Source: a phage. From it: a DNA stretch of 57,756 nt. Below, piece after piece: positions 1 to 57,756 of this stretch. The stretch lies in sequence record PV808483.1; one strand, given 5' to 3'. Both the position numbers and the translations under genes were made by a program. Below the pieces are notes generated by a model. It searched no databases and had not been told where the DNA came from. It worked only from the letters and a program-made list of their open reading frames with translations. Each line of letters begins with the position of its first letter. Positions within the stretch are counted from its first letter, which is position 1.

Positions 1-9860: not shown

Positions 9861-10195
9861 AATTCTATAGCCTTTGTCAGATATGAATGTTTCAGAACTT
9901 CACAAATTGTGTCATAATATTCAAATGTAACAGCAATAGTGTCAGCCGTTCGCTGATAGAAAAGAAAACCCTGATCATCCAATTGTTCAAGTATTTCAAT
10001 TTCTTCACTTGAACAATTACCGGAAATTATTTTCCCACCATTCAATACACAGTGAAGAATGAAAGGTAATAAACGTAACTCATGTTTGGTTAACTCGCGT
10101 TTAGTTTTAAACTGATATAATTGTTTCAGTTCATCGGTAACCATTCCACGGTGTTCTGGTTTTACTGGTATTAACATGTTCATCACTCCTTTCAT
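9857..10195 (-). CDS. hypothetical protein
   Basis: 112-aa ORF. Confidence 0.45.
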   Translation of the reverse strand: MKGVMNMLIPVKPEHRGMVTDELKQLYQFKTKRELTKHELRLLPFILHCVLNGGKIISGNCSSEEIEILEQLDDQGFLFYQRTADTIAVTFEYYDTICEVLKHSYLTKAIEL

Positions 10196-10424
10196 TTATA
10201 ATAAAGTTCTTTTTCAAGCCTGATGATTTGTTCTTTCAACCACGAAAGTTCTAAAAGAGTTTGTTTACCCCACGCCATCACTTCGGCATACCGTTTACAC
10301 TCATAACTGTGTTTTTTACGCTCGTAACAAGTAAGATGTCGCTGATGGCATGTGCTATTTAAAAGGTGAAACCTTATATTTACACTAACGCTGTTTTCAA
10401 TTAAATCATCATTTATGCAATCGT

Positions 10425-10625
10425 TTACATTGCGCCAGTCTTGTCGCGTTTTTTAGTGTGACCAGCAGCAATTAAGCGTTTTTCTACTTGGTCATTATAA
10501 GTTTTTAAAAGTTCGTCGCGCATTACTCGACATGTTTCACACGGGCATTTCATAACAGGTTCAGTACAAGCATTAGGATCTAATGACGCAATACCAAAAC
10601 CACTACCGTTGCCGTACATACTCAC
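10425..10625 (-). CDS. small Cys-rich protein with RLIAAGHTKKR motif
   Basis: 66-aa ORF first downstream of the promoter at 10650..10695. Confidence 0.45.
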   Translation of the reverse strand: MSMYGNGSGFGIASLDPNACTEPVMKCPCETCRVMRDELLKTYNDQVEKRLIAAGHTKKRDKTGAM

Positions 10626-10649
10626 TACTCCTGTTCAGTTGATGGTGAA

Positions 10650-10695
10650 AGCATAACCACGTATCTGTAATCCGTCAAGAATTATTTTAACACCG
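10650..10695 (-). promoter_or_regulatory. sigma70-like promoter, UP element + TTGACG, 17-bp spacer, TATGCT
   Basis: Copy of the conserved promoter element. Confidence 0.5.
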
Positions 10696-10760
10696 TGCAA
10701 AAAAACCATCACTGATATAACATACGTTAAGAACCGTAAACCGTATGGAGCCTGTAGAAC

Positions 10761-12116
10761 ATGGCTGATCAGCAATTCGAACAACTAGCCGTTGCCGGGT
10801 ACAGTCGAACAGGCAACCAGGTAAACGACGACTTCCTTCCTAAACTGAACGGTAAACAAGGCCGTCGTATTCTTCGTCAGATGGCTGAGAACGACGAAAC
10901 TATTGGCGGTGTGTTATTCGCCATGAGTAGCGTTTATCGTTCTGTACAGTGGATTTTTGATCCGTCTGACAAAGATGATCCAGAAGCTATTCGTTATTCA
11001 GAATGGTTGCAGGACGCTATTGAAAATAAAATGGGTGATCCGCGTGGTGCACTCCCGGATGATACTTGGTCCGCGTTCGTTCAGACATGGACAGACGTTG
11101 ATGTATTCGGCTGGGGTTGGTATGACATTTGGGTGAAAGACCTTGATGACGGTACAGTGGGTATTGCCCGTCTGGTTCCTGTAGCACCTGAAACGCTTGC
11201 TGGCTGGGATATTGAAGAGCCGACAGGTTATGTTCGTGGTATTTATCAACGTTCACCTAACCAGGGTACAACGACGTTAATCACGCGTGACCGTTCGCTT
11301 CATTTGATTTCAAGTCCGAATAAAGGTAACCCAGAAGGTTTATCACTGCTGCGCACAGCTTATCGTCCGTGGTATTACAAAAAAGTGAATATGGAAATCG
11401 AATCCATACTTGCCGAACGTGGTACAGGGTTCCCGGTAATTACTGTTAACGCAGATATTAAGAAAGCGGCTAATGACCCTAATGTTCCTGAACAACAGCG
11501 TCAGGCAGCACAGGCGATGATTGATAACTATGAAAACATCGTTGCTAATATCAAACGCAATGAACAATCAGGACTGGTGATTTATTCTAAACCGTATATC
11601 ACGGGTTATGATAACGAAACAGGTGTTACCACGTATGGTGGTGAACAACAGGTGAAACTGGAATTTGTTACACCTAACCAGACCAGTTCTGTGGATATTG
11701 ACCGGACGATTAAACGCCTGGATACCAGTATTGCTCGCGCATTACTGGCAGATTTCATGTTTTTCGGAAGGGTGGGTAATACCGGGAATAACGCTAACCT
11801 GGGTAGTCGTACTGAACTGTGGATCCGCGCAATGCAATCACGTATTGATAGCATTGTAGAATGTGTTAATCGTCAGTTAATACCACAGTTATGGTCATTA
11901 AACGCATTTCCTGATGAATACCGCCCGTCGATTCGCGCCGGGTCGATCAGTAAAGATAGTATTGAAACGTTGACCACTGCACTTGCACGACTTGCACAAG
12001 CTGGCGCACCTGTATTCCCGGATCCAGACCTTCAGGAATACGTATATAAAGAGGCGGGTCTACCTATTACGGGAATTGATAAAGCCGGGGACGGATTACC
12101 GTCTATTGACGACTGA
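10761..12116 (+). CDS. probable portal protein
   Basis: 451 aa; size and composition; GGAG upstream; assignment is positional and by general resemblance only. Confidence 0.5.
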   Translation: MADQQFEQLAVAGYSRTGNQVNDDFLPKLNGKQGRRILRQMAENDETIGGVLFAMSSVYRSVQWIFDPSDKDDPEAIRYSEWLQDAIENKMGDPRGALPDDTWSAFVQTWTDVDVFGWGWYDIWVKDLDDGTVGIARLVPVAPETLAGWDIEEPTGYVRGIYQRSPNQGTTTLITRDRSLHLISSPNKGNPEGLSLLRTAYRPWYYKKVNMEIESILAERGTGFPVITVNADIKKAANDPNVPEQQRQAAQAMIDNYENIVANIKRNEQSGLVIYSKPYITGYDNETGVTTYGGEQQVKLEFVTPNQTSSVDIDRTIKRLDTSIARALLADFMFFGRVGNTGNNANLGSRTELWIRAMQSRIDSIVECVNRQLIPQLWSLNAFPDEYRPSIRAGSISKDSIETLTTALARLAQAGAPVFPDPDLQEYVYKEAGLPITGIDKAGDGLPSIDD

Positions 12117-12150
12117 ATAAAAAAGGGACCGAAACTGGTCCCTTAATTTT
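12117..12150. terminator. bidirectional terminator AAGGGACC-GAAACT-GGTCCCTT between convergent genes
   Basis: Hairpin with T-runs on both strands. Confidence 0.65.
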
Positions 12151-12481
12151 ACTTAGTTTCAGGCTGCACGATTGACAGTAATTTACTCGCTTCATCAACC
12201 GCAGTCTGAATACGAGTCTGTAACGGATAACTGTTGTTGATCGCACGTTCCAGCGTTTTATCAAGCAATTGCAGTTTGACTTCATCATCGCCAGTGAACG
12301 CGTACATATCAGCAACAACTTCCTTAAACTGTGATGCTTTCTCAACGATAGTTGTGGTTACAATGTAGTTCCAGACTTTGTTAAGTAGTTTAAATTTCAC
12401 TTCGTTGTCAGCAACTGCATCAACCAGAATTTCAGCAGCAGTCTTGTCATATTTAACAAGTTCAAGAATTTCAAAACGCAT
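12149..12481 (-). CDS. hypothetical protein with internal duplication
   Basis: 110 aa; DNEVKFKLLNKV and DDEVKLQLLDKT repeats. Confidence 0.45.
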   Translation of the reverse strand: MRFEILELVKYDKTAAEILVDAVADNEVKFKLLNKVWNYIVTTTIVEKASQFKEVVADMYAFTGDDEVKLQLLDKTLERAINNSYPLQTRIQTAVDEASKLLSIVQPETK

Positions 12482-12496
12482 TTAAGTCTTCTCCTG

Positions 12497-12841
12497 TCAG
12501 TTAACATACTTCGCGATCAGTTTATCACAGTCCTCGCGACAGGTAGCATACTTAAACAGGTCACTGGCTGCTTCTGCGCGGTAGTCAGTATCAATGGTGT
12601 AATGTTCATTAACATAGTTATAGGCTGCAAGGTAATTGCTGAACATCCCCGTGGTTACTACTTTCGGTTGTTCCCTTACGAATTTACCGTTAAACAGATA
12701 TGCGATTAGTAGAATCAGACCACCGATCACAGGACTTGTGAGAAATGCGATAAAGAACCATACACCAGGGTTGCGACCCGTTTGTTTGGCAACACCCGCG
12801 ACAACCAAAGAGAAAAGAACCCATAAAATAACGAATAACAT
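12497..12841 (-). CDS. membrane protein
   Basis: 114 aa; N-terminal pair of transmembrane helices. Confidence 0.5.
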   Translation of the reverse strand: MLFVILWVLFSLVVAGVAKQTGRNPGVWFFIAFLTSPVIGGLILLIAYLFNGKFVREQPKVVTTGMFSNYLAAYNYVNEHYTIDTDYRAEAASDLFKYATCREDCDKLIAKYVN

Positions 12842-12871
12842 GATTGTGTCCTCCTTTGTTTTGATGTTTGT

Positions 12872-12915
12872 AGGTTACACGTCCTTGTGTAATCCGTCAA
12901 GAATTATTTTAAATT
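12872..12915 (-). promoter_or_regulatory. sigma70-like promoter, UP element + TTGACG, 17-bp spacer, TAACCT
   Basis: Copy of the conserved element; nearly identical over ~50 bp to the copy at 27447..27492. Confidence 0.5.
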
Positions 12916-13152
12916 ATCGTAGACAGGCGGTAAACCCATTGCGGCCTGTATAGACCGTTTTTCGTATTCCTCCCGAAGTTTCTGAAGCTGTTCAATACCG
13001 ATGTCACAACCACGCATAATATCAGCGCACAGGTCGTTATAGGTCGCTTCAGATTGCTTGCTGTGTGGGTAATCAACACAGGATGGATCTGCAATAATGA
13101 CTTTCGGCAGATACGCGACAGTATCGCCCATTGCGTTTTTAAATATCGTCAT
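12904..13152 (-). CDS. hypothetical protein
   Basis: 82-aa ORF. Confidence 0.4.
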   Translation of the reverse strand: MTIFKNAMGDTVAYLPKVIIADPSCVDYPHSKQSEATYNDLCADIMRGCDIGIEQLQKLREEYEKRSIQAAMGLPPVYDNLK

Positions 13153-13478
13153 AAATATGACCCTACAATTGCAGCACAGTTGACGATCGCTAAACGCGTT
13201 GCTTTTTCACGGTCTTCTCCGTGGCTAACTGGTTGTTTATAACTAACGCCAGTGTCAGGGTTATTAACCGTCACTTCGTTGTCACGAATATCCAGATCCA
13301 TGTACATGTTAACCATCAGACTGAAAGCATCCTCATTACGTGTAAGAGGATTCCACAGGCGACCATTACCTATATCAATACCTTCGTTTATGTAACGTTC
13401 GTCGTACGCGACGTAATATTTACCCTGGATTTCAGCAGCCCGTGCTGCGTTGACTAATAAATCACGATTGTTCATCAT
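13149..13478 (-). CDS. hypothetical protein
   Basis: 109-aa ORF with start/stop overlap to the dUTPase gene. Confidence 0.45.
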   Translation of the reverse strand: MMNNRDLLVNAARAAEIQGKYYVAYDERYINEGIDIGNGRLWNPLTRNEDAFSLMVNMYMDLDIRDNEVTVNNPDTGVSYKQPVSHGEDREKATRLAIVNCAAIVGSYL

Positions 13479-13978
13479 ACCCGTCCTGTTGATCCAAACC
13501 CGCCATTACGCTGACTATCAACATCTGGTAATTCTTCCACTTCAACCAGGTTAACAGGTTCGACACGTTCAACCATAAGCTGACAAACACGTTCACCGTC
13601 TGCGATAGTCTGTAATTTCTGCCCGTGGTTAGTCAGCGTAACGTAGTATTCTTCTTTGTAATCACGATCACCGATACCCACACAGTTGATCAGTGACAAA
13701 CCGTGTTTAAGACTCATGCCGGAACGTGGATAGAATTTAATGCAATATCCGCTATCAACTGACATTTTCAGACCAGTTGGGATCATAGCGCGGTCGCCTG
13801 GCCATAATGCGATTGTTCCTGCAACAACCGGACGTTCCACTTTAGCGCCTGATTCCGTGAATATAGTTACCGATTCTTCCCACAGGCAAGCACGAACGTC
13901 TAACCCTGCGCTGTCCGGTGTTGCACGTGTCGGAAGTTCAGCGCGGGGTGTTAGTTTTTTGATATACAGGTTAGTCAT
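13475..13978 (-). CDS. dut: dUTP diphosphatase (dUTPase)
   Basis: C-terminal RNGGFGSTG motif and AGLDVRA motif typical of trimeric dUTPases. Confidence 0.75.
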   Translation of the reverse strand: MTNLYIKKLTPRAELPTRATPDSAGLDVRACLWEESVTIFTESGAKVERPVVAGTIALWPGDRAMIPTGLKMSVDSGYCIKFYPRSGMSLKHGLSLINCVGIGDRDYKEEYYVTLTNHGQKLQTIADGERVCQLMVERVEPVNLVEVEELPDVDSQRNGGFGSTGRV

Positions 13979-14012
13979 TGTTTGATTCCTCAGTGTGTTT
14001 CGTTCGTGACAA

Positions 14013-14057
14013 ATGTTAGTGTTACTGCTTGCAATGTGTCAAGAATTATTTTAAACT
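14013..14057 (-). promoter_or_regulatory. sigma70-like promoter, UP element + TTGACA, 18-bp spacer, TAACAT; a possible divergent + strand promoter TTGCAA-N17-TAAACT overlaps it at 14028-14056
   Basis: Copy of the conserved element; face-to-face -35 boxes TTGCAATGTGTCAA. Confidence 0.45.
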
Positions 14058-14085
14058 TCTGTCAACGTTAACCAATGAGGAATAA

Positions 14086-14745
14086 ATGATGCGTAACTTT
14101 AACTGGAGTGAAGCACCTAACTGGGCTACATGTGTTGTTAAACCGAAAATTAAAGAACTCAGTGATGATTATCACTGGTCAGAAGAACCCTGTGCATCTG
14201 CACGCGTGATGAGAATTGAAACAGGTATTGGATTTACAATGAACTGTGAAAATTTCTGGGAAATCGTTGAAAAACGCCCTGTAGGTTCACCACGGGATGT
14301 AACGGTTACTCGTGTTAACGACGACCAGTTAGTCAAATATGGTTATACTATTCATACCAATGATAAAATAGCAAAATATGAACAACCATCAACAGTAACC
14401 CGTGCGTCTAGACCAACACCACCTTCAAATTGTCGGTGTACATTCACACCTGTTCAACAACCATCAACAGCGTCTGACTTGCTGAAACAGGCTGAACAGC
14501 TACTGACAGAACGTGGTAAGCAGTATGACACGTCTGGTCAGGAACGTTCGCCAGCTAAAATCGTTGCTGCGTTTAACACAATTACCGGGCGCGACTTAAC
14601 ACCGGGTGAAGGGTGGTTGTTTTTGATGTTGTTAAAAGCGGTTCGTTTCTATTCCAACACTGAAACACCACATCGTGACAGTCTGGAAGACCTGATCAGC
14701 TATGCTGCATTACACGCAGAGGAATATCTTAACAATGAACGGTGA
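14086..14745 (+). CDS. hypothetical protein
   Basis: 219 aa; GAGG upstream; no family recognised. Confidence 0.5.
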   Translation: MMRNFNWSEAPNWATCVVKPKIKELSDDYHWSEEPCASARVMRIETGIGFTMNCENFWEIVEKRPVGSPRDVTVTRVNDDQLVKYGYTIHTNDKIAKYEQPSTVTRASRPTPPSNCRCTFTPVQQPSTASDLLKQAEQLLTERGKQYDTSGQERSPAKIVAAFNTITGRDLTPGEGWLFLMLLKAVRFYSNTETPHRDSLEDLISYAALHAEEYLNNER

Positions 14746-14917
14746 ACAGGCATTCGATCTTCTGGTTAAATACGACATTATTGTTATTCACTGTGACCGT
14801 GAACAAATCGTTTTCACAGATGATCTTTGTTATGAAGAACCTTATGACGGTGATAAACGGTCTGCCACGATTCGGTTAATCGAACGTGTGGCACGTGACA
14901 GAGGGGAACTATTATAA
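14735..14917 (+). CDS. hypothetical small protein
   Basis: ORF 14702..14917 trimmed to the ATG at 14735. Confidence 0.35.
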   Translation: MNGEQAFDLLVKYDIIVIHCDREQIVFTDDLCYEEPYDGDKRSATIRLIERVARDRGELL

Positions 14918-15111
14918 TGGTTCAAACTATTTCTGAATTACTACCCACCGTTTATGGCAACGTGACAGAACTTGCCAGGCGGATTGGGTGTAACAAAGCG
15001 ACAGTTTATAAATATATGGATGACACCAACGGTGAATTTCACGCGGTGGTGAATGGTAAGTTGATGGTCAGACCCGGTTTTAAAGGACGTTATAATCGTG
15101 ACAAAAGATGA
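14917..15111 (+). CDS. putative HTH DNA-binding protein
   Basis: 64 aa; TELARRIGCNKATVYKY helix-turn-helix-like segment. Confidence 0.4.
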   Translation: MVQTISELLPTVYGNVTELARRIGCNKATVYKYMDDTNGEFHAVVNGKLMVRPGFKGRYNRDKR

Positions 15112-15245
15112 AAAATTATTACGTGAACTTGAAATAGACTACGAACGAGCACAAAAAGCGTTACAGTTTCTGGAAGAACAGATTCGCGAAGTTAAGAACC
15201 GCATTCAGGGAACTGAAAAACGTAATCTTCCACGCCCGTAACACG

Positions 15246-15254
15246 TGATATAAT
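15246..15254 (+). promoter_or_regulatory. extended -10 promoter element TGATATAAT
   Basis: Perfect TATAAT with upstream TG, 30 nt before the ATG at 15284. Confidence 0.4.
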
Positions 15255-15255
15255 C

Positions 15256-15283
15256 AGCCTCAGTGTGTTAACTGAGGCTTTTT
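15256..15283 (+). terminator. palindromic hairpin AGCCTCAG-TGTGTTAA-CTGAGGCT + TTTT abutting the start codon; sequesters the GAGG Shine-Dalgarno
   Basis: Read directly; the same element occurs inverted at 52336..52360. Confidence 0.5.
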
Positions 15284-16243
15284 ATGGCTACTAAAGACCC
15301 ATACCCGGATATTTCAGACAAGTATGACGCTCGTATTCGTGAAGCACTTGATATTGTGTGGGAAAACGTGCGTCGTAGTGAGTCGTTAGCTAACCTGGAA
15401 TACATCATTGAAACTCAGGGTATTGCCGGATTACTACCCATTCTTGAAACACTCCCTGATGAACTTAGTGCACAGTTGCGCCCGGTTATTGAAGATGCTA
15501 TCGCCGAATCAGGTCGTGTAGTCGTTCAGGTTTTACCGAAAGCGGCTGTGACAGGTCCGGTTGTGTTCAGTCTGGTCACACCACAGGTCAGTACATACAT
15601 CAACAACTATGTCGGACAACTGATCCGTGAAGTCAGTGACGAAACAGTCAAAGCTGTTCAGATTGCTGTTAACCAGGGTGTGGTAACCGGACGAAATCCG
15701 CGTCAGATAGCCCGTGATTTTCGATCATCAATAGGGTTGACCACGCGGCAGGAAATGACGGTTCAACGTCTGCGATCAGCACTGGAAAAAGGTGAAGCAG
15801 GTTATGTGAACAGTCTGACCACTGTTACAGACAGTGCGAAGAACGCTGTAAGTGCCGGGAAACTATCACAGGCGAAGATTGACCAGATAATCGAACAGAC
15901 ACGTTTACGTTACGTAAAACAGCGCACAGAAACAATAGCGCGTACTGAATCACTTCGTGCTGTATCCGTTGGTCAGGACCAGGCAATACATCAGGGACAG
16001 ATTACCGGGATTATTAGTAATGAATTATTAAAACGTTGGTTGTACAGGAAGGATGGTAGGACACGTGACGCGCATATTTCCACAGGTGAAACGAACGGCT
16101 GGATACCAATGGACAGACCGTTTTCAACGCCGTTAGGACCACTTATGTTTCCTCGTGATCCTAACGGTAGTGCCGCGAATGTGATTAATTGTCGTTGCAG
16201 GGTACAGTACAGTTTGCCGGAAGATATTGGTTCGTTGGGTTAA
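15284..16243 (+). CDS. MuF-like head morphogenesis protein (minor capsid protein)
   Basis: 319 aa; ARTESLRAV...RTRDAHI...NCRCRV pattern typical of Phage_Mu_F/SPP1 gp7-like proteins. Confidence 0.7.
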   Translation: MATKDPYPDISDKYDARIREALDIVWENVRRSESLANLEYIIETQGIAGLLPILETLPDELSAQLRPVIEDAIAESGRVVVQVLPKAAVTGPVVFSLVTPQVSTYINNYVGQLIREVSDETVKAVQIAVNQGVVTGRNPRQIARDFRSSIGLTTRQEMTVQRLRSALEKGEAGYVNSLTTVTDSAKNAVSAGKLSQAKIDQIIEQTRLRYVKQRTETIARTESLRAVSVGQDQAIHQGQITGIISNELLKRWLYRKDGRTRDAHISTGETNGWIPMDRPFSTPLGPLMFPRDPNGSAANVINCRCRVQYSLPEDIGSLG

Positions 16244-16470
16244 TCAGGTTCACGCCAGTCAAGAGGTCGCACATCACATAACAGACGAACATTATCTTCA
16301 AATTTTATGTTTATCCTGTGATGTGCAGTATCGTTTTCATAAACAGATGGCCATATTTCATAACCCTGAACAGTTCGTGCCACCCACTTGTTAATGCTTG
16401 CCAGATGGATCAACACTTCACAACCAACGGGAGGAAGGTTTTTACCATCCCATATTTGTTTCATTCCCAT
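16240..16470 (-). CDS. hypothetical protein
   Basis: 76-aa ORF. Confidence 0.4.
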   Translation of the reverse strand: MGMKQIWDGKNLPPVGCEVLIHLASINKWVARTVQGYEIWPSVYENDTAHHRINIKFEDNVRLLCDVRPLDWREPD

Positions 16471-16679
16471 TATTTGCGCAACTCCTGTTTAACTGCATTT
16501 TCAATATCATCTAATGCTTTAATCTCGTGATCCCAGTACAAACGGTCATCGGTTCCTTCTACTATATCTGGTGGGTTTGCGTGTTCACGAGCGATTTTCA
16601 AAGCATCACGCCAGTTTTCAATATGAGTACTGATCATATCAGCGAGATTTGAATGACCTTTGTAATCTACGTTTTTCAT
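16470..16679 (-). CDS. hypothetical protein
   Basis: ORF 16470..16859 trimmed to the ATG at 16679. Confidence 0.35.
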   Translation of the reverse strand: MKNVDYKGHSNLADMISTHIENWRDALKIAREHANPPDIVEGTDDRLYWDHEIKALDDIENAVKQELRK

Positions 16680-16890
16680 TATTTTCAGAATCCTTAATTT
16701 CTTGTAAAAGTTTGAAACCGTAATCGCCCATTTTTCGATCAAACCACGGTTTCTGTGTTTTAGCATAGGTATATGCTTTTTTGCCGTATACGTAGTGTGC
16801 GCCATAACTACCGAACTGACATTTCGGACAACCAACACCCGTGTTAAAAATCCATTCACAGGAGGCGCACACTCTTAGTTTAGCTGTCAT
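16639..16890 (-). CDS. small zinc-ribbon protein
   Basis: CxxC...CPKC pattern; start at ATG 16890 with AGGAG upstream. Confidence 0.45.
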   Translation of the reverse strand: MTAKLRVCASCEWIFNTGVGCPKCQFGSYGAHYVYGKKAYTYAKTQKPWFDRKMGDYGFKLLQEIKDSENNEKRRLQRSFKSR

Positions 16891-16895
16891 AGTGG

Positions 16896-17171
16896 TTACT
16901 CCTGTTTCTCCCCGCAGAACGGACAATAAGACATTTTGATGTTGGTTTCCAGGCGTGTGAAGTTCTTCGCCAATTCACCGTTTTTCTTTTTAGCACGGTA
17001 TGCAAGACGATATTTCAACATAACGTGAATTTTACCAGACGTCAGACCGAAACACTGATTATCCCAGCCAACTTTATCAAACAGGTTAGTGCTGACTTCC
17101 GAACCTACTGGTACTTTTTCCATCAGACGTTTTTGAAGTTCGTCACCAACTTTTTTCATACAGTCACACAT
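16896..17171 (-). CDS. small Cys-rich protein
   Basis: MCDC N-terminus and CPFCG C-terminus. Confidence 0.45.
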   Translation of the reverse strand: MCDCMKKVGDELQKRLMEKVPVGSEVSTNLFDKVGWDNQCFGLTSGKIHVMLKYRLAYRAKKKNGELAKNFTRLETNIKMSYCPFCGEKQE

Positions 17172-17547
17172 TACGCGCACCTCGATAGTCGTCTTAATTT
17201 AACGATCAACCTTGTGACTTTACTCCAGTCAGATTCAGTAAAGTCGTCCACATCTTTAGCCCATAACTCATTAACATGTCGTGGGTTATATGGTTCTTTC
17301 TTAACTGGCTATTTCCGTTTCTTTTTACCCATAGGTTATAACCCAAGTAAAAGTTTAAGCGCACATTTACGAGCATCGTTGACCATTTTTAATAATTCTT
17401 GTGTATCAATGGTGCGATCAGCGTGTTTAATCAGTTCATTCATACTATTAACCTCTTACTATTCCTACGACCACAGGTGCTGCGAAAATCATGAAAGCCA
17501 GTATGTAGTAAATCATCGCATGTCTCCTTTTTCTTCCTGTTAACCAC

Positions 17548-17592
17548 AGGGTAGTTGTGTCGGTGTAATTTGTCAAGAATTATTTTAAAGAT
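17548..17592 (-). promoter_or_regulatory. sigma70-like promoter, UP element + TTGACA, 17-bp spacer, TACCCT
   Basis: Copy of the conserved element on the left edge of the internal AT-rich region. Confidence 0.5.
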
Positions 17593-17882
17593 ACAGTTAA
17601 TACAGAACGTGTACTAGCTGCACATGGTTTTACATAGGTTTCATGATTTTGAGTTGCAGCTAATACATAACGTGTATTAGTAGATCATGGATTCATAGAT
17701 TTCGTCATGTTTATTTTTTAACCAACCCTTCTCTATCTTATTCTTTTTATTATCTTTTTATAATAAAAACATAATAAACATAATAAACATAGATAAATAG
17801 AAGAGTAGTATAAGTAGTATAAGTTGCTGCAAGTAGGAGAGGTTTAAAAGGTATAGAGAGTCGCATACTTCCCATGAATCTA
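17593..17882. repeat. internal AT-rich region homologous to the window-junction region, with a shared CATAGATTTCGTCATGTTTATTTTTT core and iteron-like motifs
   Basis: ~100-bp near-identical stretch shared with 57690..57756 plus 1..60; flanked by divergent promoters. Confidence 0.6.
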
Positions 17883-17926
17883 TACGTAAAATAATTCTTG
17901 ACGGATTACACCGACACAACTACCCT
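17883..17926 (+). promoter_or_regulatory. sigma70-like promoter, UP element + TTGACG, 17-bp spacer, TACCCT
   Basis: Mirror-image partner of the promoter at 17548..17592. Confidence 0.5.
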
Positions 17927-17956
17927 GTGGTTAAGAAAACAAGAAGGGTTGAATGT

Positions 17957-18304
17957 ATGGATCCGAACATCAGAGTTGCTACAGACGAATTCATTCGTCG
18001 CGCCCGTAAAATTCACGGTGATCGTTACGACTACTCATTCAGCATTGTTGAAGATAGTTCCAGCACAGTGGTTATTATTGACTGTGAAACTAACACAGTG
18101 TTTTTCCAGGTTGTCGCTGAACATCTGGACGGTGTTGAACCAGTAACGACTGCTGTTGAACCAGTAACGACTGCTGTTGAACCGATCAAGAATCTTTCTG
18201 AGATATTCGGTAACGTTGTAAACAGCGTGTATCACCAGTGCAATTATTCATCCGAAATGTTAGAATTTAGTCATGTTGAAACAATACGAGGACAATCCCC
18301 GTGA
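17957..18304 (+). CDS. hypothetical protein carrying a degenerate copy of the endonuclease N-terminal repeat and a VEPVTTA tandem repeat
   Basis: FIRRARKIHGDRYDYSFSIV resembles FITRAREVHGDRYDYSLV of 26624..27235 but lacks the Cys/His ligands; 21-bp tandem repeat at about 18129-18185. Confidence 0.45.
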   Translation: MDPNIRVATDEFIRRARKIHGDRYDYSFSIVEDSSSTVVIIDCETNTVFFQVVAEHLDGVEPVTTAVEPVTTAVEPIKNLSEIFGNVVNSVYHQCNYSSEMLEFSHVETIRGQSP

Positions 18305-18711
18305 TTAACGTAAAAGTTAATAAGGTTGACAACTCACTACGTATGGTATTCGGTTGGGGTAGTATCTGTAAAAAACGTAATCAGGAGACAGGTCAGTTAG
18401 AAATTTACACAGACACGGACAACGAGCAATTTCCCGAGGATGTCACCCTGAAAGCATGGATGGACTTCATGAATTCTGATCAGCGCATCATGGACAATAT
18501 GCACAATGAACAACCTGTTGGGAAAGTTGTGTTTGCGTTCCCGATGACTGAAGACATTGCGGCAAGTTTTGGGCTGGTTGATAAACTGGATCAGACAGGC
18601 GTCATTGTTGGTACGTTGATAACTGATGACGAAGTTTTGAAAAAGTTTCAGACTGGTGAATATACGGGATATAGTATCGGTGGAACTGCATATTATGAGG
18701 ATGTGGAATAA
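18301..18711 (+). CDS. XkdF-like protein, putative prohead protease
   Basis: 136 aa; FGWGS...MH...GKVVF...GYSIGG pattern; immediately precedes scaffold-like and capsid genes. Confidence 0.5.
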   Translation: MINVKVNKVDNSLRMVFGWGSICKKRNQETGQLEIYTDTDNEQFPEDVTLKAWMDFMNSDQRIMDNMHNEQPVGKVVFAFPMTEDIAASFGLVDKLDQTGVIVGTLITDDEVLKKFQTGEYTGYSIGGTAYYEDVE

Positions 18712-19970
18712 TGCGTACAGATGGTACTAATCATTTACGCCGCGCTAAATCGATGAAGATCGGTTTTCTGTCCGGCGTGACAAAACCTGCTCACGAGGGA
18801 GCAAACGCTCTTGTTCTTAAATCACATTCAGAACCGCCTGCTGTTGTTCTTTTAAAGTCAACATTCAGTGCGGCACTGGCTGAAAAAGAACTTGAACAGA
18901 AAGTTCGTGATTTCCTCTCTAATTCGTGGATGTTGAACGATGCGCTTTATGAAGCAGCAGAGGATATTGCAAAAGATGATTCTGTTACCGATAAACAAGC
19001 AGCATTGCGTGACGCGGTAAATGAATATATTATAACGTTGCAACAGGCCGCTGGTATTTCGATGAATAAAGCGAAAGGTGGCAAAACTGAAGACGGTAAA
19101 GTTTTTCCGGCATCTGATTATGCATATGTACCAGATCCAGAAAAACCTTCAACCTGGAAACTTCGTTTAACAGCTACCCCTGGCGGTGAACCTGATGCGC
19201 GTATTGTAGGCGCTGCACTTGCTGCATTAGGTTCGGGTTATCGCGGTAACAAAGTTGAAATCCCTGAAGCCGATTTAGCAGGTGTGAAAAACAAAGTCCG
19301 ATCCGCGTGGAAAAAATTACACCCGGACCAGGAAGTACCTCAAGTTTTAAAAACGGCAGAGGAAATCGAAATGTCCGAACTGGAAAAATACAAAGCCCTG
19401 GCTGAGATGAACGACGTCCATAAGGCGTATCATAATTCTCTGCCTGAATCTGATCAGGAAGCATTCCGTAAAATGGATGCCACTGCTCGCGATGCCCTCG
19501 TGACGATGGCTAAACAGGCTGATGAATCGTTTACCACGATTGCGGGTCAGGTTGTTCAGAAATCTGTAGCTGGTCCGATGTATGACGTTCTGAAATCTCA
19601 GGACGAACAACTTCGCAAAGCACAGACCGAAGCGGCACTGGCGAAAGCTAAAGAAACCGTGAACGCTGATTTCGCACATATTCCGGGTGAAATGGTACAG
19701 AAAACCCAGATGGTCATGACTCTTGAGCGTTTACCGGAAGCGGATCGTAACTTCCTGGTTGAAAAACTCAAACAGGCCGATGAACTCTGGAAAGCACGTA
19801 AAGAGCCAGCAGCGCCGAATGGCAGTGGTAAAGGTTCCAGTGCACTGGAAGACATGATCAACGAATGGCTGAAAGCAAATCCGGGTAAAACACGCACCCA
19901 GGCTATGCAGGCAGTTTCTGCAACTAAAAAAGGTCAGGAAGCAATCGAAGCGATGCGAGGTGACGAATAA
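18711..19970 (+). CDS. putative scaffolding protein
   Basis: 419 aa, charged and alpha-helical; sits between protease and capsid genes. Confidence 0.5.
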   Translation: MRTDGTNHLRRAKSMKIGFLSGVTKPAHEGANALVLKSHSEPPAVVLLKSTFSAALAEKELEQKVRDFLSNSWMLNDALYEAAEDIAKDDSVTDKQAALRDAVNEYIITLQQAAGISMNKAKGGKTEDGKVFPASDYAYVPDPEKPSTWKLRLTATPGGEPDARIVGAALAALGSGYRGNKVEIPEADLAGVKNKVRSAWKKLHPDQEVPQVLKTAEEIEMSELEKYKALAEMNDVHKAYHNSLPESDQEAFRKMDATARDALVTMAKQADESFTTIAGQVVQKSVAGPMYDVLKSQDEQLRKAQTEAALAKAKETVNADFAHIPGEMVQKTQMVMTLERLPEADRNFLVEKLKQADELWKARKEPAAPNGSGKGSSALEDMINEWLKANPGKTRTQAMQAVSATKKGQEAIEAMRGDE

Positions 19971-20380
19971 TGGCTAAGAACAGCAAAATTTACTGGAACT
20001 ATGAGCGCCCGACCCGTGCCGTTGCATCCGTGGCTATTTCGGCAGGTGTTGGTCTTGTTCTGGATACCAGTTTAGGTGACACTAACCAATGTGTACCTAA
20101 ATACAAACTCCCAACTGCTGACGGTCGTATTGACGGTGTGGCGGTTGATGATGTCGCAGCAGGTGTATTCTTTGACCTGGTGAATGAAAAAGAAAAATTC
20201 GTACCAGTAAAAGCCGCTGCAACGTTCGCCACAGGTGTTGAGCTTGCTGTTGGTGCTGACGGACGATTCCAGACTGCTACTGCTGATCAACTGGTCGTGG
20301 CTATTTCTCAAACTGGTGCCACTGCTGAAAACCAGGTAGTTACCGCATTACTTATTGCACCGTATTCTAAAGGAGCATAA
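19970..20380 (+). CDS. putative head decoration or accessory capsid protein
   Basis: 136 aa, Ala/Val/Gly-rich; directly precedes the major capsid gene. Confidence 0.4.
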   Translation: MAKNSKIYWNYERPTRAVASVAISAGVGLVLDTSLGDTNQCVPKYKLPTADGRIDGVAVDDVAAGVFFDLVNEKEKFVPVKAAATFATGVELAVGADGRFQTATADQLVVAISQTGATAENQVVTALLIAPYSKGA

Positions 20381-20383
20381 CCG

Positions 20384-21403
20384 ATGAGTTACAAACAGAA
20401 TTTTCGCGACGTTGGCGCACCAGATATATTCCTGTCTAACTTTTCTGTAAGTTACTGGCAGGATACATCACTGTTTGTCGGTACTCGTTATTTCCCGGTA
20501 GTTCCTGTTAATCAGGCTGCTGGTAAGTTTCTGACTTACCCGAAAGGTTATTTCGGTCGTCCGGTTAACTCCAAACGTGCCGAAGATGGTGTTGCTAACA
20601 CTATTGGTTACAAAACCAAAAACCAGGGTTACACCGTTGATGACGATGCGATCCGCATCTTCATTTCTGACAAAAAACGTGCAAACGTTCAGAACGGTCA
20701 GCAACTGGATATGGAAGCGTCTGCAGTAACCACGGACGCGTTGTTGATTAACAAAGAAGTGGATTTTGCTGAAAAATTCCTGACTGCTGGTAAATGGGGT
20801 CTTGATTTCCAGGGCAAAGACGCATCTCCGTCCACGGGCGAATTCCTGAAATGGTCTAATGCGAATGCCGATCCGATTGGTGATATCCTGTCACGTCGTG
20901 TTGCGTTCTCTCTGGCATCCGGTGGTCGTCGCTGGAACAAAGCACTGATGACGCTGGACGTGTATGACGCACTGACCCGTAGTCCGGCTGTTATTGACCG
21001 TATTAACGGTGGTTCTACCACTCAGAATCCGGGCATCGTGACTAAACAGGCACTGGCTGCACTGCTGGAAGTTGACGAACTGGAAATCATGCAATCTGTG
21101 GTCAATATGGCTGCTGATGGCGTTGAAGACGGTGACGGCAATCCGCTGTCAGACTTCCAGTTTGCTAAAACTGGTGTACTGATGCTCAACTATGTTGAAC
21201 CGACTGTTGGCAATATGAAACCTGTTGCGGCTGCAGGCTTCGTGTGGAACGAATTTATCGGTCTGGGCGTTAACAACGGTCCGTCTATCCGTACCTATCC
21301 GGGTGTTGAAGGTCGTCGTGGTAATTTCGTTGAAGCGGAATTTGCCATTGATGTTCAGATGGTTGCACCTGACCTGGGCGTTCTGTTCTACGACGCGGTT
21401 TAA
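20384..21403 (+). CDS. major capsid protein
   Basis: 339 aa; GGAG upstream; strong terminator follows; position after protease and scaffold. Confidence 0.65.
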   Translation: MSYKQNFRDVGAPDIFLSNFSVSYWQDTSLFVGTRYFPVVPVNQAAGKFLTYPKGYFGRPVNSKRAEDGVANTIGYKTKNQGYTVDDDAIRIFISDKKRANVQNGQQLDMEASAVTTDALLINKEVDFAEKFLTAGKWGLDFQGKDASPSTGEFLKWSNANADPIGDILSRRVAFSLASGGRRWNKALMTLDVYDALTRSPAVIDRINGGSTTQNPGIVTKQALAALLEVDELEIMQSVVNMAADGVEDGDGNPLSDFQFAKTGVLMLNYVEPTVGNMKPVAAAGFVWNEFIGLGVNNGPSIRTYPGVEGRRGNFVEAEFAIDVQMVAPDLGVLFYDAV

Positions 21404-21423
21404 TAACAACTGTGATATCATTA

Positions 21424-21452
21424 AGGGGTGGCTTATGCTACCCCTTTTTTTC
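21424..21452 (+). terminator. rho-independent terminator AGGGGTGGC-TTAT-GCTACCCCT followed by TTTTTTT
   Basis: Stable hairpin plus T7 run after the capsid gene. Confidence 0.8.
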
Positions 21453-21466
21453 ATGAGGTTAAAATC

Positions 21467-21820
21467 ATGCGTAATTCATATGATCCGTCACTGAAATATA
21501 TTTTCACTCGCCCGATGCTGTGGAACGGTAAACAGATGTCCGCTGGCGATAAAGTATCAACATCAAAAGCTATCCCGGCTGTTTTAAATGCCCTTGTGCG
21601 TATGCGCCATATTGAACCAGCTACTGCGACCGTTGAAGAACCAGTGACTGTAGCAACCGAAGAATCGACATCAACCACAGCTGCTGAAATCCGACGTGAC
21701 GCGCCAAAAACCTATAACGTTTATGTTATGGGTATGCCGATGAATTCAGAATCATTCAGCAGTAAAAGTGCCGCTGCTGAATGGTGTGAATCTCAAGGCT
21801 TGACATATAACTATTCTTGA
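21467..21820 (+). CDS. hypothetical protein
   Basis: ORF 21428..21820 trimmed to the ATG at 21467 because the upstream part lies inside the terminator. Confidence 0.4.
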   Translation: MRNSYDPSLKYIFTRPMLWNGKQMSAGDKVSTSKAIPAVLNALVRMRHIEPATATVEEPVTVATEESTSTTAAEIRRDAPKTYNVYVMGMPMNSESFSSKSAAAEWCESQGLTYNYS

Positions 21821-22002
21821 CCTATTGTTAGTTGTAGATAGTTTTCGTGGCGACTTTGCGGACTTTTTAGAAACTGACCACAAAGATAAATGCAAACGAA
21901 GAACGTTTTCTGATGGCGGCGTAATAGCCTGTAAGTCAGCAAGGTCTTCCGATTCCTTGTAAATAAATTCGGCGCACTGGCCCGGTGTGATTAATAATGG
22001 GC

Positions 22003-22082
22003 ACCCACGAATGAGAGTATTGTGATTGATCGTCGTTCTTGCGCGCAAAGTCTGCTCGAAGACAATACTCTCATTCGTGGGT
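22003..22082. repeat. 21-bp inverted repeat (ACCCACGAATGAGAGTATTGT / ACAATACTCTCATTCGTGGGT) with a 38-nt loop containing the palindrome TTGCGCGCAA
   Basis: Read directly in the noncoding island. Confidence 0.85.
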
Positions 22083-22320
22083 AACAACGGGCATGTCGCC
22101 TTAGTAAATCCCTCAAGGGTGCAGCGAATAATCCGGTAATGTCGTTGCCGTAAGCCACACGAAACGTGGCACACAACAGGTAAGAGCATTTGTTAAATGC
22201 GAAGTTATTCGCGCAGACGTTAGTCATAATCATCGTCAGTGCTCTTATCGTTGTGGTGAATTGCAGTTCTCAGAAACAACCAGAAGATAAGCGCCTGGCA
22301 CTGCAACACAAACACTCGCT

Positions 22321-22341
22321 GATAAGGAGGTGATCCTTATC
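22321..22341 (+). promoter_or_regulatory. hairpin GATAAGG-AGGTGAT-CCTTATC containing TAAGGAGGTGATCC, a 14-nt perfect complement of the 16S rRNA 3' end
   Basis: Read directly; followed by a possible 17-codon TTG-initiated ORF (22342..22395). Confidence 0.4.
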
Positions 22342-22509
22342 TTGCTGGCGGGAAAGCCGCAAATCGTGGGTAAAGCATGTTGTGAAACATCCTGAACTGC
22401 GTGTCGTTTTACATAACTGGTTATTCACGTGTCACGCATAGGGGTATGTTGGGACGTCAGGTGTGGATGACCAGTTATGTAAAACCCTCATTATCACCCA
22501 GAGCCATTT

Positions 22510-22535
22510 GCCGTCTGTTTAAGACGGCTTTTTTC
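22510..22535 (+). terminator. rho-independent terminator GCCGTCT-GTTTA-AGACGGC followed by TTTTTT
   Basis: Hairpin plus T-run at the end of the noncoding island. Confidence 0.75.
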
Positions 22536-22573
22536 GTGCTAATATAACGAAAACATTTCTCACAGGTGATCAC

Positions 22574-22984
22574 ATGGCTATTACAGTTGAAGGTATTCGT
22601 TATTTGATCAGTGTCCCTGATGTTACTGATGAACAAATTCAGTGGTACATTGACAACGGTTATACAAATCCTCTCAGTATTTGCGTCGCTCTCTGTGATT
22701 ATATGGCGTCTATTGCCAGCAACGATACTGACATTAAAGTAGGTCCGATCTCACTCAGCAGTAGTCAGTCAGCAGACGCCTGGAATAAACTTAAAAAAGA
22801 TTTTATTTTACGTATTAATACTGGCGCTGATTCAGGTGGCGGTTTGTTAGGTAGTTTTATGGGTGTTGGTGGAGCTACTTTAACTGGCGCTGGTATGCAA
22901 CCTGCTATTCAACGTGGTCAGTTCGACAACCCACCTGTAACACTTGAAAGCGGTAGTCATGCACTTAATGAGGGTGAACGGTAA
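22574..22984 (+). CDS. putative head-tail connector or head completion protein
   Basis: 136 aa; first gene of a translationally coupled block preceding the major tail gene. Confidence 0.35.
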   Translation: MAITVEGIRYLISVPDVTDEQIQWYIDNGYTNPLSICVALCDYMASIASNDTDIKVGPISLSSSQSADAWNKLKKDFILRINTGADSGGGLLGSFMGVGGATLTGAGMQPAIQRGQFDNPPVTLESGSHALNEGER

Positions 22985-23358
22985 TGTCAGACAAACGTCA
23001 AAGCGTCCTGAACGGTGTTACTCGTGCACTTGCTGAAGTAGGTGAGGATTTGACGGTAAAACGTGTGACAACAGTTCCCAACCCGTCTAATCCTACATTA
23101 CCGGGTACAACCGTTACTGAATCACACACCTGTCGTGGTTATATTTACCCATTAGAAAAGTGGGATCCGACTACTATGACCAGAATAACCACAACGATGG
23201 TAATTATGGATAGTCAGAGTTTTGAACCACGATTTGTTCCTGATCGGGGTGATGTTGTGGTTGATGAACGTGGTAAAGAATATCGCCTTCTTGATCGTCA
23301 AAATCCACGATTGTTAGGGGATGATATGGCATTTATTCACCCTGTTGGAGCTGCCTGA
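22984..23358 (+). CDS. putative head-tail joining protein
   Basis: 124 aa; ATGA overlap with the previous gene. Confidence 0.35.
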   Translation: MSDKRQSVLNGVTRALAEVGEDLTVKRVTTVPNPSNPTLPGTTVTESHTCRGYIYPLEKWDPTTMTRITTTMVIMDSQSFEPRFVPDRGDVVVDERGKEYRLLDRQNPRLLGDDMAFIHPVGAA

Positions 23359-23359
23359 T

Positions 23360-23791
23360 ATGGCTAAGGCTAACGTTAATGACATAAACCGTATAACAGG
23401 TGTCTTTAAAGACATTAAAGCTGACCTGCGAGATTTTACCGATCGTGAAGTCATCCGGTATGTCCTGACGTTACGTAATATTCTTGTCAGTGAACCACCT
23501 GACGGTACACCCGTGGATACAGGCTGGGCAAGCAACAACTGGTGGTTCGATCAGGGGCAACCCGCTAATAGTCCTGATACACCAACAGGTAATGTTGAAG
23601 CCAGTAAAGCACGTATCGAACAGGATACAGTCACTATCAGCAGTATTAAAGTTAATGGTCAGGAACTCCATATTACTAACAACGTTCCTTACATTGGGGT
23701 TCTCAATGGTGGTAGCAGTACACAGACACCTTCCGGGTTTGTCGAACGTGCTATATTAAAAGCCGGAATAATGGTGAGGTTTAATCAGTGA
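23360..23791 (+). CDS. putative tail completion or neck protein
   Basis: ORF 23321..23791 trimmed to the ATG at 23360 with GGAG upstream. Confidence 0.35.
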   Translation: MAKANVNDINRITGVFKDIKADLRDFTDREVIRYVLTLRNILVSEPPDGTPVDTGWASNNWWFDQGQPANSPDTPTGNVEASKARIEQDTVTISSIKVNGQELHITNNVPYIGVLNGGSSTQTPSGFVERAILKAGIMVRFNQ

Positions 23792-24213
23792 TGACACTCT
23801 CAGATGTTTCAGGAATTGTTTATAATCGCGTTCTGGCGAATCTCCCCGTGGAAATTACGCCTGACAGATTTACAATCGCTTCTGGTCAACTCCCTGATGA
23901 CACTACAGAAAAACCCGGTTTGATTCTGACACACAATCCCGGCCCGTGGACAATAACCACGCTGGGTGGGGAAGGTGTTTGTCGTCGTCGTTTAAGAACA
24001 GGAAACGTTTTTTTACAGGTACGTACACCTGCTCAGTATGGTATGGACACTTTGAGTATTGATATTGCGGATCGGCTTGCAAAATTATTTGAAGGTGTCT
24101 GGCAGGACCGCCCGTTAATTTACACGAGTGTTGATATTCGTCATCAGGGTCGTGATAACGCGTGGTTTTTAACGAACGTCGTACTTAGTTACGAATACGA
24201 AGAAATATATTAA
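23788..24213 (+). CDS. putative tail terminator or neck protein
   Basis: 141 aa; overlaps the previous stop. Confidence 0.35.
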   Translation: MMTLSDVSGIVYNRVLANLPVEITPDRFTIASGQLPDDTTEKPGLILTHNPGPWTITTLGGEGVCRRRLRTGNVFLQVRTPAQYGMDTLSIDIADRLAKLFEGVWQDRPLIYTSVDIRHQGRDNAWFLTNVVLSYEYEEIY

Positions 24214-24249
24214 ACTACGAATGATTGCAATCAAACGAGGCTTAGAACA

Positions 24250-25707
24250 ATGGCTGAATCAATTTTTAAATGTTCGCAAACACCTGCGGCTGACGTAAAC
24301 GCAACACGACTCAGTGTGGCAAAAGTCTGTGAACCTGTTTCTGGTACACCCTGGACGGTTCAACAACCGAATGAAATCAGTTCTTACAGTGCTGATATTA
24401 CAAAGACTCAGCGTACACCGATCAGTACGGACCGATCTGCACGTAAAGGCACAGTAACTAACGTTGAAGTTGCACCGGGTTTTCAGACAGACCTGACACT
24501 TGATACGTTCCGCTACTGGGGTGACGGATTCCTTTACAGTAAATGGGTCGGTGCTGGTGCAATTGATATTGACGTTACCAGTGTTGGCGGTGACGCTTAT
24601 AACGTTACTACTCTTGATGCGGCATTACCTGAAGGTGCTCTTGTTTATGCGACAGGTTTTACACTGGCTGCAAACAACGGTTTGAAAACTGTAGGCGCTG
24701 ATAGTACCACTACTGCTATCAAAGTGTCAGGGCTTACTGCCGAAGCGTCACCGCCTGCTGAAGCTCGTTTGTATCTCGTGGGGTATGCTGCAGCGTCTGG
24801 TGACATCGCTGTTAACAGTAATGGTCAGTTGACGTCTACCACCCTGGATTTTTCCACACTGGGTTTAGTACCGGGCCAGTATATTTATATTGACGGTCTA
24901 ACACAGTCGGTTACCAGTAAAATGGCCCGTGTGACTATGGTTGGTGATCATGTTCTGACTCTCGCTAACAGTGAATTCACCACTGAAGAAGGTACGGGTA
25001 AAACTGTACGTTTATTTGTTTCCAGTTTTGTTCGAAACGTTCCTGTTGATTCTGCAGAGTTCGTGAAAACTGAATACACGATGGAAGCACGTTACAACAC
25101 GACACCTGTTATTTATGAATACGCGCGTGCTGTAGCTGCAAACCAGATGACAATCAACGCACCATTGACTGAAAAAATGACAATGGACCTGACGTTTGTA
25201 GCACAGGATTTATCAGCACCGTCAGAAACCGCGCTACCGGGTTCCGGGTATATTGAATTCGTGGCTAACGAAGCGTACAACACCGTAACGAACCTGAACC
25301 GTGTACGACTGACCGGGATTGATGATAGTGGCCTCAGTACGTTCCTGAAAGACGTTACTGTCACCGTGAATAACAACGTGTCAGGTGAAAACGTGCTGGG
25401 CGTGATGGGTGCTGCGTTTACCAACATCGGTAACCTGGAAATCACGATGGAAACTGAAACGGTGATGACGGACGGTGCTGTACTGGCTGCGATCCGTAAC
25501 AACGCGACCGTTAACTTCGAACTTGCTGGGGTAAACGGTGATGGTGCAATCGTGGTTAACATCCCTGCGATGACACTGGGTGACGGTTCCAAGAACCTTG
25601 CGACGGGCGAAAAAGTGAAAGTCACTGTTAGCGGTAACGCCCACGAAGAAGAATCGATCGGCTTTATGATTGGGTTCAGCTTGTTCCCGTACTTGCCTAC
25701 AGCATGA
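24250..25707 (+). CDS. major tail protein (tail tube), large form
   Basis: 485 aa, Thr/Val-rich beta-type composition; followed by a terminator and the chaperone pair. Confidence 0.55.
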   Translation: MAESIFKCSQTPAADVNATRLSVAKVCEPVSGTPWTVQQPNEISSYSADITKTQRTPISTDRSARKGTVTNVEVAPGFQTDLTLDTFRYWGDGFLYSKWVGAGAIDIDVTSVGGDAYNVTTLDAALPEGALVYATGFTLAANNGLKTVGADSTTTAIKVSGLTAEASPPAEARLYLVGYAAASGDIAVNSNGQLTSTTLDFSTLGLVPGQYIYIDGLTQSVTSKMARVTMVGDHVLTLANSEFTTEEGTGKTVRLFVSSFVRNVPVDSAEFVKTEYTMEARYNTTPVIYEYARAVAANQMTINAPLTEKMTMDLTFVAQDLSAPSETALPGSGYIEFVANEAYNTVTNLNRVRLTGIDDSGLSTFLKDVTVTVNNNVSGENVLGVMGAAFTNIGNLEITMETETVMTDGAVLAAIRNNATVNFELAGVNGDGAIVVNIPAMTLGDGSKNLATGEKVKVTVSGNAHEEESIGFMIGFSLFPYLPTA

Positions 25708-25727
25708 CATGGTAGATGGTAGTGGTT

Positions 25728-25751
25728 GCCCGGTTAACGCCGGGCTTTTTT
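25728..25751 (+). terminator. rho-independent terminator GCCCGG-TTAACG-CCGGGC followed by TTTTTT
   Basis: Same hairpin family as the terminators at 1049 and 26521. Confidence 0.7.
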
Positions 25752-25812
25752 GTTTAGTATTTTGTACAGAACTATTACTATCTAATCGTCTACTACATAA
25801 AAGGTAAAAACC

Positions 25813-26235
25813 ATGTCAAAATTTGACCATCTGAAAAAAGCACTTTCCCCATTAGTGCTGAAGTCTTCTGCTGAACTGATTTTAAATGAAAATTTCAGCA
25901 TCACCGTGTTGAACCTGAACACCGCTAACCAGGTATATAACGTAACAGTTGCGGACTATGTAAAACAGAACGGTGTGTTGTCTGAAAACTTCTTTGAAAA
26001 ACTGTGGAATCAGGAATATACACCAGAAGGTATTAAGTTCGTGGCCAATGTTCTTATGCTGGACTGGAAACTGATTGGTGAAGATGACAAACCGGAACCA
26101 TTCAGTGTTGAAGAAGCTATTGAACTGTTAAGTGATGAACGTTTTGGCCAGGTGATCTACAGTCGTGTTATTCAGTTTGCAATTAATTCCGCATTTTTCC
26201 AGGACGAATGGGAAAAACAGATTGAAAAAAACTGA
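25813..26235 (+). CDS. tail assembly chaperone (lambda gpG-like)
   Basis: 140 aa, acidic; precedes the tape measure; ends just after the slippery heptamer. Confidence 0.6.
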   Translation: MSKFDHLKKALSPLVLKSSAELILNENFSITVLNLNTANQVYNVTVADYVKQNGVLSENFFEKLWNQEYTPEGIKFVANVLMLDWKLIGEDDKPEPFSVEEAIELLSDERFGQVIYSRVIQFAINSAFFQDEWEKQIEKN

Positions 26236-26531
26236 TCGACTTCCTCTTGTGGAACGATAAGACAGACGGGGACGACCTGGACTGGGTTACACAAGGGGCG
26301 GCTGCACGTGGTATATCTGTTCCTGTTGTTGTACAGAAACGTCCTGAATTGCGACCTGATGCTATCTTTTACTGGAATGCTTATTTGGATCTGATGGAAG
26401 CTGATTGGGTTGCTTGTGAGCGTTATGCACGGGTATATAACGTTGATGTACAATTCTTGTGGAAATTATTGATAGCATTGCGGTCTGCACGTGTTGCCGA
26501 GATGAAGAAAAATAAACATAAGCCCGGTTAG
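26222..26531 (+). CDS. -1 frameshift extension of the tail assembly chaperone (gpGT-like fusion)
   Basis: Slippery heptamer A AAA AAC at 26226-26232; the -1 frame continues into ORF 26247..26531. Confidence 0.6.
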
Positions 26532-26545
26532 TTCCGGGCTTTTTC
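26521..26545. terminator. terminator AGCCCGG-TTAGTT-CCGGGCT followed by TTTT
   Basis: Hairpin spans the stop of the frameshift product; lies between convergent genes. Confidence 0.65.
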
Positions 26546-26623
26546 ATATATGTAGTCGAGGATTGCAGGAGAGTATTTAAACCACTCTGTAGCACCGTCA
26601 AAACCTTTAAGACGCGCGTTAAG

Positions 26624-27235
26624 TTAATGATAGACCTTGTGTACCTCTTGTTCCAGTTTATACGCGTCGGCGCCTTGTGGGAACGGATACGACACGAGTT
26701 TAACCACGGGGTGTGGAGTTCGTCGTTGTAGTTGTCGTAGTCGCTGTTTTAAGTCGTTTGTAATACCAACTTTAAGCAGAGTAGGACACTGTTTATCGTC
26801 AGTTAACACGTAGAGCGTTCCGTGTTCTGACGGGTTAAAACCTGTTTCAGCGCACTGGGGGCAACCTTGTTTCATTGAAGTGTGATTGTTCGGAGTCTGT
26901 TCAAACACACCGTGTTCTGAACAAATGATTTTCACAGGAGTACACCGATTAACATACTCCACCAACGAATAGTCGTAACGGTCCCCGTGAACTTCACGGG
27001 CGCGTGTAATAAACTCTTCTGTGGTTAAACGTTGTTGCTTAACTGCACATTGGGGACAACCTCTCCCGCGAACATGATTATTAGGAATCTGTTCAAACAC
27101 ACCATGTTCAGGACAGGTGATCTTCACAGGAGTACACCAATTCACATACACCACTAGCGAGTAATCGTATTTGTGCCCATGAACTTCACGGGCACGTGTG
27201 ATAAATTCTTCTGTGGTTAAACGTTTCCTACTCAT
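26624..27235 (-). CDS. endonuclease-like protein: two tandem zinc-ribbon repeats plus a C-terminal T5orf172/GIY-YIG-like domain
   Basis: Repeat TTEEFITRAREVHG-YDYSLV-CTPVKI-C-EHGVFEQ-PNNH-GCPQCA occurs twice; C-terminus GTLYVLTDD...LLKVGITNDLKQRLRQL. Confidence 0.55.
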   Translation of the reverse strand: MSRKRLTTEEFITRAREVHGHKYDYSLVVYVNWCTPVKITCPEHGVFEQIPNNHVRGRGCPQCAVKQQRLTTEEFITRAREVHGDRYDYSLVEYVNRCTPVKIICSEHGVFEQTPNNHTSMKQGCPQCAETGFNPSEHGTLYVLTDDKQCPTLLKVGITNDLKQRLRQLQRRTPHPVVKLVSYPFPQGADAYKLEQEVHKVYH

Positions 27236-27236
27236 C

Positions 27237-27416
27237 TTATTTGTCGCTTTTTAACACAGCCCAGATTAACGCACCTAACCAACCGACGAATGTCCAACCC
27301 GCAAAGATGTTAAGTAAAATAATTGCTGTTTGTTGTTTATGTTTAATGTTAATCGCGATGAGTGCTGGGATCAGATATACAGCAGCGATTAAGAAAAGAA
27401 TGATGAAAGTAGCCAT
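27237..27416 (-). CDS. small membrane protein resembling superinfection-immunity proteins
   Basis: 59 aa; MATFIILFLIAAVYLIPALIA...LLNIFAGWTFVGWLGALIWA; below the ORF-track cutoff. Confidence 0.45.
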   Translation of the reverse strand: MATFIILFLIAAVYLIPALIAINIKHKQQTAIILLNIFAGWTFVGWLGALIWAVLKSDK

Positions 27417-27446
27417 TTTGTAACCCTCCGTTGTTTTGTTGATTGT

Positions 27447-27492
27447 AGGTTACACGTCTTTGTGTAATCCGTCAAGAATTATTTTAAACGTT
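27447..27492 (-). promoter_or_regulatory. sigma70-like promoter, UP element + TTGACG, 17-bp spacer, TAACCT
   Basis: Near-identical to the copy at 12872..12915. Confidence 0.5.
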
Positions 27493-27550
27493 TGTCGCTT
27501 TTTAGACCCGTGTTAAACTGTGTACATGCTTCGTGAAAAGGTTAACCACA

Positions 27551-30118
27551 ATGGCACAGTATCCGATTGATATAAAAATAGACACTGGTAACGCTGACAG
27601 AAATCTTAACAGTCTTAATAACCAGTTAGACCAAACAGCTAATTCTGCAAAATCTGCTGCACAAGCGGCAAACACTTTATCAAAAAGTGAACAGCAAGCT
27701 GCAAAATCTGCACAAGTAATGGCGTCAAATACTGGTAACGCTACATCATCTTTAAAGACGATGGCATCTGGCGTAAATCTTGCAACAAACGCCGTTCGTG
27801 GTTTTATGGCAATAGGTGCGGTGTCTTCTGCTATTGAGTTAGGAAAAGCGTTTATTGTTGCGGGTGATGCAGCTAATCAACTCGAAGCTCGTATTGCAAG
27901 ATTGACCGGGAGTACATCATCAGCCAAACAAACATTTCAAACACTCGCGGATATTGCCTCTAAAACAGGTGGTGGTCTTGCTGATACTGAACGTTTATGG
28001 GAAACCTTATCATCATCATTAAAGGATAGCGGTGCAACAAACGATCAGATATTACGATTAACTGAAACACTTCAAAAAATAGGTCGTGTTGGTGGTTCAT
28101 CTGCTGAAGAAATGTCTAACGCATTACGTCAGTTTGGTCAGTCAATTTCATCTGGTGTAGTTCGTGCAGAAGAATTTAACAGCATTGTTGAACAGATGCC
28201 AGAACTGGCAAGACAGATGGCTGCTGGTTTAGGTATTTCAATGGGTGAGTTACGTCAGCAAATGCTGAATGGTGAACTTACAGCGGAACAAGCATTGAAC
28301 GCTATCATTCGTCAAACGCAAAATGTTGATGAAGAATTTAGCAAATTGCCACGGTCTTTAGATCAGGCCACAAATTCGTTATCTGTATCGTTAGCCACGT
28401 TTGTTGCAAGCATGAATGATGTGACTGGAGCATCAAATCTTGCTGTAGACGCTATTGATACACTTACAGGTTTCATCAATAAATTAGGCGATGATTCAAC
28501 AACAACTGCTGATAAATTGTGGTCAATAGCTGGCGTAATATCTAAGTTACAACCTGGTGCTATCGGAGCATCCCTTGCCGATCTGGTCTGGTCAAATGAT
28601 GATGTAAATAATGCAAAAGCGTACAATGACCAGGTTGATAGATTTGTTAAAGCATCTGCTGCTGGATACGAACAAGCTAAAAAAAACCGTGATGCTACAA
28701 AACCTATTTCTATAAAAGGGACAAATGCATCAGACGCGGAAGCACAAAAACAGATTAAAAATCTGAAAGAGCAGATCACCTACACCCAGGCGCTTGCTGA
28801 CGGTAACTATGAACTGGCAGCAAGTCAGAAACTGGGTAATAAAGCAACTAAGGAACAGATTGCAGACTATGCTGCATTGTTGAAACAACAGGCAGAATAT
28901 AAAGAAAATCAAAAAAACCAGAAAAAATCAGCGAGTGCTGAAGCATCTGCGGCTAAACGTGCACAGAAAGAACTGGAACGTAATCAGGCTGCTAACCAGA
29001 AATACCTGAAAACGCTTCAGGATAAAATCAATGCTGGTAATTATGATGTTCAGTTAGCACGCGAACAGGTTCAGATTGCTTTAACACAGGGGTCGTCTGT
29101 TGAACAACTTACAGCAACATATCAGAAAGAATATCAGGTACGTCAACAGTTAACGCTGGCTTCACAACAAGCAGAAGCACAGTCACGACTGAATAAAGAC
29201 GCGACTGATGCTGAACGTGCCGCTGTTGATGCACATGTGGCTGCATTGCAACGACAACAGCAGGCAGCACAGTTAAGCGCAGGTTTCAAACAGGTACAAA
29301 CCGATGTACAGGGTGAGTTAAACCCGTATCAATCACAGGTTGATCAGGTTAATCAACAGGAAGCACAACGCCTTACTGTCATACAACAAGCCCGTGAACA
29401 AGATTTAATTAACGAGCAACAATACCAGGATATGAAAACGCAGATTCAACAGGCTGGGGAACAAGCCCGTACGAATCTTGCAAACGCTAACTACAGCTTG
29501 TTGCTACAATCCAGTGCTGATTTTTTGGGTCAAATGGCTGCTGGTCTGGCACAATCTAAAGGTGAGCAATCAAACGCGTATAAAGCAATGTTTGCACTGT
29601 CTAAAGCCTTTAGTATCGCACAGGCGAGTATTAACCTGTGGACAGCCGTTAGTCAGGCTATGGCGTTGCCGTTCCCGGCGAATATTCCATTCATTGCACA
29701 GGCTTTATCATACGGAACAAGCGTGTTGGGTAATATTCAGTCTGTGGCTGCAACAGGTTTTGCAACGGGTGGTTATGTTAAAGGTCCGGGTACAGGTCAG
29801 AGTGACAGTATAAACGCACGTTTGAGTAATGGTGAGTTTGTCAGTACCAAACAGGCTACCAGTCGTTATCGTAGCACTCTGGAAGCAATGAACCGTGGCA
29901 CATATACACCAGGATCTGAAGGTAGTTCGTCACCTAATATTCAGGTTCATAACTACGGTGGTGAACGTGTTCAGGTGAAACAAGGATTAACACGAGATGA
30001 CGTAGTGCTTATCATAGGTGAAGAATTCCCACGACAATCAGCGGCACAATGGAATGACCCGTACAGTCAGACGAATAAAGCGTTCAGGTCTAACTATGAT
30101 GCGAACAGGAAAATATAA
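27551..30118 (+). CDS. tail tape measure protein
   Basis: ~856 aa, Ala/Gln-rich and helical; follows the chaperone pair; start at ATG 27551 with AAAAGG upstream. Confidence 0.75.
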   Translation: MAQYPIDIKIDTGNADRNLNSLNNQLDQTANSAKSAAQAANTLSKSEQQAAKSAQVMASNTGNATSSLKTMASGVNLATNAVRGFMAIGAVSSAIELGKAFIVAGDAANQLEARIARLTGSTSSAKQTFQTLADIASKTGGGLADTERLWETLSSSLKDSGATNDQILRLTETLQKIGRVGGSSAEEMSNALRQFGQSISSGVVRAEEFNSIVEQMPELARQMAAGLGISMGELRQQMLNGELTAEQALNAIIRQTQNVDEEFSKLPRSLDQATNSLSVSLATFVASMNDVTGASNLAVDAIDTLTGFINKLGDDSTTTADKLWSIAGVISKLQPGAIGASLADLVWSNDDVNNAKAYNDQVDRFVKASAAGYEQAKKNRDATKPISIKGTNASDAEAQKQIKNLKEQITYTQALADGNYELAASQKLGNKATKEQIADYAALLKQQAEYKENQKNQKKSASAEASAAKRAQKELERNQAANQKYLKTLQDKINAGNYDVQLAREQVQIALTQGSSVEQLTATYQKEYQVRQQLTLASQQAEAQSRLNKDATDAERAAVDAHVAALQRQQQAAQLSAGFKQVQTDVQGELNPYQSQVDQVNQQEAQRLTVIQQAREQDLINEQQYQDMKTQIQQAGEQARTNLANANYSLLLQSSADFLGQMAAGLAQSKGEQSNAYKAMFALSKAFSIAQASINLWTAVSQAMALPFPANIPFIAQALSYGTSVLGNIQSVAATGFATGGYVKGPGTGQSDSINARLSNGEFVSTKQATSRYRSTLEAMNRGTYTPGSEGSSSPNIQVHNYGGERVQVKQGLTRDDVVLIIGEEFPRQSAAQWNDPYSQTNKAFRSNYDANRKI

Positions 30119-30621
30119 TGAGCAATACAGATGATTTACCACGGCTTGAGTACGGCGCGAAAATGGTGTTACCTGAGCGTGATAATTACAGTTATAACCC
30201 GCCGTGGGGTGTAACTAAATCTGATATTTCCGGGACGCTATCACGGTTAGGTCGTAGCGCCTTTGGTGGTCCTGCTCAGGTGTCGTGTACAATTCAGTTA
30301 TATAGTCCTGCGATGCTTCAGTGGTGGGACGATTTTTATAATCTGGAAATCGCTGAAGGTAGTAAGCGGTTTATGATGCAACTGTTTGTGAACGGTTTGA
30401 TTCAGGAACACGTTGTTCAGATTGTCAGTAACCCGTCATCCTCTGTTGTAGGATGGAAAGGATCTGTCGATCTACAGTTGCAAGCTGTTCCGGTAATCGA
30501 CCGTTGCGCAATGGCGTCACGATTGTTAATCACTAAATGCCAGGGTGATTACGCTGCTTGTTACCTTAAAGAAATTATTGATACTGGCTTACTCTTAAAC
30601 AATGCGTGGACACCAGAATGA
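30118..30621 (+). CDS. minor tail protein (lambda gpM-like position)
   Basis: 167 aa; ATGA overlap with the tape measure stop. Confidence 0.45.
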   Translation: MSNTDDLPRLEYGAKMVLPERDNYSYNPPWGVTKSDISGTLSRLGRSAFGGPAQVSCTIQLYSPAMLQWWDDFYNLEIAEGSKRFMMQLFVNGLIQEHVVQIVSNPSSSVVGWKGSVDLQLQAVPVIDRCAMASRLLITKCQGDYAACYLKEIIDTGLLLNNAWTPE

Positions 30622-31124
30622 AAGACGAACTGCGTGAATTATTAACCGTTGCAACAACTGGTAAAGGTGTTGTTGACGGTGTGAAACTGAATCATAGTTC
30701 ATGGCCCAATCCGCTATACATCACCAGTGTTTATCCGGGATTTATCGCTGTGCATGAAGACGGTAAGGAATATGAGTACGAGTACGTTCCGATGTCCGTC
30801 AAGAAGGCGAATAAACAAAACGATTTATCACAGGATTATTCATTCACCATTCAGGATCTGAATGAAGTTGTCGGTGTATATCTGGACTTAATTCCGCTTG
30901 ACAGTAATGAAAAACCATCTGTTGAGTTACGAACGTTTGTTTATCGTGAAGATGGTTCCATGTCTGATATTCAGGATGGGCCATATCTTCTGGAATCTGG
31001 TGACATTACTACCGAACCACAGGGTTGTACGTTCACAGCATCACCACCTATTACAAACTTCGCCGGGACAGGTGAATTATATACGTTCGAACGTTTTCCT
31101 ACATTGCTGGCGTATGCAACATGA
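30618..31124 (+). CDS. minor tail protein (lambda gpL-like position)
   Basis: ORF 30606..31124 with start placed at the ATG at 30618 overlapping the upstream stop. Confidence 0.45.
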   Translation: MKDELRELLTVATTGKGVVDGVKLNHSSWPNPLYITSVYPGFIAVHEDGKEYEYEYVPMSVKKANKQNDLSQDYSFTIQDLNEVVGVYLDLIPLDSNEKPSVELRTFVYREDGSMSDIQDGPYLLESGDITTEPQGCTFTASPPITNFAGTGELYTFERFPTLLAYAT

Positions 31125-31480
31125 TCGGTGATCGCTACGATATTGATAAATGGAATTGTACACACGAGGTCAGTCAGTGGTATCAGGTGCACAATTACCC
31201 ACACGTATTGAAAACTGTTTCAGGTGATGAATGGGATATTGCGTTTGTCAGATGGATGCGAAAACGTTTTTCACCAATTACCACACCGGAACAAGGCGCA
31301 CTCGTATTGATGAAAAACAGATATTCAGGCGGTTTTCATGTTGGCGTGTGGGATTGTGGAATGGTTCATCATTGTTATCAACCACCGGGTGATTCACCAG
31401 GACAGACAATCAGATCACCTTTAAGTATAATCAAGACAGCACATAAAGAAATCACGTTCTGGAGAATGAAAAGTGTCTAA
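31121..31480 (+). CDS. tail assembly protein with NlpC/P60-like Cys/His motifs (lambda gpK-like position)
   Basis: NCTHEVSQ...FHVGVWDCGMVHH. Confidence 0.45.
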   Translation: MIGDRYDIDKWNCTHEVSQWYQVHNYPHVLKTVSGDEWDIAFVRWMRKRFSPITTPEQGALVLMKNRYSGGFHVGVWDCGMVHHCYQPPGDSPGQTIRSPLSIIKTAHKEITFWRMKSV

Positions 31481-34001
31481 AGTCATTTATCACACTAATC
31501 CTGTTGAACACGCGGATAACGTTGACTTTGGTGAATGGATGCTGAAACGCTGGCCTGTGGGTACAGTTCGTCCGCGTGGGTTACTGATTTATAAAAACGA
31601 CGAAAACATTACCCAGAAATGGGTCACTGACCCCAGCGTATTAACTGATCCTGATGCTGTTTATCACATTTATGAATTACCAAAAGGTGGGGTGGTTAGT
31701 GCAATAACGAAAGTTATTAGCACAATTCTAAACCCCATTTTAAAATTGTTCATGCCGAATACCAGTGCGTCGGCTAATCTTAAGAACTCACGTTCAGCGT
31801 CGTCTAACAACGCGCTTCAGGGGCGTACCAACGCTTCACGACCGGGTGAACGTATCTCTGATATTCGTGGTCGTGTACTGGCATATCCCGATCTGTTAAT
31901 GGACTACCGAATCTTCATTGACCGAACAGAATATGAAGTTCAGTTTCTGTGTCTGGGTGCTGGTGAATACGAAGTCGAAGATGTTCGTGATGGTATTACA
32001 CCTGCTGTAAATATCAGTGGTGAAAAATTAGACTTTTATAAAAAAGGTAATGCACCTGGGTATGGTTCTCCGTACATGAATATCGGTGGTGCAATTGATA
32101 TTAACACTTTCCCGATCATGGTTGCCAAGTCATCGAACGAAGCAGACGGGTCTGAAGTCAAGCCGCCAAACTATGCTGATATTAGTAAAGCAAGTTTTAA
32201 AATTTACAGCACTGGTGAAATTGACACTACGATTACCAGTGATGATAACACTACGATTGACTGGTCGGAACGTGCACCTATCGGTAGTAAAATTCGTTTA
32301 TCACAGTTTTACAGTTTTACACCTAATACTTTACCGTTAAACACGTATGTACGTAATGACCTGTCCGGTGAATACGATGTTATTTATGCAGGTGAGAATA
32401 CTTTAATCATTGATACTACGGATCGTGATGGTTGGGATGCTCTGTCTGAAAATGGCCAGGCTGCATATACACAGGCTTATTTGCGAAACGACGGTTACTG
32501 GGAATTTGAAACCACTGAAGGAAGTGGAAGTTTTTTATACAAATTTTCACCGTCTCTTGATAGTACCATGCCATATATTGTCGGGCCTTATCTGATTGAT
32601 AGTGCGGATAAACTGATGATCAACCTTTATGCACAGAATGGCGTGTATAAAACTGATGGTGATATTTATCCGTTTACCTGTGACTTCCAGGTAGTCTTGT
32701 CAGACCCGAACGGTGTAAAAGCAAATGTGACACATTCTATGTCTGTCAGTGGTCGCTATACGGAAGCTGTAGGCAGTTCGTTAATTGTGGATAACCCTTT
32801 TGATGGTCCTGTCAACGTGTCTGTAAGACGACTATCAAACACAGATAAAGACTTCGAAGGGTCTGTTGTTGACAACATCAAGTGGCGTGATTTATATGCT
32901 ATCACGAACGTTTCCCCGCGTTCCTACGGTGATGTGACATTGATCCATACTGTGACGAAAGCAACAAACGCTGCACTGAAACAAAAAGAACGTAAATTAA
33001 ACATGATTGCAACACGCGTGTATAACGATGTTGCAAGTAGTAATTTTGCAGACGTTGTAATGTCAATGCACACAGATCCTTTATTTGGTCGTCGCACATT
33101 GGACACCATTGACCGTGATGCTTTATATACTGTTCAGGCACAACTTCTTGAATATTTTGGTGACCAACGAGCAATTGAAGTTGGCTATACATTTGATAAC
33201 AACAGTACGACGTATGAAGAAGGATTGGACACTATCTGTAACACGGTGAACATTAAACCGTATCAGATCGGTAGTGTATTGTATTTTTGGCCTGAATTAC
33301 CACAGGAGCAGTCTGCAATGCAATTCGGTCACGCGTTTAAGATTCCTGACAGTGATAAGCGCACACGTTCTTTCGCACCACCTAAAGAATATACTGGTGT
33401 TCAGGTTAAATATTTCGACCACGATGAAAAATCGTATTTGTATGTAACTAAAGGTGAAGAAACAAATCTTAACAAGATTGACCTTGTTGCGTGTCAGTCG
33501 CGATATCTAGCAAATATCCGTGCTAATCGTGAGATGAATAAATTACGTTATCAACGTATTACTCACGAGTGCACAGCGCTTAGTATCGGGTTACAGGCTA
33601 CCCCGGGTATGCGTGTGGATATGATTGACAATACCCGTATGAAACAACACGAAGGTGTTGTAGTTGACGTTGACGGTTTAACACTTATTCTTAGTGATCC
33701 TGTTACGTTCACCACGGGTAATACATACAGTATAACGTTGACACACCGACTGGGAACACTTGAAAACATTCCTGTAACTGCTGGGGATGATGAATTTTCA
33801 GTGGTAATGGCTTATCAACCATCTGAAGAAATTTATACAGGATGGTTGCGTGACCGTACCGCATATATAATCCGTGCTGATGACGAACGTAGCAAATTAG
33901 CAATGCTTGTTCAGAGTATGGAACCGTCAGGAAGGGATAACAATTATCAGGTAGGTTTAACGTGCATCAATTATGATGCACGTTATTATCAGGATGATTA
34001 A
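31473..34001 (+). CDS. tail tip or central fibre protein (lambda gpJ-like)
   Basis: 842 aa; last gene of the tail block in the lambda J position. Confidence 0.6.
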   Translation: MSKVIYHTNPVEHADNVDFGEWMLKRWPVGTVRPRGLLIYKNDENITQKWVTDPSVLTDPDAVYHIYELPKGGVVSAITKVISTILNPILKLFMPNTSASANLKNSRSASSNNALQGRTNASRPGERISDIRGRVLAYPDLLMDYRIFIDRTEYEVQFLCLGAGEYEVEDVRDGITPAVNISGEKLDFYKKGNAPGYGSPYMNIGGAIDINTFPIMVAKSSNEADGSEVKPPNYADISKASFKIYSTGEIDTTITSDDNTTIDWSERAPIGSKIRLSQFYSFTPNTLPLNTYVRNDLSGEYDVIYAGENTLIIDTTDRDGWDALSENGQAAYTQAYLRNDGYWEFETTEGSGSFLYKFSPSLDSTMPYIVGPYLIDSADKLMINLYAQNGVYKTDGDIYPFTCDFQVVLSDPNGVKANVTHSMSVSGRYTEAVGSSLIVDNPFDGPVNVSVRRLSNTDKDFEGSVVDNIKWRDLYAITNVSPRSYGDVTLIHTVTKATNAALKQKERKLNMIATRVYNDVASSNFADVVMSMHTDPLFGRRTLDTIDRDALYTVQAQLLEYFGDQRAIEVGYTFDNNSTTYEEGLDTICNTVNIKPYQIGSVLYFWPELPQEQSAMQFGHAFKIPDSDKRTRSFAPPKEYTGVQVKYFDHDEKSYLYVTKGEETNLNKIDLVACQSRYLANIRANREMNKLRYQRITHECTALSIGLQATPGMRVDMIDNTRMKQHEGVVVDVDGLTLILSDPVTFTTGNTYSITLTHRLGTLENIPVTAGDDEFSVVMAYQPSEEIYTGWLRDRTAYIIRADDERSKLAMLVQSMEPSGRDNNYQVGLTCINYDARYYQDD

Positions 34002-36037
34002 ATCAATCCATAAATGGCATTGTGTATTACGACACCCCCAACAACAGAGGAAACATTGAAATTAATTTCAGCTTTGTAAGCTCCTGGTGGAACACAATCT
34101 ACCAAAGCATAAAAATTGAACGTGCCTCCTGCTGAGATGTTATATCCCATGGAGTCCGCGACAGCATTTCCTTGTTGGTCAAGGAACCTAAGTGACGCCA
34201 GGGTGGTTGTTGTATTTTTAGCCCAAAAACCAAGCTGAAAATAACGACCTGGCTCACAATCAATGATTGTTTGGGTGAAATTAGCTGCTGCGTCAGATGA
34301 TGGTACAGATAAAACAAAAGAAGTTGAAAACATTAAATCATTAGGAACATCGTTTGTTGTAGTAGCAGTGACAACTCCTGTTCCAGTTTGCGAGAGTGTC
34401 CAGTTAGATATGTTTAAAAACTGTCCTGAGCCATTACTGATGCTATTAATATAAGGGCTTACAATGCTCCCTAAATTCCAGTTACTTGTGATAAATCCTG
34501 CCCGTGGATAGCACCCTCTGGACATTACTTTTTTGCTCGCGCCACCTATCAACTGTCTTGTGGGAAATCCGGTAGCAATCGTTGTATTCCCATAGAGGGG
34601 TAACGAGCAATTATTTAGGCTAACAACCCCATCGCCGTTGCTAACAATAGGTACACTGGTATACCCGTCTGGGAGTAGTATCGTCGAATTACTGACGGTT
34701 AATCGTGAACTGCCATCCACAGTAAACCCAACGAAACTCTGACCAGGTTGGTACTCAATGTTACCGTTTGTGAAAACCACTGTTGCGTTATCTGATAACG
34801 CAACAGTAGGGTCAAAATATCCTGATTTTTTACCTGCCGGTAGAGAGCAGCTATCGAATATAAATTGACCATTAACAAACGTGAAAGGTCCACCGTTGTC
34901 AACCATCCAGCAGTGATTAAATTTTATAACCTCACCGGAATTCGCTGGTGAATTGAAAATAGCAGAATTTGTAAAACTTCTGGACAACGCGCATTTATCA
35001 AAAAGAATACGATATGCATTATCAAGAAACTCAATTCCGGCAGTTGAGATAAACCCACTATTAGATATTCTTAACTCTGATACTACACCACTGGTAGAGC
35101 CACCGATAGCCAATTTCCTGGAACCTTTTCCGACGAATGACACACCACTCATCAAAGCAGTTGCGTTAACTGCATCTCTGTTAATGTAATCCGCGCCTGT
35201 ATTAATAATGGTTAGGTAGTAGTCACCGGTTACAGATGCAGTTTCTGTTAAAGTACATTTATTTTTTCCAATAAGTGCGCCTTTTGCTATGTCGAAAATA
35301 ATCGGTGTTGTTATCTCACCAGAAACAGGAACCACACAGTCAAATCCGGCAGCGTTTATTTTGTTGATGAATACCGCCAAATCTTCGGTTCCAGTATAAC
35401 CAGCATCATACACGTCCACGGTGCCGTTGAAGAATTTTCTTTTCCATACCACACCGTTTCCGGGGAAGGTAACAATATTGTCTACAGTAGTAGTCGCGCT
35501 AACAGCTACCATAATACCACCACCAAAATTAAACCCGCTCACATACGAATCAAGAATTATGGAATCACCAATTGATCCTGATATCGATGATAACTCAGAA
35601 ACTGATGATACAGTCCCTATATAAGACAAACCATTTGATTTGTTTAAATCAGAACGTAACATTAAATCCGTCTGATTAACCCAGTGTGTAGCATCAATAC
35701 CACCCGTAGTTGCAGGTGTTGAACCAGGTGGAACAATTTTAGGCAACATACCCATCCACTGGTAATAATTACCTTCTGATTCATATAGTAGTGTTTCCCA
35801 ACGATGGTTAATAGTACTACCGCCTTCAAACGAACCGTCTGCAGGTTTAAAACCAACTGAACTAAAAAAACCGTCAAGTGTTTTGTTAGTAACTGATTCA
35901 CCACGGATAGTATCCGTTACTTTCAGTGCAGGGTTACCAGCAGCATCACGACTTTTTGTAACGTGTTCAATATGTAAAATCGCTTGTTTGCCTGTTTTCA
36001 AATCATCAGCACTGATATAATCGTTACAGTTAGCCAT
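33998..36037 (-). CDS. tail fibre or tailspike, receptor-binding protein candidate
   Basis: ORF 33998..36064 trimmed to the ATG at 36037 with GGAG upstream; Gly/Ser/Thr/Asn-rich repetitive sequence; reverse orientation. Confidence 0.55.
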   Translation of the reverse strand: MANCNDYISADDLKTGKQAILHIEHVTKSRDAAGNPALKVTDTIRGESVTNKTLDGFFSSVGFKPADGSFEGGSTINHRWETLLYESEGNYYQWMGMLPKIVPPGSTPATTGGIDATHWVNQTDLMLRSDLNKSNGLSYIGTVSSVSELSSISGSIGDSIILDSYVSGFNFGGGIMVAVSATTTVDNIVTFPGNGVVWKRKFFNGTVDVYDAGYTGTEDLAVFINKINAAGFDCVVPVSGEITTPIIFDIAKGALIGKNKCTLTETASVTGDYYLTIINTGADYINRDAVNATALMSGVSFVGKGSRKLAIGGSTSGVVSELRISNSGFISTAGIEFLDNAYRILFDKCALSRSFTNSAIFNSPANSGEVIKFNHCWMVDNGGPFTFVNGQFIFDSCSLPAGKKSGYFDPTVALSDNATVVFTNGNIEYQPGQSFVGFTVDGSSRLTVSNSTILLPDGYTSVPIVSNGDGVVSLNNCSLPLYGNTTIATGFPTRQLIGGASKKVMSRGCYPRAGFITSNWNLGSIVSPYINSISNGSGQFLNISNWTLSQTGTGVVTATTTNDVPNDLMFSTSFVLSVPSSDAAANFTQTIIDCEPGRYFQLGFWAKNTTTTLASLRFLDQQGNAVADSMGYNISAGGTFNFYALVDCVPPGAYKAEINFNVSSVVGGVVIHNAIYGLI

Positions 36038-36063
36038 CTTTAAGTCTCCAGGAGTGTAGAACA

Positions 36064-36387
36064 ATGTCTGATAACCCAGTGTTGAGGTATTGGCCTATAA
36101 TAGCATTTGTTGCCACGGGGTTGGTAGGTTACGGGGTAACTCAAAACCAAATCAATTCTAATGAAAAAGATATTGCAGATGCAAAAACCTATGCACATGA
36201 GGCGCTTAATCTGGCAAAACGAGTGGAATCCCGTGTGGATGTTCATGATATCAAAATCGAATATCAGGCGACACAGAACGCTGAAATTCTCACCAGTGTT
36301 AAAGAGCTAACACAGTCAACAAATGACCTGAAAGTTGTTATTGAAGGTTTGAAAGCGGAACAACGTAAAACCGGGAGTAAGCAATGA
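36064..36387 (+). CDS. membrane-anchored coiled-coil protein, lysis-associated candidate
   Basis: One N-terminal transmembrane segment YWPIIAFVATGLVGYGV followed by a helical region; first gene of the lysis block. Confidence 0.4.
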   Translation: MSDNPVLRYWPIIAFVATGLVGYGVTQNQINSNEKDIADAKTYAHEALNLAKRVESRVDVHDIKIEYQATQNAEILTSVKELTQSTNDLKVVIEGLKAEQRKTGSKQ

Positions 36388-36773
36388 GTAACTTTAAATT
36401 CAGTCAGAGAAGCGAAAACAATCTGAAAGGGGTTAACCCAGATCTTGTGAAAATTGTGCGTCGGGCACTTCAGTTATCACCCGTTGATTTCGGTATCACA
36501 GAAGGTTTACGAACTGTTGAACGACAACGACAACTGGTTGCTGCAGGTAAAAGTCAGACAATGAACAGTCGTCATATTTCGGGTCATGCTGTTGATGTGT
36601 TTGCCTACCCTACATCAGCCGGATCATGGGAATGGAAATACTACGAACAGATCGCCGCTGCTTTTAAACAGGCTGCTAAAGAACTGAATATCCCTGTTGA
36701 ATGGGGTGGTGACTGGAAAACACTGAAAGATGGTCCACACTTCCAGTTACCACATGCGAAATATCCCGCGTGA
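36384..36773 (+). CDS. endolysin, L-alanyl-D-glutamate peptidase (Peptidase_M15-like)
   Basis: SRHISGHAVDVF and WGGDWK motifs; overall resemblance to the T5-type endolysin as I recall it. Confidence 0.75.
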   Translation: MSNFKFSQRSENNLKGVNPDLVKIVRRALQLSPVDFGITEGLRTVERQRQLVAAGKSQTMNSRHISGHAVDVFAYPTSAGSWEWKYYEQIAAAFKQAAKELNIPVEWGGDWKTLKDGPHFQLPHAKYPA

Positions 36774-36783
36774 GATAATAATC

Positions 36784-37014
36784 ATGGACAAATTCAGCAT
36801 ATTACGTAACACAACCGGGGGGATCTCTTTAAGCCGCGCACAAGCGGCTTTAGGCTTCCTCGTGGTGACAGGTATTCTGATTTACCAGGCAGTAGACCGC
36901 ACACTTGATGATACAGTGTTATTAACCTATTTCGGTTTCTGTATAGGTCAGTATGTTGGTGCTAAAAAAATCGCTGTAGATAAACAACGAGGTACGCCAA
37001 ATGACAACCCGTAG
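36784..37014 (+). CDS. putative holin
   Basis: 76 aa with two hydrophobic helices; ORF 36730..37014 trimmed to the ATG at 36784. Confidence 0.5.
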   Translation: MDKFSILRNTTGGISLSRAQAALGFLVVTGILIYQAVDRTLDDTVLLTYFGFCIGQYVGAKKIAVDKQRGTPNDNP

Positions 37015-37399
37015 TGTGTTAATCACCGTTGTTGCAACTGTTCTGGTATTAGGCGCTGGTGCGTATACGTGTTACCACGCGGGATATAAAGCACGGGTAA
37101 ATGAAGAACGTCAGGAACGTTTAGACGATGCACAACGGGAACAACAACGGTTAAAAGCACAACAGGAACTGGCGGATGATGTACTTCGTGGTTTAGCTGA
37201 CTGGTCACAGAATACTAAAATCGTGGAAATACGACATGAAAAGACTAATACTGTTTTTCGTAATGAGTGTCTTACTTCTGAATATCAACGCCTGTACAAC
37301 GAACGAGTTACCGAAGCAGAAGCCCGTTTATCAGGCCGCATTAGTTCAGAAGTGTCAGACCGAAAACCTTCCACGGCTGAACGGTCTGACAGGAAGTGA
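37001..37399 (+). CDS. i-spanin (Rz-like)
   Basis: N-terminal transmembrane helix, then a charged coiled-coil region (ERQERLDDAQREQQRLKAQQE). Confidence 0.6.
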   Translation: MTTRSVLITVVATVLVLGAGAYTCYHAGYKARVNEERQERLDDAQREQQRLKAQQELADDVLRGLADWSQNTKIVEIRHEKTNTVFRNECLTSEYQRLYNERVTEAEARLSGRISSEVSDRKPSTAERSDRK

Positions 37400-37484
37400 T
37401 TCAACAGATGTTAATGACCAGTGGTTAGATATTTATTTCAAATGTGCAACTATTCACAACGCATTAGTAGACAGTCTTCAGTAA
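37236..37484 (+). CDS. o-spanin (Rz1-like lipoprotein), overlapping the Rz gene in another frame
   Basis: Signal peptide MKRLILFFVMSVLLLNINAC with a lipobox-like INAC. Confidence 0.5.
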   Translation: MKRLILFFVMSVLLLNINACTTNELPKQKPVYQAALVQKCQTENLPRLNGLTGSDSTDVNDQWLDIYFKCATIHNALVDSLQ

Positions 37485-37697
37485 ATCTTCAACCGACACC
37501 TCAACCCACGATGCGGGAACCGGATATTCAGTCCGGTACATGAACAAGGATGTTCCTATCAACCCGTGTGGATCTGTTTTAATCCCTCGCATGTTCAACA
37601 ATGGAAAAAACTGTTCGCGTGTTTGTGGCAATCTTGCAAAGCGTCCTGTCGGGCGTTTAGCAGGATCCATAGGGTTGAATTCAACGATTGTGGACAT
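37464..37697 (-). CDS. hypothetical protein
   Basis: 77-aa ORF, last gene of the reverse-strand early operon. Confidence 0.4.
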   Translation of the reverse strand: MSTIVEFNPMDPAKRPTGRFARLPQTREQFFPLLNMRGIKTDPHGLIGTSLFMYRTEYPVPASWVEVSVEDLLKTVY

Positions 37698-37703
37698 AGT
37701 GAG

Positions 37704-38144
37704 TTACTCCAGTGAATAGATTGTAATTTCGCAATCAATGTTGTTCAATTTTTCATAAATCAAAGGTCTGACTACTGACCATGATAAACCACCATTTGAA
37801 CAACCTAATCGTGGTAATGAAACTGAACGTATTTTAAAGTGTCTGATGACTTTTATAAGATCGTCCAAACCATATTCAATCCATTGTAATTGTGAAGGAT
37901 TACACCAATGCTCTTTAGTTGGAAAATTAATAATTATCTGATTGTTTTCAGATGTGACAAACATTTTTCCAACTTTTACATGGTGTTGTTCACACGCTTT
38001 TCGGTACTGTTTAAAATTGTCAGGAAAGGTTCTTTTAAACGCTAAAGCAATACCTTTACCCATTACACCAACGCAATTCACCGTGTTTACTAGAGCATGT
38101 GAATTGCTTTTAAGAAGGTCCCCCGTGACTTCTATTACTGACAT
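37704..38144 (-). CDS. macrodomain protein (DarG/TARG1-like ADP-ribose-processing fold)
   Basis: LVNTVNCVGVMGKGIALAFKRTFPDNF and PRLGCSNGGL motifs. Confidence 0.7.
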   Translation of the reverse strand: MSVIEVTGDLLKSNSHALVNTVNCVGVMGKGIALAFKRTFPDNFKQYRKACEQHHVKVGKMFVTSENNQIIINFPTKEHWCNPSQLQWIEYGLDDLIKVIRHFKIRSVSLPRLGCSNGGLSWSVVRPLIYEKLNNIDCEITIYSLE

Positions 38145-38646
38145 AACAATAACTCCTGTACGCTTGTCGTTTTATTTTCTGATAGTCGGAAACTTTTACA
38201 GATCTCGTTTTACATTCACCGATACGATATGGGTCGAAAACAAACATCACCTGTGAACGGTCATTTCCTCCTGCTGGTAACCTGGTGTCAGGATCTACAA
38301 ACGCTATACGACCTTTAAACACCCATAGTTCCGAACAATGTGTCAGTGCTTTGTGAAACCAGTCTGCAGACGTCATAGCGTTCACGAGTAATAACGAACC
38401 AGTTCCTTGATGAACAGTGGTTATTATTTTATTAACCCATGGAGACGGATCGCTGTATGGTGGATTACACCAGACGAACCCACCACCATTACTTTGAACA
38501 ATCGAATTCCAGTCTTTATTCAGACTATCAGTGATAAACAACGAACATTTAGCGTTAGAACCATCGGTACACACATCAAGAACAAGTGGGAATTCACGAG
38601 AAACGTTATCAATAAAATCCCACGGTGTTTCCCAGTTGTCTTTAGC
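38110..38646 (-). CDS. dam: DNA N6-adenine methyltransferase (phage Dam family)
   Basis: WETPWDFI N-terminus and VWCNPPYS catalytic motif; ORF 38110..38766 trimmed to the ATG at 38646. Confidence 0.75.
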   Translation of the reverse strand, partial: AKDNWETPWDFIDNVSREFPLVLDVCTDGSNAKCSLFITDSLNKDWNSIVQSNGGGFVWCNPPYSDPSPWVNKIITTVHQGTGSLLLVNAMTSADWFHKALTHCSELWVFKGRIAFVDPDTRLPAGGNDRSQVMFVFDPYRIGECKTRSVKVSDYQKIKRQAYRSYCYVSNRSHGGPS

Positions 38647-38998
38647 CATGTTCCGGTACGCTCTCCACGCTGTAATAAACGGGGATACCCAGACGTTCAG
38701 CTTCTGCAATTTCCGCAATAGTCCCGGACGAACGACGATAATCAGGAAGCACCAGAACAGCGTCACAGCGGCGCATAATTTCTAACGTGCCTGACAGGTA
38801 GTATTCAGGTTGTATATTGCGTAAACCTCCGTCAAAGTCCCACAATTCGGTGTTCTTGTGAGGGATAACAGGGAACCACCCCGGACGTTGTAAAGCAAGT
38901 CGTTTACCTGCCTGTTCAGCGCGTGACACGTTACGGGATGTTTTAAGCGCACAGTCAGCACGATAAGGCCCGGCAATGTAACAGAGTTTAATCATGGT
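38642..38998 (-). CDS. nucleoside 2-deoxyribosyltransferase-like protein
   Basis: CYIAGPYRA N-terminal motif and C-terminal DAVLVLPDYRRSSGTIAEIAEAERLGIPVY; ORF 38642..39085 trimmed to the ATG at 38998. Confidence 0.55.
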   Translation of the reverse strand, partial: TMIKLCYIAGPYRADCALKTSRNVSRAEQAGKRLALQRPGWFPVIPHKNTELWDFDGGLRNIQPEYYLSGTLEIMRRCDAVLVLPDYRRSSGTIAEIAEAERLGIPVYYSVESVPEHG

Positions 38999-39219
38999 TG
39001 TTTTCCTGCATCTGTATAATGAGCTATGATTTCTTCCAAACAATTTATTGTGAAGAGAAATTTTAAACCAACCCGACATTCCCAAATATGTTCTCTCAGA
39101 TCTCTTGGGTCGGTGTACCCTCCGACAATAATAAAATTTTTAATCTCTTGTTTATATTTATCGGGAACGAAGTTGAAAAAGTCACGTTTAGTCTTAATTT
39201 CCCGACTGAATCTAGTCAT
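38992..39219 (-). CDS. hypothetical protein
   Basis: 75-aa ORF. Confidence 0.4.
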   Translation of the reverse strand: MTRFSREIKTKRDFFNFVPDKYKQEIKNFIIVGGYTDPRDLREHIWECRVGLKFLFTINCLEEIIAHYTDAGKQP

Positions 39220-39748
39220 GACGATTCATTCCCTCTAACATGTCCCAGATAAGCGCAACACGGCGCGGATCCGTGCTGATAGTGTGTAAAGTTTCACATC
39301 CGTAATGCCATCCCCAACGAACGGATAATTCTGACAGCAGATAACCACGGGAATTAGCCAGTTCAGCCAGTTCACCAGGTTTGAACGTTGTTGTGTTAGG
39401 TTCTGTAAGAACACGAGTACCACAGATAGCGTCACTGATGCGCCACGGTTTCATCAGGTCATCAACTTTGTACCAGTTGCTGATACTGATTTCAGACGTT
39501 CCCCATCGTGCAGCCAGTTTCAGACGTTCCTGACGGGCCGGGAACATTGGCATCTGTGGTAAACGCAGTTGGGTCTGTTCTGCAGGTTCGAACATGTCAT
39601 CGTCTGTTAAACGGAATTCACCACGGTCATCAATATAAAAACCACGGGAACGACCATCACGGGTGAATCCGTCAACACGGTTATAAATTTTACCGGGAGT
39701 AAAGACACCAATCGGTGAACCAGCTACGAATTTGTGTGAAGTATGCAT
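39212..39748 (-). CDS. hypothetical protein
   Basis: 178-aa ORF; no family recognised. Confidence 0.5.
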   Translation of the reverse strand: MHTSHKFVAGSPIGVFTPGKIYNRVDGFTRDGRSRGFYIDDRGEFRLTDDDMFEPAEQTQLRLPQMPMFPARQERLKLAARWGTSEISISNWYKVDDLMKPWRISDAICGTRVLTEPNTTTFKPGELAELANSRGYLLSELSVRWGWHYGCETLHTISTDPRRVALIWDMLEGMNRHD

Positions 39749-39787
39749 TGTTATCGCCTCAATAAGTTTTAAATAATTCTATACGGT

Positions 39788-41644
39788 TTACCGAAGTGGT
39801 GCAACGAGTTTTTCAGCTTCTTTGATGTAAAAATCATAATTGAGCGTTGCCCGGTTAAAACGTTTCATATCGTTGCACTCAGTGGTCAACCAACCTTTGC
39901 ATACTGACATACGGCGTTCAGGCGCATCAGGGTTCAGTTTCAGTGATTTTGCCAGTGGTGGCATGACTTTTGTCAACGGTGCACCATCTGTACTGACGTA
40001 ATAACGGGTAATGTTCTGAACCTGTTTATCACCCCATAATAACTTGCTGTTACGCGGTACTTTCGTCACCAACATAAAATCGTGAATGTCTTCGTGTGAT
40101 GTTATAAAATCACGAATGTCTTTATTGTGTACCAGTGCTGCTTCAGCCGCTTTTGCGACAACCTGCATACTGTGGTTTTGATGCCAACCCAGGTCAGTAG
40201 TATGACAATAAGCACCTTTACGTTTAACTTTCTTACCACCTTCGTAAACAGCGATGTAGTTATTTACGTCGCGAATAAACATCACGTCATAAATCGCTTC
40301 TTCAAGCTGGAGTCTGGTTAATTTTTCCCACGCGTGACGAACCTGTTCTACTTGTCCGGTAAACACTCGTGGTACGTAAACCGTAAGACCATCTGTGTTA
40401 GCCTGGATCATGGACAAACCAGGGATTTTCAGAAGTTCTTCAGCCAACATGCACAAAAGTAACTGTCCGTTAATCGTAATAGCCATTGTGTAAGCAGGAT
40501 CGTAGAACGGGCTGTATACGTTATTACTGTCACCATACACACCGTTTAACGCCAGTTTTAACATTGCGTTTTCTGGTGTACCTTTCGGGTAACTGGAACG
40601 CATGTCGTAAACATTTTTATAAATGGTGCAAAATTGTTTTCCGAGATGTGCCGGGAAAAGTTCATTACTGATCGCAAGGTTCGGGTAAAAACTGGCAACG
40701 TCCAGATCGATGATCACATAATTTTCAGTGGACCTGATAGTTTGAGATTCAATAGACCCGTGGATACCACCCGTACCAAAATCAAACGAGAACCCGTTAA
40801 TGTCTGCGCTTAAATCAGTAAACACACCTTTTGTTTCAGTGATTACCTGTTGGCGTAACCAGTTAAGAACACGATTAAATTCAGGCTGTTCAAAACGGAC
40901 ATAAGGGAAAATCACACTGTTTAATGCGATTGATGGTCTGTGCGTCTGCCGTGGTTTTCTGCTAGCCGGTTCGAAACATTGAATACCTGATTTTTCAAGT
41001 TCCATAATGAAATAGTCTTTACCGATTTTCGTGTCATTATGATTCATGAAATTACGACCGTATTTAGCAGAAAGTTCACGACGAAAATCTATCAGCTTTT
41101 TACTGTGTTTATAAAACATCAAAGTCGCTTTTAAATCGTGTATCAGATATTGACGAAGCGTATCAATTTGAGAATCGGTTAAATAAGTCCCTGGCGTAAA
41201 TGGGAGGTCTTCAATGTTTTCCATTCTCATATTGAATTCAAGTGTTTTCAGACTTGTTCGTTTTGCCTGATTGTCGAAATGATGAATTTTATACAAATCA
41301 AGCTGGGGAACTATCCAGTCTTTTTCCCACACCATATGAGCAAAACGATTTTCATCACCAGCGTTAATTATCGAATCGCCTTTTTTATAAATGTCTGCGT
41401 TGGTGATATACATGATGTTGTTCAAAATAGAATGCTGAACAGGATAGTCGTAACCCAGATTGTTATAACCAACTTCTTCAGCACGATGTTCACGCAAATA
41501 TTCTGTGAACAGGTAAAAAGCCTGACGATCATCGCGACGATGTGAAATCTCAAAAATATAAGGTGTTTCAGTTAACGCGTGAATAGCACCGAACAGAAAA
41601 ACATTAGGATAGTTTTCAATATCGTGAACGTAAGCATCTGACAT
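39788..41644 (-). CDS. DNA polymerase with family-B-like motifs
   Basis: DVASFYPN (motif A, DxxSLYPS-like), KLALNGVYG (motif B, Kx3NSxYG-like), NTDG (motif C); candidate exonuclease motifs DIEN and NNLGYD near the N-terminus. Confidence 0.6.
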   Translation of the reverse strand: MSDAYVHDIENYPNVFLFGAIHALTETPYIFEISHRRDDRQAFYLFTEYLREHRAEEVGYNNLGYDYPVQHSILNNIMYITNADIYKKGDSIINAGDENRFAHMVWEKDWIVPQLDLYKIHHFDNQAKRTSLKTLEFNMRMENIEDLPFTPGTYLTDSQIDTLRQYLIHDLKATLMFYKHSKKLIDFRRELSAKYGRNFMNHNDTKIGKDYFIMELEKSGIQCFEPASRKPRQTHRPSIALNSVIFPYVRFEQPEFNRVLNWLRQQVITETKGVFTDLSADINGFSFDFGTGGIHGSIESQTIRSTENYVIIDLDVASFYPNLAISNELFPAHLGKQFCTIYKNVYDMRSSYPKGTPENAMLKLALNGVYGDSNNVYSPFYDPAYTMAITINGQLLLCMLAEELLKIPGLSMIQANTDGLTVYVPRVFTGQVEQVRHAWEKLTRLQLEEAIYDVMFIRDVNNYIAVYEGGKKVKRKGAYCHTTDLGWHQNHSMQVVAKAAEAALVHNKDIRDFITSHEDIHDFMLVTKVPRNSKLLWGDKQVQNITRYYVSTDGAPLTKVMPPLAKSLKLNPDAPERRMSVCKGWLTTECNDMKRFNRATLNYDFYIKEAEKLVAPLR

Positions 41645-41724
41645 AATAAAACCCTGATAAGTAAATGGGGCACTATGGCCCCATGTCTGTTTAAAGCGGT
41701 ATGTCGTCCCAGTTCCAGTAACTA

Positions 41725-42588
41725 TCAGTAACCGTTACCGTTGAGAAAATTCGGGGCCGGGGTGGTCATTACCATATAACCGTTAGCGATCAGTTGTTCA
41801 TCGTTCCAACCTTGCGCAATAAACTGTTCGTAAGTTGCACCACCTGCTTTTTCAGTCATTACCTTCACAGGTGCTGCCGCTGGTGTAGGCGCTGGTGTAG
41901 GCGCTGCTACAGGTGCTGCCGCTGGTGTAGGCGCTGCTACAGGTGCTGCCGCTGGTGTAGGCGCTGCTACAGGTGCTGCCGCTGGTGTTACGCCGATCGG
42001 ACGTGCACCTTCAGGCATTGCAGGAGCAGCACCGAACACAGAGGCAGGAGCCGGACCAGAAATGATTTCTTCACCTGCATAAAGCAGTTGCGCCATTTCC
42101 ATGTTGATGTACACACCAGCCTGATTACCTGTACGACCGTTTGCAACAGATGATCCGCTGATACGGTAGTAATAACCTTTTTTCGCCAGATTTTTATCAA
42201 TAACTGGCTGGTACGCTGCGTTATAAACCGGACACGCGTCAATAGCCACGTTGCGTGAGAAACCAATTACCCAGTGACCAGCATAACCAGTTTTACTCGC
42301 ATGTTTCGGATCGTCACCGTTAATAATTTTCCACGCAAAAGTAGGTTGTTGTGGTTCGCCGTTTACATAGTGTGAGTTAGCCGCTCGCATGATAGCCTGG
42401 AATACCGCACCCAGTTCACCTTGTTCTTCCCACCAGTTCGCCGCTGTTTTAGGAAACGCCAGACCAACCCACCAGTTGTGTTTTTCAGGTGCTAACGGTT
42501 TATTTTCGTGGTCATGAGTGTTGATATCGAAAAAAGAACCGCCAACCAGACGACCAACCGGAGTTACAAAAGATTCTTTCTGTACCAT
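41725..42588 (-). CDS. putative ssDNA-binding protein (DUF2815-like) with Pro/Ala-rich repeat linker
   Basis: Sits between polymerase and DUF2800-like nuclease; PAAAPVAAPT encoded by a 30-bp tandem repeat. Confidence 0.4.
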   Translation of the reverse strand: MVQKESFVTPVGRLVGGSFFDINTHDHENKPLAPEKHNWWVGLAFPKTAANWWEEQGELGAVFQAIMRAANSHYVNGEPQQPTFAWKIINGDDPKHASKTGYAGHWVIGFSRNVAIDACPVYNAAYQPVIDKNLAKKGYYYRISGSSVANGRTGNQAGVYINMEMAQLLYAGEEIISGPAPASVFGAAPAMPEGARPIGVTPAAAPVAAPTPAAAPVAAPTPAAAPVAAPTPAPTPAAAPVKVMTEKAGGATYEQFIAQGWNDEQLIANGYMVMTTPAPNFLNGNGY

Positions 42589-42603
42589 GTTATTAACCTT
42601 CTT

Positions 42604-43749
42604 TTAAAGTGGACGTGCGCCAGTCGGCATCGTCACGGGTTTGTTAAAAACAGATTCTGCCAGTGTGCTGTGACCTTTACGTGGGTCACTGTCAGGTACT
42701 AAAACTGGCTGACCTTCTGGTTTTGTCGTACACATGTCAACAAGTGCCGGAGGCAGTGATTTTTCCAGTGTTGACAACGGTTTTAATTTACGTTCGTACA
42801 ATGTTTCAGGGTTTACACCAAACATGGGTGCAGCACCGATCAGTTTTCCTTCGTCCGTAAGCTGACGTCGGGTTTGCTTTGTTGCGAGTTTAAAACCCGG
42901 TAAAGCCTTACCCATGCGAACAAAATGTAACCCCTGAGTATGTAACGCTGTTTTTGCTTCAGAAGAACGCGTATACAGTTCTTCAAGAAGTGCCAGACGA
43001 CGCGCTACTTCTTCTGGCGTAAGTGATGCTGGTGCATCAAGAACAGTAGCCAATTCTAAAACCCTCTCATACATCGCCGGACACATACCACGCGCCGGAC
43101 AGTAATGACAATGACTACCAACATTTAACGGTGCGTCTGGTTTATGTGCTTCGTTAAACCCGTGTTTAAATCGTTCAGCCCAGTCCATCAATGTCACCCG
43201 GTTAAACTCCCATCGTCTTACAGGTCCGAGTGGGTGATAAGCCCGTGGCTGAACAATTGTGAACACAACACGCTTAACAGTATCAATACAACGTTGGTCC
43301 AGTGCGTAATAGACCCCCTGTGAATTATCAACTGCTTCAACTGCGACATGACCGTATTTATAATCCCATACGTAAAGCGTATCAGTATTAAAGTCATACC
43401 AGCGATAATCACAGGTTCCGTACTGACCGGGTAACAACCAGTCAATGTGAATGCGAACTTCTGAAAACAGCGGATCGAGTTTCGCACCAACTGAAAGAAC
43501 ATCTGCTATAAAGTCATCCGCGTAAATGTGCATGTCTTCAGTAACCTGAACACCGTTAGGAGCAAGACACGGCATTAATGGCGGTTTACCTTTAATCTTC
43601 TGTTCTAACACCCAGTGACCGGCTGTACCTTCTTCAGCACTGGGTGACGATGGTTCTACATAATCAATCCGCTGTGACAGTTGAACGCTACCCGGACAAG
43701 CTAACCAACGTTTTGATCCACTGGCACTAAAGGTAGCGTGACTGGTCAT
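42604..43749 (-). CDS. PD-(D/E)xK nuclease, DUF2800/Cas4-like
   Basis: N-terminus SASGSKRWLACPGS, DYKYG motif, C-terminal Cys cluster CHYCPARGMC. Confidence 0.65.
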   Translation of the reverse strand: MTSHATFSASGSKRWLACPGSVQLSQRIDYVEPSSPSAEEGTAGHWVLEQKIKGKPPLMPCLAPNGVQVTEDMHIYADDFIADVLSVGAKLDPLFSEVRIHIDWLLPGQYGTCDYRWYDFNTDTLYVWDYKYGHVAVEAVDNSQGVYYALDQRCIDTVKRVVFTIVQPRAYHPLGPVRRWEFNRVTLMDWAERFKHGFNEAHKPDAPLNVGSHCHYCPARGMCPAMYERVLELATVLDAPASLTPEEVARRLALLEELYTRSSEAKTALHTQGLHFVRMGKALPGFKLATKQTRRQLTDEGKLIGAAPMFGVNPETLYERKLKPLSTLEKSLPPALVDMCTTKPEGQPVLVPDSDPRKGHSTLAESVFNKPVTMPTGARPL

Positions 43750-44501
43750 CAGAATGCCCCACCCATTTGTTTAACAGACTCAGCCTGACCGACAATATTT
43801 TCAGCATCAGCAGGGGCAGCGTTAATACGTTCAATCAGTTCGATGATAGATTTCAGTTTCACCGGGTCATCAATCTGCATTACATTCTGAGTTTCATACA
43901 GCCCCATGATTCGCTGACTTAATGGCGCGGCACGGTCACCCGTAATTTGTCCAAACATCTGCATCAGTGCTGACTGAAGAACCTGGGTGTTATAAACTTT
44001 AGCCGGATCCGTGGTTACAGGTTGCTCGACAGGCACGACTGGTGCTGCTGGTGCTGCTGGTACAACTGGAGCTACCGGAGCGGCAGGAACCGCTGGAGCA
44101 GGATCAACAGGTGCTACATAACCTGGTGCAAGTTCTGCAGGTCCGGTATAACGCCCTGCTTCAACTGCTTCAGCGATAAGTTCACGTTTAACACCGTCAA
44201 CAAACGCTTCATCCAGTTTTTTCTTTTGACGCCACAGACCATCACCTTTGTTCAGGGATTTACTGTCAGTGTGGATACGCGGATCGTGACGCAAACCCCA
44301 TTTGTCGAACTCTTCAGTGCTGGTTTCGTTATCGTCAACATCTTCAGTTGGTGCAGATACAACAGGCAGTGATTCAGCAACGACAGAAACGATTTCTTCT
44401 GTCGTGATCCGTGAGACACTTTTACCAGCAATAGCATTTGCCAGATTGTTGATCGCAGTTTCCAGACCCGGAGCAGTTACAAGTAATTTAACTTCGAACA
44501 T
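43749..44501 (-). CDS. hypothetical protein with Pro/Ala/Val-rich linker
   Basis: 250 aa; first gene downstream of the tandem promoters. Confidence 0.45.
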   Translation of the reverse strand: MFEVKLLVTAPGLETAINNLANAIAGKSVSRITTEEIVSVVAESLPVVSAPTEDVDDNETSTEEFDKWGLRHDPRIHTDSKSLNKGDGLWRQKKKLDEAFVDGVKRELIAEAVEAGRYTGPAELAPGYVAPVDPAPAVPAAPVAPVVPAAPAAPVVPVEQPVTTDPAKVYNTQVLQSALMQMFGQITGDRAAPLSQRIMGLYETQNVMQIDDPVKLKSIIELIERINAAPADAENIVGQAESVKQMGGAF

Positions 44502-44533
44502 TACGTTTTCCTCTTGTTGTTTGGTTGTCGCTA

Positions 44534-44576
44534 ACTTTAAAAGGTGTTGTGTAATCTGTCAAGAATTATTTTACAC
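44534..44576 (-). promoter_or_regulatory. sigma70-like promoter, UP element + TTGACA, 17-bp spacer, TAAAGT
   Basis: Copy of the conserved element. Confidence 0.5.
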
Positions 44577-44595
44577 TCGCCTTTCGTTGATGCAG

Positions 44596-44640
44596 ATGTT
44601 AGAGGAATAAGTTGCAATGCGTCAAGAACTATTTTAAACT
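44596..44640 (-). promoter_or_regulatory. sigma70-like promoter, UP element + TTGACG, 18-bp spacer, TAACAT; overlaps a candidate + strand promoter TTGCAA-N17-TAAACT (44612-44640) for the helicase gene
   Basis: Same face-to-face -35 arrangement (TTGCAATGCGTCAA) as at 14028-14057. Confidence 0.45.
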
Positions 44641-44676
44641 TTTTTCACGATTCGATATTAGCAGAAGGTAAGAAAA

Positions 44677-47355
44677 GTGAGTCAAGAACCACTTCGTTAT
44701 TATCAACTAGAAGCTATCAATAACGTGTGTCAGGCATGGTCAAGCGGTGCTGACGACGTGATTCTTGTGCTTCCCACTGGCTGTCATGCTAAAGACAGTG
44801 AAATTCTTATGTACAACGGTGATGTTATAAAAGTACAGGATGTTTTACCTGGTGATTTATTGATGGGTCGTGATTCATTACCACGAACCGTGTTAGCGTT
44901 AGCTCGTGGCAGAGAAGAAATGTTTGAAATCATCCCAGTCAAAGGGTCACCTTTCCGTGTAAATAAAAATCACATATTACATTTGATACATACTGAATCA
45001 AAAGAAGAAATAGACATTTCTGTAAGTGATTACTTACAGAAATCAAATTATTTCAAACATTGCCACAAGTTGCTTCGTACGGGGGTTGATTTCGAATATC
45101 GCGAACCACCGACTTTAGACCCGTGGTTTGCCGGGATTATGATCGGTGATGGTAGTTACAAATCAGGTACACCACGTCTGACAAATGCAGACTCAAGTAT
45201 TTTAGAAAAGGCTACTTTTTACGCAAACCTTTTTGGATGTGTCTGCAAAGATGTAAAAGGTAACAACTGTGTTACACGTTATTTCGGTTATCCCGGGTCA
45301 TCGCGTTCGGTTAGTAACCCGTTGAGCGATGCGATGAAATCTGATGGATTGTGGGGGAAAATCGCACATGAAAAATCAATACCTGATGTGTATAAAAAAG
45401 GAAGCAGAAACACACGTTTAAACGTTCTGGCAGGATTAATTGATAGCGACGGATATATTTCACATAAGGGCGTTGATTTTGTGTCCAAATCACAGCAGTT
45501 AGCCGCTGATTTAGTGTTCGTTGCAAGAAGCCTGGGGAAAGCCGCGTATTACAAAGCCTGTGTTAAATCATGTCAAACGGGTAATGCAAACATTTACTAC
45601 AGAGTGAGTATTAGTGGCGATTTAAGCGATGTACCATTCGTTAGAAAACATGGTGATTTAACGAGAAAGCAGAAGAAAAATCATTTAGTAACGGGCTTTT
45701 CTGTTCGGTCTGTTGGTGAAGATAATTTTTATGGTTTTATGGTTAACGGTGACAATCTTTATCTTACGTCAGACTTCATCATCCATCATAACAGTGGTAA
45801 AACACGTACTATGGCTGAACTACTAAAATCCGACGGTGTAAAAGTCATCCAGGCACACCGTAAAGAACTGGTTAGTCAAATCGCAATGGCTGTTGCTCGC
45901 CAGGGATTACCACACAGATTTATAGCGCAAAAAGATACTGTTAAGTTTGCAACTAATCAGCAGATGAAAACGCTTGGTTACAGTACCTATTCCCCCGGTG
46001 CTGACATCGTTATTACCAGTTCACAAACGTTAAGAACAAAACAGTACGAACGATGGTACAACGACGTGTCTCTTGTGTTTAGCGACGAAGCGCATCACCT
46101 GGTGCGTGGCACACAGTGGGGAGACTGCCGGGAAAAATTCCCTAACGCTAAAGGTCTGGGTGTTACAGCCACACCGATCCGTGCTGACGGTAAAGGCTTG
46201 GGTCGTCATGCGTCAGGTTACGCAGATCAGATGATCATCGGTCCATCAATGCGTGAGTTAATCAGTCAACAACATCTGGCTGATTATCGTCTGATTATGG
46301 CTGAAACAGACCTGGAATTAACCGCAGAAATGATTTCCCATACCACGGGTGATTACAAACCATCTGCGTTAAAAAAAGCGATGGAAGATTCAAACATTGT
46401 TGGTGATACCGTCAGTACGTGGAAAACATATGCAGATGGCTTACTCACTGTTGTTTTTACGTGTGATGTAGATTCTGCTGAAGCACTTGCAAAAGAATTT
46501 CGTGATGCTGGCATTCCTGCAGAGGCGATCAGCTCACGAAACAGCAATCAGGAACGAGCGGATATCCTGGAACGTTTTGAACGACGTAAGACGCTTGTAC
46601 TGTGTAACAACGATTTATTCGGTGAAGGATACGATTGCCCTGCGATGGAATGTGCTGTAATGGACCGTCCAACAGAATCTTACTCTTTGTTTGTACAACA
46701 AATGGGTCGTCCGTTGCGTTTCAAACCGGGTAAAAAAGCACTGATTATTGATAAAGTCGGTAATGTTCGTCGATTTCTGGCCCGTGGTTTTCCACTTCCA
46801 GATCAGCATTATAACTGGTCTTTAGATGACCGTGACCGTCGTTCATCTAACAGCAGTGGGAACAGTAACACAACATGCACAAACAAGGGTGATCCTGATA
46901 ACGGTATTCCACCGTGTCTGAAGCCTTATCCGTCTGGTCTGCCGTGCTGCCCATATTGTGGTCATGTTCCTGAAAAAGCCGAACGCTCAGGCCCGGATCG
47001 TGTAGAAGGTAATTTACGTGAACTGACACCTGAAGAACTGGAAGAATTACGCCGGGCAGTTGTGATAATCGACCGTGATCCTGTTGCGGTAAAAGAACAA
47101 ATGTTAAACGCGGGTGCACCCCCTGTTGCAGCTTACAGTGCAATGAAAAACATTCAGGCAATGAACGATGCACAGCGTAAATTACGTAGCATGATTACCA
47201 CATGGGCCGGTATTCAGCGTGATAAAGGTATACCCGTTGATGACGCTTACAAGATGTTTTACAGGGTGTTTGGTGTTGATGTACTTAGTGCTCAAGGGTT
47301 ACGTACTCGTGAAGCTAATGAACTCGCTGCAAGGGTTGCAAGTTCATTAATCTGA
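44677..47355 (+). CDS. SF2 (DEAH-type) helicase precursor interrupted by an intein
   Basis: Extein motifs YYQLEA, LPTG|SGKT (Walker A split by the intein), FSDEAHH; C-terminal Cys cluster CLKPYPSGLPCCPYCGH. Confidence 0.75.
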   Translation: MSQEPLRYYQLEAINNVCQAWSSGADDVILVLPTGCHAKDSEILMYNGDVIKVQDVLPGDLLMGRDSLPRTVLALARGREEMFEIIPVKGSPFRVNKNHILHLIHTESKEEIDISVSDYLQKSNYFKHCHKLLRTGVDFEYREPPTLDPWFAGIMIGDGSYKSGTPRLTNADSSILEKATFYANLFGCVCKDVKGNNCVTRYFGYPGSSRSVSNPLSDAMKSDGLWGKIAHEKSIPDVYKKGSRNTRLNVLAGLIDSDGYISHKGVDFVSKSQQLAADLVFVARSLGKAAYYKACVKSCQTGNANIYYRVSISGDLSDVPFVRKHGDLTRKQKKNHLVTGFSVRSVGEDNFYGFMVNGDNLYLTSDFIIHHNSGKTRTMAELLKSDGVKVIQAHRKELVSQIAMAVARQGLPHRFIAQKDTVKFATNQQMKTLGYSTYSPGADIVITSSQTLRTKQYERWYNDVSLVFSDEAHHLVRGTQWGDCREKFPNAKGLGVTATPIRADGKGLGRHASGYADQMIIGPSMRELISQQHLADYRLIMAETDLELTAEMISHTTGDYKPSALKKAMEDSNIVGDTVSTWKTYADGLLTVVFTCDVDSAEALAKEFRDAGIPAEAISSRNSNQERADILERFERRKTLVLCNNDLFGEGYDCPAMECAVMDRPTESYSLFVQQMGRPLRFKPGKKALIIDKVGNVRRFLARGFPLPDQHYNWSLDDRDRRSSNSSGNSNTTCTNKGDPDNGIPPCLKPYPSGLPCCPYCGHVPEKAERSGPDRVEGNLRELTPEELEELRRAVVIIDRDPVAVKEQMLNAGAPPVAAYSAMKNIQAMNDAQRKLRSMITTWAGIQRDKGIPVDDAYKMFYRVFGVDVLSAQGLRTREANELAARVASSLI
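44782..45792 (+). mobile_element. intein (337 aa) with LAGLIDADG homing endonuclease domain, inserted in the helicase P-loop
   Basis: Begins CHAKDSEIL right after LPTG, contains LAGLIDSDGYIS, ends IIHHN followed by extein SGKT. Confidence 0.8.
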
Positions 47356-47396
47356 TGGTAATCTGCATAGAAATATTTTAAACGTAAGGAACTGTA

Positions 47397-47888
47397 ATGA
47401 CAACGCTTGAACAATGGGCGATTCGTCACGGTGTTAGTCAGATGGCGTTGTACGAGTTATACGCTCTTTATCAGCCTGACGGAACACCACACGAAGATGG
47501 TGTAAGTGAAAGCGCCACCAGTAAAGAGTGTGAACTGATTGCTGCCCGTGCTGGTCAGCGTATCTGGCGTAATAACTCAGGTGCTCTGAAAAACGAAAAA
47601 GGAATGATGGTTCGTTATGGTCTTGGTAACACCAGTGCGAAAATCAACGCTGTTATGAAGTCAAGCGACTACATCGGCATTAAAACCAAAATCGTTACAC
47701 CGGATATGATCGGTTCGAAAGTGGGCGTCTTTATTGCTGCCGAAATGAAACGCCCTGACTGGCACATGATCCCCAGTGATAAACGTGCACAAGCACAGGC
47801 CACTTTCGGTGCGATTGTTGAAAACGCAGGTGGTGAATTTCGTTTCATCACTCACCCTTCACAATTTGAAAAATGGATTAAACAATGA
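47397..47888 (+). CDS. VRR-NUC domain nuclease
   Basis: RNNSGAL ... SDYIG ... EMK pattern. Confidence 0.65.
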   Translation: MTTLEQWAIRHGVSQMALYELYALYQPDGTPHEDGVSESATSKECELIAARAGQRIWRNNSGALKNEKGMMVRYGLGNTSAKINAVMKSSDYIGIKTKIVTPDMIGSKVGVFIAAEMKRPDWHMIPSDKRAQAQATFGAIVENAGGEFRFITHPSQFEKWIKQ

Positions 47889-48160
47889 ATAAAAAATCTT
47901 TAATCGCAACAATTGTAAGTCCTGAATACAAACAAAAACGTGAATCAATAACGTCTGAAATTGTTTCTGAATTTGATGACGTTAAAAAAACAAACCAACG
48001 CGTATCACGTCTGCAAAAACTGATTGATAACCACGGTATTGAAGCTGTTGCTAAACGTCTGAACGTTACTGAAATTCATGTTAAACGTAATCTGCTTACC
48101 GGGCGATCTGCTATCAACCTGGTCAAACTGATGGCTGCTGAACGTCAGTTCGGAGCGTAA
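47885..48160 (+). CDS. hypothetical protein, possible DNA-binding
   Basis: 91-aa ORF overlapping the upstream stop. Confidence 0.4.
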   Translation: MNKKSLIATIVSPEYKQKRESITSEIVSEFDDVKKTNQRVSRLQKLIDNHGIEAVAKRLNVTEIHVKRNLLTGRSAINLVKLMAAERQFGA

Positions 48161-48163
48161 ATT

Positions 48164-50518
48164 ATGAAAGGGTTACTGAACCGTAAACAGTGGGTCATGT
48201 GGCGGCTTGAGACAGTCGCCGATCGTCCAAAACCAACGAAAGTACCATACAGCCCGGTACACGGTTATAAAGCCAGTACCACTAACCCTAATGACTGGTC
48301 TGACTATCACACCGCGTTAGGTATGGCGCAAATGTACGGCATGTCTGGTGTTGGTTTTGTATTCACAGAAAACGACCCTTATTTCTTTATTGATGTCGAT
48401 AACTGTCTGGTAGATCAGGCAACAGCTACGTGGTCACCACTAGCGCATGAATTCGTAAACCGTTTTCCAAATGCTTACACTGAAGTCAGTCAGTCAGGAA
48501 CAGGTTTGCACATCATCTGTGCTTATACCAGCATACCGGAAGGTTTTAACAGTCTGAACGACCAGAAAACCGGGCTGGAAATGTATTGGCGTGATCGTTT
48601 CGTCGCGATGACGCTCACGGGTAATGGTGATGTTGATATTGATTATACCCAGGGTATTCATGATTCTATTGCCCGGTATGGTCGCATCCGTTCAGACCGT
48701 TCCGCACGCTGGACAACAGCACCCTGTGATGACTGGTCAGGCCCGGCAGACGATGATGAACTGATTAAAATGGCGTTAAATTCGTCCAGTGCTGCTTCAG
48801 TATTTGGTAATAAAGCGTCGTTTGCGGATCTGTGGAATGCAAACGTTGAACGCCTGTCTGTGTCATATCCCAGCGACCAGGGAAAAGACTACAATGCATC
48901 TGCCGCTGATGCTGCTCTGTGCTCACACCTTGCTTTCTGGACCGGGAAAGATTGCGAACGTATTGAACGTCTATTTAACCGTTCCGGACTGGTTCGTGGT
49001 AAATGGACAGATCGTCAGGATTACCGTGAAAACACGATTCTTGGCGCTGTGGAACGTTGTGATACTGTGTATCGTAGTCAACCGACAATGACACCAGAAC
49101 TGATGAAAGCAGTCACACCAGCGCCTACCGTCGTTCCTAATGGTGGAACACCTGCGTATATGAGTGTGAAACCCGGTGAAGGTGCATATGGTTCAAACCA
49201 CACGGTTAACGCATCCACTTTCGTTAATAACTATTATCCGAACAACACATTGATTTTCGTCCAGCAACAGCCGTACCGGTTCAACGGTCGCGTGTGGGAA
49301 CGTGTCAGTGAAGATGAACTGAAACATCAAATTTCTATGGCAATGCTTGCCAGCGAACCAAAAGCTGACGTGATTAATGGTACGTACAAGGTTTTGTCGT
49401 ATTTATTCACACGCGCTGATCGTGAGCTTGGAACATGGCCCGGTGTTGATGTATCACACTATATTGTTTGTCAGAACGGGATACTGGATGTACACACGGG
49501 TAAATGTGATGCACATAACCCGGACTTCTTTACAACCAGTATTTTACCGTATAGCTATGATCCGTTTGCCCGTGCACCAGCGTTTGAACAGTTTCTTAAT
49601 ACAACTCTGGAAGGTGATCAGGAACGTATTGCATTGTTGCAGGAATGGCTGGGTTACATGCTTGTCAACTCGTATGACTATCAGAAAGCGATGTTGTTGA
49701 TTGGTGCACCACGTTCCGGTAAAGGCACGATTGGTCGCATCATTCAGGCACTGGTAGGTGATGAAGCGTACGCAGGGATCACACTGGAGGGTTTAGCTAG
49801 TGATGCGGTACTTGAAACTGTGCTGGATAAATCTGTGCTGTTTATCGGTGATGCTCACAGTGTGTCCGGGCCTGATCGCAACCGAATTCTGGACCGTTTC
49901 AAATCTATTACAGGTTGTGATGCGATTCCGGTTAATCGTAAGTATAAAGGTGCATGGAACGGTCGTTTACCTGGACGTATGACACTGGCTGCTAACAACA
50001 TCCCGGCATTTGCTGATGATTCCGGTGCAATGGCTAACCGTTTGCTGATCCTACCGTTCAACATTTCGTTCCTGGGTCGTGAAGATACTACTCTGGAAGC
50101 ACGACTGATGAAAGAACTACCGGGGATCTGTAACTGGGCGATTGAAGGTTTACAACGGTTACGTGCAAACGGACGGTTTACTGAACCAAAAGCAAGTCTG
50201 GAAGAACGTCAGGAAATTATGGATCAACAATCACCACTTAGAAGTTTTATCAGAGATTGTTGCGAATTGGTATCTGATGGTGAGGTGCACACTGAAGAAC
50301 TCTATGGTCGTTATCGTCTCTGGAAAACACAGGAAGGTGGTCCAGCAATGACTAAAACTGCATTTAGTCGGGCGTTTAAATCCACCCTTCGTGGTAAAGT
50401 GAAAAAAGACGTTGTTAATATAAATAACGTACGATTAAACGGTTTCAGGGGTATTCGTCTTCTCCCTTTTCAGTCAACAGCTAATGTAGTGCCTTTCCCA
50501 CCAGTGAGTAATGGTTAG
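48164..50518 (+). CDS. primase/helicase: AEP primase-polymerase N-terminus, PriCT-like region, SF3 helicase C-terminus
   Basis: FIDVDNC and SQSGTGLHI (AEP motifs); LLIGAPRSGKGT Walker A in the C-terminal half. Confidence 0.7.
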   Translation: MKGLLNRKQWVMWRLETVADRPKPTKVPYSPVHGYKASTTNPNDWSDYHTALGMAQMYGMSGVGFVFTENDPYFFIDVDNCLVDQATATWSPLAHEFVNRFPNAYTEVSQSGTGLHIICAYTSIPEGFNSLNDQKTGLEMYWRDRFVAMTLTGNGDVDIDYTQGIHDSIARYGRIRSDRSARWTTAPCDDWSGPADDDELIKMALNSSSAASVFGNKASFADLWNANVERLSVSYPSDQGKDYNASAADAALCSHLAFWTGKDCERIERLFNRSGLVRGKWTDRQDYRENTILGAVERCDTVYRSQPTMTPELMKAVTPAPTVVPNGGTPAYMSVKPGEGAYGSNHTVNASTFVNNYYPNNTLIFVQQQPYRFNGRVWERVSEDELKHQISMAMLASEPKADVINGTYKVLSYLFTRADRELGTWPGVDVSHYIVCQNGILDVHTGKCDAHNPDFFTTSILPYSYDPFARAPAFEQFLNTTLEGDQERIALLQEWLGYMLVNSYDYQKAMLLIGAPRSGKGTIGRIIQALVGDEAYAGITLEGLASDAVLETVLDKSVLFIGDAHSVSGPDRNRILDRFKSITGCDAIPVNRKYKGAWNGRLPGRMTLAANNIPAFADDSGAMANRLLILPFNISFLGREDTTLEARLMKELPGICNWAIEGLQRLRANGRFTEPKASLEERQEIMDQQSPLRSFIRDCCELVSDGEVHTEELYGRYRLWKTQEGGPAMTKTAFSRAFKSTLRGKVKKDVVNINNVRLNGFRGIRLLPFQSTANVVPFPPVSNG

Positions 50519-50532
50519 TCGTTGCACAAGGA

Positions 50533-50577
50533 CGTGTAAAATAATTCTTGACGAATTACAGATATGTGCGCTATAGT
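50533..50577 (+). promoter_or_regulatory. sigma70-like promoter, UP element + TTGACG, 18-bp spacer, TATAGT
   Basis: Copy of the conserved element in forward orientation. Confidence 0.55.
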
Positions 50578-50608
50578 CTGTACATCAAGTGAACAAGGAG
50601 TGATTGTT

Positions 50609-50821
50609 ATGAAACCACGCTACCGATTAATGAGACTTTCACAGTGTCCTAACGGAACACGGTTTTATTTTTATCGTCTGAAGCAACTATTACCTTTCAC
50701 GTTAATTGCTAACAGCTTCAAGAAACACGAAAGTATTTATCACGAGGGTCATGATTTTAATATAACCGCGCGAAAATACAGAACGTCTATTTATAAACTT
50801 GTGTGGGCTAAGGTGAACTAA
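50609..50821 (+). CDS. hypothetical small protein
   Basis: ORF 50564..50821 trimmed to the ATG at 50609 with AGGAG upstream. Confidence 0.45.
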   Translation: MKPRYRLMRLSQCPNGTRFYFYRLKQLLPFTLIANSFKKHESIYHEGHDFNITARKYRTSIYKLVWAKVN

Positions 50822-50822
50822 A

Positions 50823-51020
50823 ATGAAAAACATATTTGACCGTTTAATTACTGTTATTGTATTTCTTGTATCCGTAACGCTCGCGTCTTGTATTGTCGGA
50901 CTAATGACCCGTGGTAATCATGCAGAAACTCCGTGGTGGTTTCTGGCAGGTATTGGATTATTAGCGGCTGCTGCATCAATTGGCGCTTGCATGTGGGGAG
51001 TGAAAAACGATCATGACTGA
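50823..51020 (+). CDS. small membrane protein
   Basis: 65 aa with two hydrophobic helices. Confidence 0.45.
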   Translation: MKNIFDRLITVIVFLVSVTLASCIVGLMTRGNHAETPWWFLAGIGLLAAAASIGACMWGVKNDHD

Positions 51021-51228
51021 GTTCGGTGCTGTAATCAAAAAAGAAGACCGTTATGCACATATTGATACCCGGATTACCTGGGTTGATATCAGTGAAGCTA
51101 CTCTGTTCAGTTCAACTTACATGGCTGGTGTTGCACTTAAAGCACTTCGTGATCAAGGTTTCAATTGCAGAAAAGTAACAGTTGCATCTGTTAAAATCAC
51201 GCGGATCGTCGAGGAGACAGAAGGGTGA
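51013..51228 (+). CDS. hypothetical small protein
   Basis: 71-aa ORF overlapping neighbours. Confidence 0.4.
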   Translation: MTEFGAVIKKEDRYAHIDTRITWVDISEATLFSSTYMAGVALKALRDQGFNCRKVTVASVKITRIVEETEG

Positions 51229-51905
51229 ATATTGTATGGTCGTTATTCGATGGTTCCGGGATTATGGGTTTACCGTGGGCTAAGGCTGACTATCAGGTTT
51301 ATTGCTTTAATGCTGATTCCGGTAATCACGGAGAATATAAAATCAAAGATGAACACCCAAATCTTCATTACGTTAATCAGTGGATTGACCCACAATTTGC
51401 AATTAAGCAGGAAATACTGGGAACACCTTTACCGTCAATTATTTTTGGTTTTCCTGATTGCACCCTGTTTGCTCAAAGCGGTTCGCAACATGACCGGGAT
51501 GACGCTGAACTACAGTATGCACTGGCAAACGCAAAACTGATCCGTGAACTCGGAGAACGTTATAACGTACCCTGGATGGTCGAAAACCCTGTCGGTGCTT
51601 TATCACGTCCTGAAATGATGGGGACACCTGACGCTTATTTTCAACCGTGGGAATATGGCGGTTATATGACAACAGATGATAAACCGTTTCACCCTAAAAT
51701 GCCGATGTTTGACGGATACACGAAGAAAACATGTCTGTGGTTCGGTAACGGTTTCAAAATGCCTGAAAAACGTCCCGGACCGATTAATATTGGTTTCTTC
51801 TGGGGCTGGAAATATCTGGGTGGTAAGTCTGAAACAACTAAACAATTACGTTCATTAACCCCGCGTGGCTTTGCTCGCGCTGTATTTGAGGCTAATAAAC
51901 AATGA
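51225..51905 (+). CDS. short C5-cytosine-methyltransferase-like protein lacking an obvious target-recognition domain
   Basis: LFDGSG (motif I-like), FGFPDCTLFAQSG (PC-motif-like), MVENPVG (ENV-like), C-terminal LTPRGFARA. Confidence 0.5.
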   Translation: MNIVWSLFDGSGIMGLPWAKADYQVYCFNADSGNHGEYKIKDEHPNLHYVNQWIDPQFAIKQEILGTPLPSIIFGFPDCTLFAQSGSQHDRDDAELQYALANAKLIRELGERYNVPWMVENPVGALSRPEMMGTPDAYFQPWEYGGYMTTDDKPFHPKMPMFDGYTKKTCLWFGNGFKMPEKRPGPINIGFFWGWKYLGGKSETTKQLRSLTPRGFARAVFEANKQ

Positions 51906-52297
51906 TAATTGTCGTCACAGGTGGTCGTGACTTTAACGACAGAACAGCAGTGTTTTCCGCGTTAGGACTACTTCACAAACAATTTCCGGTTACCGAACTG
52001 ATTGAAGGTGGTGCGTCAGGTGTTGATAACCTGTGTAAGCAATGGGCGCAATTACACGGTATTCCTGTGCGTAGTTGCCCGGCAGCGTGGGACGATCTGA
52101 CTGTACCTGGTGCGGTTGTAAAACAAGGTGAGCACGGGCCTTATAACGCTGTTGCAGGTCATCAACGTAATCAGGCGATGTTAGAGGGTGAACCACGCCC
52201 TACATACGGTGTTGTGTTCCCCGGTGGGCGTGGTACGGCTGATATGCACCGTCGCATGTTGAAAGCTGGTTTAACCGTGTGGGTTCCGTATCCTTAA
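51902..52297 (+). CDS. SLOG-fold protein (DUF2493/YpsA-like)
   Basis: VVTGGRDFND ... LIEGGASGVDNL ... WA pattern. Confidence 0.5.
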   Translation: MIIVVTGGRDFNDRTAVFSALGLLHKQFPVTELIEGGASGVDNLCKQWAQLHGIPVRSCPAAWDDLTVPGAVVKQGEHGPYNAVAGHQRNQAMLEGEPRPTYGVVFPGGRGTADMHRRMLKAGLTVWVPYP

Positions 52298-52334
52298 AAT
52301 AATTCTTGACAGATTACCAACCCTCCCCGATAAT
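52295..52334 (+). promoter_or_regulatory. sigma70-like promoter, UP element + TTGACA, 17-bp spacer, GATAAT
   Basis: Copy of the conserved element. Confidence 0.55.
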
Positions 52335-52335
52335 T

Positions 52336-52360
52336 AGCCTCAGTTAACACACATGAGGCT
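52336..52360 (+). promoter_or_regulatory. palindromic element AGCCTCA-N11-TGAGGCT between the -10 and the start codon; inverted copy of the element at 15256..15279
   Basis: Nearly the exact reverse complement of the other copy (one indel); overlaps the Shine-Dalgarno GAGG. Confidence 0.5.
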
Positions 52361-52368
52361 AAACACAA

Positions 52369-53136
52369 ATGGCTAACATTAACTCCCTTCGCAAACTGTC
52401 TGATACCGATAAAACCAACGTAAAACGTGGTAATGCGTATCGTATTGATCCGCGTATTATCAAGATTCGTCCAGGACATAACCCACGCGGTGTGTTTACC
52501 GACAACTACTGGGAAACTGAAGCAGCACTGGCACACATTGAAAACTTTCGTCAGGCTTATACTAACGGCGATTTCGTTCCACCCATCGTGGTACAGGTTG
52601 TTGACGGTGTTCCGTATGTCCAGGATGGTGAGCATCGTTTACGTGGTGTATTGGCAGCTATTGACGCCGGGACGCCGATTCTGACAGTAGACGTTGTTGA
52701 ATCGTCCGGTGACGAACTACAACAGACCCTGACACTGTTAAAAGGTAATGAAGGTAAACCGTGGTCCCCTGTTGAACGTGCTGTTATTTACGGTCGTTTC
52801 CGTTCATATGGCATGAGTGTTGAGCAGATCGCTACACAGGTCGGTAAAACCGTTCAGCACGTTTACGAACAACTGAATATTCTTGATATGCCGCTGGAAC
52901 TTAAACGTCGTATTCAGAACGGCGAAATCAGCGCGTCAGCAGCCATTCGCCAGTTTAAAGCAGGTGATAAAGAACCAGTAGTAACGCGTCGTCCGCCTGC
53001 TAAACTGGTACGGTCTGCAGTGGAAGCAATCCGTGGTGAATGGTCTGTAACCCGTTCGGAAGGTGGTAAAGTCCTGGTTGAACTTACCGCTGAACAGTTT
53101 GAAGCGTTAAAAGCACTGAAGGAGCACCAGTTATGA
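52369..53136 (+). CDS. ParB-like nuclease domain protein
   Basis: VQDGEHRLRG motif in an N-terminal ParB/Srx-like region. Confidence 0.55.
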   Translation: MANINSLRKLSDTDKTNVKRGNAYRIDPRIIKIRPGHNPRGVFTDNYWETEAALAHIENFRQAYTNGDFVPPIVVQVVDGVPYVQDGEHRLRGVLAAIDAGTPILTVDVVESSGDELQQTLTLLKGNEGKPWSPVERAVIYGRFRSYGMSVEQIATQVGKTVQHVYEQLNILDMPLELKRRIQNGEISASAAIRQFKAGDKEPVVTRRPPAKLVRSAVEAIRGEWSVTRSEGGKVLVELTAEQFEALKALKEHQL

Positions 53137-53324
53137 AAAACCGTAAAGCAAAGATTCTGTTAGTTCGTAGAAACGCTCCTGGCGTCTGGCAGTGGGTGAG
53201 ACTCAGCAACCGACGGATGGGGTTGATGAAATATTACGGGATGATGGATTGCAGTTTTTGCAAAAAAACCCAGCGCGGCGCAAAACCGCTGGAAAAACCA
53301 CTTTCGCATTAAAGGAGAGTGATA

Positions 53325-53521
53325 TGGCAACCAACAATCGTAAAGCCAAGATGCTTATTTCCCGTGTATACAGCCGTTGCTATCCCAGCCAGTGGTTGAG
53401 AGTTAGCAATCGCCGTATGGTGTTGTACTTATATTCTGGAATTGCCAGAGATGGAATCAAAGATAAGCGTAGCGCGGCGCAAAACCGCTGGAAAAACCAC
53501 TTGCGTACTAAAGGAGAGTGA
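53325..53521 (+). CDS. hypothetical small basic protein
   Basis: 65 aa; shares a ~60-bp leader and initiation region with the next gene. Confidence 0.4.
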
Positions 53522-53522
53522 T

Positions 53523-53786
53523 ATGGCAACTTTAACAAAAAAAGAACGGGCATGGTTGAATGAATTACAGGACGTTCTTGATCGCTGCCCATCACCGAAA
53601 AAAATTGGTTTTTACACCATTGGCGATAAAAGCATTTACCTGTATGACCTACGCCGCATGGATGAAATCATGGAGGCTCTTGATAATCGTTCGTCGGTGG
53701 ATTGGTGTGTTGCTGTCCATGATATGAATGCCGGATTTGATGAAAAGATTTTGTTCCCCTCATCAGTTGAAAGCACTGCGGGTTAA
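53523..53786 (+). CDS. hypothetical small protein
   Basis: 88 aa; duplicated leader upstream. Confidence 0.45.
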   Translation: MATLTKKERAWLNELQDVLDRCPSPKKIGFYTIGDKSIYLYDLRRMDEIMEALDNRSSVDWCVAVHDMNAGFDEKILFPSSVESTAG

Positions 53787-53796
53787 GGAGTAACAC

Positions 53797-54465
53797 ATGA
53801 CCACTATTACCAAAGAGCGACTGCTGACAATCAGGCAATGGCGCGAAACATACGGACCTGGTAGCAATGTTGTACTGCCAGCAGAAGAAGCGGAAGAACT
53901 GGCACGAATTGCTCTGGCATCGCTGGAAGCAGAACCAGTTGCTTATATTTTCAAACATCCGGCCGGGAAATTATTCTGGGCTTTAACGGATGAAAGCAAT
54001 AAAGAGCAACCGGACGTTATTCCTGTTTATGCTGACTCACCTGCGCCGGTTGTGCCGGATGAAATAGACGTAAACGATGTACCAAGGGCGGTGACATATT
54101 TCAAGACACACAGAGATTGTTACGCAGATGGCTGGAACGCCTGCCGCGCCGCCATGCTTCAGTCCGGAAACTTTCGGGAAAACAAGAATTCGTCAACCAA
54201 TAATTTTCGGGAAATCGCGGAAACGTCAACCAACTATCCGGTAATTCCTAGTGAGGTGTTGTCCGCAATCCTGAAGGTTGCCAAGATTCGTGCCGATTTC
54301 GATGATTTTGACGGTGACAGGCGAGGTATCGGTGATTGTCTGGATGAGGCTGAGCAAGAGCTTATCGTTACCATTAACAAATATGCCAGTCAGTTAGCAG
54401 CAGAACCGATAGCGACTAATGAAAATCGTTGGGTTGCCAAACTAACCGGGAGTAAAAAGAAATGA
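53797..54465 (+). CDS. hypothetical protein
   Basis: 222-aa ORF with AGGAG upstream. Confidence 0.5.
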   Translation: MTTITKERLLTIRQWRETYGPGSNVVLPAEEAEELARIALASLEAEPVAYIFKHPAGKLFWALTDESNKEQPDVIPVYADSPAPVVPDEIDVNDVPRAVTYFKTHRDCYADGWNACRAAMLQSGNFRENKNSSTNNFREIAETSTNYPVIPSEVLSAILKVAKIRADFDDFDGDRRGIGDCLDEAEQELIVTINKYASQLAAEPIATNENRWVAKLTGSKKK

Positions 54466-54632
54466 CTAAAATCTACATTACAAAATATGCATTAACAACT
54501 GGTGTTTTCAGTGTAGATGCTAAAATAAAATCAGATGGTACAAGTGCAACTTTCTACGACAAAAGAAACATACGACAGTTTGTTTATGGTAAAGATTTTT
54601 GGTTGACACCGGAAGAGGCTTTTATTGATTGA
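54462..54632 (+). CDS. hypothetical small protein (56 aa)
   Basis: ATGA overlap with the upstream stop; below the ORF-track cutoff. Confidence 0.3.
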   Translation: MTKIYITKYALTTGVFSVDAKIKSDGTSATFYDKRNIRQFVYGKDFWLTPEEAFID

Positions 54633-54721
54633 GAGCGTCGTCGAATAAACAAATTAAAATCTCTGGAGAAACAGAAACAAAAAATCGAAAGTTTAAACTT
54701 TCAAATTATTAAGGAACATTT

Positions 54722-54946
54722 ATGACTATCCGACTGATGAATCCAACCGTTGCCCGTGATATTAAACCGGGTGACAAGATTGAAGTATTTAACGAATGGT
54801 ACTGGGTACGTTATATCAATTACCACGGGGCAACACTTACGCTTCGCTTACAACCGGAAGATGAACCGCTATCACCATTTTTCGAAAACGACCGCGTTGT
54901 GGTGACAGTACCAGAAGATCTAATGATTGATGTCGAGGTGCGTTAA
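54722..54946 (+). CDS. hypothetical small protein
   Basis: 74-aa ORF. Confidence 0.4.
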   Translation: MTIRLMNPTVARDIKPGDKIEVFNEWYWVRYINYHGATLTLRLQPEDEPLSPFFENDRVVVTVPEDLMIDVEVR

Positions 54947-55270
54947 ATGACTGTATATGAAATGGAAGGTTTTCTTCGTGGTAAATGTGTTCCGGGTGAT
55001 CTGAAAGTTAACGAAACAAACGCTGAATATCTTGTCCGTAAGTTCGGTGAACTTGAAAATAAATGTGCGGCGCTGGCTGAGGAGAATGTTCGACTTAAGT
55101 CAGGTATAGCTGGCCTGATACATCTCGGTATTCGATACGCAGATGTTGATGTAATGAAAATTGCTGGAGATGCACAGCTTTCTACCCCATGCACTGATGA
55201 CATCATAAACAGCATTATCCAAAAAGAAACCAGTGATAAACGTGCACAAGCACAAAATGTTCCCTCGTAA
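54947..55270 (+). CDS. hypothetical protein
   Basis: 107-aa ORF. Confidence 0.4.
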   Translation: MTVYEMEGFLRGKCVPGDLKVNETNAEYLVRKFGELENKCAALAEENVRLKSGIAGLIHLGIRYADVDVMKIAGDAQLSTPCTDDIINSIIQKETSDKRAQAQNVPS

Positions 55271-55499
55271 CGGTTTGAAGTGGTCCGCACGAGATCTGGC
55301 GTTATTAAAAATTAATGCAGGAAAGATCAGTGCGGATGAAATAGCGTATTACCTTCGCCGGGACGTTGAAGCGGTACACATTAAAGCGTCACGTCTCGGT
55401 ATATCACTGGTAACCAATAAATGTAAACGTGGTCATGCGCGAGTTTACAAAAAAGGTAGATGGCGCTGTCCTGAGTGTAGAAAATTAAAAGGGTATTAA
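55257..55499 (+). CDS. small zinc-ribbon protein, possible regulator
   Basis: C-terminal CKRGH...CPECRK; ORF 55233..55499 with start placed at the ATG at 55257 overlapping the upstream stop. Confidence 0.4.
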   Translation: MFPRNGLKWSARDLALLKINAGKISADEIAYYLRRDVEAVHIKASRLGISLVTNKCKRGHARVYKKGRWRCPECRKLKGY

Positions 55500-55501
55500 A
55501 T

Positions 55502-56071
55502 ATGACACCTGAACAATTCGCAACAGCAGCACACGGTGATCAACTTCGTAAGTATACCAACGACCCATATGTGAACCACTGCCGGAACGTTGCTGAACTG
55601 GTTAAACGCTATGGTGGTACGCCGGATATGGTTACCGCTGCCTGGCTGCATGACGTCGTTGAAGATACGCCCGTGACCGTGGGTGATGTGTGTTCGCAGT
55701 TCGGTGAGACTGTGGCACGTTATGTTGATCAGCTTACTGATGTGAGTCGTCCACACCACGGCAACCGTGTTAAGCGTAAAGCACGGGACATCGACCATTT
55801 ATCACGGGCTGAACCTGTGGTGAAAACTATAAAACTGTGTGATCTGCTGGATAACACATCTTCAATTGACCGACACGATCCGAAGTTTGCTGTAACATAC
55901 CTGGCTGAAAAACAACTCATGCTTGCTCACCTGTCAGACGCCAGTAATCAGGAGTTATACGCGCTTGTTGAGCGTGAATTGTTTAAAGCCAAATACAAAC
56001 TAACGAACGTCCAGTTAACCGCGTTTGACAAACACTACGACGCACTGGTTAAAGCGATGGGGGAGTTGTGA
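55502..56071 (+). CDS. HD-domain phosphohydrolase resembling a small alarmone ((p)ppGpp) hydrolase
   Basis: AAHGDQLRKYTNDPYVNHCRNVAELV and AAWLHDVVEDT match the RelA/SpoT hydrolase-domain signature as I recall it. Confidence 0.65.
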   Translation: MTPEQFATAAHGDQLRKYTNDPYVNHCRNVAELVKRYGGTPDMVTAAWLHDVVEDTPVTVGDVCSQFGETVARYVDQLTDVSRPHHGNRVKRKARDIDHLSRAEPVVKTIKLCDLLDNTSSIDRHDPKFAVTYLAEKQLMLAHLSDASNQELYALVERELFKAKYKLTNVQLTAFDKHYDALVKAMGEL

Positions 56072-56295
56072 TTATGATTGCAGATCAACTACTGTGTAAA
56101 CTACGCGCGGACCTGATTAATAAAAAGTTTTGTCGTGATATAAACAAACCACTGGCATTTGTAAAAGTGCTCAACGTCTACAGAGCAGGTCGTGGTTTTA
56201 AGGTCATGTTCAGATACGGTGATGACGGTCCTGTCGTATATTGTGGTTACACCAATTTTTTGAAACGTTACCCGGAGGAACTAACACATGAATAA
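56068..56295 (+). CDS. hypothetical small protein
   Basis: 75-aa ORF. Confidence 0.4.
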   Translation: MIMIADQLLCKLRADLINKKFCRDINKPLAFVKVLNVYRAGRGFKVMFRYGDDGPVVYCGYTNFLKRYPEELTHE

Positions 56296-56542
56296 AGCAT
56301 CACCTGTAGAAATACGCAAATGTCTTGAAATGGCAAACAGTCTTGCACATGCCGGGATTAGATTTGTTCCTGTACCTGTAACCAGTGATGATGAATTTAA
56401 TTCGCTGGTTTCTCATTCTTACGGGATACTGGACAAAATAGCAGACGATTGTGATACGACTAACCGCCAGTTCGAAAGCCTCAGCAACCACAAACATCAC
56501 TTCATCAACGGCACTTGCGTAGAGTGCCTGAAAAGTGAATAA
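56288..56542 (+). CDS. hypothetical small Cys-containing protein
   Basis: 84 aa with C-terminal CVEC. Confidence 0.4.
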   Translation: MNKASPVEIRKCLEMANSLAHAGIRFVPVPVTSDDEFNSLVSHSYGILDKIADDCDTTNRQFESLSNHKHHFINGTCVECLKSE

Positions 56543-56646
56543 CTACCCGTTCATATTAATTATCAGTGCGCTCTATGTGGCGCACGTTTTCTATGAGGTG
56601 TACCGATGACTATAAGACGTGTTGTGTGTGCAGAAACTGACTAAAA

Positions 56647-56667
56647 AGCGGGGCTAATTACCCCGCT
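56647..56667 (-). terminator. terminator AGCGGGG-CTAATTA-CCCCGCT with the T-run on the reverse strand
   Basis: Hairpin followed on the reverse strand by TTTTT; lies between convergent genes. Confidence 0.65.
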
Positions 56668-56671
56668 ATCT

Positions 56672-57475
56672 TTATTGACCCATCATATCTTTATACATCA
56701 TCAAAACAACATCATCCGGCATATTATCTACATCGCAATGCGGGTTATGTGATAACGCATACAGTCTGATTTTCTCCTTCAAATCGCTGACATCGACTAC
56801 AGGTGCTTCCACTCGTGTTACAGGTGCTTCCACTCGTGATACAGATGCTTCCACTCGTGCTACAGGTGGTTCCACTCGTGCTACAGGTGGTTCCACTCGT
56901 GCTACAGGTGGTTCACAAACCATCACGTTAAACGGTGTTCCGGTGCCTTCGTATTTTTCAAGCAAATCGACCATTACGTTTACACATTCCGGGATCCAGC
57001 CCCGGCGCAAACCATTCTGAATCCAACTGTCAGTAATTGTGTGTTCGTTTAAATTCCTGCGTAACACGTATCTTGCACATTCAAAATTACCGCACATCGC
57101 CTCAAACCGTGTCCACACGTCGTGACCGTGAACAGCTTCCAGGATCTGTGAATCAACGTATCTGACACGTTGCCAGTAGTTATTAGCAAAACGCCTGTGT
57201 GGTAATTTCTGACGCAGTTCGGTAACCGGTATTGTGTGTTTAAGAACAATGTTTTCGTCAGAATGTTGTACTGTCAAGGGTGACAGTGTGAAGTCAGTAA
57301 TCTCTTCAAGAATAATACTGATCGTTTCATATTTAGGATGAAACCTACCGCTTAACCATTGATTGTAACGACCAACAGTTACCTTAACACCTCGACGATT
57401 AAGGTATTCAACAGCATTTTGTACCCCGCCTTTTAAATCTATCAATTCGTCTAAAAGGTTCTTTTTCATTATCAC
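56672..57475 (-). CDS. hypothetical protein with heptad tandem repeat (VEPPVAR, about six copies)
   Basis: 267 aa; 21-bp tandem repeats at about 56803-56925; transcribed away from the iteron region. Confidence 0.5.
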   Translation of the reverse strand: MIMKKNLLDELIDLKGGVQNAVEYLNRRGVKVTVGRYNQWLSGRFHPKYETISIILEEITDFTLSPLTVQHSDENIVLKHTIPVTELRQKLPHRRFANNYWQRVRYVDSQILEAVHGHDVWTRFEAMCGNFECARYVLRRNLNEHTITDSWIQNGLRRGWIPECVNVMVDLLEKYEGTGTPFNVMVCEPPVARVEPPVARVEPPVARVEASVSRVEAPVTRVEAPVVDVSDLKEKIRLYALSHNPHCDVDNMPDDVVLMMYKDMMGQ

Positions 57476-57756
57476 CCCTCCTTATTCAACCACGGGTAAA
57501 GCATAACTCGTGTTGGCAGCTAGTGCAAGATGTGCTTTATATGTTAGTGTATTTACACCTAATGCATGTTGTGCTTTAGCAGCTAGTGCAAGATGCACGT
57601 TGTGTATTAGCTGTTAGTGCACGTTGTGTATCTATGTTGGTACAGCTAATGCACGTTGTGAATTATATAGTGCATATAGTGCATTAAAGTTATACTTAAC
57701 ATAGATTTCGTCATGTTTATTTTTTGATCAACCCCTCATTATCTTTTTATAGATAA
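57476..57756. repeat. iteron-rich AT-rich region continuing into 1..300; many copies of (T)AGTGCA(A/C)G(A/T)TG(T/C)
   Basis: Motif copies read at about 57520-57545, 57585-57612, 57613-57628, 57649-57665 and 57668-57690. Confidence 0.6.

Follow-up and report, generated by a model that had tools for sequence, protein, structure and literature searches.

The island at positions 21821-22573 of the analysed window (a 57,756-nt stretch of phage DNA, sequence record PV808483.1) occupies about 750 bases between two head genes and has the layout of an autonomous RNA unit on the + strand. A first-pass annotation had described it as noncoding, with a large inverted repeat, a perfect anti-16S sequence and a terminator of its own, and all four features lie where it had placed them. 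The + strand holds short ORFs only; the arms of the inverted repeat (22003-22023 and 22062-22082) are 21 nt long and 100% complementary, with a 38-nt spacer that includes an inner palindrome; the anti-16S sequence, TAAGGAGGTGATCC (22323-22336), lies inside the hairpin GATAAGGAGGTGATCCTTATC (22321-22341); and the intrinsic terminator (22510-22534) consists of a 7-bp stem at 22510-22528, five of its pairs G-C, followed by TTTTTT. The terminator is kept in phages 9NA and Carvaje, and the Sasha record labels the homologous site as such. At the other end, a consensus scan predicts a sigma-70-type promoter, TTGACA-17-TATTGT (21800-21828, + strand, 10 of 12 matches), that is kept in Sasha and 9NA and whose predicted start, at ~21835-21837, falls right before the RNA core described below.

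On the opposite strand, the GenBank record of this phage (PJ16) annotates an ORF of 145 aa, PJ16_048 (21752-22189). We rejected it as a real gene because its protein belongs to no Pfam or PHROG family and 13 of the 28 homologous copies of the region have stop codons in its frame; it also overlaps the upstream gene by 69 nt. Bas79_0054/0055 are likewise spurious ORFs annotated across the RNA. That the region encodes this minus-strand protein, or else acts as a DNA-level signal (an origin, pac site or recombination site), is extremely improbable. Such readings can point to the GenBank annotation and to the large inverted repeats of the region, but substitutions in the helices are G.U-compatible on the + strand only, the + strand fold of 22003-22535 is more stable than that of the - strand by 22 kcal/mol, and unrelated phages carry the modules of the island in transcribed leaders. 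For a replication or packaging signal, which the first-pass annotation had also entertained, we found no support. Its suggestion of a structured ncRNA fared better: the island's own promoter and terminator, its covarying helices and the strand bias of its G.U-compatible substitutions all point to a + strand RNA.

Between 22003 and 22535, the 533 nt have a folding energy of -202.5 kcal/mol (z = -7.6 against shuffled sequences). The inverted repeat, a 21-bp helix with a 38-nt top (22003-22082), forms the stem and the first part of an inserted RNA domain of 165 nt that is optional: the insert (~22006-22167) is limited to PJ16, BDX09P1, Bas77/79/81 and a few others, the differences between the helix arms of relatives are mostly of the G.U-compatible kind on the + strand, and in L020 the top of the helix is swapped for ~180 nt. 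Next comes a hairpin of a type found in lambda (22168-22262), CACAAC-AGGU-AAGAGCA followed by a variable top and UGCUCUU-AUC-GUUGUGGUG, whose 3' strand has an alternative partner, CACUGCAAC, at 22299-22307. The lambda late leader carries this module after tR' (~44787-44862). Its stems covary across phages (ACAAC/GUUGU versus CUAUC/GAUAG, and AAGAGCA/UGCUCUU versus GAGUACA/UGUACUC or AAGGGUA/UACCCUU). The segment at 22231-22313 is shared with the leader of the P1/P7 ban operon, downstream of trnT (blastn identity of 79-82% to P1, P7, D6 and SJ46). A second long hairpin (22406-22485), a repeat that the first-pass annotation had not listed, has arms at 22406-22428 and 22463-22485 (23 nt, 91%) and carries in its top UAGGGGUAUGU (22439-22449), a motif common to Sf11/Bas79-type and N4-like phages; it is present in Sasha and absent from 9NA. 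The tops of hairpin modules also contain tRNA-like T-arm units.

The hairpin at 22321-22341 presents UAAGGAGGUGAUCC, complementary to the 3' end of 16S rRNA, and this is the sole such match in the window even at two mismatches (chance expectation 0.14, and far lower for an exact match). GGAGGUGAUC is kept in 9NA, Carvaje and VLCpiS10a, even though the hairpin itself is not kept in the Klebsiella phages, and the anti-16S sequence belongs to the ancestral 3' part of the locus. Most simply, it would be the ribosome-binding site of a candidate 17-codon micro-ORF (22342-22395; UUG start; MLAGKPQIVGKACCETS) that overlaps small hairpins, or else a 30S-binding motif. For this 3' part, and compatibly with any of the other readings of the island, we consider a ribosome-binding site or 30S landing pad possible, if somewhat unlikely; the micro-ORF or landing pad could influence how far the terminator is read through or how strongly the next gene is expressed. 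A stretch of 13-14 nt with anti-Shine-Dalgarno complementarity stops 6 nt before the UUG, the frame and stop of the micro-ORF are retained in 9NA, Carvaje and VLCpiS10a, and the ribosome-binding site of the next gene is related (AGGUGAUC, 22564-22571). However, these relatives are more than 90% identical at the micro-ORF and so give no power to test coding, one of its substitution pairs (AUGUU-GUGA-AACAU to ACGUU-GUGA-AACGU) instead compensates an RNA hairpin, and the minimum-energy fold buries most of the Shine-Dalgarno-like sequence in the stem of the hairpin.

The main cargo of the island was overlooked by the first-pass annotation. This core (module 1, 21837-22005, 169 nt) contains a resume-codon context, a 10-codon tag, a stop-codon hairpin and two covarying pseudoknots, and we regard it as related to tmRNA, with no tRNA-like domain; the features that had been highlighted before are secondary parts. 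An A-rich linker, AAGAUAAAU (21883-21891), with U-A at -5/-4 of the resume codon, is aligned by the Rfam tmRNA models to the stretch just 5' of the tmRNA resume codon; it is 9-14 nt long in five of the six lineages examined, and the distance from pseudoknot 1 to G90 in E. coli is 10 nt. The tag frame follows (21892-21927, + strand): GCA AAC GAA GAA CGT TTT CTG ATG GCG GCG, or ANEERFLMAA, and then TAA TAG. This frame lacks a start codon and is preceded by an in-frame stop 4-8 codons upstream.

The arrangement of AUAAAU|GCA, 10 codons and UAA UAG is kept by all 24 distinct tag variants, each with exactly 10 sense codons before the stop. Together they encode 14 different decapeptides, which follow the pattern AN[DE][DEN]x[YFV][LR][MAV][AV]A. 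Variable sites are distributed 5/5/9 over the three codon positions, so that the third varies most, and synonymous changes (AAC/AAT and GCG/GCT/GCC/GCA) occur. This pattern of variation argues for selection of the coding type on the tag.

Three helical elements downstream of the resume codon covary. The stop-codon hairpin (21910-21939), analogous to tmRNA helix 5, has across 28 sequences an outer helix that is paired in 100% of cells and an inner one that is paired in 95%, with a covarying alternative, CUGG...CCAG. In pseudoknot A (21940-21972; CAAGG..CCGA..CCUUG..UCGG), stem 1 is 98.6% paired, with three pairs altered on both sides, and stem 2 is 97.3% paired, with two such pairs; its covariation score of 0.228, compared with 0.116 in shuffles, was reached by none of 500 shuffles. 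Pseudoknot B (21975-22002; CAC..GCCC..GUG..UGAUUAAUAAU..GGGC) was parsed in an anchored manner after an automatic finder had proved too permissive, and varies across lineages with pairing retained, stem 1 in at least 10 complementary versions and stem 2 in at least 11 (for example CAGT/ACTG, TGGA/TCCA, TCCCTGA/TCAGGGA and GGCGGGAG/CTCCCGCC). The comparison of related phages for compensatory changes that the first-pass annotation had proposed yields stems and pseudoknots that covary across lineages. The z score for single-sequence folding of the core, 0.27, is uninformative, as would be expected of pseudoknots and an unstructured arm.

The covariance-model search that had been proposed alongside it gave matches to tmRNA, none of them at the gathering threshold. 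Rfam model RF01850 aligns at positions 206-304 (E = 2.7e-5), RF04321 also aligns, and RF00023 does so at positions 56-294 in a Felix O1-like copy; these alignments cover the tag-template region and the body, never the tRNA-like domain, and the best scores (15.7-33.1 bits) all lie below the thresholds (47-84). Apart from the tmRNA models, a search of 21000-23500 with E up to 10 returned just two weak, unrelated sub-threshold matches, and the core belongs to no Rfam 15 family. Because a nhmmer profile of the family finds no match in E. coli ssrA, the case for homology to tmRNA is made by the sub-threshold covariance-model matches together with the anatomy.

A complete or two-piece tmRNA was considered and rejected, as no tRNA-like domain is found in the window or in the related loci searched: ARAGORN reports no tmRNA, either in the window or among more than 50 loci related to it, and neither of the two T-arm-like motifs in the whole window is followed by an acceptor-CCA end. 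As to a separate acceptor piece encoded upstream, it is a promoter that lies directly 5' of the core in the window and in contexts of the Sf11 and Felix O1 types. The hairpin module that pairs with GAUAG from an upstream position in some phages carries neither CCA nor alanine identity elements.

Matches to the core occur in 705 of 50,697 phage records (~1.4%), including P1 and phages of the Felix O1, Vi1 and N4 types, and in 137 of 5,426 complete E. coli genomes (2.5%); it occurs only in phages and prophages and is almost never annotated. The module is widespread in enterobacterial phages. Between unrelated phages the core is 85-95% identical, its surroundings not, and several phage families have it by itself, accompanied by a promoter and terminator of its own or by a flanking tRNA. 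It lies inside the tRNA array of Felix O1-like phages, adjoins tRNA genes in many others and follows a dicF-like region in the P1 ban leader. Promoters of the form TTGACA-17-TAGATT and TTGACA-17-TATAGT stand directly 5' of it in Sf11/Bas79-type and Felix O1-like phages, so that in three unrelated contexts a consensus-like promoter is aimed to start within a few nt of its 5' arm.

Close relatives such as Sasha and 9NA grow without the core: in Sasha, 69 nt of other sequence replace 21831-22167, and 9NA lacks still more. The first-pass annotation had held that a lack of conservation in close relatives would speak against its reading, and conservation does fail in part; as much of the island is missing from these relatives, this marks it as an accessory cassette and is not proof that it has no function. 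The RNA modules of which the island is composed recur in lambda and P1 as well as in phages of the N4, Felix O1 and Vi1 kinds. Morons are autonomous promoter-gene-terminator units between the late genes of HK97/HK022-type phages. The island resembles them in lying between conserved head genes, in its own predicted sigma-70-type promoter and terminator and in its variable presence among close relatives, but its cargo consists of RNA modules, not a protein gene. We tentatively read it as an accessory, self-contained non-coding RNA cassette, an 'RNA moron' that would comprise the promoter, ~700 nt of modular structured RNA and the terminator; for this reading, held jointly with the model of the core's action set out below, our confidence falls a little short of even.

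Where pseudoknot 1 would be expected, the core has a 5' arm (21837-21882) for which no covarying internal structure was found and which is complementary to host tmRNA. RNAduplex pairs it with nt 54-108 of E. coli K-12 ssrA at -42.0 kcal/mol over 40 bp, through the helices UAGUUUUCGU/97-106, GCGACU/86-91, UUGCGG/75-80, CUUUUUA/68-74 and CUGACC/57-62 (ssrA numbering). The target spans the 3' half of pseudoknot 1, the frame-setting A86, the resume codon and the first codons of the tag. These energies omit the cost of opening pseudoknot 1 of the host and the internal structure of the arm.

Only one of 3000 dinucleotide shuffles of the arm did as well, and duplexes with 200 shuffled ssrA sequences averaged -28.8 and went no lower than -36.8. 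All 35 arm variants pair with the same stretch of ssrA, and lineages with other arm sequences or registers form 44 (lambdoid), 38 (P1), 37 (N4-like) and 24 bp (Felix O1-like) with it; in 7-11 and KNP4 a variable loop, UCGUCGU, is the complement of ssrA 94-100. Each of 49 variants prefers host ssrA (mean -43.3) over its own body (mean -25.0), and the phage template departs from that of the host in exactly the blocks that the arm pairs with. Among 112 enterobacterial ssrA genes from metagenomes, nearly all have these host target blocks unchanged; the variants seen are GGUUGG versus GGUUUG and GUAAAAAG versus GUUAAAAG in the host, and CUGACC, CGAACC or CAGACC and UUUUUAG versus UUUUAAG in the arm. 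A simple count of substitutions at the paired arm positions showed only partial compatibility with pairing (7 against 16), a figure confounded by misalignment and register shifts, and this per-column count was replaced by explicit hybrids for each lineage.

The signal is confined to the 5' domain: duplexes of ssrA with the whole core, or with the tag-template, pseudoknot A or pseudoknot B segments, are not significant. A blastn-type alignment of ssrA to the whole phage genome leaves the arm among the chance matches (E ~3), and raw duplex energies are lower still (-44 to -47) for some GC-rich 46-nt windows in other parts of the genome. The complementarity of the arm to its putative host target is extended and conserved, as for a trans-acting antisense RNA, though not significant genome-wide. 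The loop of the insert in the window is also 78% complementary to the arm, and lambda has that loop without the core. A long-range partner that would close the RNA as helix 2 closes tmRNA was rejected, as the energies against the 650 nt downstream and 300 nt upstream lie within the range of shuffles.

These observations suggest a model in which the core is a tmRNA derivative that joins an antisense arm to a resume codon, template, stop codons and two pseudoknots of its own, the resume codon lying 9-12 nt downstream of the arm. Such an anti-tmRNA RNA would mask the tag template of the host and offer its own, and we hold this, jointly with the cassette reading, with the same not quite even confidence. 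The phage RNA would anneal to host tmRNA, its template would take the place of the masked one, and ribosomes rescued by host Ala-tmRNA and SmpB would add the tag specified by the phage instead of ANDENYALAA; the minimum outcome would be that trans-translation is blocked. We infer production of the RNA, formation of the hybrid in cells and translation of the phage tag from the sequence comparisons described here. The fuller proposal, that an RNA of Enterobacterales phages reprograms trans-translation by silencing the ANDENYALAA template and supplying one whose tag is altered at the ClpX/SspB recognition positions, is possible but on balance doubtful. We know of no trans-acting template that works in trans-translation, and a template tethered through a rod of ~40 bp may not reach the decoding centre.

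The same complementarity would be expected of a pure antisense inhibitor or decoy, whose pairing inactivates host tmRNA, or which titrates S1, SmpB or RNase R, and whose tag is never translated. Such an RNA would need no tRNA-like domain, and synthetic anti-tmRNA oligonucleotides by themselves block trans-translation in vitro, in E. coli extracts (PMC3384345). Moreover, the AgvB, AsxR and Pas sRNAs are phage or prophage RNAs of the Q-to-holin region that pair with host RNAs (bioRxiv 10.64898/2026.05.13.724894). Left unexplained, however, are the 10 sense codons and stop of every tag variant, the synonymous changes, the tmRNA-like peptide pattern and the retention of the linker and of U-A at -5/-4 before the resume codon, and we consider a purely antisense role unlikely, if plausible.

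Alternatively, the modules might act in cis as a leader or processing scaffold that punctuates late transcripts (through stability, processing by RNase P/E/III or anti-attenuation), with the tmRNA-like part a hitch-hiking relic of a tRNA/tmRNA array and the ssrA complementarity an accident of ancestry. The modules do lie in leaders that are transcribed (lambda late, P1 ban) and in tRNA arrays; hairpin modules flank the core, one strand of each with two alternative partners; and the weak genome-wide significance of the antisense match, like the relatives that lack the core, would fit. But the core can stand alone with its own signals or a flanking tRNA, it is far better conserved than its surroundings, and its covariation and codon-level conservation point to selection acting directly on it; we judge this combined reading quite improbable.

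With tmRNA (SsrA; RF00023, and the two-piece forms RF01849, RF01850, RF01851 and RF04321) the core shares the A-rich linker, U-A at -5/-4 and GCA resume codon, a 10-codon tag that starts AN(D/E) and ends in hydrophobic-Ala/Val-Ala before the stop, stop codons in a helix-5-like hairpin and H-type pseudoknots downstream, and the partial covariance-model matches fall on exactly these shared parts. It differs in having two downstream pseudoknots within its 169 nt versus three in tmRNA, in the host-complementary arm where pseudoknot 1 would be, and in the lack of an acceptor stem (G3.U70), T-arm and CCA, so that alanine charging, or SmpB binding of the known kind, would not be possible. tmRNA is defined by the presence of tRNA-like and mRNA-like parts in a single molecule. 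Here the mRNA-like half appears to stand alone, under coding-type selection and fused to an arm complementary to host tmRNA, and the searchable literature holds no description of this module, of a tmRNA lacking the tRNA-like domain or of a natural anti-tmRNA RNA. If the model is correct, a template for trans-translation can be supplied in trans, and the core would be the first trans-acting template of this kind, and the first anti-tmRNA RNA, to be found in nature. Besides carrying tRNA genes, phages would then manipulate ribosome rescue and what becomes of proteins from stalled ribosomes, a new layer of host takeover. Should the antisense part alone work, phages would possess a natural inhibitor of a pathway under pursuit as an antibiotic target.

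The niche of the core, in the lambdoid Q-to-holin region and the P1 ban leader, is that of the AgvB/AsxR anti-sRNAs, the Pas sRNAs, STnc100 and DicF. With these RNAs and the anti-tmRNA oligonucleotides it also shares predicted base pairing with a host non-coding RNA; unlike them, it carries a replacement coding template. GOLLD and ROOL are large, ornate phage-associated ncRNAs found beside tRNA genes. The island is similarly a long, highly structured and ORF-free phage RNA, with a core often next to tRNA genes, but it is a mosaic of separable modules instead of one conserved fold and has no Rfam match to either. Within the window, the covariance models of STnc100, AgvB, AsxR, DicF, GOLLD and ROOL all gave no match. 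Elsewhere, STnc100-like matches occur in P1 and Ag3, and group I intron-like matches occur in L013.

The window derives from a 9NA-like siphovirus and is 98% identical in the island region to Escherichia phage vB_EcoS_PJ16 and Sashavirus BDX09P1. The island (21821-22573) lies between phrog_19242, a conserved small gene downstream of the major capsid gene that ends at 21820, and phrog_21889, the first head-completion/neck gene, which starts at 22574. As the first-pass annotation had proposed, the island holds no convincing ORF, the plus strand carrying short ORFs only. We also recovered the inverted repeat it had described, whose 21-nt arms (22003-22023 and 22062-22082) are perfectly complementary, the anti-16S sequence TAAGGAGGTGATCC (22323-22336), which is the sole match in the window even at two mismatches, and the terminator (22510-22534), annotated as such at the homologous site in the Sasha record. 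To these can be added a 23-nt inverted repeat (22406-22428/22463-22485) and a sigma-70-type promoter on the plus strand, TTGACA-17-TATTGT (21800-21828), located within the 3' end of the upstream gene and kept in Sasha and 9NA. The 3' 533 nt of the island fold with -202.5 kcal/mol (z = -7.6), and the plus strand exceeds the minus strand in fold stability by 22 kcal/mol. A minus-strand ORF annotated in the GenBank record of PJ16 (21752-22189) was rejected; it belongs to no Pfam or PHROG family, and stops interrupt its frame in 13 of 28 homologous copies.

We also note a strong intrinsic terminator (10-bp stem and T-run) at 21423-21446, directly 3' of the major capsid gene, so that two terminators within the late region bracket the small gene (21467-21820) together with the RNA cassette. 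Relative to PJ16 the core, a 169-nt module at 21837-22005, is 100% identical and the entire island only ~98%; the long hairpin at 22003-22082 has two G.U pairs in PJ16 and perfect pairs in the window. In 9NA (2577-3122 of the retrieved locus), the annotated start of 9NA_042 is probably too far upstream: as annotated, the gene crosses the island's intrinsic terminator into the homologue of the window gene at 22574-22984.

The island is both mosaic and accessory. In Sasha, Sergei and Solent, with flanks ~96% identical, 69 nt of unrelated sequence replaces 21831-22167, and a larger part of the island is missing from 9NA than from Sasha. Individual pieces reappear in unrelated phages: the core in hundreds of them, the hairpin module at 22168-22262 in the lambda late leader, where it follows tR', a segment at 22231-22313 in the P1/P7 ban-operon leader, and the motif UAGGGGUAUGU in Sf11-type and N4-like phages. 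The insert with the 21-nt inverted repeat (22006-22167) is present only in PJ16, BDX09P1, Bas77/79/81 and a few others, and the Klebsiella 9NA-like phages Carvaje and VLCpiS10a also carry a tRNA-Ser gene at this locus. Helix substitutions in relatives are compensatory, or G.U-compatible on the plus strand, which marks the locus as an RNA-gene slot with rightward transcription.

Rfam 15 contains no family that covers the core. Its tmRNA models give sub-threshold matches confined to the mRNA-like region: positions 206-304 of RF01850 with 23.5 bits (E = 2.7e-5) and RF04321 with 27.8 bits, while positions 56-294 of RF00023 align with a Felix O1-like copy. The tag frame (21892-21927) reads AUAAAU followed by GCA AAC GAA GAA CGU UUU CUG AUG GCG GCG UAA UAG, or ANEERFLMAA. 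Among ~60 core copies gathered from IMG/VR, GenBank phages, E. coli genomes and three other Enterobacterales, all 24 distinct tag versions have exactly 10 sense codons and a stop (UAA; UGA in one), and they encode 14 distinct decapeptides of the pattern AN[DE][DEN]x[YFV][LR][MAV][AV]A. Variability is highest at third codon positions (5/5/9), with synonymous changes that include AAC/AAT and GCG/GCT/GCC/GCA. The frame lacks an AUG, GUG or UUG start codon and is preceded, 4-8 codons upstream, by an in-frame stop; as the spacing from the 5' domain to the tag shifts by one nucleotide, there is no longer conventional ORF, and an overlapping AUG frame is unstable in length (5 to 9 codons). Read from the sequences, this conservation pattern is the hallmark of a template for a tmRNA tag. 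Downstream, covariation supports three structural elements. The two helices of the stop-codon hairpin (21910-21939) are 100% and 95% paired and supported by covariation, and the stems of pseudoknot A (21940-21972) are 98.6% and 97.3% paired, with five pairs altered on both sides and a covariation score of 0.228, against 0.116 for shuffles, that none of 500 shuffles reaches. In pseudoknot B (21975-22002), stem 1 occurs in 10 or more complementary versions and stem 2 in 11 or more.

What sets the core RNA apart is its lack of a tRNA-like domain, which is defining for tmRNA. ARAGORN calls no tmRNA in the window or any related locus, and the Rfam alignments omit the acceptor and T-arm. T-arm-like motifs number just two across the entire window; both are in unrelated positions and lack an acceptor-CCA end. 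Nor can an acceptor piece lie upstream, since the window, Sf11/Bas79-type siphoviruses and Felix O1-like phages all have consensus-like promoters positioned to start transcription within a few nt of the core. The core RNA is by definition not a tmRNA, but it is clearly related to, and derived from, tmRNA.

Within the family, conservation peaks in the 5' domain (21837-21882), or arm, for which neither covarying internal structure nor a general partner elsewhere in the RNA was found. When four core segments were compared with E. coli K-12 ssrA, the tmRNA gene, the arm alone stood out: it is predicted to form a 40-bp hybrid with ssrA nt 54-108 at -42.0 kcal/mol. Its segments UAGUUUUCGU and GCGACU face tag codons 3-6 (ssrA 97-106) and A86 with the resume-codon bases G90 and C91 (86-91); UUGCGG faces the 3' strand of pseudoknot 1 (75-80), and CUUUUUA (68-74) and CUGACC (57-62) likewise face that pseudoknot. 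Only 1 of 3000 dinucleotide-shuffled arms matched the hybrid energy, and 200 shuffled ssrA sequences gave -28.8 +/- 2.8 (minimum -36.8). All 35 distinct arms fall on the same ssrA stretch, with z mostly -4 to -6.5, and complementarity persists despite other sequences and registers in lambdoid prophages (44 bp), P1 (38 bp) and N4-like phages (37 bp); the Felix O1-like arm forms 24 bp with ssrA nt 76-107. Even the seemingly variable loop UCGUCGU of phages 7-11 and KNP4 is the complement of ssrA 94-100. For all 49 variants, host ssrA is a much better pairing partner (mean -43.3) than the variant's own body (mean -25.0). By the measure of blastn of ssrA against the whole phage genome the arm reaches an E of only ~3, GC-rich 46-nt windows elsewhere attain raw duplex energies of -44 to -47, and the RNAduplex values leave out the cost of opening pseudoknot 1. 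With these caveats, the shuffle and lineage results leave the antisense relation between arm and host tmRNA well supported, as a test set beforehand and by cross-lineage conservation, though not proven.

Of 112 enterobacterial ssrA genes taken from metagenomes, nearly all have the host target blocks unchanged; such variation as occurs falls in predicted bulges or might have matching arm variants. In the metagenomic genes (nt 49-125) it consists mainly of an A-run of 6 or 7, GGUUGG/GGUUUG and GUAAAAAG/GUUAAAAG, and there are arm variants that appear better suited to each host variant (CUGACC/CGAACC/CAGACC; UUUUUAG versus UUUUAAG).

The differences between phage and host templates coincide exactly with the arm-paired blocks, both in the resume context (GUC before GC in the host, AAU before GC in the phage) and in the tag codons (GAC GAA AAC UAC versus GAA GAA CGU UUU). 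In five of the six lineages examined, 9-14 nt separate the hybrid end from the phage resume codon; in E. coli, pseudoknot 1 and G90 are 10 nt apart. We propose that the core RNA, transcribed from its own promoter or freed, at the hairpin modules or tRNAs that flank it, from a longer transcript, would pair through its arm with host tmRNA and thereby hide A86 together with the resume codon and the initial tag codons; an intermolecular helix would take the place of pseudoknot 1, and the core RNA would offer its own resume codon at the normal distance. Stalled ribosomes would still receive host Ala-tmRNA and SmpB, and translation would restart on the phage template. We regard functional pairing with host tmRNA as probable; true replacement of the host template is a more tentative proposition, on which we lean towards doubt. 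The minimal alternative is that the core RNA is a pure antisense inhibitor of tmRNA, as are synthetic anti-tmRNA oligonucleotides, which block trans-translation in extracts (PMC3384345), but this leaves the coding-type conservation of the tag unaccounted for.

Under template replacement, phage tags would retain the N-terminal AAND part and differ in their C-terminal residues. ClpX recognises the C-terminal LAA and SspB recognises AAND..Y, so the fate of tagged proteins could differ. In the full-text literature, whose coverage excludes most subscription journals so that an earlier mention is possible, we found no description of a tmRNA without tRNA-like domain or of a natural anti-tmRNA RNA. 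Derived from tmRNA, the core RNA departs from it in the missing defining domain and in its predicted mode of action, which is new.

Core matches occur in 705 of 50,697 phage records and span 80% or more of the core in 286 of these; the matched stretch nearly always lacks annotation. Among the hosts are Salmonella, Escherichia, Klebsiella, Shigella, Erwinia, Citrobacter, Serratia and Enterobacter, and carriers include Sf11/Bas77-81-type siphoviruses, N4-like phages, Felixounavirus, Ackermannviridae, P1-like phages and phage 7-11. The core is also present in 137 of 5,426 complete E. coli genomes, in the Q antiterminator-holin interval of lambdoid prophages and unannotated by PGAP; this interval is a known sRNA hot spot (PasA-D, STnc100, AgvB, AsxR; bioRxiv 10.64898/2026.05.13.724894). 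An exact-pattern scan of one genome per bacterial species found three genomes only, all Enterobacterales. The usual neighbours are other same-strand RNA genes: in many phages the core is 5' of tRNA genes, in Felix O1-like phages it lies within a tRNA array between tRNA-Ile and tRNA-Arg, and in P1 it stands between a dicF-like region and trnA/trnT in the C1-controlled ban leader.

Several of these loci have features of their own. Felix O1-like typing phage 1 (1417-1662) has its own promoter, TTGACA-17-TATAGT, the tag ANDNVFLAVA with a UGA stop, and a shorter arm that retains complementarity to ssrA 76-107. In P1 (NC_005856; ~507-690, 1132-1276 and 1709-1828) the unannotated core encodes ANDDLMMVAA, 1709-1828 gives a sub-threshold STnc100-like match, and the annotated minus-strand ORF plp covers a hairpin RNA module 3' of trnT; plp and the adjacent upl may be spurious. 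Shigella phage Ag3 (840-2690) and two further Ackermannviridae loci (L021, L073) have ~1.85 kb without annotated genes around the core, with several T-arm-like GGTTCGA motifs and acceptor-like ends, one with CCA encoded; ARAGORN calls none of these motifs as a tRNA, and they may be tRNA-like RNAs with large insertions. A ~47-kb IMG/VR viral contig (L013, 2821-3573), whose core copy resembles those of N4-like phages, has two group I intron matches of 33.3 and 30.1 bits (gathering threshold 50).

The lower and upper stems of the hairpin modules covary, their tops are hypervariable, with T-arm-like units in some, and their 3' strand has two alternative pairings; by appearance they may serve as punctuation or processing elements between one RNA unit and the next. 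In the lambda post-tR' module (L067, 44787-44941), the 3' strand GUUGUGCUG can pair with upstream CACAAC or downstream CAGCACAAC, and the downstream pairing covaries, GUUGUGGUG pairing with CACCACAAC in Sasha and, via G.U, with CACUGCAAC in the window (counterparts at 22173-22178, 22250-22258 and 22299-22307). This two-way pairing looks like a switch or pseudoknot. The variable tops often hold a perfect T-arm stacked on the module stem, such as AUGGG-UUCGAGU-CCCAU (L063 ~617-668, L064 ~133-190, P1 locus ~1165-1200, L055 upstream of the core), and a T-arm unit lies 5' of the core in one Klebsiella phage and 3' of it in another.

The anti-16S sequence belongs to the ancestral 3' section of the locus: GGAGGUGAUC is kept from 9NA through the Klebsiella phages, and the surrounding hairpin is not. 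Its end is followed after 6 nt by the UUG of a putative 17-codon coding frame, preserved in all four relatives compared, which are >90% identical here. The ribosome-binding site of the next gene, AGGUGAUC, is a related sequence.

Follow-up and report, generated by a model that had tools for sequence, protein, structure and literature searches.

The helicase gene described here lies in a 57,756-nt stretch of phage DNA (the window) that is colinear with the genome of Escherichia phage vB_EcoS_PJ16. It occupies an unbroken open reading frame that starts with GTG and has GAAGGT ahead of the start (Table 1). Inserted in frame in its Walker A motif are 1011 nt, exactly 337 codons, with the junctions ...VILVLPTG / CHAKDSEILMYNG...LTSDFIIHHN / SGKTRTMAELL (slashes mark insertion points throughout). 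The first-pass annotation had read this region as LPTG, a 337-residue insert with Cys first and His-Asn last, and then SGKT, and translation reproduces that reading exactly. The insert has a GC content of 39.1%, compared with 45.7–47.6% for the flanking exteins.

Table 1. Features of the intein-containing helicase gene and sequences of its insertion site in different alleles (window coordinates)
Feature	Coordinates	Strand	Sequence or residues	Basis
Precursor gene, intein-containing SF2 helicase (RadD-like, DEAH)	44677..47355	+	892 aa	ORF list; Pfam
N-extein, ending in first half of Walker A / helicase motif I	44677..44781	+	35 aa, last residues LVLPTG
Last 6 nt of N-extein	44776..44781	+	ACTGGC	allele comparison
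Intein, Hint splicing domain split by LAGLIDADG homing-endonuclease domain	44782..45792	+	337 aa	Pfam, PI-SceI match, model
Splicing block A	44782..44820	+	CHAKDSEILMYNG, residues 1-13
Cys1 codon, N-terminal nucleophile	44782..44784	+	TGT
Splicing block B	44962..44985	+	NKNHILHL, residues 61-68
First, more degenerate LAGLIDADG motif	45124..45159	+	WFAGIMIGDGSY, residues 115-126
Segment containing K198	45367..45384	+	HEKSIP
Second LAGLIDADG motif	45427..45462	+	LAGLIDSDGYIS, residues 216-227
Splicing blocks F and G	45724..45792	+	NFYGFMVNGDNLYLTSDFIIHHN, residues 315-337
C-extein, first residue Ser+1 of SGKT	45793..47355	+	520 aa
Ser+1 codon	45793..45795	+	AGT
3' extein tract foreign to Sashavirus backbone	45793..45831	+	SGKTRTMAELLKS, 39 nt	allele comparison
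Motif II, C-extein	46084..46095	+	DEAH
Motif III, C-extein	46165..46176	+	TATP
Motif VI, C-extein	46696..46719	+	QQMGRPLR
Cys cluster, C-extein	46945..46965	+	CCPYCGH
Cognate spliced site, intein removed			CTTGTGCTTCCCACTGGC/AGTGGTAAAACACGTACTATG
Intein-free site, as synthetic target			CTTCCCACTGGC/AGTGGTAAAACACGT
L016-type site			...CCTACGGGG/AGTGGTAAAACGCGAACTATG
Bas82/Sergei site			...CCCACGGGG/GCAGGAAAAACGTTCTGTATG

Outside the insert, the frame encodes an SF2 helicase. Specifically, a profile search of the whole frame places Pfam ResIII and Helicase_C in the exteins, and motifs I (LPTG/SGKT), II, III and VI occur in that order. Residues 6–364 of the predicted spliced product align in a single stretch with residues 5–364 of Escherichia coli RadD, whose structure (6jde) is matched with an E value of 1.6e-15, and RadD is also the best NCBIfam match of the exteins, at 78 bits against a cut-off of 720. 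On sequence criteria, then, the host helicase is RadD-like in fold and motifs but, with the equivalog cut-off missed, not a RadD orthologue. The deposited PJ16 record labels this gene (PJ16_077) a 'type 1 site specific restriction modification protein'. The corresponding NCBIfam scores are 20.7 bits for HsdR (cut-off 284.55) and 37.7 bits for the EcoAI R subunit (cut-off 550); both matches are confined to the helicase part of the frame and reflect the SF2 ATPase fold held in common. The annotated surroundings are replication genes, and directly upstream lie a DUF2800/PD-(D/E)XK exonuclease and an Enc34/Gp2.5-like single-stranded DNA-binding protein. The helicase belongs to the replication and recombination module of the phage, and PJ16_077 should be relabelled as an intein-interrupted replication helicase rather than a restriction-modification protein. 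The label matters because PJ16 has been proposed as a therapy against multidrug-resistant E. coli in poultry.

With respect to the insert itself, Pfam Hom_end_hint matches above its curated cut-off (E 3e-14), and splicing blocks A, B, F and G can all be located. The residues on which splicing would depend are in place. Cys1 is unchanged in 33 of 33 related inteins and is paired with Ser+1 at the far junction, the block B histidine (H64) is invariant in the alignment we term A1, and the C terminus carries the His-Asn pair, with H336 present in 25 of the 33-intein set and N337 invariant in A1 (32 of 33 in the larger set). By sequence, the insert is a canonical class-1 intein within which a PI-SceI-type LAGLIDADG endonuclease is nested, and its splicing is predicted; a tblastn search found no second intein-like sequence in the window. 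Block B has N61 in place of the usual Thr (Asn in 31 of 33 relatives), and block F has a glycine, G318, that is invariant in the relatives and recurs in the YYGITL of PI-SceI. These departures from the textbook Thr and Asp are family-wide and are also found in PI-SceI, which splices.

A single chain carries both LAGLIDADG motifs of the nested domain, each with an acidic catalytic residue at its end, and the domain matches Pfam LAGLIDADG_3 (E 3e-9) and Hom_end (E 2e-6) above their curated cut-offs. In the first motif, D123 (WFAGIMIGD123G) aligns with D218 of PI-SceI and is Asp in 28 of the 31 relatives that have a residue there; in the second, D223 (LAGLIDSD223G) aligns with PI-SceI D326 and is Asp in 29 of 31. 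K198 aligns with the Lys of PI-SceI VKNIP, which we take to be active-site K301, and is Lys in all 29 relatives with a residue at that position. All three residues, together with both LAGLIDADG helices, are intact, without frameshift or deletion. An AlphaFold model of the intein (pLDDT 89.8, pTM 0.89) displays a pseudo-dimeric alpha-beta-beta-alpha-beta-beta-alpha fold, with elements H114-122, E124-135, H138-150 and E154-169 followed by H209-223, E225-235, H238-250 and E254-278. The best Foldseek match of this model is DNA-bound PI-SceI (1lwt_A, E 7e-22, TM 0.83), ahead of archaeal VMA inteins, PI-PfuI, Prp8 mini-inteins (Hint part) and I-DmoI (endonuclease part). The LAGLIDADG sequence and intein-like terminal blocks that the first-pass annotation had recognized are thus upheld by profiles, fold and catalytic residues, as well as by sequence similarity to PI-SceI, and its intein reading of the insert is supported.

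PI-SceI, the Saccharomyces cerevisiae VMA1 intein (PDB 1vde, 1lws, 1lwt and 1dfa; precursor 9cop), is the best solved relative by sequence, with an E value of 1.1e-17 in the PDB and a range of 1e-17 to 2e-20. Both proteins are Hint domains broken by a two-motif LAGLIDADG endonuclease, have in common Cys1, the His of block B, the Gly of block F and a His-Asn ending, and can be clearly aligned over the first ~55 residues and the block LAGLIDSDGY, although identity across the structural alignment is only ~20%. PI-SceI is the larger of the two (454 versus 337 aa), and most of the 117 residues missing from the PJ16 intein belong to the Hint domain's DNA-recognition insert, so that target recognition may differ between them. 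The PI-SceI host is a V-ATPase with Cys at +1, whereas the PJ16 intein has Ser+1 and interrupts a phage SF2 helicase. We also considered the VMA1 intein as an analogue of the P-loop site (GxxGCGKT) and dropped the idea, as the 9cop alignment gives IIYVG/C...HN/CGERGNEM; VMA1 is split at IIYVG/CGERGNEM, outside the P-loop, and the PJ16 intein sits within it.

The same helicase was found without the 1011 nt in 11 records of sequenced relatives (Sergei, Solent, Sasha in two records, PDP46, Bas82, AVIO78A, 536P12, BDX09P1, SP-062 and SP069) and in 10 IMG/VR contigs. Alignment of the extein to these 21 alleles, as the first-pass annotation had proposed, confirms the insertion point, since the gap falls in every one exactly between the Gly and the next Walker A residue. 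The element is thus an in-frame insert in a conserved protein, and its excision restores the motif. This distribution bears directly on whether the 337 residues might be a native accessory domain, kept for good in a nuclease-helicase fusion and never excised. GenBank treats the entire frame as one restriction-modification protein, and the weak HsdR and EcoAI matches could be taken in the same sense, but those scores are far below their cut-offs and confined to the helicase part. A domain of this size between the Gly and Ser of GxGKT would disrupt the P-loop, and the first residue is Cys, the last two are His-Asn and the next is Ser, in a segment with Hint and intein-endonuclease family matches and a PI-SceI-like fold. 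Homologues carrying the 337 residues as a native domain, which the first-pass annotation had named as a finding that would overturn its reading, were not seen among the 21 relatives, and we regard a permanent domain as highly improbable.

An equally improbable explanation is that the insert arose as an artefact of assembly or sequence construction, for instance through a chimeric contig or filling-in from a reference, and is absent from the real phage genome. The suspicion arises from the relation of the window to the PJ16 record: the two are of equal length and differ by 1389 substitutions (2.4%) and 0 indels. The intein block (44755..45860) is 100% identical, as are all blocks that relatives lack or cover patchily, and the rest of the helicase gene differs at 72 sites. 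It is therefore possible that the window is an altered form of PJ16 or a composite. Nonetheless, the insert does not depend on the window, being part of the deposited PJ16 genome as well, and its length is a multiple of three, in frame, with canonical intein junctions at a site of a known type. Moreover, a divergent full-length relative occupies the same site in another viral contig (L029, an IMG/VR helicase, discussed below), which misassembly would not produce. We rejected the identical intein block as a sign of very recent homing, since other blocks without counterparts in relatives are equally identical and indels are absent; the pattern has to do with the relation between the window and the PJ16 record rather than with the biology of the intein. 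The PJ16-type intein is represented by a single natural sequence, that of PJ16 and the window being one and the same here.

Immediately 3' of the intein, a 39-nt tract is 57–64% identical to the L013, L014, Sergei and Bas82 alleles, and the following 156 nt are 99–100% identical; the same tract is 82% identical to the more distant L016 allele. Relative to the closest intein-free alleles, the intein-bearing allele differs at 14–15 of these 39 positions, among them an Ala to Ser change at +1. We interpret the segment as a 3' co-conversion tract that would have brought in the Ser+1 codon, as fits invasion. On the 5' side, the last 6 nt of the N-extein are identical at only 4 of 6 positions to every intein-free allele (ACGGGG or ACGGGT), the changes being synonymous, and may be a short 5' co-conversion tract. 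The sharp edges of the foreign flank, together with the lower GC content of the intein, suggest that the element came in through gene conversion and is not an ancient resident. These comparisons qualify the earlier statement that removal of the insert restores a canonical P-loop. In the PJ16-type allele it does, giving LPTGSGKT; intein-free relatives, however, read LPTG-AGKT or MPTG-SGKT, the closest of them PTG-AGKT, and the Ser and ~39 nt appear to have come with the intein. The case raises the question of whether an intein can enter an allele that has no +1 nucleophile by carrying the codon along.

Our favored explanation, to which we assign a probability of about 0.86, is that a class-1, PI-SceI-related intein resides at LPTG/SGKT; splicing is predicted to restore the helicase, and the endonuclease to home. 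Translation would yield a precursor of ~100 kDa that should be inactive, its ATP-binding loop being physically interrupted. Class-1 splicing proceeds by an N-S acyl shift, a branched intermediate, Asn cyclization and an O-N shift. In the PJ16 protein, Cys1 would undergo the N-S acyl shift, Ser+1 would attack the resulting thioester to form the branched intermediate, Asn337 cyclization assisted by His336 would release the intein, and the O-N shift would leave a Gly-Ser peptide bond. The predicted products are a 555-residue helicase of ~62 kDa, in which the LPTGSGKT loop is intact, and the excised 337-residue intein of ~38 kDa. All relatives retain the helicase, and PJ16 entered the database as a phage isolate, which argues that a functional helicase is made. 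Once released, or still within the precursor, the intein is expected to act as a site-specific endonuclease through D123 and D223, which end the two LAGLIDADG helices. In a mixed infection, its target would be the P-loop-coding sequence of helicase alleles without an intein, and repair of the cut by recombination would transfer the intein, along with a little of the adjoining extein, to the broken allele.

A less favorable reading of the endonuclease is that it is dead, leaving a splicing-competent fossil inherited vertically in the PJ16 lineage and no longer homing. Consistent with this, the intein is carried by one phage (PJ16) among ~22 related helicase genes, and neither a donor nor a second carrier above 48% identity was found in phage GenBank, IMG/VR, metagenome contigs, GTDB genomes or 5,426 E. 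coli genomes; the best match was 43% among 5.8 billion protein clusters and 44% in phage GenBank. With a nearest intein only 48% identical, the invasion need not be recent. The mismatches 3' of the site mean that the closest intein-free alleles may not be substrates, and the reduced DNA-recognition insert points the same way. Against a fossil stand the intact catalytic residues and LAGLIDADG helices, the confidently modelled endonuclease domain, and the sharply bounded foreign flank and low intein GC noted above, which suggest gene conversion. True mini-inteins of the family (P0042 and P0052, 142–147 aa), by comparison, have lost the entire endonuclease domain. We consider a dead endonuclease unlikely, and retain the homing intein as the preferred reading. 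For work on intein homing and co-conversion in tractable E. coli phages, PJ16 can be cleanly paired with natural intein-free phages such as the BASEL phage Bas82, whose helicase gene is ~96–97% identical.

Relatives 39–48% identical to the PJ16 intein, several of them annotated as inteins, occupy the P-loops of other phage helicases, DnaB and AAA ATPases. In terms of position, the G/SGKT site lies three residues upstream of GK/T, where most related phage-helicase inteins sit and which is the 'classic' P-loop insertion position (Kelley et al. 2016, PMC5050341). Inteins at GK/T include those of Klebsiella phage JD001, Vibrio phage 393E50-1, Escherichia phage Bas95 ('similar to intein'), and Jerseyvirus fmb-p1 and St162 (both 'putative intein-containing helicase'). 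They are of one family with the PJ16 intein (39–45% identity over the full length, 332–347 aa, same endonuclease type) and share its kind of host gene, its motif and its neighborhood, with a DUF2800 exonuclease upstream and primase downstream. They differ in lying between Lys and Thr (GxGK/T, Thr+1) and in ending with TVTHN, where the PJ16 intein has Ser+1 and ends with IIHHN.

The G/[STC]GK position is shared with inteins in L029 (CPTG/TGKS), P0001 (VMPTG/SGKTP) and L010 (YAPTG/SGKSV), and in the AAA ATPases P0003, P0042 and P0052 (xGxPG/[SC]GK[ST]). The L029 intein is the closest outside PJ16, with 48% identity and 62% positives over the full length, and terminal blocks CHAKG... and ...LTSDFIIHHN are common to the inteins at this position and that of PJ16. 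P0042 and P0052 are 50–55% identical to the PJ16 intein over the splicing domain, although as mini-inteins they lack the endonuclease. Their hosts, by contrast, are either distant helicases (L029, 39% over 41 aa) or unrelated AAA ATPases. A neighbour-joining tree grouped the inteins at this site (site a), and we do not claim the clade, as bootstrap values were 62% for the window and AAA inteins, 41% with P0001 added and 27% with L010 also included.

Tentatively, the PJ16 intein could be an active homing element of a distinct G/SGK P-loop lineage that moves among SF2 helicases and AAA+ ATPases and enters PTG-AGKT alleles, a possibility we view with some doubt. Such an element would recognize P-loop-coding DNA, and ~40 nt of co-converted extein would install the Ser it needs. 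If so, it would serve PJ16 in mixed infections as a marker-exclusion weapon against other phages of the Sashavirus type, and it would provide a PI-SceI-like nuclease and splicing module that is new and, at 337 aa, compact.

Inteins in P-loops are well documented, among them DnaB-b, MCM-a, RFC-a and TerL1-a/b (Novikova et al. 2016, PMC4760082; Kelley et al. 2016, PMC5050341), as is their transfer between P-loops of unrelated proteins (Gallot-Lavallee et al. 2023, PMC10710043). We found no paper in the literature on an intein in Sashavirus, PJ16 or Salmonella-phage helicases. The PJ16 element is an ordinary, hitherto unannotated case of this well-known kind of mobile element and leaves intein theory as now understood unchanged. 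Like P-loop inteins generally, it splits the ATP-binding loop of a replication ATPase and has kin in the P-loops of non-homologous proteins, with no difference of principle. What it adds is a RadD-like helicase host of the Sashavirus/Nonanavirus type, a less-used position and a further case of related inteins at two positions three residues apart in one P-loop.

The helicase gene is a single unbroken reading frame of 892 codons, with a GTG start preceded by GAAGGT, in which ...DDVILVLPTG is followed by 337 residues running from CHAKDSEILMYNG to LTSDFIIHHN, and then by SGKTRTMAELL.... A degenerate first LAGLIDADG motif (WFAGIMIGDGSY) occupies intein residues 115-126, and the second (LAGLIDSDGYIS) residues 216-227. 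Translation reproduced the insert coordinates, length, end residues and LAGLIDADG motif of the first-pass annotation, and its reading, a LAGLIDADG intein splitting the helicase Walker A motif, is borne out by Pfam matches, similarity to PI-SceI, a structural model and insert-free alleles. The intein has a GC content of 39.1%; the exteins have 45.7-47.6% and the window as a whole 43.5%.

With respect to identity, three Pfam families match within the insert over their curated cut-offs (Hom_end_hint, E 3e-14; LAGLIDADG_3, E 3e-9; Hom_end, E 2e-6), and ResIII and Helicase_C fall outside it. The top solved relative by sequence is PI-SceI, the yeast VMA1 intein (E 1.1e-17), whose endonuclease active-site residues D218, K301 and D326 aligned to D123, K198 and D223 of the insert. 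C1, G29, H64, G318 and N337 were invariant when the insert was aligned with 25 relatives from the databases, and N61, D123, K198, D223 and H336 were kept in a large majority of 33 excised inteins. Two positions depart from the textbook motifs throughout the family: block B has Asn where Thr is usual, and block F has Gly where Asp is usual. PI-SceI, which splices, has the block F Gly too (YYGITL). The window intein is 117 residues shorter than PI-SceI, and most of the shortfall is in the Hint-domain DNA-recognition insert. An AlphaFold model built on the 25-relative alignment was confident (pLDDT 89.8, pTM 0.89), and its top Foldseek match was DNA-bound PI-SceI (1lwt_A, E 7e-22, TM 0.83), followed by archaeal VMA inteins and PI-PfuI, and then by Prp8 mini-inteins, which match the splicing part, and I-DmoI, which matches the endonuclease part. 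On the strength of the domain matches, PI-SceI alignment, conserved residues and model, the insert is a class-1 intein with a nested two-motif LAGLIDADG homing endonuclease, an overall identification to which we assign a probability of about 0.86.

Escherichia phage vB_EcoS_PJ16 (OQ955832.1), whose PJ16_077 is this ORF, is colinear with the window, and 11 other records match extein parts only, over a span ~1 kb shorter than the window's (Sergei, Solent, two records of Sasha, PDP46, Bas82, AVIO78A, 536P12, BDX09P1, SP-062 and SP069). The helicase gene of Sergei and Bas82 is 1662 nt long and reads LPTG-AGKTFCMSELVKTRDG, with the alignment gap exactly at the predicted junction. Ten IMG/VR contigs also encode the helicase without the insert: L013 at 97% amino acid identity (PTG-AGKTRALAELVKSDG), the Sergei-like L014 and L015, L016-L021 at 82-84% (MPTG-SGKTRTMAELVK) and L022 at 74% (PTG-AGKTRCMAEL). 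These alleles confirm the insertion point, and since all of these records and contigs lack the 337 residues, a native domain that is never excised is extremely improbable. The spliced product (residues 6-364) gave one continuous alignment with E. coli RadD (5-364; E 1.6e-15), with the motifs DEAH, TATP and QQMGRPLR ordered as expected. It scored 78 bits against a RadD family cut-off of 720, and far beneath the type I restriction family cut-offs; the helicase is RadD-like, and not a RadD orthologue.

With its ATP-binding loop parted by 337 residues, the precursor should be inactive. Splicing by the standard class-1 route would proceed through a Cys1 thioester, attack by Ser+1 (the first C-extein residue), His336-assisted cyclisation of Asn337 and an O-N shift, yielding a 555-residue helicase with LPTGSGKT and the free intein. 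Such splicing is very likely, because PJ16 is an isolated phage and every relative conserves the helicase. The intein should also cleave intein-free alleles of co-infecting phages, and repair would copy it in. Endonuclease activity is less certain than the intein identification itself; an intein with a dead endonuclease, an inactive fossil, is a rather unlikely sub-case, and the residues aligned to the PI-SceI triad are among those mostly kept.

Compared with its nearest intein-free counterparts (L013, L014, Sergei and Bas82), the helicase gene shows sharp swings in identity along its length, from 90-100% over the 39 nt before the last two N-extein codons to 4/6 over the last 6 nt of the N-extein and 57-64% over the first 39 nt of the C-extein, and back to 99-100% over the next 156 nt. 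The foreign 39-nt tract changes the +1 Ala to Ser and AGKT(F/R)... to SGKTRTMAELLKS, and is 82% identical to L016, the rest of whose gene is just ~77% identical. As the simplest reading of this clear signature we infer co-conversion, the flanking extein having been copied along with the intein. The intein may have entered when a double-strand break was repaired from a donor helicase whose P-loop region resembled that of L016, and it would have carried its own +1 nucleophile. The intein-free L016-L021 helicases already have the +1 Ser and an SGKTRTMAEL tract; they are the leading candidates for natural target sites left uncut by the endonuclease, or for the source lineage of the flank.

Related inteins were found by tblastn in 728 phage records, with PJ16 alone exceeding 60% identity. 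The next-best phage inteins (39-44%) interrupt helicases from Klebsiella phage JD001, Vibrio phages, Bas95 (labelled 'similar to intein') and Jerseyviruses ('putative intein-containing helicase'); mycobacteriophage records with related inteins number 257. Unlike the window's, the inteins of JD001, Vibrio 393E50-1, Bas95 and fmb-p1 interrupt GxGK|T (Thr+1), three residues downstream; Lys|Thr is the 'classic' P-loop insertion (Kelley et al. 2016, PMC5050341). Among 5.8 billion protein clusters there were 59 matches (best 43%), whose parsed junctions use both positions: G|[S/T/C]GK[S/T] in SF2 helicases (P0001, P0043, P0054), AAA ATPases (P0003, P0042, P0052, whose inteins have ...LTSDFIIHHN in common) and a GKPG|TGKS group, and GxGK|[T/S] in other helicases and DnaB. 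The window intein site is the less common of these two known positions, and a neighbour-joining tree placed the intein among others at that site, with weak bootstrap values (27-62%).

The closest known relative outside PJ16 is a full-length, 48% identical intein in contig L029, where a distantly related helicase is split as CPTG|TGKS, at the same G|xGK site. That the insert is an assembly artefact is as improbable as a native domain. L029 surfaced only when a degenerate DNA pattern spelling the junction at the intein C-terminus (DFIIHHN-x-GK) was searched; the peptide-pattern locus search and the 5.8-billion-protein search did not recover it, and metagenome contigs, GTDB genomes and E. coli genomes gave nothing closer. 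P0042 and P0052 (AAA domain PF00004) contain mini-inteins (142-147 aa) that lack an endonuclease domain and sit at xGxxG|[S/C]GK; these are 50-55% identical to the window intein splicing domain, with an identical C-terminal block, and related elements therefore occur in unrelated P-loop proteins. Earlier work has described such spread, as well as the enrichment of inteins among ATPases of replication (PMC4760082, PMC5050341, PMC10710043); the element is a previously unannotated example of a well-known class, the P-loop inteins of phage replication ATPases. In the Jerseyvirus Salmonella phage fmb-p1 (MZ274225.1), three further ORFs neighbouring the helicase are labelled 'putative intein containing helicase', 'intein-containing DNA polymerase precursor' and 'putative helicase', which may be annotation carry-over.

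Coordinates of the intein, its surroundings and compared regions
Feature	Coordinates	Strand	Remarks
PJ16_076	43749-44501	-	label 'helicase'; 250 aa, no Pfam match, Pro/Ala/Val-rich repeat (PAPAVPAAPVAPVVPAAPAAPVVP)
PJ16_077	44677-47355	+	label 'type 1 site specific restriction modification protein'; intein-containing helicase
Intein	44782-45792	+	337 aa
Putative co-conversion tract	45793-45831	+	first 39 nt of C-extein
Helicase-primase interval	47397-48160	+	two small ORFs, 163 and 91 aa
PJ16_080	48164-50518	+	label 'DNA helicase'; primase-polymerase/D5-like domains (NrS-1 HBD, D5_N, DUF5906)
Same interval, Sergei and Bas82 (L002, L003)	4696-5860 in each		three ORFs: 168-aa 'exonuclease', 163 aa, 57 aa
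Intein in L029 (IMGVR_UViG_3300020045_001486)	~760-1815
Blocks 100% identical to PJ16 (examples)	1027-3430, 16457-17596, 26549-28761, 33975-35872, 37635-39214, 44755-45860, 52396-56352, 56378-57756

The window and PJ16 are equal in length (57756), with 0 indels and 1389 substitutions (2.4%). These concentrate in conserved regions, in which the window stands at roughly the same distance from PJ16 as from Solent or Sergei. Blocks missing or piecemeal in relatives, among them the intein with its foreign flank, are identical in the window and PJ16; the intein block and 52396-56352, at least, are of this kind. Divergence outside the identical blocks is ~3%, mostly Sasha-like phage alleles, and 65 of the 72 differences in the helicase gene are alleles present in relatives. 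The window looks like a PJ16 backbone with relatives' SNPs, whether a reference-guided consensus, a recombinant or an altered sequence. Given this pattern, identity of the intein block was dropped as a sign of recent transfer, other blocks that relatives lack being identical to PJ16 too.

Minus-strand genes upstream of the helicase include one for a DNA polymerase (the record's label; no Pfam match), one for an Enc34/Gp2.5-like ssDNA-binding protein and one for a DUF2800/PD-(D/E)XK exonuclease. Downstream, beyond two small ORFs, is the primase-polymerase/D5-like protein. These neighbours place the helicase in a replication/recombination module, and the phage encodes recombination functions of the kind that homing would need. 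The three PJ16 product names in the table look wrong. The small ORFs between helicase and primase differ from those of Sergei and Bas82, so gene content beside the intein-bearing gene varies among these phages too.

Follow-up and report, generated by a model that had tools for sequence, protein, structure and literature searches.

The fourth gene of a five-gene phage operon probably encodes an orphan SAM-dependent enzyme that forms 5-methylcytosine (5mC), as predicted by comparison with the Dcm enzyme of phage K42, and the SLOG gene behind it is read as an independent gene on the same transcript. On the whole there is little unusual here: the methyltransferase comes from a large family in phages, one tested member of which forms 5mC, and it has no fixed link with the SLOG gene. 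A preliminary description of this DNA proves sound on the operon, its promoter, the C5-methyltransferase fold, the missing recognition domain and the SLOG protein. Its interpretation as a decoy or an exotic modification, and its functional pairing of the two proteins, are not retained.

Operon and promoter

The window, i.e. the whole stretch of phage DNA analysed, and the 9NA-like siphovirus Escherichia phage vB_EcoS_PJ16 (OQ955832) are colinear. Both comprise 57,756 bp and share about 96% identity. The operon and its boundaries consist of the following features.

50538..50577, + strand: conserved sigma-70-type promoter; the AAAATAATTCTTGAC block holds the -35 element TTGACG, with an 18-nt spacer and the -10 element TATAGT
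50609..50821, + strand: gene 1, 70 aa, phrog_9291 (E 2.3e-37), AAGGAG ribosome-binding site upstream; PJ16_081 at the same coordinates
50823..51020, + strand: gene 2, 65 aa, small membrane protein or lipoprotein, phrog_22517 (E 1.3e-47)
51013..51228, + strand: gene 3, 71 aa, phrog_26050 (E 1.6e-46)
51225..51905, + strand: gene 4, 226 aa, predicted short Dcm-like DNA cytosine-C5 methyltransferase without target-recognition domain, phrog_757
51902..52297, + strand: gene 5, 131 aa, YAcAr/DUF2493 SLOG-fold protein with the LOG-like motifs GGR, GxAxGxD, AGxxRNxxM and FPGGxGTADM
52296..52334, + strand: next conserved promoter copy, TTGACA-17-GATAAT, 15-mer block at 52296-52310; 3' boundary of the operon

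A promoter scan located TTGACG-18-TATAGT at 50548-50577 with 10 of 12 matches. The 15-mer AAAATAATTCTTGAC (50538-50552) is present in 11 exact copies across the window. Allowing up to three mismatches, 14 matches were obtained, against 3.6 expected from shuffles. The copy at 52296 opens the next transcription unit with a ParB-like gene (52369-53136; ParB HTH domain match and phrog_1033). The five genes 3' of the first promoter are tightly coupled or overlapping and have identical coordinates in the PJ16 annotation. The five-gene operon behind a conserved promoter, proposed earlier, is borne out by the promoter copies, the coupled genes and the agreement with PJ16. The operon would act as a transcription unit of a 9NA-like siphovirus that is read by the host RNA polymerase, with five translationally coupled accessory genes adjoining the replication genes. 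As a PHROG family was assigned to each of the five genes, and hundreds of homologues exist for genes 4 and 5, the genes are real and not chance open reading frames.

A longer reading frame of gene 1 has an ATG at 50564. This codon falls within the promoter and the PHROG match starts only at residue 16, so that the start was placed at 50609. In the annotation of the Sasha homologue of gene 2, a signal peptidase II site and two transmembrane domains are given. Gene 3 shares 8 nt with gene 2 and 4 nt with gene 4. It is retained in Bas82, a phage without the methyltransferase.

The short cytosine-C5 methyltransferase

Gene 4 starts with GTG behind a GAGGAG ribosome-binding site. Its product matches phrog_757 (E 6.6e-77) and adopts a C5-methyltransferase fold with high confidence (pTM 0.89, one domain). 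Motif I is F8-D-G-S-G12, as in K42 Dcm, and its first glycine is variable in the wider family set (FDxTG). Motif IV reads F76-P-D-C79, with FPPC in most relatives, and motif VI E120-N-P-V. The QxRxR of motif VIII is absent; Y-T-K167-K168-T is present instead. C79, E120 and K167 are invariant among 92 diverse family members (29-86% identity to the window protein), and K168 is invariant in a closer set of 42 sequences. There is no variable target-recognition domain of the kind that otherwise separates motifs VIII and IX: 58 residues follow motif VIII, compared with 162 in M.HhaI (327 aa; P0391). Motifs I, IV and VI of C5-methyltransferases had been noticed in the 226-aa protein from the start, together with the lack of space for a recognition domain; the fold, the invariant catalytic Cys and Glu and the short C-terminus confirm both points.

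The C-terminus carries the family signature R209-S-L-T-P-R-G-F, and the protein ends with LRSLTPRGFARAVFEANKQ. An [IL]RSxTPRGF ending is seen throughout this family of single-domain proteins of about 210-260 aa. The near-invariant pair R209-S210 lies immediately ahead of the C-terminal helix and might represent a DNMT3-like motif X.

Similarity to established models is low. PF00145 yielded no match to gene 4 at E<=1, below the Pfam gathering threshold, and reached E<0.01 in 2 of the 92 family members. NCBIfam left gene 4 unmatched, and PADLOC returned nothing useful. Searches of PDB sequences with the 226-aa protein and two family profiles gave nothing significant (best M.HaeIII with E 1.3, DNMT2 with E 0.076). 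Weak alignments were obtained to M.HaeIII over motifs I to VI (phmmer) and between the family profile and an M.HhaI-family profile over motifs IV to VI only (hhalign, E 0.059). For the C-terminus, comprising motifs IX and X and the equivalent of HhaI Asn304, neither hhalign in forced global and low-threshold runs nor HMM searches produced a sensible alignment. Since the Pfam and NCBIfam models miss the short Dcm-like family, automated annotation under-reports the C5 methylation capacity of phages.

Canonical C5-methyltransferases of PF00145 (M.HhaI, M.HaeIII, E. coli Dcm) have motif I in common with gene 4, as well as the Cys of motif IV and the Glu of motif VI. They carry a target-recognition domain and QxRxR, whereas gene 4 has neither; judging from the K42 mutant, its KK pair plays an analogous functional part. 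The catalytic domains of DNMT3A and DNMT3B resemble gene 4 in their reduced recognition region, but the identity is only 14%. In the DNMT3B chain (291 aa), partner interfaces and a small loop for recognition persist; gene 4 is 65 aa shorter and replaces the arginines of motif VIII with Lys-Lys. K42 Dcm, too, was superposed on DNMT3A by its authors (10.1101/2023.08.16.553469).

Activity and mechanism

The Dcm of K42/KarlJaspers Bas06 (bas06_0055, 236 aa) is, like gene 4, a short single-domain protein with FDGSG, FPxC, ENPV, KKT and RSLTPRGFARAVFEAN. The PHROG-type annotation in BASEL phages is the same. The phages encoding it are Drexlerviridae, whereas the gene 4 phage is 9NA-like. BLASTP aligned bas06_0055 and gene 4 with 42% identity over residues 3-226 (E 2e-57). 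In bas06_0055, C82, E128, K175 and K176 correspond exactly in numbering to the residues of the K42 paper, and they align to C79, E120, K167 and K168 of gene 4. K42 Dcm is the trigger of retron Ec86 and is active when expressed alone. It raises 5mC on the retron msDNA, as determined by LC-MS, while a catalytic mutant does not, and mutation of C82/E128/K175/K176 abolishes the effect (10.1101/2023.08.16.553469). According to reference 12 of PMC12746101, the study has also been published as Cell Rep 2024;43:114857.

The most likely activity predicted for gene 4 is ordinary 5mC formation from SAM, because the 42% identical K42 Dcm makes 5mC and the key residues match. A decoy or a non-canonical modification, which the preliminary description had favoured over ordinary Dcm methylation, is not supported, given this homologue and the four conserved residues. 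The standard C5-methyltransferase reaction and the K42 mutants suggest the catalytic mechanism. Initially, Cys79 would attack C6 of a flipped-out cytosine. N3 would be protonated by Glu120 of the ENP motif, and Lys167 and Lys168 may stand in for the motif VIII arginines. Transfer of the SAM methyl group to C5 and enzyme release would leave 5-methylcytosine.

For the K42 enzyme, a CCWGG specificity was assumed by analogy and probed only through mutation of the msDNA site. The dcm+ host MG1655 without the phage enzyme did not trigger the retron (10.1101/2023.08.16.553469), so the phage enzyme differs somehow from the host Dcm. The specificity of gene 4 may in turn differ from that of K42 Dcm, because 58% of the residues differ, mostly in the central region. 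With so few residues after motif VIII, DNA recognition must come from conserved family-specific loops. Candidates are HPKMPxxDGYTKKT ahead of strand 7 and GGKSxxTKxLRSLTPRGF at the C-terminus. A remote further idea is that an enzyme lacking a recognition domain shows little sequence specificity or none in its methylation, or reads DNA structure and not sequence. Site frequencies offer no guide: the window, which deviates by about 4% from the deposited genome, contains 101 CCWGG sites (observed/expected 0.73); the ratio for GATC is 0.79.

The SLOG protein and its position beside the methyltransferase

Gene 5 matches PF10686 with 70.4 bits (cut-off 28.2, E 1.1e-19) over model positions 1-64 of 66. 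It has a Rossmann-type SLOG fold with glycine-rich nucleotide-binding loops, in agreement with its initial assignment to SLOG/DUF2493. The fold and the LOG-like glycine-rich and PGGxGT motifs are shared with the SLOG superfamily (LOG, YpsA, DprA, SLOG domain of ThsA). At 131 aa, gene 5 stands alone, without fusion to TIR, SIR2, helicase or Macro domains. Its SLOG profile gave no significant match to PDB sequences. A nucleotide-derived ligand for YAcAr/DUF2493 proteins is a prediction (PMC7824862), and no member of PF10686 has a demonstrated activity in the papers found. DUF2493 SLOG proteins are present in 639 phage records, and their role is worth learning. In other phages, an SF2 helicase, a sigma-like factor and a beta clamp are encoded next to the SLOG gene; in one contig, it lies among genes for a dATP/dGTP diphosphohydrolase, an NDT-like protein and a dCMP deaminase. 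Judged by fold, motifs and genomic surroundings, gene 5 most likely binds or processes nucleotides as an accessory of a phage replication/nucleotide-metabolism module.

Gene 5 is independent of the methyltransferase and not its partner. A SLOG gene lies within 4 kb of the methyltransferase at 7 of 80 viral loci, all from the 9NA-like group, and is missing from that range at the other 73. Phage 9NA carries the methyltransferase without the SLOG gene, and Bas82 the SLOG gene without the methyltransferase. The two families occur mostly in separate phage groups. On these grounds, the adjacency, once taken as a sign of a functional pair, is not upheld as such.

A functional pair is thus unlikely. 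It has been considered in two versions. The SLOG protein could be a LOG-like N-glycosidase that clears methylated or modified nucleotides or counters methylation-sensing defences, or it could supply or sense a ligand for the methyltransferase. A pair would fit the 4-nt overlap of genes 4 and 5 and the LOG-like PGGxGT, acidic and Arg motifs kept in the SLOG protein. It would also fit an unrelated viral contig (L151), in which a SLOG gene is directly followed by a short C5-methyltransferase, and a second pairing in the genome that carries the operon, where a DNA adenine methyltransferase lies beside an NDT-like Rossmann-type protein; this neighbour is conserved while the adjoining methyltransferase family swaps between relatives. 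The rarity of the adjacency and the phages with one gene alone argue against a pair, as do the occurrence of the SLOG family chiefly in other phage groups, beside helicases, and the activity of K42 Dcm on its own.

In 9NA-like phages, both DNA-methyltransferase slots adjoin a small Rossmann-type, N-glycosidase-like protein. One slot comprises the C5 enzyme followed by the LOG-like SLOG protein, the other an NDT/DNPH1-like protein followed by the adenine methyltransferase. In both, the neighbour is conserved and the methyltransferase allele or family is exchanged. A long shot is that these neighbours act as hydrolases on methylated mononucleotides (5-methyl-dCMP, m6-dAMP) or on related signals. 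If true, a methylating phage would avoid the re-incorporation of methylated mononucleotides, or detection by defences that sense methylation products.

Alternative chemistries of gene 4

There is little likelihood that gene 4 transfers a non-methyl group, e.g. carboxymethyl from host Cx-SAM, or modifies single-stranded DNA or RNA and not duplex phage DNA. CmoX (8yf3) is a phage DNA cytosine C5-carboxymethyltransferase with a ParB-type gene nearby in many contigs, as at gene 4. Its choice of Cx-SAM depends on an Arg that occupies the place of Asn304 in HhaI; the enzyme has 333 aa, a recognition region, SPPC and the partners CmoA and CmoY (PMC12783734). The near-invariant R209-S210 of the gene 4 family could be likened to this Arg. 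The msDNA stem-loop substrate of the K42 enzyme and the lack of a domain to read duplex sequence would also fit such alternatives. However, profile alignment failed to establish residue equivalence of R209 with the CmoX Arg. DNMT3A has Arg-Ser at the same motif X position, yet uses SAM, which counts against carboxymethyl transfer. Gene 4 has FPDC, and none of the distinguishing features of CmoX was found for it. Around gene 4 lie genes for small uncharacterised proteins, the SLOG gene and the ParB-like gene, with no CmoA or CmoY homologues. While CmoX carboxymethylates, the tested homologue of gene 4, K42 Dcm, gave 5mC by LC-MS.

A catalytically inert decoy, or a protein sequestering SAM or DNA, would agree with the very short chain without recognition domain and the lack of PF00145 and NCBIfam matches, but is hardly credible given the invariance of the catalytic Cys, ENP Glu and Lys167 in a family of 1,789 clusters and of Lys168 in the closer 42 sequences, and the loss of methylation and phenotype in the K42 catalytic-site mutant.

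Distribution and role of the family

The 5mC-forming enzyme predicted for gene 4 calls for no new category: it joins a family of orphan C5-methyltransferases that is very common in phages. The short Dcm-like family occurs in about 3% of the sequenced phages (1,491 of 50,697 phage records), and clustering at 50% identity divides it into the 1,789 clusters. Of the full-length members in the top 150, nearly all have 200-260 aa and align end to end. One short Dcm-like member is already known to form 5mC and to set off retron Ec86. No paper on the methyltransferase of Sashavirus was found in the literature. At the 80 viral loci with the methyltransferase, a helicase and small uncharacterised proteins recur as its neighbours. 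A split enzyme with a separate recognition subunit is unsupported, as no such conserved partner was seen beside the methyltransferase at these loci.

The phage likely gains protection against m5C-sensitive restriction from gene 4. C5-methyltransferases of this sort are common in Drexlerviridae and presumed to act in anti-restriction; in the BASEL collection, phage methyltransferase genes show no simple link to restriction resistance (PMC8594841). Two questions concern the family as a whole: how a C5-methyltransferase of 226 aa without target-recognition domain selects cytosines, and, given the BASEL result, whether it truly protects from restriction. The triggering of retron Ec86 is a known cost of such enzymes. 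Bas82, a relative that naturally has no copy of the methyltransferase, is viable.

A short C5-methyltransferase

The fourth gene of the operon (51225-51905, plus strand) encodes a 226-aa protein. There is strong support for a C5-methyltransferase of one domain whose catalytic residues are intact, and for 5mC formation by a tested homologue. The protein has no match among the Pfam and NCBIfam models; it matches phrog_757 'DNA methyltransferase' (E 6.6e-77). Its AlphaFold model, built with 42 homologues, consists of a single domain (pLDDT 91.4, pTM 0.89), which together with the phrog_757 match upholds the fold proposed in the preliminary description. The sole low-confidence stretch comprises residues 81-90, just after the catalytic cysteine, and may correspond, by analogy, to the flexible active-site loop of M.HhaI. 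Alignments locate F8-D-G-S-G12 (motif I), F76-P-D-C79 (motif IV), E120-N-P-V (motif VI) and, in the place of motif VIII, Y165-T-K167-K168-T169. Only 58 residues, with the C-terminal family signature LRSLTPRGFARAVF, are left after K168, compared with 162 after the equivalent R165 of M.HhaI (comparison sequence 100% identical to database protein P0391). When 1.84 billion representatives were searched with a profile, 1,789 clusters reached E<=1e-3. Nearly every full-length member of the top 150 is 200-260 aa long and aligns over its whole length; the short length is therefore a stable family trait and no truncation. The protein is without a target-recognition domain, for which, as initially noted, its length leaves no room. 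C79, E120 and K167 are invariant in 92 family members sharing 29-86% identity with the window protein.

Relation to a characterized enzyme

By tblastn, the family is present in 1,491 of 50,697 phage records. Carriers include Drexlerviridae, KP36-like Klebsiella phages, Vequintavirinae, phi92-like and Jersey-like phages; the copies in BASEL phages are annotated as 'Dcm-like C5 cytosine methyltransferase'. One member triggers retron Ec86. Escape mutants of phage K42, which is 95.4% identical to KarlJaspers (Bas06), all had a disrupted 711-bp dcm gene, and expression of K42 Dcm was toxic only with the retron present. LC-MS of the msDNA revealed high 5mC with wild-type K42 Dcm, not with C82A/E128A/K175A/K176A, and defence was lost once the CCTGG site of the msDNA stem-loop had been altered (10.1101/2023.08.16.553469; later Cell Rep 2024;43:114857, as listed in reference 12 of PMC12746101). 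The KarlJaspers gene bas06_0055 (MZ501090) also has 711 bp, with C82, E128, K175 and K176 exactly on FPPC, IENP and FKKT. These residues align to C79, E120, K167 and K168 of the window protein, which is 42% identical over the full length (E 2e-57). Given this identity and the retained catalytic residues, the simplest reading is that the window protein would be an active SAM-dependent enzyme forming 5mC.

Two other roles had been proposed from a methyltransferase without a recognition domain lying beside a ligand sensor. A non-methyl modification is unlikely, since the tested K42 Dcm makes 5mC; a decoy or sequestering role is contradicted by the same activity and by the invariance of the catalytic residues. 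The protein agrees with the short phage Dcm-like family in every testable respect, whereas, unlike canonical PF00145 enzymes, it has neither a recognition domain nor the QxRxR motif and scores below the Pfam threshold. The PF00145 model reaches E<0.01 in only 2 of 92 relatives. The mode of action would be that of a C5-methyltransferase, but the family is a distinct one of phages, already recognized and partly characterized. Interest in the operon is confined to how enzymes lacking a recognition domain choose their sites and to what DUF2493 does.

In the proposed mechanism, Cys79 would attack C6, Glu120 would protonate N3, and Lys167/168 would stand in for the motif VIII arginines, with SAM as methyl donor. 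DNA may be contacted through two family-specific conserved segments, HPKMPxxDGYTKKT and GGKSxxTKxLRSLTPRGF. The gain for the phage would be protection against restriction, the weakest step of the scheme. Bas82, a relative lacking the methyltransferase, is viable, yet markedly restriction-sensitive (PMC11990801). The CCWGG specificity of K42 Dcm is assumed by analogy with the host Dcm, yet a dcm+ host without the phage enzyme does not activate the retron (10.1101/2023.08.16.553469). A separate recognition subunit is unsupported, the neighbours in other phages being unrelated small proteins.

Operon and promoter

The operon and its surroundings comprise the following features.

48164-50518, D5-type primase-helicase, upstream of the operon
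50548-50577, sigma-70-type promoter TTGACG-18-TATAGT, from a promoter scan
50609-50821, plus strand, gene 1
50823-51020, plus strand, gene 2
51013-51228, plus strand, gene 3
51225-51905, plus strand, gene 4, methyltransferase
51902-52297, plus strand, gene 5, SLOG-fold protein
52296-52334, next promoter copy, directly after the gene 5 stop codon, driving the ParB-like gene
52369-53136, ParB-like protein, downstream of the operon

The operon promoter lies in the block AAAATAATTCTTGAC, an A/T-rich block plus -35 element. The 15-mer has 11 exact copies in the window on both strands (starts at 1520, 3795, 10674, 12896, 14038, 17572, 17888, 27471, 44558, 50538 and 52296); with up to three mismatches, 14 matches are observed and 3.6 expected. 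The copies constitute a promoter family conserved across the genome. Each exact copy apparently stands at the head of a non-structural gene block. Gene junctions are tight (50821/50823, one 8-nt overlap, two 4-nt overlaps), and since the next promoter copy begins right after the gene 5 stop, the five genes form one promoter-bounded unit. A five-gene transcript bounded by promoters is thus strongly supported, in accordance with the operon originally described. Gene 1 starts at 50609, because an ATG at 50564 falls within the promoter, the PHROG match to the ORF opened by this ATG begins only at residue 16, and the ribosome-binding site AAGGAG precedes 50609. Between the -10 element of the second promoter and the start codon of the ParB-like gene lies an inverted repeat, TAGCCTCA-N11-TGAGGCTA (52336-52362), a possible operator or 5'-UTR hairpin.

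Escherichia phage vB_EcoS_PJ16 (OQ955832), a 9NA-like siphovirus (Nonanavirus/Sashavirus), is colinear with the window, and its annotation has the five genes at identical coordinates. Both sequences have exactly 57,756 bp and the ORFs are intact, with a nucleotide identity of only ~96%; short-site statistics on the window sequence call for caution.

The SLOG-fold protein

Gene 5 encodes a 131-aa protein matching PF10686 (YAcAr/DUF2493, SLOG; E 1.1e-19) with a structure model of pLDDT 95.6, and its original assignment stands. LOG enzymes have a PGGxGTxxE motif and a catalytic arginine. The LOG-like features GGR, GxAxGxD, AGxxRNxxM and FPGGxGTADM are kept, which suggests a nucleotide-binding or nucleotide-processing protein, not a pure sensor. 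YAcAr domains have been predicted by the Aravind group to use NAD+ (PMC7824862); a literature search for PF10686 returned no experimental work.

Members of the SLOG family are present in 639 phage records, chiefly of Ackermannviridae, Vibrio, Rhodobacter and Seuratvirus-type phages; for the most part these are not the groups that carry the methyltransferase. A SLOG gene lies within 4 kb in only 7 of 80 IMG/VR loci with a short methyltransferase, all 9NA-like. Phage 9NA itself carries the methyltransferase but no SLOG gene; in Bas82 the SLOG gene is present and a 65-aa ORF (L002:2822-3019) occupies the position of the methyltransferase. An obligate pair is ruled out, and the functional pairing first suggested is unsupported; a weak recurrent association is conceivable. 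An unrelated 25-kb viral contig (L151:3312-4588) carries a 177-aa YAcAr SLOG gene followed by an overlapping 252-aa short C5-methyltransferase, in reverse order to the window, the only clearly independent adjacency found.

The gene most often found beside SLOG in 80 viral loci encodes an SF2 helicase, which in most of 13 loci stands immediately downstream; other recurrent neighbours are sigma-70-like, nuclease-like and beta-clamp genes. ICP1 HelB combines a SLOG-type domain and an SF1B helicase in one protein (10.1101/671271). Another unrelated contig (L180:753-3634) encodes a metallophosphoesterase, a dATP/dGTP diphosphohydrolase (PF18909), an NDT-like protein, a YAcAr SLOG protein and a dCMP deaminase, an order that sets the phage SLOG family among clustered genes of deoxynucleotide metabolism. 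The Salmonella relatives Sasha (L003:3419-3847), Sergei and Solent have an HNH endonuclease gene inserted immediately behind the SLOG gene; the window lacks it.

Exchange at two methyltransferase slots

The C5-methyltransferase slot is polymorphic in near-identical phages. The Sasha allele (L003:2326-3027) is 51% identical in protein sequence to 51225-51905, conserved at both termini and diverged in between, whereas the adjoining SLOG proteins are 96% identical. It is nearer to the Dcm of KarlJaspers (56% identical), the near-identical K42 relative, than to the window allele. In AVIO78A, only 66% of the region is covered, and the corresponding match bears no methyltransferase annotation. The second slot contains two overlapping genes.

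38110-38649, minus strand, PF05869 Dam-type adenine methyltransferase
38642-38995, minus strand, NDT/DUF7768/DUF4406-like gene, upstream of the Dam gene

In close relatives, 9NA among them, the gene after this NDT-like gene is instead a PF01555 N6/N4 methyltransferase (297 or 393 aa; L171:2501-3623; L176:2501-4022). At this slot the neighbour is conserved and the methyltransferase family has been exchanged. As each slot adjoins a small Rossmann-type, nucleotide-processing-like protein, these neighbours might hydrolyse methylated mononucleotides or related signals, a reading of low probability. Elsewhere in the window, a 219-aa protein (14086-14745) with a DUF6378 domain (E 3e-7) adjoins a dUTPase-like gene (13475-13978); its PDP46 homologue is annotated 'nucleotide modification associated domain 1'.

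Follow-up and report, generated by a model that had tools for sequence, protein, structure and literature searches.

A PaSpo-like stand-alone RelA/SpoT hydrolase in the virulent Escherichia phage vB_EcoS_PJ16, and its possible part in countering toxic alarmone synthetases

The stretch of DNA analysed here (the window, 57,756 nt) is the entire genome of Escherichia phage vB_EcoS_PJ16: it agrees with the record OQ955832.1 in length and coordinates, and is 99.9% identical to it over the 3.8 kb that was queried. On its plus strand, positions 55502-56071 hold an open reading frame that runs from ATG to TGA and encodes 189 amino acids; the same frame is annotated in OQ955832.1 as the CDS PJ16_095, 'polyphosphate hydrolase'. 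On the combined evidence of the reading frame, profile matches and an AlphaFold2 model, we describe the product as a stand-alone hydrolase of the RelA/SpoT-homologue (RSH) type, that is, a PaSpo-like small alarmone hydrolase (SAH). The label 'polyphosphate hydrolase', which is also used for the copy in phage AVIO78A, is vague, and the label 'RelA/SpoT family (p)ppGpp synthetase' given to the copy in PDP46 is wrong, because the protein has no synthetase domain. A preliminary description, made from the DNA sequence, had pointed to three signatures of the RelA/SpoT hydrolase domain, and all of them are found in the protein: HxxQxR as H11-G-D-Q14-L-R16, PY..H as P22-Y23-V-N-H26, and AAxLHDVVEDT as A46-A-W-L-H50-D51-V-V-E54-D55-T56. 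Two antisense reading frames on the minus strand within the gene, at 55496-55798 and 55729-55920, are unsupported and were treated as chance ORFs.

The gene is tightly packed between its neighbours. At the upstream junction (55483-55501, plus strand), defined from the sequence and the gene table, the TAA of PJ16_094 occupies 55497-55499 and ends 2 nt before the hydrolase ATG, the run AAGGG, which resembles a Shine-Dalgarno sequence, is found about 9 nt 5' of that ATG, and on the other side the annotated ATG of the downstream gene starts 2 nt past the hydrolase stop codon. This arrangement suggests that the hydrolase is translated within the same operon as PJ16_094. By annotation it is the third-from-last gene of a co-oriented block on the plus strand (44677-56542), which runs from helicase/primase-type replication genes through a methyltransferase and a ParB-like gene to an accessory array. 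A GC-rich hairpin at 56647-56667, called by a terminator scan as a terminator on both strands, separates this block from the convergent gene at 56672-57475, and the annotation of phage Sasha places a terminator at the equivalent position. No convincing internal terminator or strong promoter adjoining the hydrolase was found by scanning; promoter and terminator sites were no commoner than in shuffled controls, and apart from the hairpin they are uninformative on the timing of expression. The window holds no tRNA genes, which were sought as an alternative means of escape from tRNA-targeting defence. The gene was also considered as a component of a known defence system, and the PADLOC models gave no match to it.

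PJ16 is a 9NA-type siphovirus of 58 kb, classed in the Nonanavirus/Sashavirus group. Its closest relatives are Bas82 (KarinMuster), AVIO78A, PDP46, Sashavirus 536P12 and BDX09P1; a greater distance separates it from the Salmonella phages Sasha, Sergei, Solent and FSL SP-062/069. The preliminary description took the phage to be lytic, and this is consistent with what is known of the group: phage 9NA, its type, is virulent and carries no lysogeny genes (PMC4153490), and no integrase or repressor is annotated in the PJ16 record. Blastn of window positions 50001-57756 against the Sasha and Bas82 loci, read together with the annotation, delimits a variable accessory segment on the plus strand (53518-56229) that contains, besides the hydrolase, about nine small genes with no known function. 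The segment is wholly missing in Sasha, and in the comparison with Bas82 the accessory region is mosaic at the level of single cassettes. The hydrolase block (55502-56077) corresponds to Bas82 from one gene boundary to the other, at 97.2% nucleotide identity, and the neighbours on either side of it differ between the two phages. An arrangement of this kind is what one expects of a dispensable accessory gene, carried as a swappable cassette in a hotspot of diversity. Where it is present, the gene is under strong purifying selection: the PJ16 and Bas82 copies are separated by 14 synonymous and 2 non-synonymous codon differences (pN/pS 0.043).

Related genes are found well outside this group of phages. 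A tblastn search of phage genomes with the hydrolase gave matches in 343 records, among them near-identical copies in E. coli Sashavirus-type phages (98.9% identity for the Bas82 gene) and copies about 90% identical in FSL SP-062/069; beyond these, Salmonella phage SSU5 is among the best matches, and no DNA match to the gene was seen in Sergei or Solent. In a large protein database, 1,866 matches to PJ16_095 fell under 1e-5, and those listed are stand-alone proteins of 151-231 residues (typically about 160-190) that carry HD_4, sometimes the generic HD domain, and nothing else. A Burkholderia homologue that we inspected adjoins a phage lysozyme gene and small ORFs, with no synthetase beside it, and probably lies in a prophage. 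A metagenomic homologue of 55% identity is encoded on a phage contig of 42 kb, where it lies upstream of the terminase in a run of small ORFs of unknown function, likewise with no synthetase neighbour. Homologues of about 50% identity occur in 374 plasmid records, mostly non-mobilizable, and the enterobacterial plasmids listed (from Klebsiella and others) are mostly of 100-110 kb, the size of SSU5-like phage-plasmids. Recent capture of the gene from a host chromosome was considered and set aside: 5,426 complete E. coli genomes gave no match by blastn in distant mode.

The assignment of the protein to a family rests on several kinds of profile. The search against RelA/SpoT HD models that the preliminary description had proposed as a check places Pfam HD_4 (PF13328) on residues 5-135 with 57.7 bits and an E value of 1.5e-15, above the gathering cut-off of 27.2 bits. 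The generic HD domain is a second, weaker match, and Pfam gives no other domain; the earlier statement that a synthetase domain is lacking agrees with this result, none being detected in the 189 residues. PHROG 990, 'metal-dependent phosphohydrolase', matches the protein with an E value of 2e-37. The NCBIfam model TIGR00691 (spoT_relA) aligns through its positions 4-123 of 687 only, which is the hydrolase part, with a score of 74.6 that lies well under the full-length cut-off of 499. A sequence search of the PDB returned 22 matches, almost all of which bear names from the SAH or Rel/SpoT families, with Listeria Lmo0812 (4e-15) and human MESH1 (5e-14) at the top and Drosophila Mesh1 and Rel/SpoT proteins from several bacteria among the rest. 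Together, HD_4, PHROG 990, TIGR00691 and the PDB matches confirm the RelA/SpoT hydrolase domain that had been proposed.

Within the RSH family, the nearest relative with a known effect is the PaSpo enzyme of phage SSU5 (SSU5_099, AFL47026.1), the SAH with which the Hauryliuk and Atkinson groups have done experiments, which is 51% identical to PJ16_095 over residues 6-147 (BLASTP E 2e-44), a level that is no guarantee of an equal substrate range. To place the protein more closely, we scored it with a family HMM built from 115 homologues, from which PJ16 and its orthologues above 80% identity had been left out to avoid circularity. PJ16_095 scores 228 bits and SSU5 PaSpo 188, followed by Lmo0812 (84), MESH1 (82) and SpoT (74); gp220 of PVP-SE1, which we presume from its annotation and HD_4-like sequence to be the PbcSpo-type SAH of that phage, scores 40 bits, and its alignment to the profile spans only about 70 residues. 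This gap in score groups PJ16_095 with SSU5 PaSpo and away from the other sampled SAH groups, and membership of the PaSpo subfamily is thus very likely, the placement being based on our own profile scores.

The predicted active site is intact, with all known metal-binding and catalytic residues kept. We aligned PJ16_095 with E. coli SpoT (MG1655), segments of MESH1 and Lmo0812, SSU5 PaSpo and three homologues. In this alignment H26, H50, D51 and D114 correspond to H35, H61, D62 and D122 of MESH1 and to H48, H72, D73 and D139 of SpoT, and we take them, by analogy with the MESH1 and RelSeq structures, to be the metal ligands. On the same basis E54/D55, which align with MESH1 E65/D66 and SpoT E76/D77, are presumably the catalytic pair, and R16, K17, Y23, N118 and S121 are presumably substrate contacts; R16 aligns with MESH1 R24 and SpoT R39, Y23 with MESH1 Y32 and SpoT Y45, and N118 with MESH1 N126 and SpoT N143. 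The preliminary description had named loss of the metal-binding His and Asp residues as one observation that would speak against it, and all four are retained. The arginine of B. subtilis Rel that is equivalent to R16 is the residue changed in R44Q, a hydrolase-defective control. A wider alignment of 66 homologues has 23 invariant columns, and H11, R16, K17, Y18, Y23, H26, H50, D51, E54, D114 and N118 are identical in 66 of 66. Two cysteines lie next to the metal ligands: C27 stands where a proline usually follows the ligand histidine H26, and C113 where an alanine usually precedes D114. Both are kept in orthologues of 85-88% identity and are absent from the wider family and from SSU5 PaSpo, which has Pro and Ala at these positions.

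The predicted fold agrees with these assignments. The AlphaFold2 model, computed with the 66-homologue alignment, has a mean pLDDT of 97.1 and a pTM of 0.92, and consists of 11 helices with no low-confidence segment. When the model was compared with the PDB by Foldseek, all of the 50 best matches listed were SAHs or Rel/SpoT hydrolase domains. The best was human MESH1, with a TM score of 0.77 normalised to the query and 0.81 normalised to the target and an rmsd of 2.0-2.1 Å over about 170 columns, and it was followed by the P. aeruginosa SAH, C. glutamicum RelH, full-length SpoT, T. thermophilus Rel and the Leptospira SAH. The last two helices of PJ16_095 (residues 150-188) belong to the common SAH fold and are not an added domain. 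It is therefore near certain that PJ16_095 is a RelA/SpoT homologue with the hydrolase domain alone, in other words a small alarmone hydrolase, and the resemblance first noted from the sequence is one on which motifs, profiles, predicted fold and the lack of a detectable synthetase all agree.

Comparison with known systems brings out both what PJ16_095 shares with its relatives and where it departs from them. Like PJ16_095, SSU5 PaSpo is a stand-alone phage RSH hydrolase with the same catalytic motifs, and in both phages the hydrolase lies among small accessory genes, with an Eaa/DUF551-type gene nearby. The two phages differ, SSU5 being a temperate phage-plasmid of about 103 kb and PJ16 a virulent 9NA-type siphovirus of 58 kb; the C-terminal 40-65 residues of the two proteins bear no sequence relation to each other, and only the SSU5 enzyme has been tested experimentally. 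The PbcSpo-type proteins (the PVP-SE1 SAH and ATfaRel of C. marina) are also hydrolase-only RSH proteins, but they form a subfamily separate from PJ16_095, as the low score of PVP-SE1 gp220 indicates. MESH1 (HDDC3; PDB 3NR1, 5VXA and 9CHY) combines identical metal and catalytic residues and the best structural match with an identity of 27-28%, and in the PJ16_095 family the basic loop S82-R-P-x-x-G87-N-R89-x-x-R92-K93, a shared feature, is three residues longer than that of MESH1. Long RSH proteins such as E. coli SpoT and Rel have the same hydrolase domain with the same catalytic motifs, and they differ in their synthetase, TGS and ACT domains, all of which PJ16_095 lacks. Aph1, from a Bacteroides prophage (PDB 7SMG), is another phage-associated single-domain HD alarmone hydrolase; it protects against a toxic synthetase and adjoins the gene of that toxin, but it is distant from PJ16_095 in sequence (E 0.0076), weaker as a structural match (query-normalised TM about 0.48) and without the two C-terminal helices.

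Aph1 is also informative about specificity. It is a (p)ppApp-only hydrolase with an aspartate (D24) where T. thermophilus Rel has R43, and activity on ppGpp was acquired by Aph1 variants with the D24R change (PMC10083569). The aspartate helps to exclude guanine nucleotides in Aph1, whereas by our own mapping, which goes by way of R39 of SpoT and R44 of B. subtilis Rel, the corresponding residue of PJ16_095 would be R16, which is followed by a lysine. With arginine and not aspartate at this position, a broad or G-accepting enzyme is to be expected.

What is known of related enzymes gives this expectation a biological setting. In the work of Jimmy et al. (2020), who tested two phage SAHs by co-expression, SSU5 PaSpo rescued E. 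coli from five of five toxic small alarmone synthetases (toxSAS), namely CapRel, PhRel, PhRel2, FaRel2 and FaRel (PMC7229694, Table 1), and PbcSpo of PVP-SE1, also a stand-alone phage SAH, likewise neutralised all five (PMC7229694). Co-expression of PaSpo-SSU5 has since allowed the production of CapRel-SJ46 (PMC9712102), and a later paper states that the modification placed on tRNA by FaRel2 is taken off by PaSpo-SSU5 (PMC11245113). Two SAHs, MESH1 and ATfaRel, make tRNA with a pyrophosphorylated CCA end competent for aminoacylation again. As for the defences themselves, CapRel-SJ46 restricts coliphages and has copies of 100% identity in E. coli prophages, and PANGU, a pppGpp-producing toxSAS defence, works in E. 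coli.

We propose that PJ16_095 would be produced from the replication/accessory operon during infection of E. coli, and would act as a metal-dependent (probably Mn2+) single-domain HD enzyme that removes the 3'-pyrophosphate from ribose. Such an activity is probable; the breadth of its substrates we infer from the SSU5 homologue and from other SAHs, and the likely substrates, broadly, would be (p)ppGpp, (p)ppApp and the pyrophosphorylated 3'-CCA end of tRNA. The most probable selective value of the enzyme would be counter-defence, through the undoing of what toxic small alarmone synthetases produce in abortive infection, and the defences countered would be CapRel-type tRNA pyrophosphorylation and toxSAS that produce (pp)pApp or pppGpp, for example FaRel or the GRel effector of PANGU. 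As a side effect, the (p)ppGpp made by RelA and SpoT would be kept low. Overall, we lean towards this combination, a broad 3'-pyrophosphohydrolase maintained for counter-defence with alarmone lowering as a by-product, and consider it likely by a modest measure. The biological role is one that we infer, and blunting of the stringent response and neutralisation of toxSAS are plausibly compatible in a single enzyme; sequence cannot separate the two.

The same biochemical activity would serve a phage bent on host takeover, and the family, fold and active-site evidence applies equally if PJ16_095 mainly destroys (p)ppGpp made by RelA and SpoT and built up as infection drains amino acids and nucleotides, so that rRNA, tRNA and ribosomal-protein synthesis, primase and translation are kept running for phage production. 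R16 lies at the guanine-stacking position, as in (p)ppGpp hydrolases, and the predicted co-transcription of the hydrolase with replication genes would suit such a function. A stringent-response argument of this kind was made for another phage SAH in the 2025 paper on phage Adele (PMC12846349), and Jimmy et al. point to earlier work that connects alarmone accumulation with phage infection (PMC7229694). We nevertheless judge takeover rather unlikely as the main function, given that the gene is patchy and dispensable in the phage group (absent in Sasha and without a DNA match in Sergei and Solent), that a hypervariable accessory array more typically houses defence and counter-defence genes than core takeover functions, and that SpoT is already present in E. 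coli.

A substrate other than an alarmone is less probable again. Human MESH1, whose NADPH and PAPS complexes are among the best structural matches, reportedly acts as an NADPH phosphatase in addition to hydrolysing (p)ppGpp, RSH hydrolases have been described as chemically versatile, and PJ16 also carries a Macro domain and a YAcAr SLOG domain, both related to nucleotide signals. A MESH1-like phosphatase might then take the 2'- or 3'-phosphate off NADPH, PAPS or an unknown signal, and so reshape host metabolism or degrade a different immune signal. We find this improbable: in sequence PJ16_095 is much nearer to PaSpo (188-228 bits) than to MESH1 (82 bits), PaSpo is functionally tied to toxSAS products, and the bacterial XccSAH, which is without the nicotinamide-riboside motif of MESH1, is about 40-fold poorer on NADPH. 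The precedents of ATfaRel and Aph1, which are encoded beside a toxic synthetase, and the presence of some such SAHs in phages, also raise the idea of an immunity or antitoxin partner for a phage-borne toxin, but here the genome itself speaks against it. No RelA_SpoT domain was found by Pfam in 20 neighbouring or larger unannotated proteins, and a phmmer search of all 303 six-frame segments of the window, with the synthetase region of SpoT as query, had a best E value of 0.45. In addition, the neighbours of the hydrolase are not conserved between PJ16 and Bas82, and all inspected homologue contexts are without a synthetase. The antitoxin idea is highly improbable, and the lack of a detectable partner synthetase essentially refutes it.

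Counter-defence with a side effect on host alarmones is the reading that we carry forward, and it is not a new idea. Jimmy et al. (2020) already proposed that incoming phages could bypass alarmone-mediated defence by means of encoded hydrolases (PMC7229694), and both of the roles offered in the preliminary description are present in the literature. Since comparable phage enzymes and the counter-defence idea were published in 2020, PJ16_095 is a good annotation and not a discovery; it adds no new principle, and its value is that of a functional annotation with a modest, testable question attached. In the literature searched we found no study in which a phage SAH mattered in an actual infection, co-expression rescue being all that is reported. 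The phrase 'alarmone hydrolase' is absent from those phage anti-defence catalogue papers that were searchable, and phage SAHs are unmentioned in PMC11782079. The question can be put to a convenient phage. Bas82 belongs to the public BASEL collection and can be grown on a derivative of E. coli K-12 whose O16 antigen has been restored; it carries a near-identical gene, and CapRel-SJ46 and PANGU both work in E. coli, so that the role of the hydrolase is directly testable.

Phage-borne alarmone hydrolases are widespread, and a more specific proposal bears on why this should be. In E. coli the target of the enzyme might be pyrophosphorylated tRNA and not a free alarmone, in which case PJ16_095 would repair the 3' ends of tRNA and so defeat CapRel-type immunity at a step after sensing, with the basic loop (R83, R89, R92 and K93) as its contact to the acceptor stem. 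We regard this as possible and somewhat doubtful, and the tRNA contact by the basic loop of the family is speculation. If the proposal is true, PaSpo-type genes would represent the first enzymatic counter-defence against toxSAS to be demonstrated for a virulent coliphage, and a function of this kind would account for the spread of the family over hundreds of phage and phage-plasmid records.

The alarmone hydrolase PJ16_095 (positions 55502-56071) carries two cysteines, C27 and C113, each directly adjoining a predicted metal ligand, so that the protein reads H26-C27 where H-P is usual and C113-D114 where A-D is usual. Both are kept in orthologues of 85-88% identity, but not in SSU5 PaSpo, the nearest characterised relative, or in bacterial homologues, and we consider that they might influence metal preference or redox sensitivity. 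Public records (PQ783785.1, OQ955832.1, MZ726797.1) disagree on what to call this gene: the PJ16 and AVIO78A copies are labelled 'polyphosphate hydrolase', the Bas82 copy 'metal-dependent phosphohydrolase', and the PDP46 copy (PQ783785.1, 54434-55000) 'RelA/SpoT family (p)ppGpp synthetase', a mistaken label given that the protein lacks a synthetase domain.

Elsewhere in the genome, PJ16_090 (53797-54465, plus strand) is a mosaic, DUF551/EaA-like gene with a notable stretch at 54000-54423. Its 3' part is 99.8% identical at the nucleotide level to upf89.5 of phage P7, and it matches segments of Salmonella phage SJ46, Shigella phages and Stx-converting phages at about 98.6% identity. These identities indicate that the virulent PJ16 and temperate phages of enterobacteria have recently exchanged DNA. 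By coincidence, the toxic alarmone synthetase CapRel-SJ46 also comes from SJ46. Among the tail genes is inserted a 'hypothetical protein', PJ16_055 (26624-27235, minus strand), whose T5orf172/MUG113 (GIY-YIG-like) and DUF723/treble-clef zinc-finger matches suggest a homing-endonuclease-like element; it adjoins a gene annotated 'superinfection immunity protein'. PJ16_098 (56672-57475, minus strand; 267 aa, phrog_25538), of unknown function, holds six tandem repeats of seven residues each, (E/A)(P/A)(P/S)V(A/S/T)RV; the number of repeats differs from that in Sasha, the record of which annotates a 'direct tandem repeat region'.

Two further genes encode domains of the kind associated with nucleotide signals. 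PJ16_085 (51902-52297, plus strand; 131 aa), kept in Sasha and Bas82 and annotated in relatives as a 'GTP-binding domain', matches Pfam YAcAr (PF10686, E 1e-19), a SLOG family related to YspA/cpYpsA; as a SLOG domain standing alone, it could be a binder of some signal derived from a nucleotide. PJ16_068 (37704-38144, minus strand), annotated 'hypothetical protein', is a Macro domain protein (PF01661, E 9e-20). Since domains of this type either bind ADP-ribose or hydrolyse it, PJ16_068 is a candidate for undoing the effect of defences or toxins that work by ADP-ribosylation.
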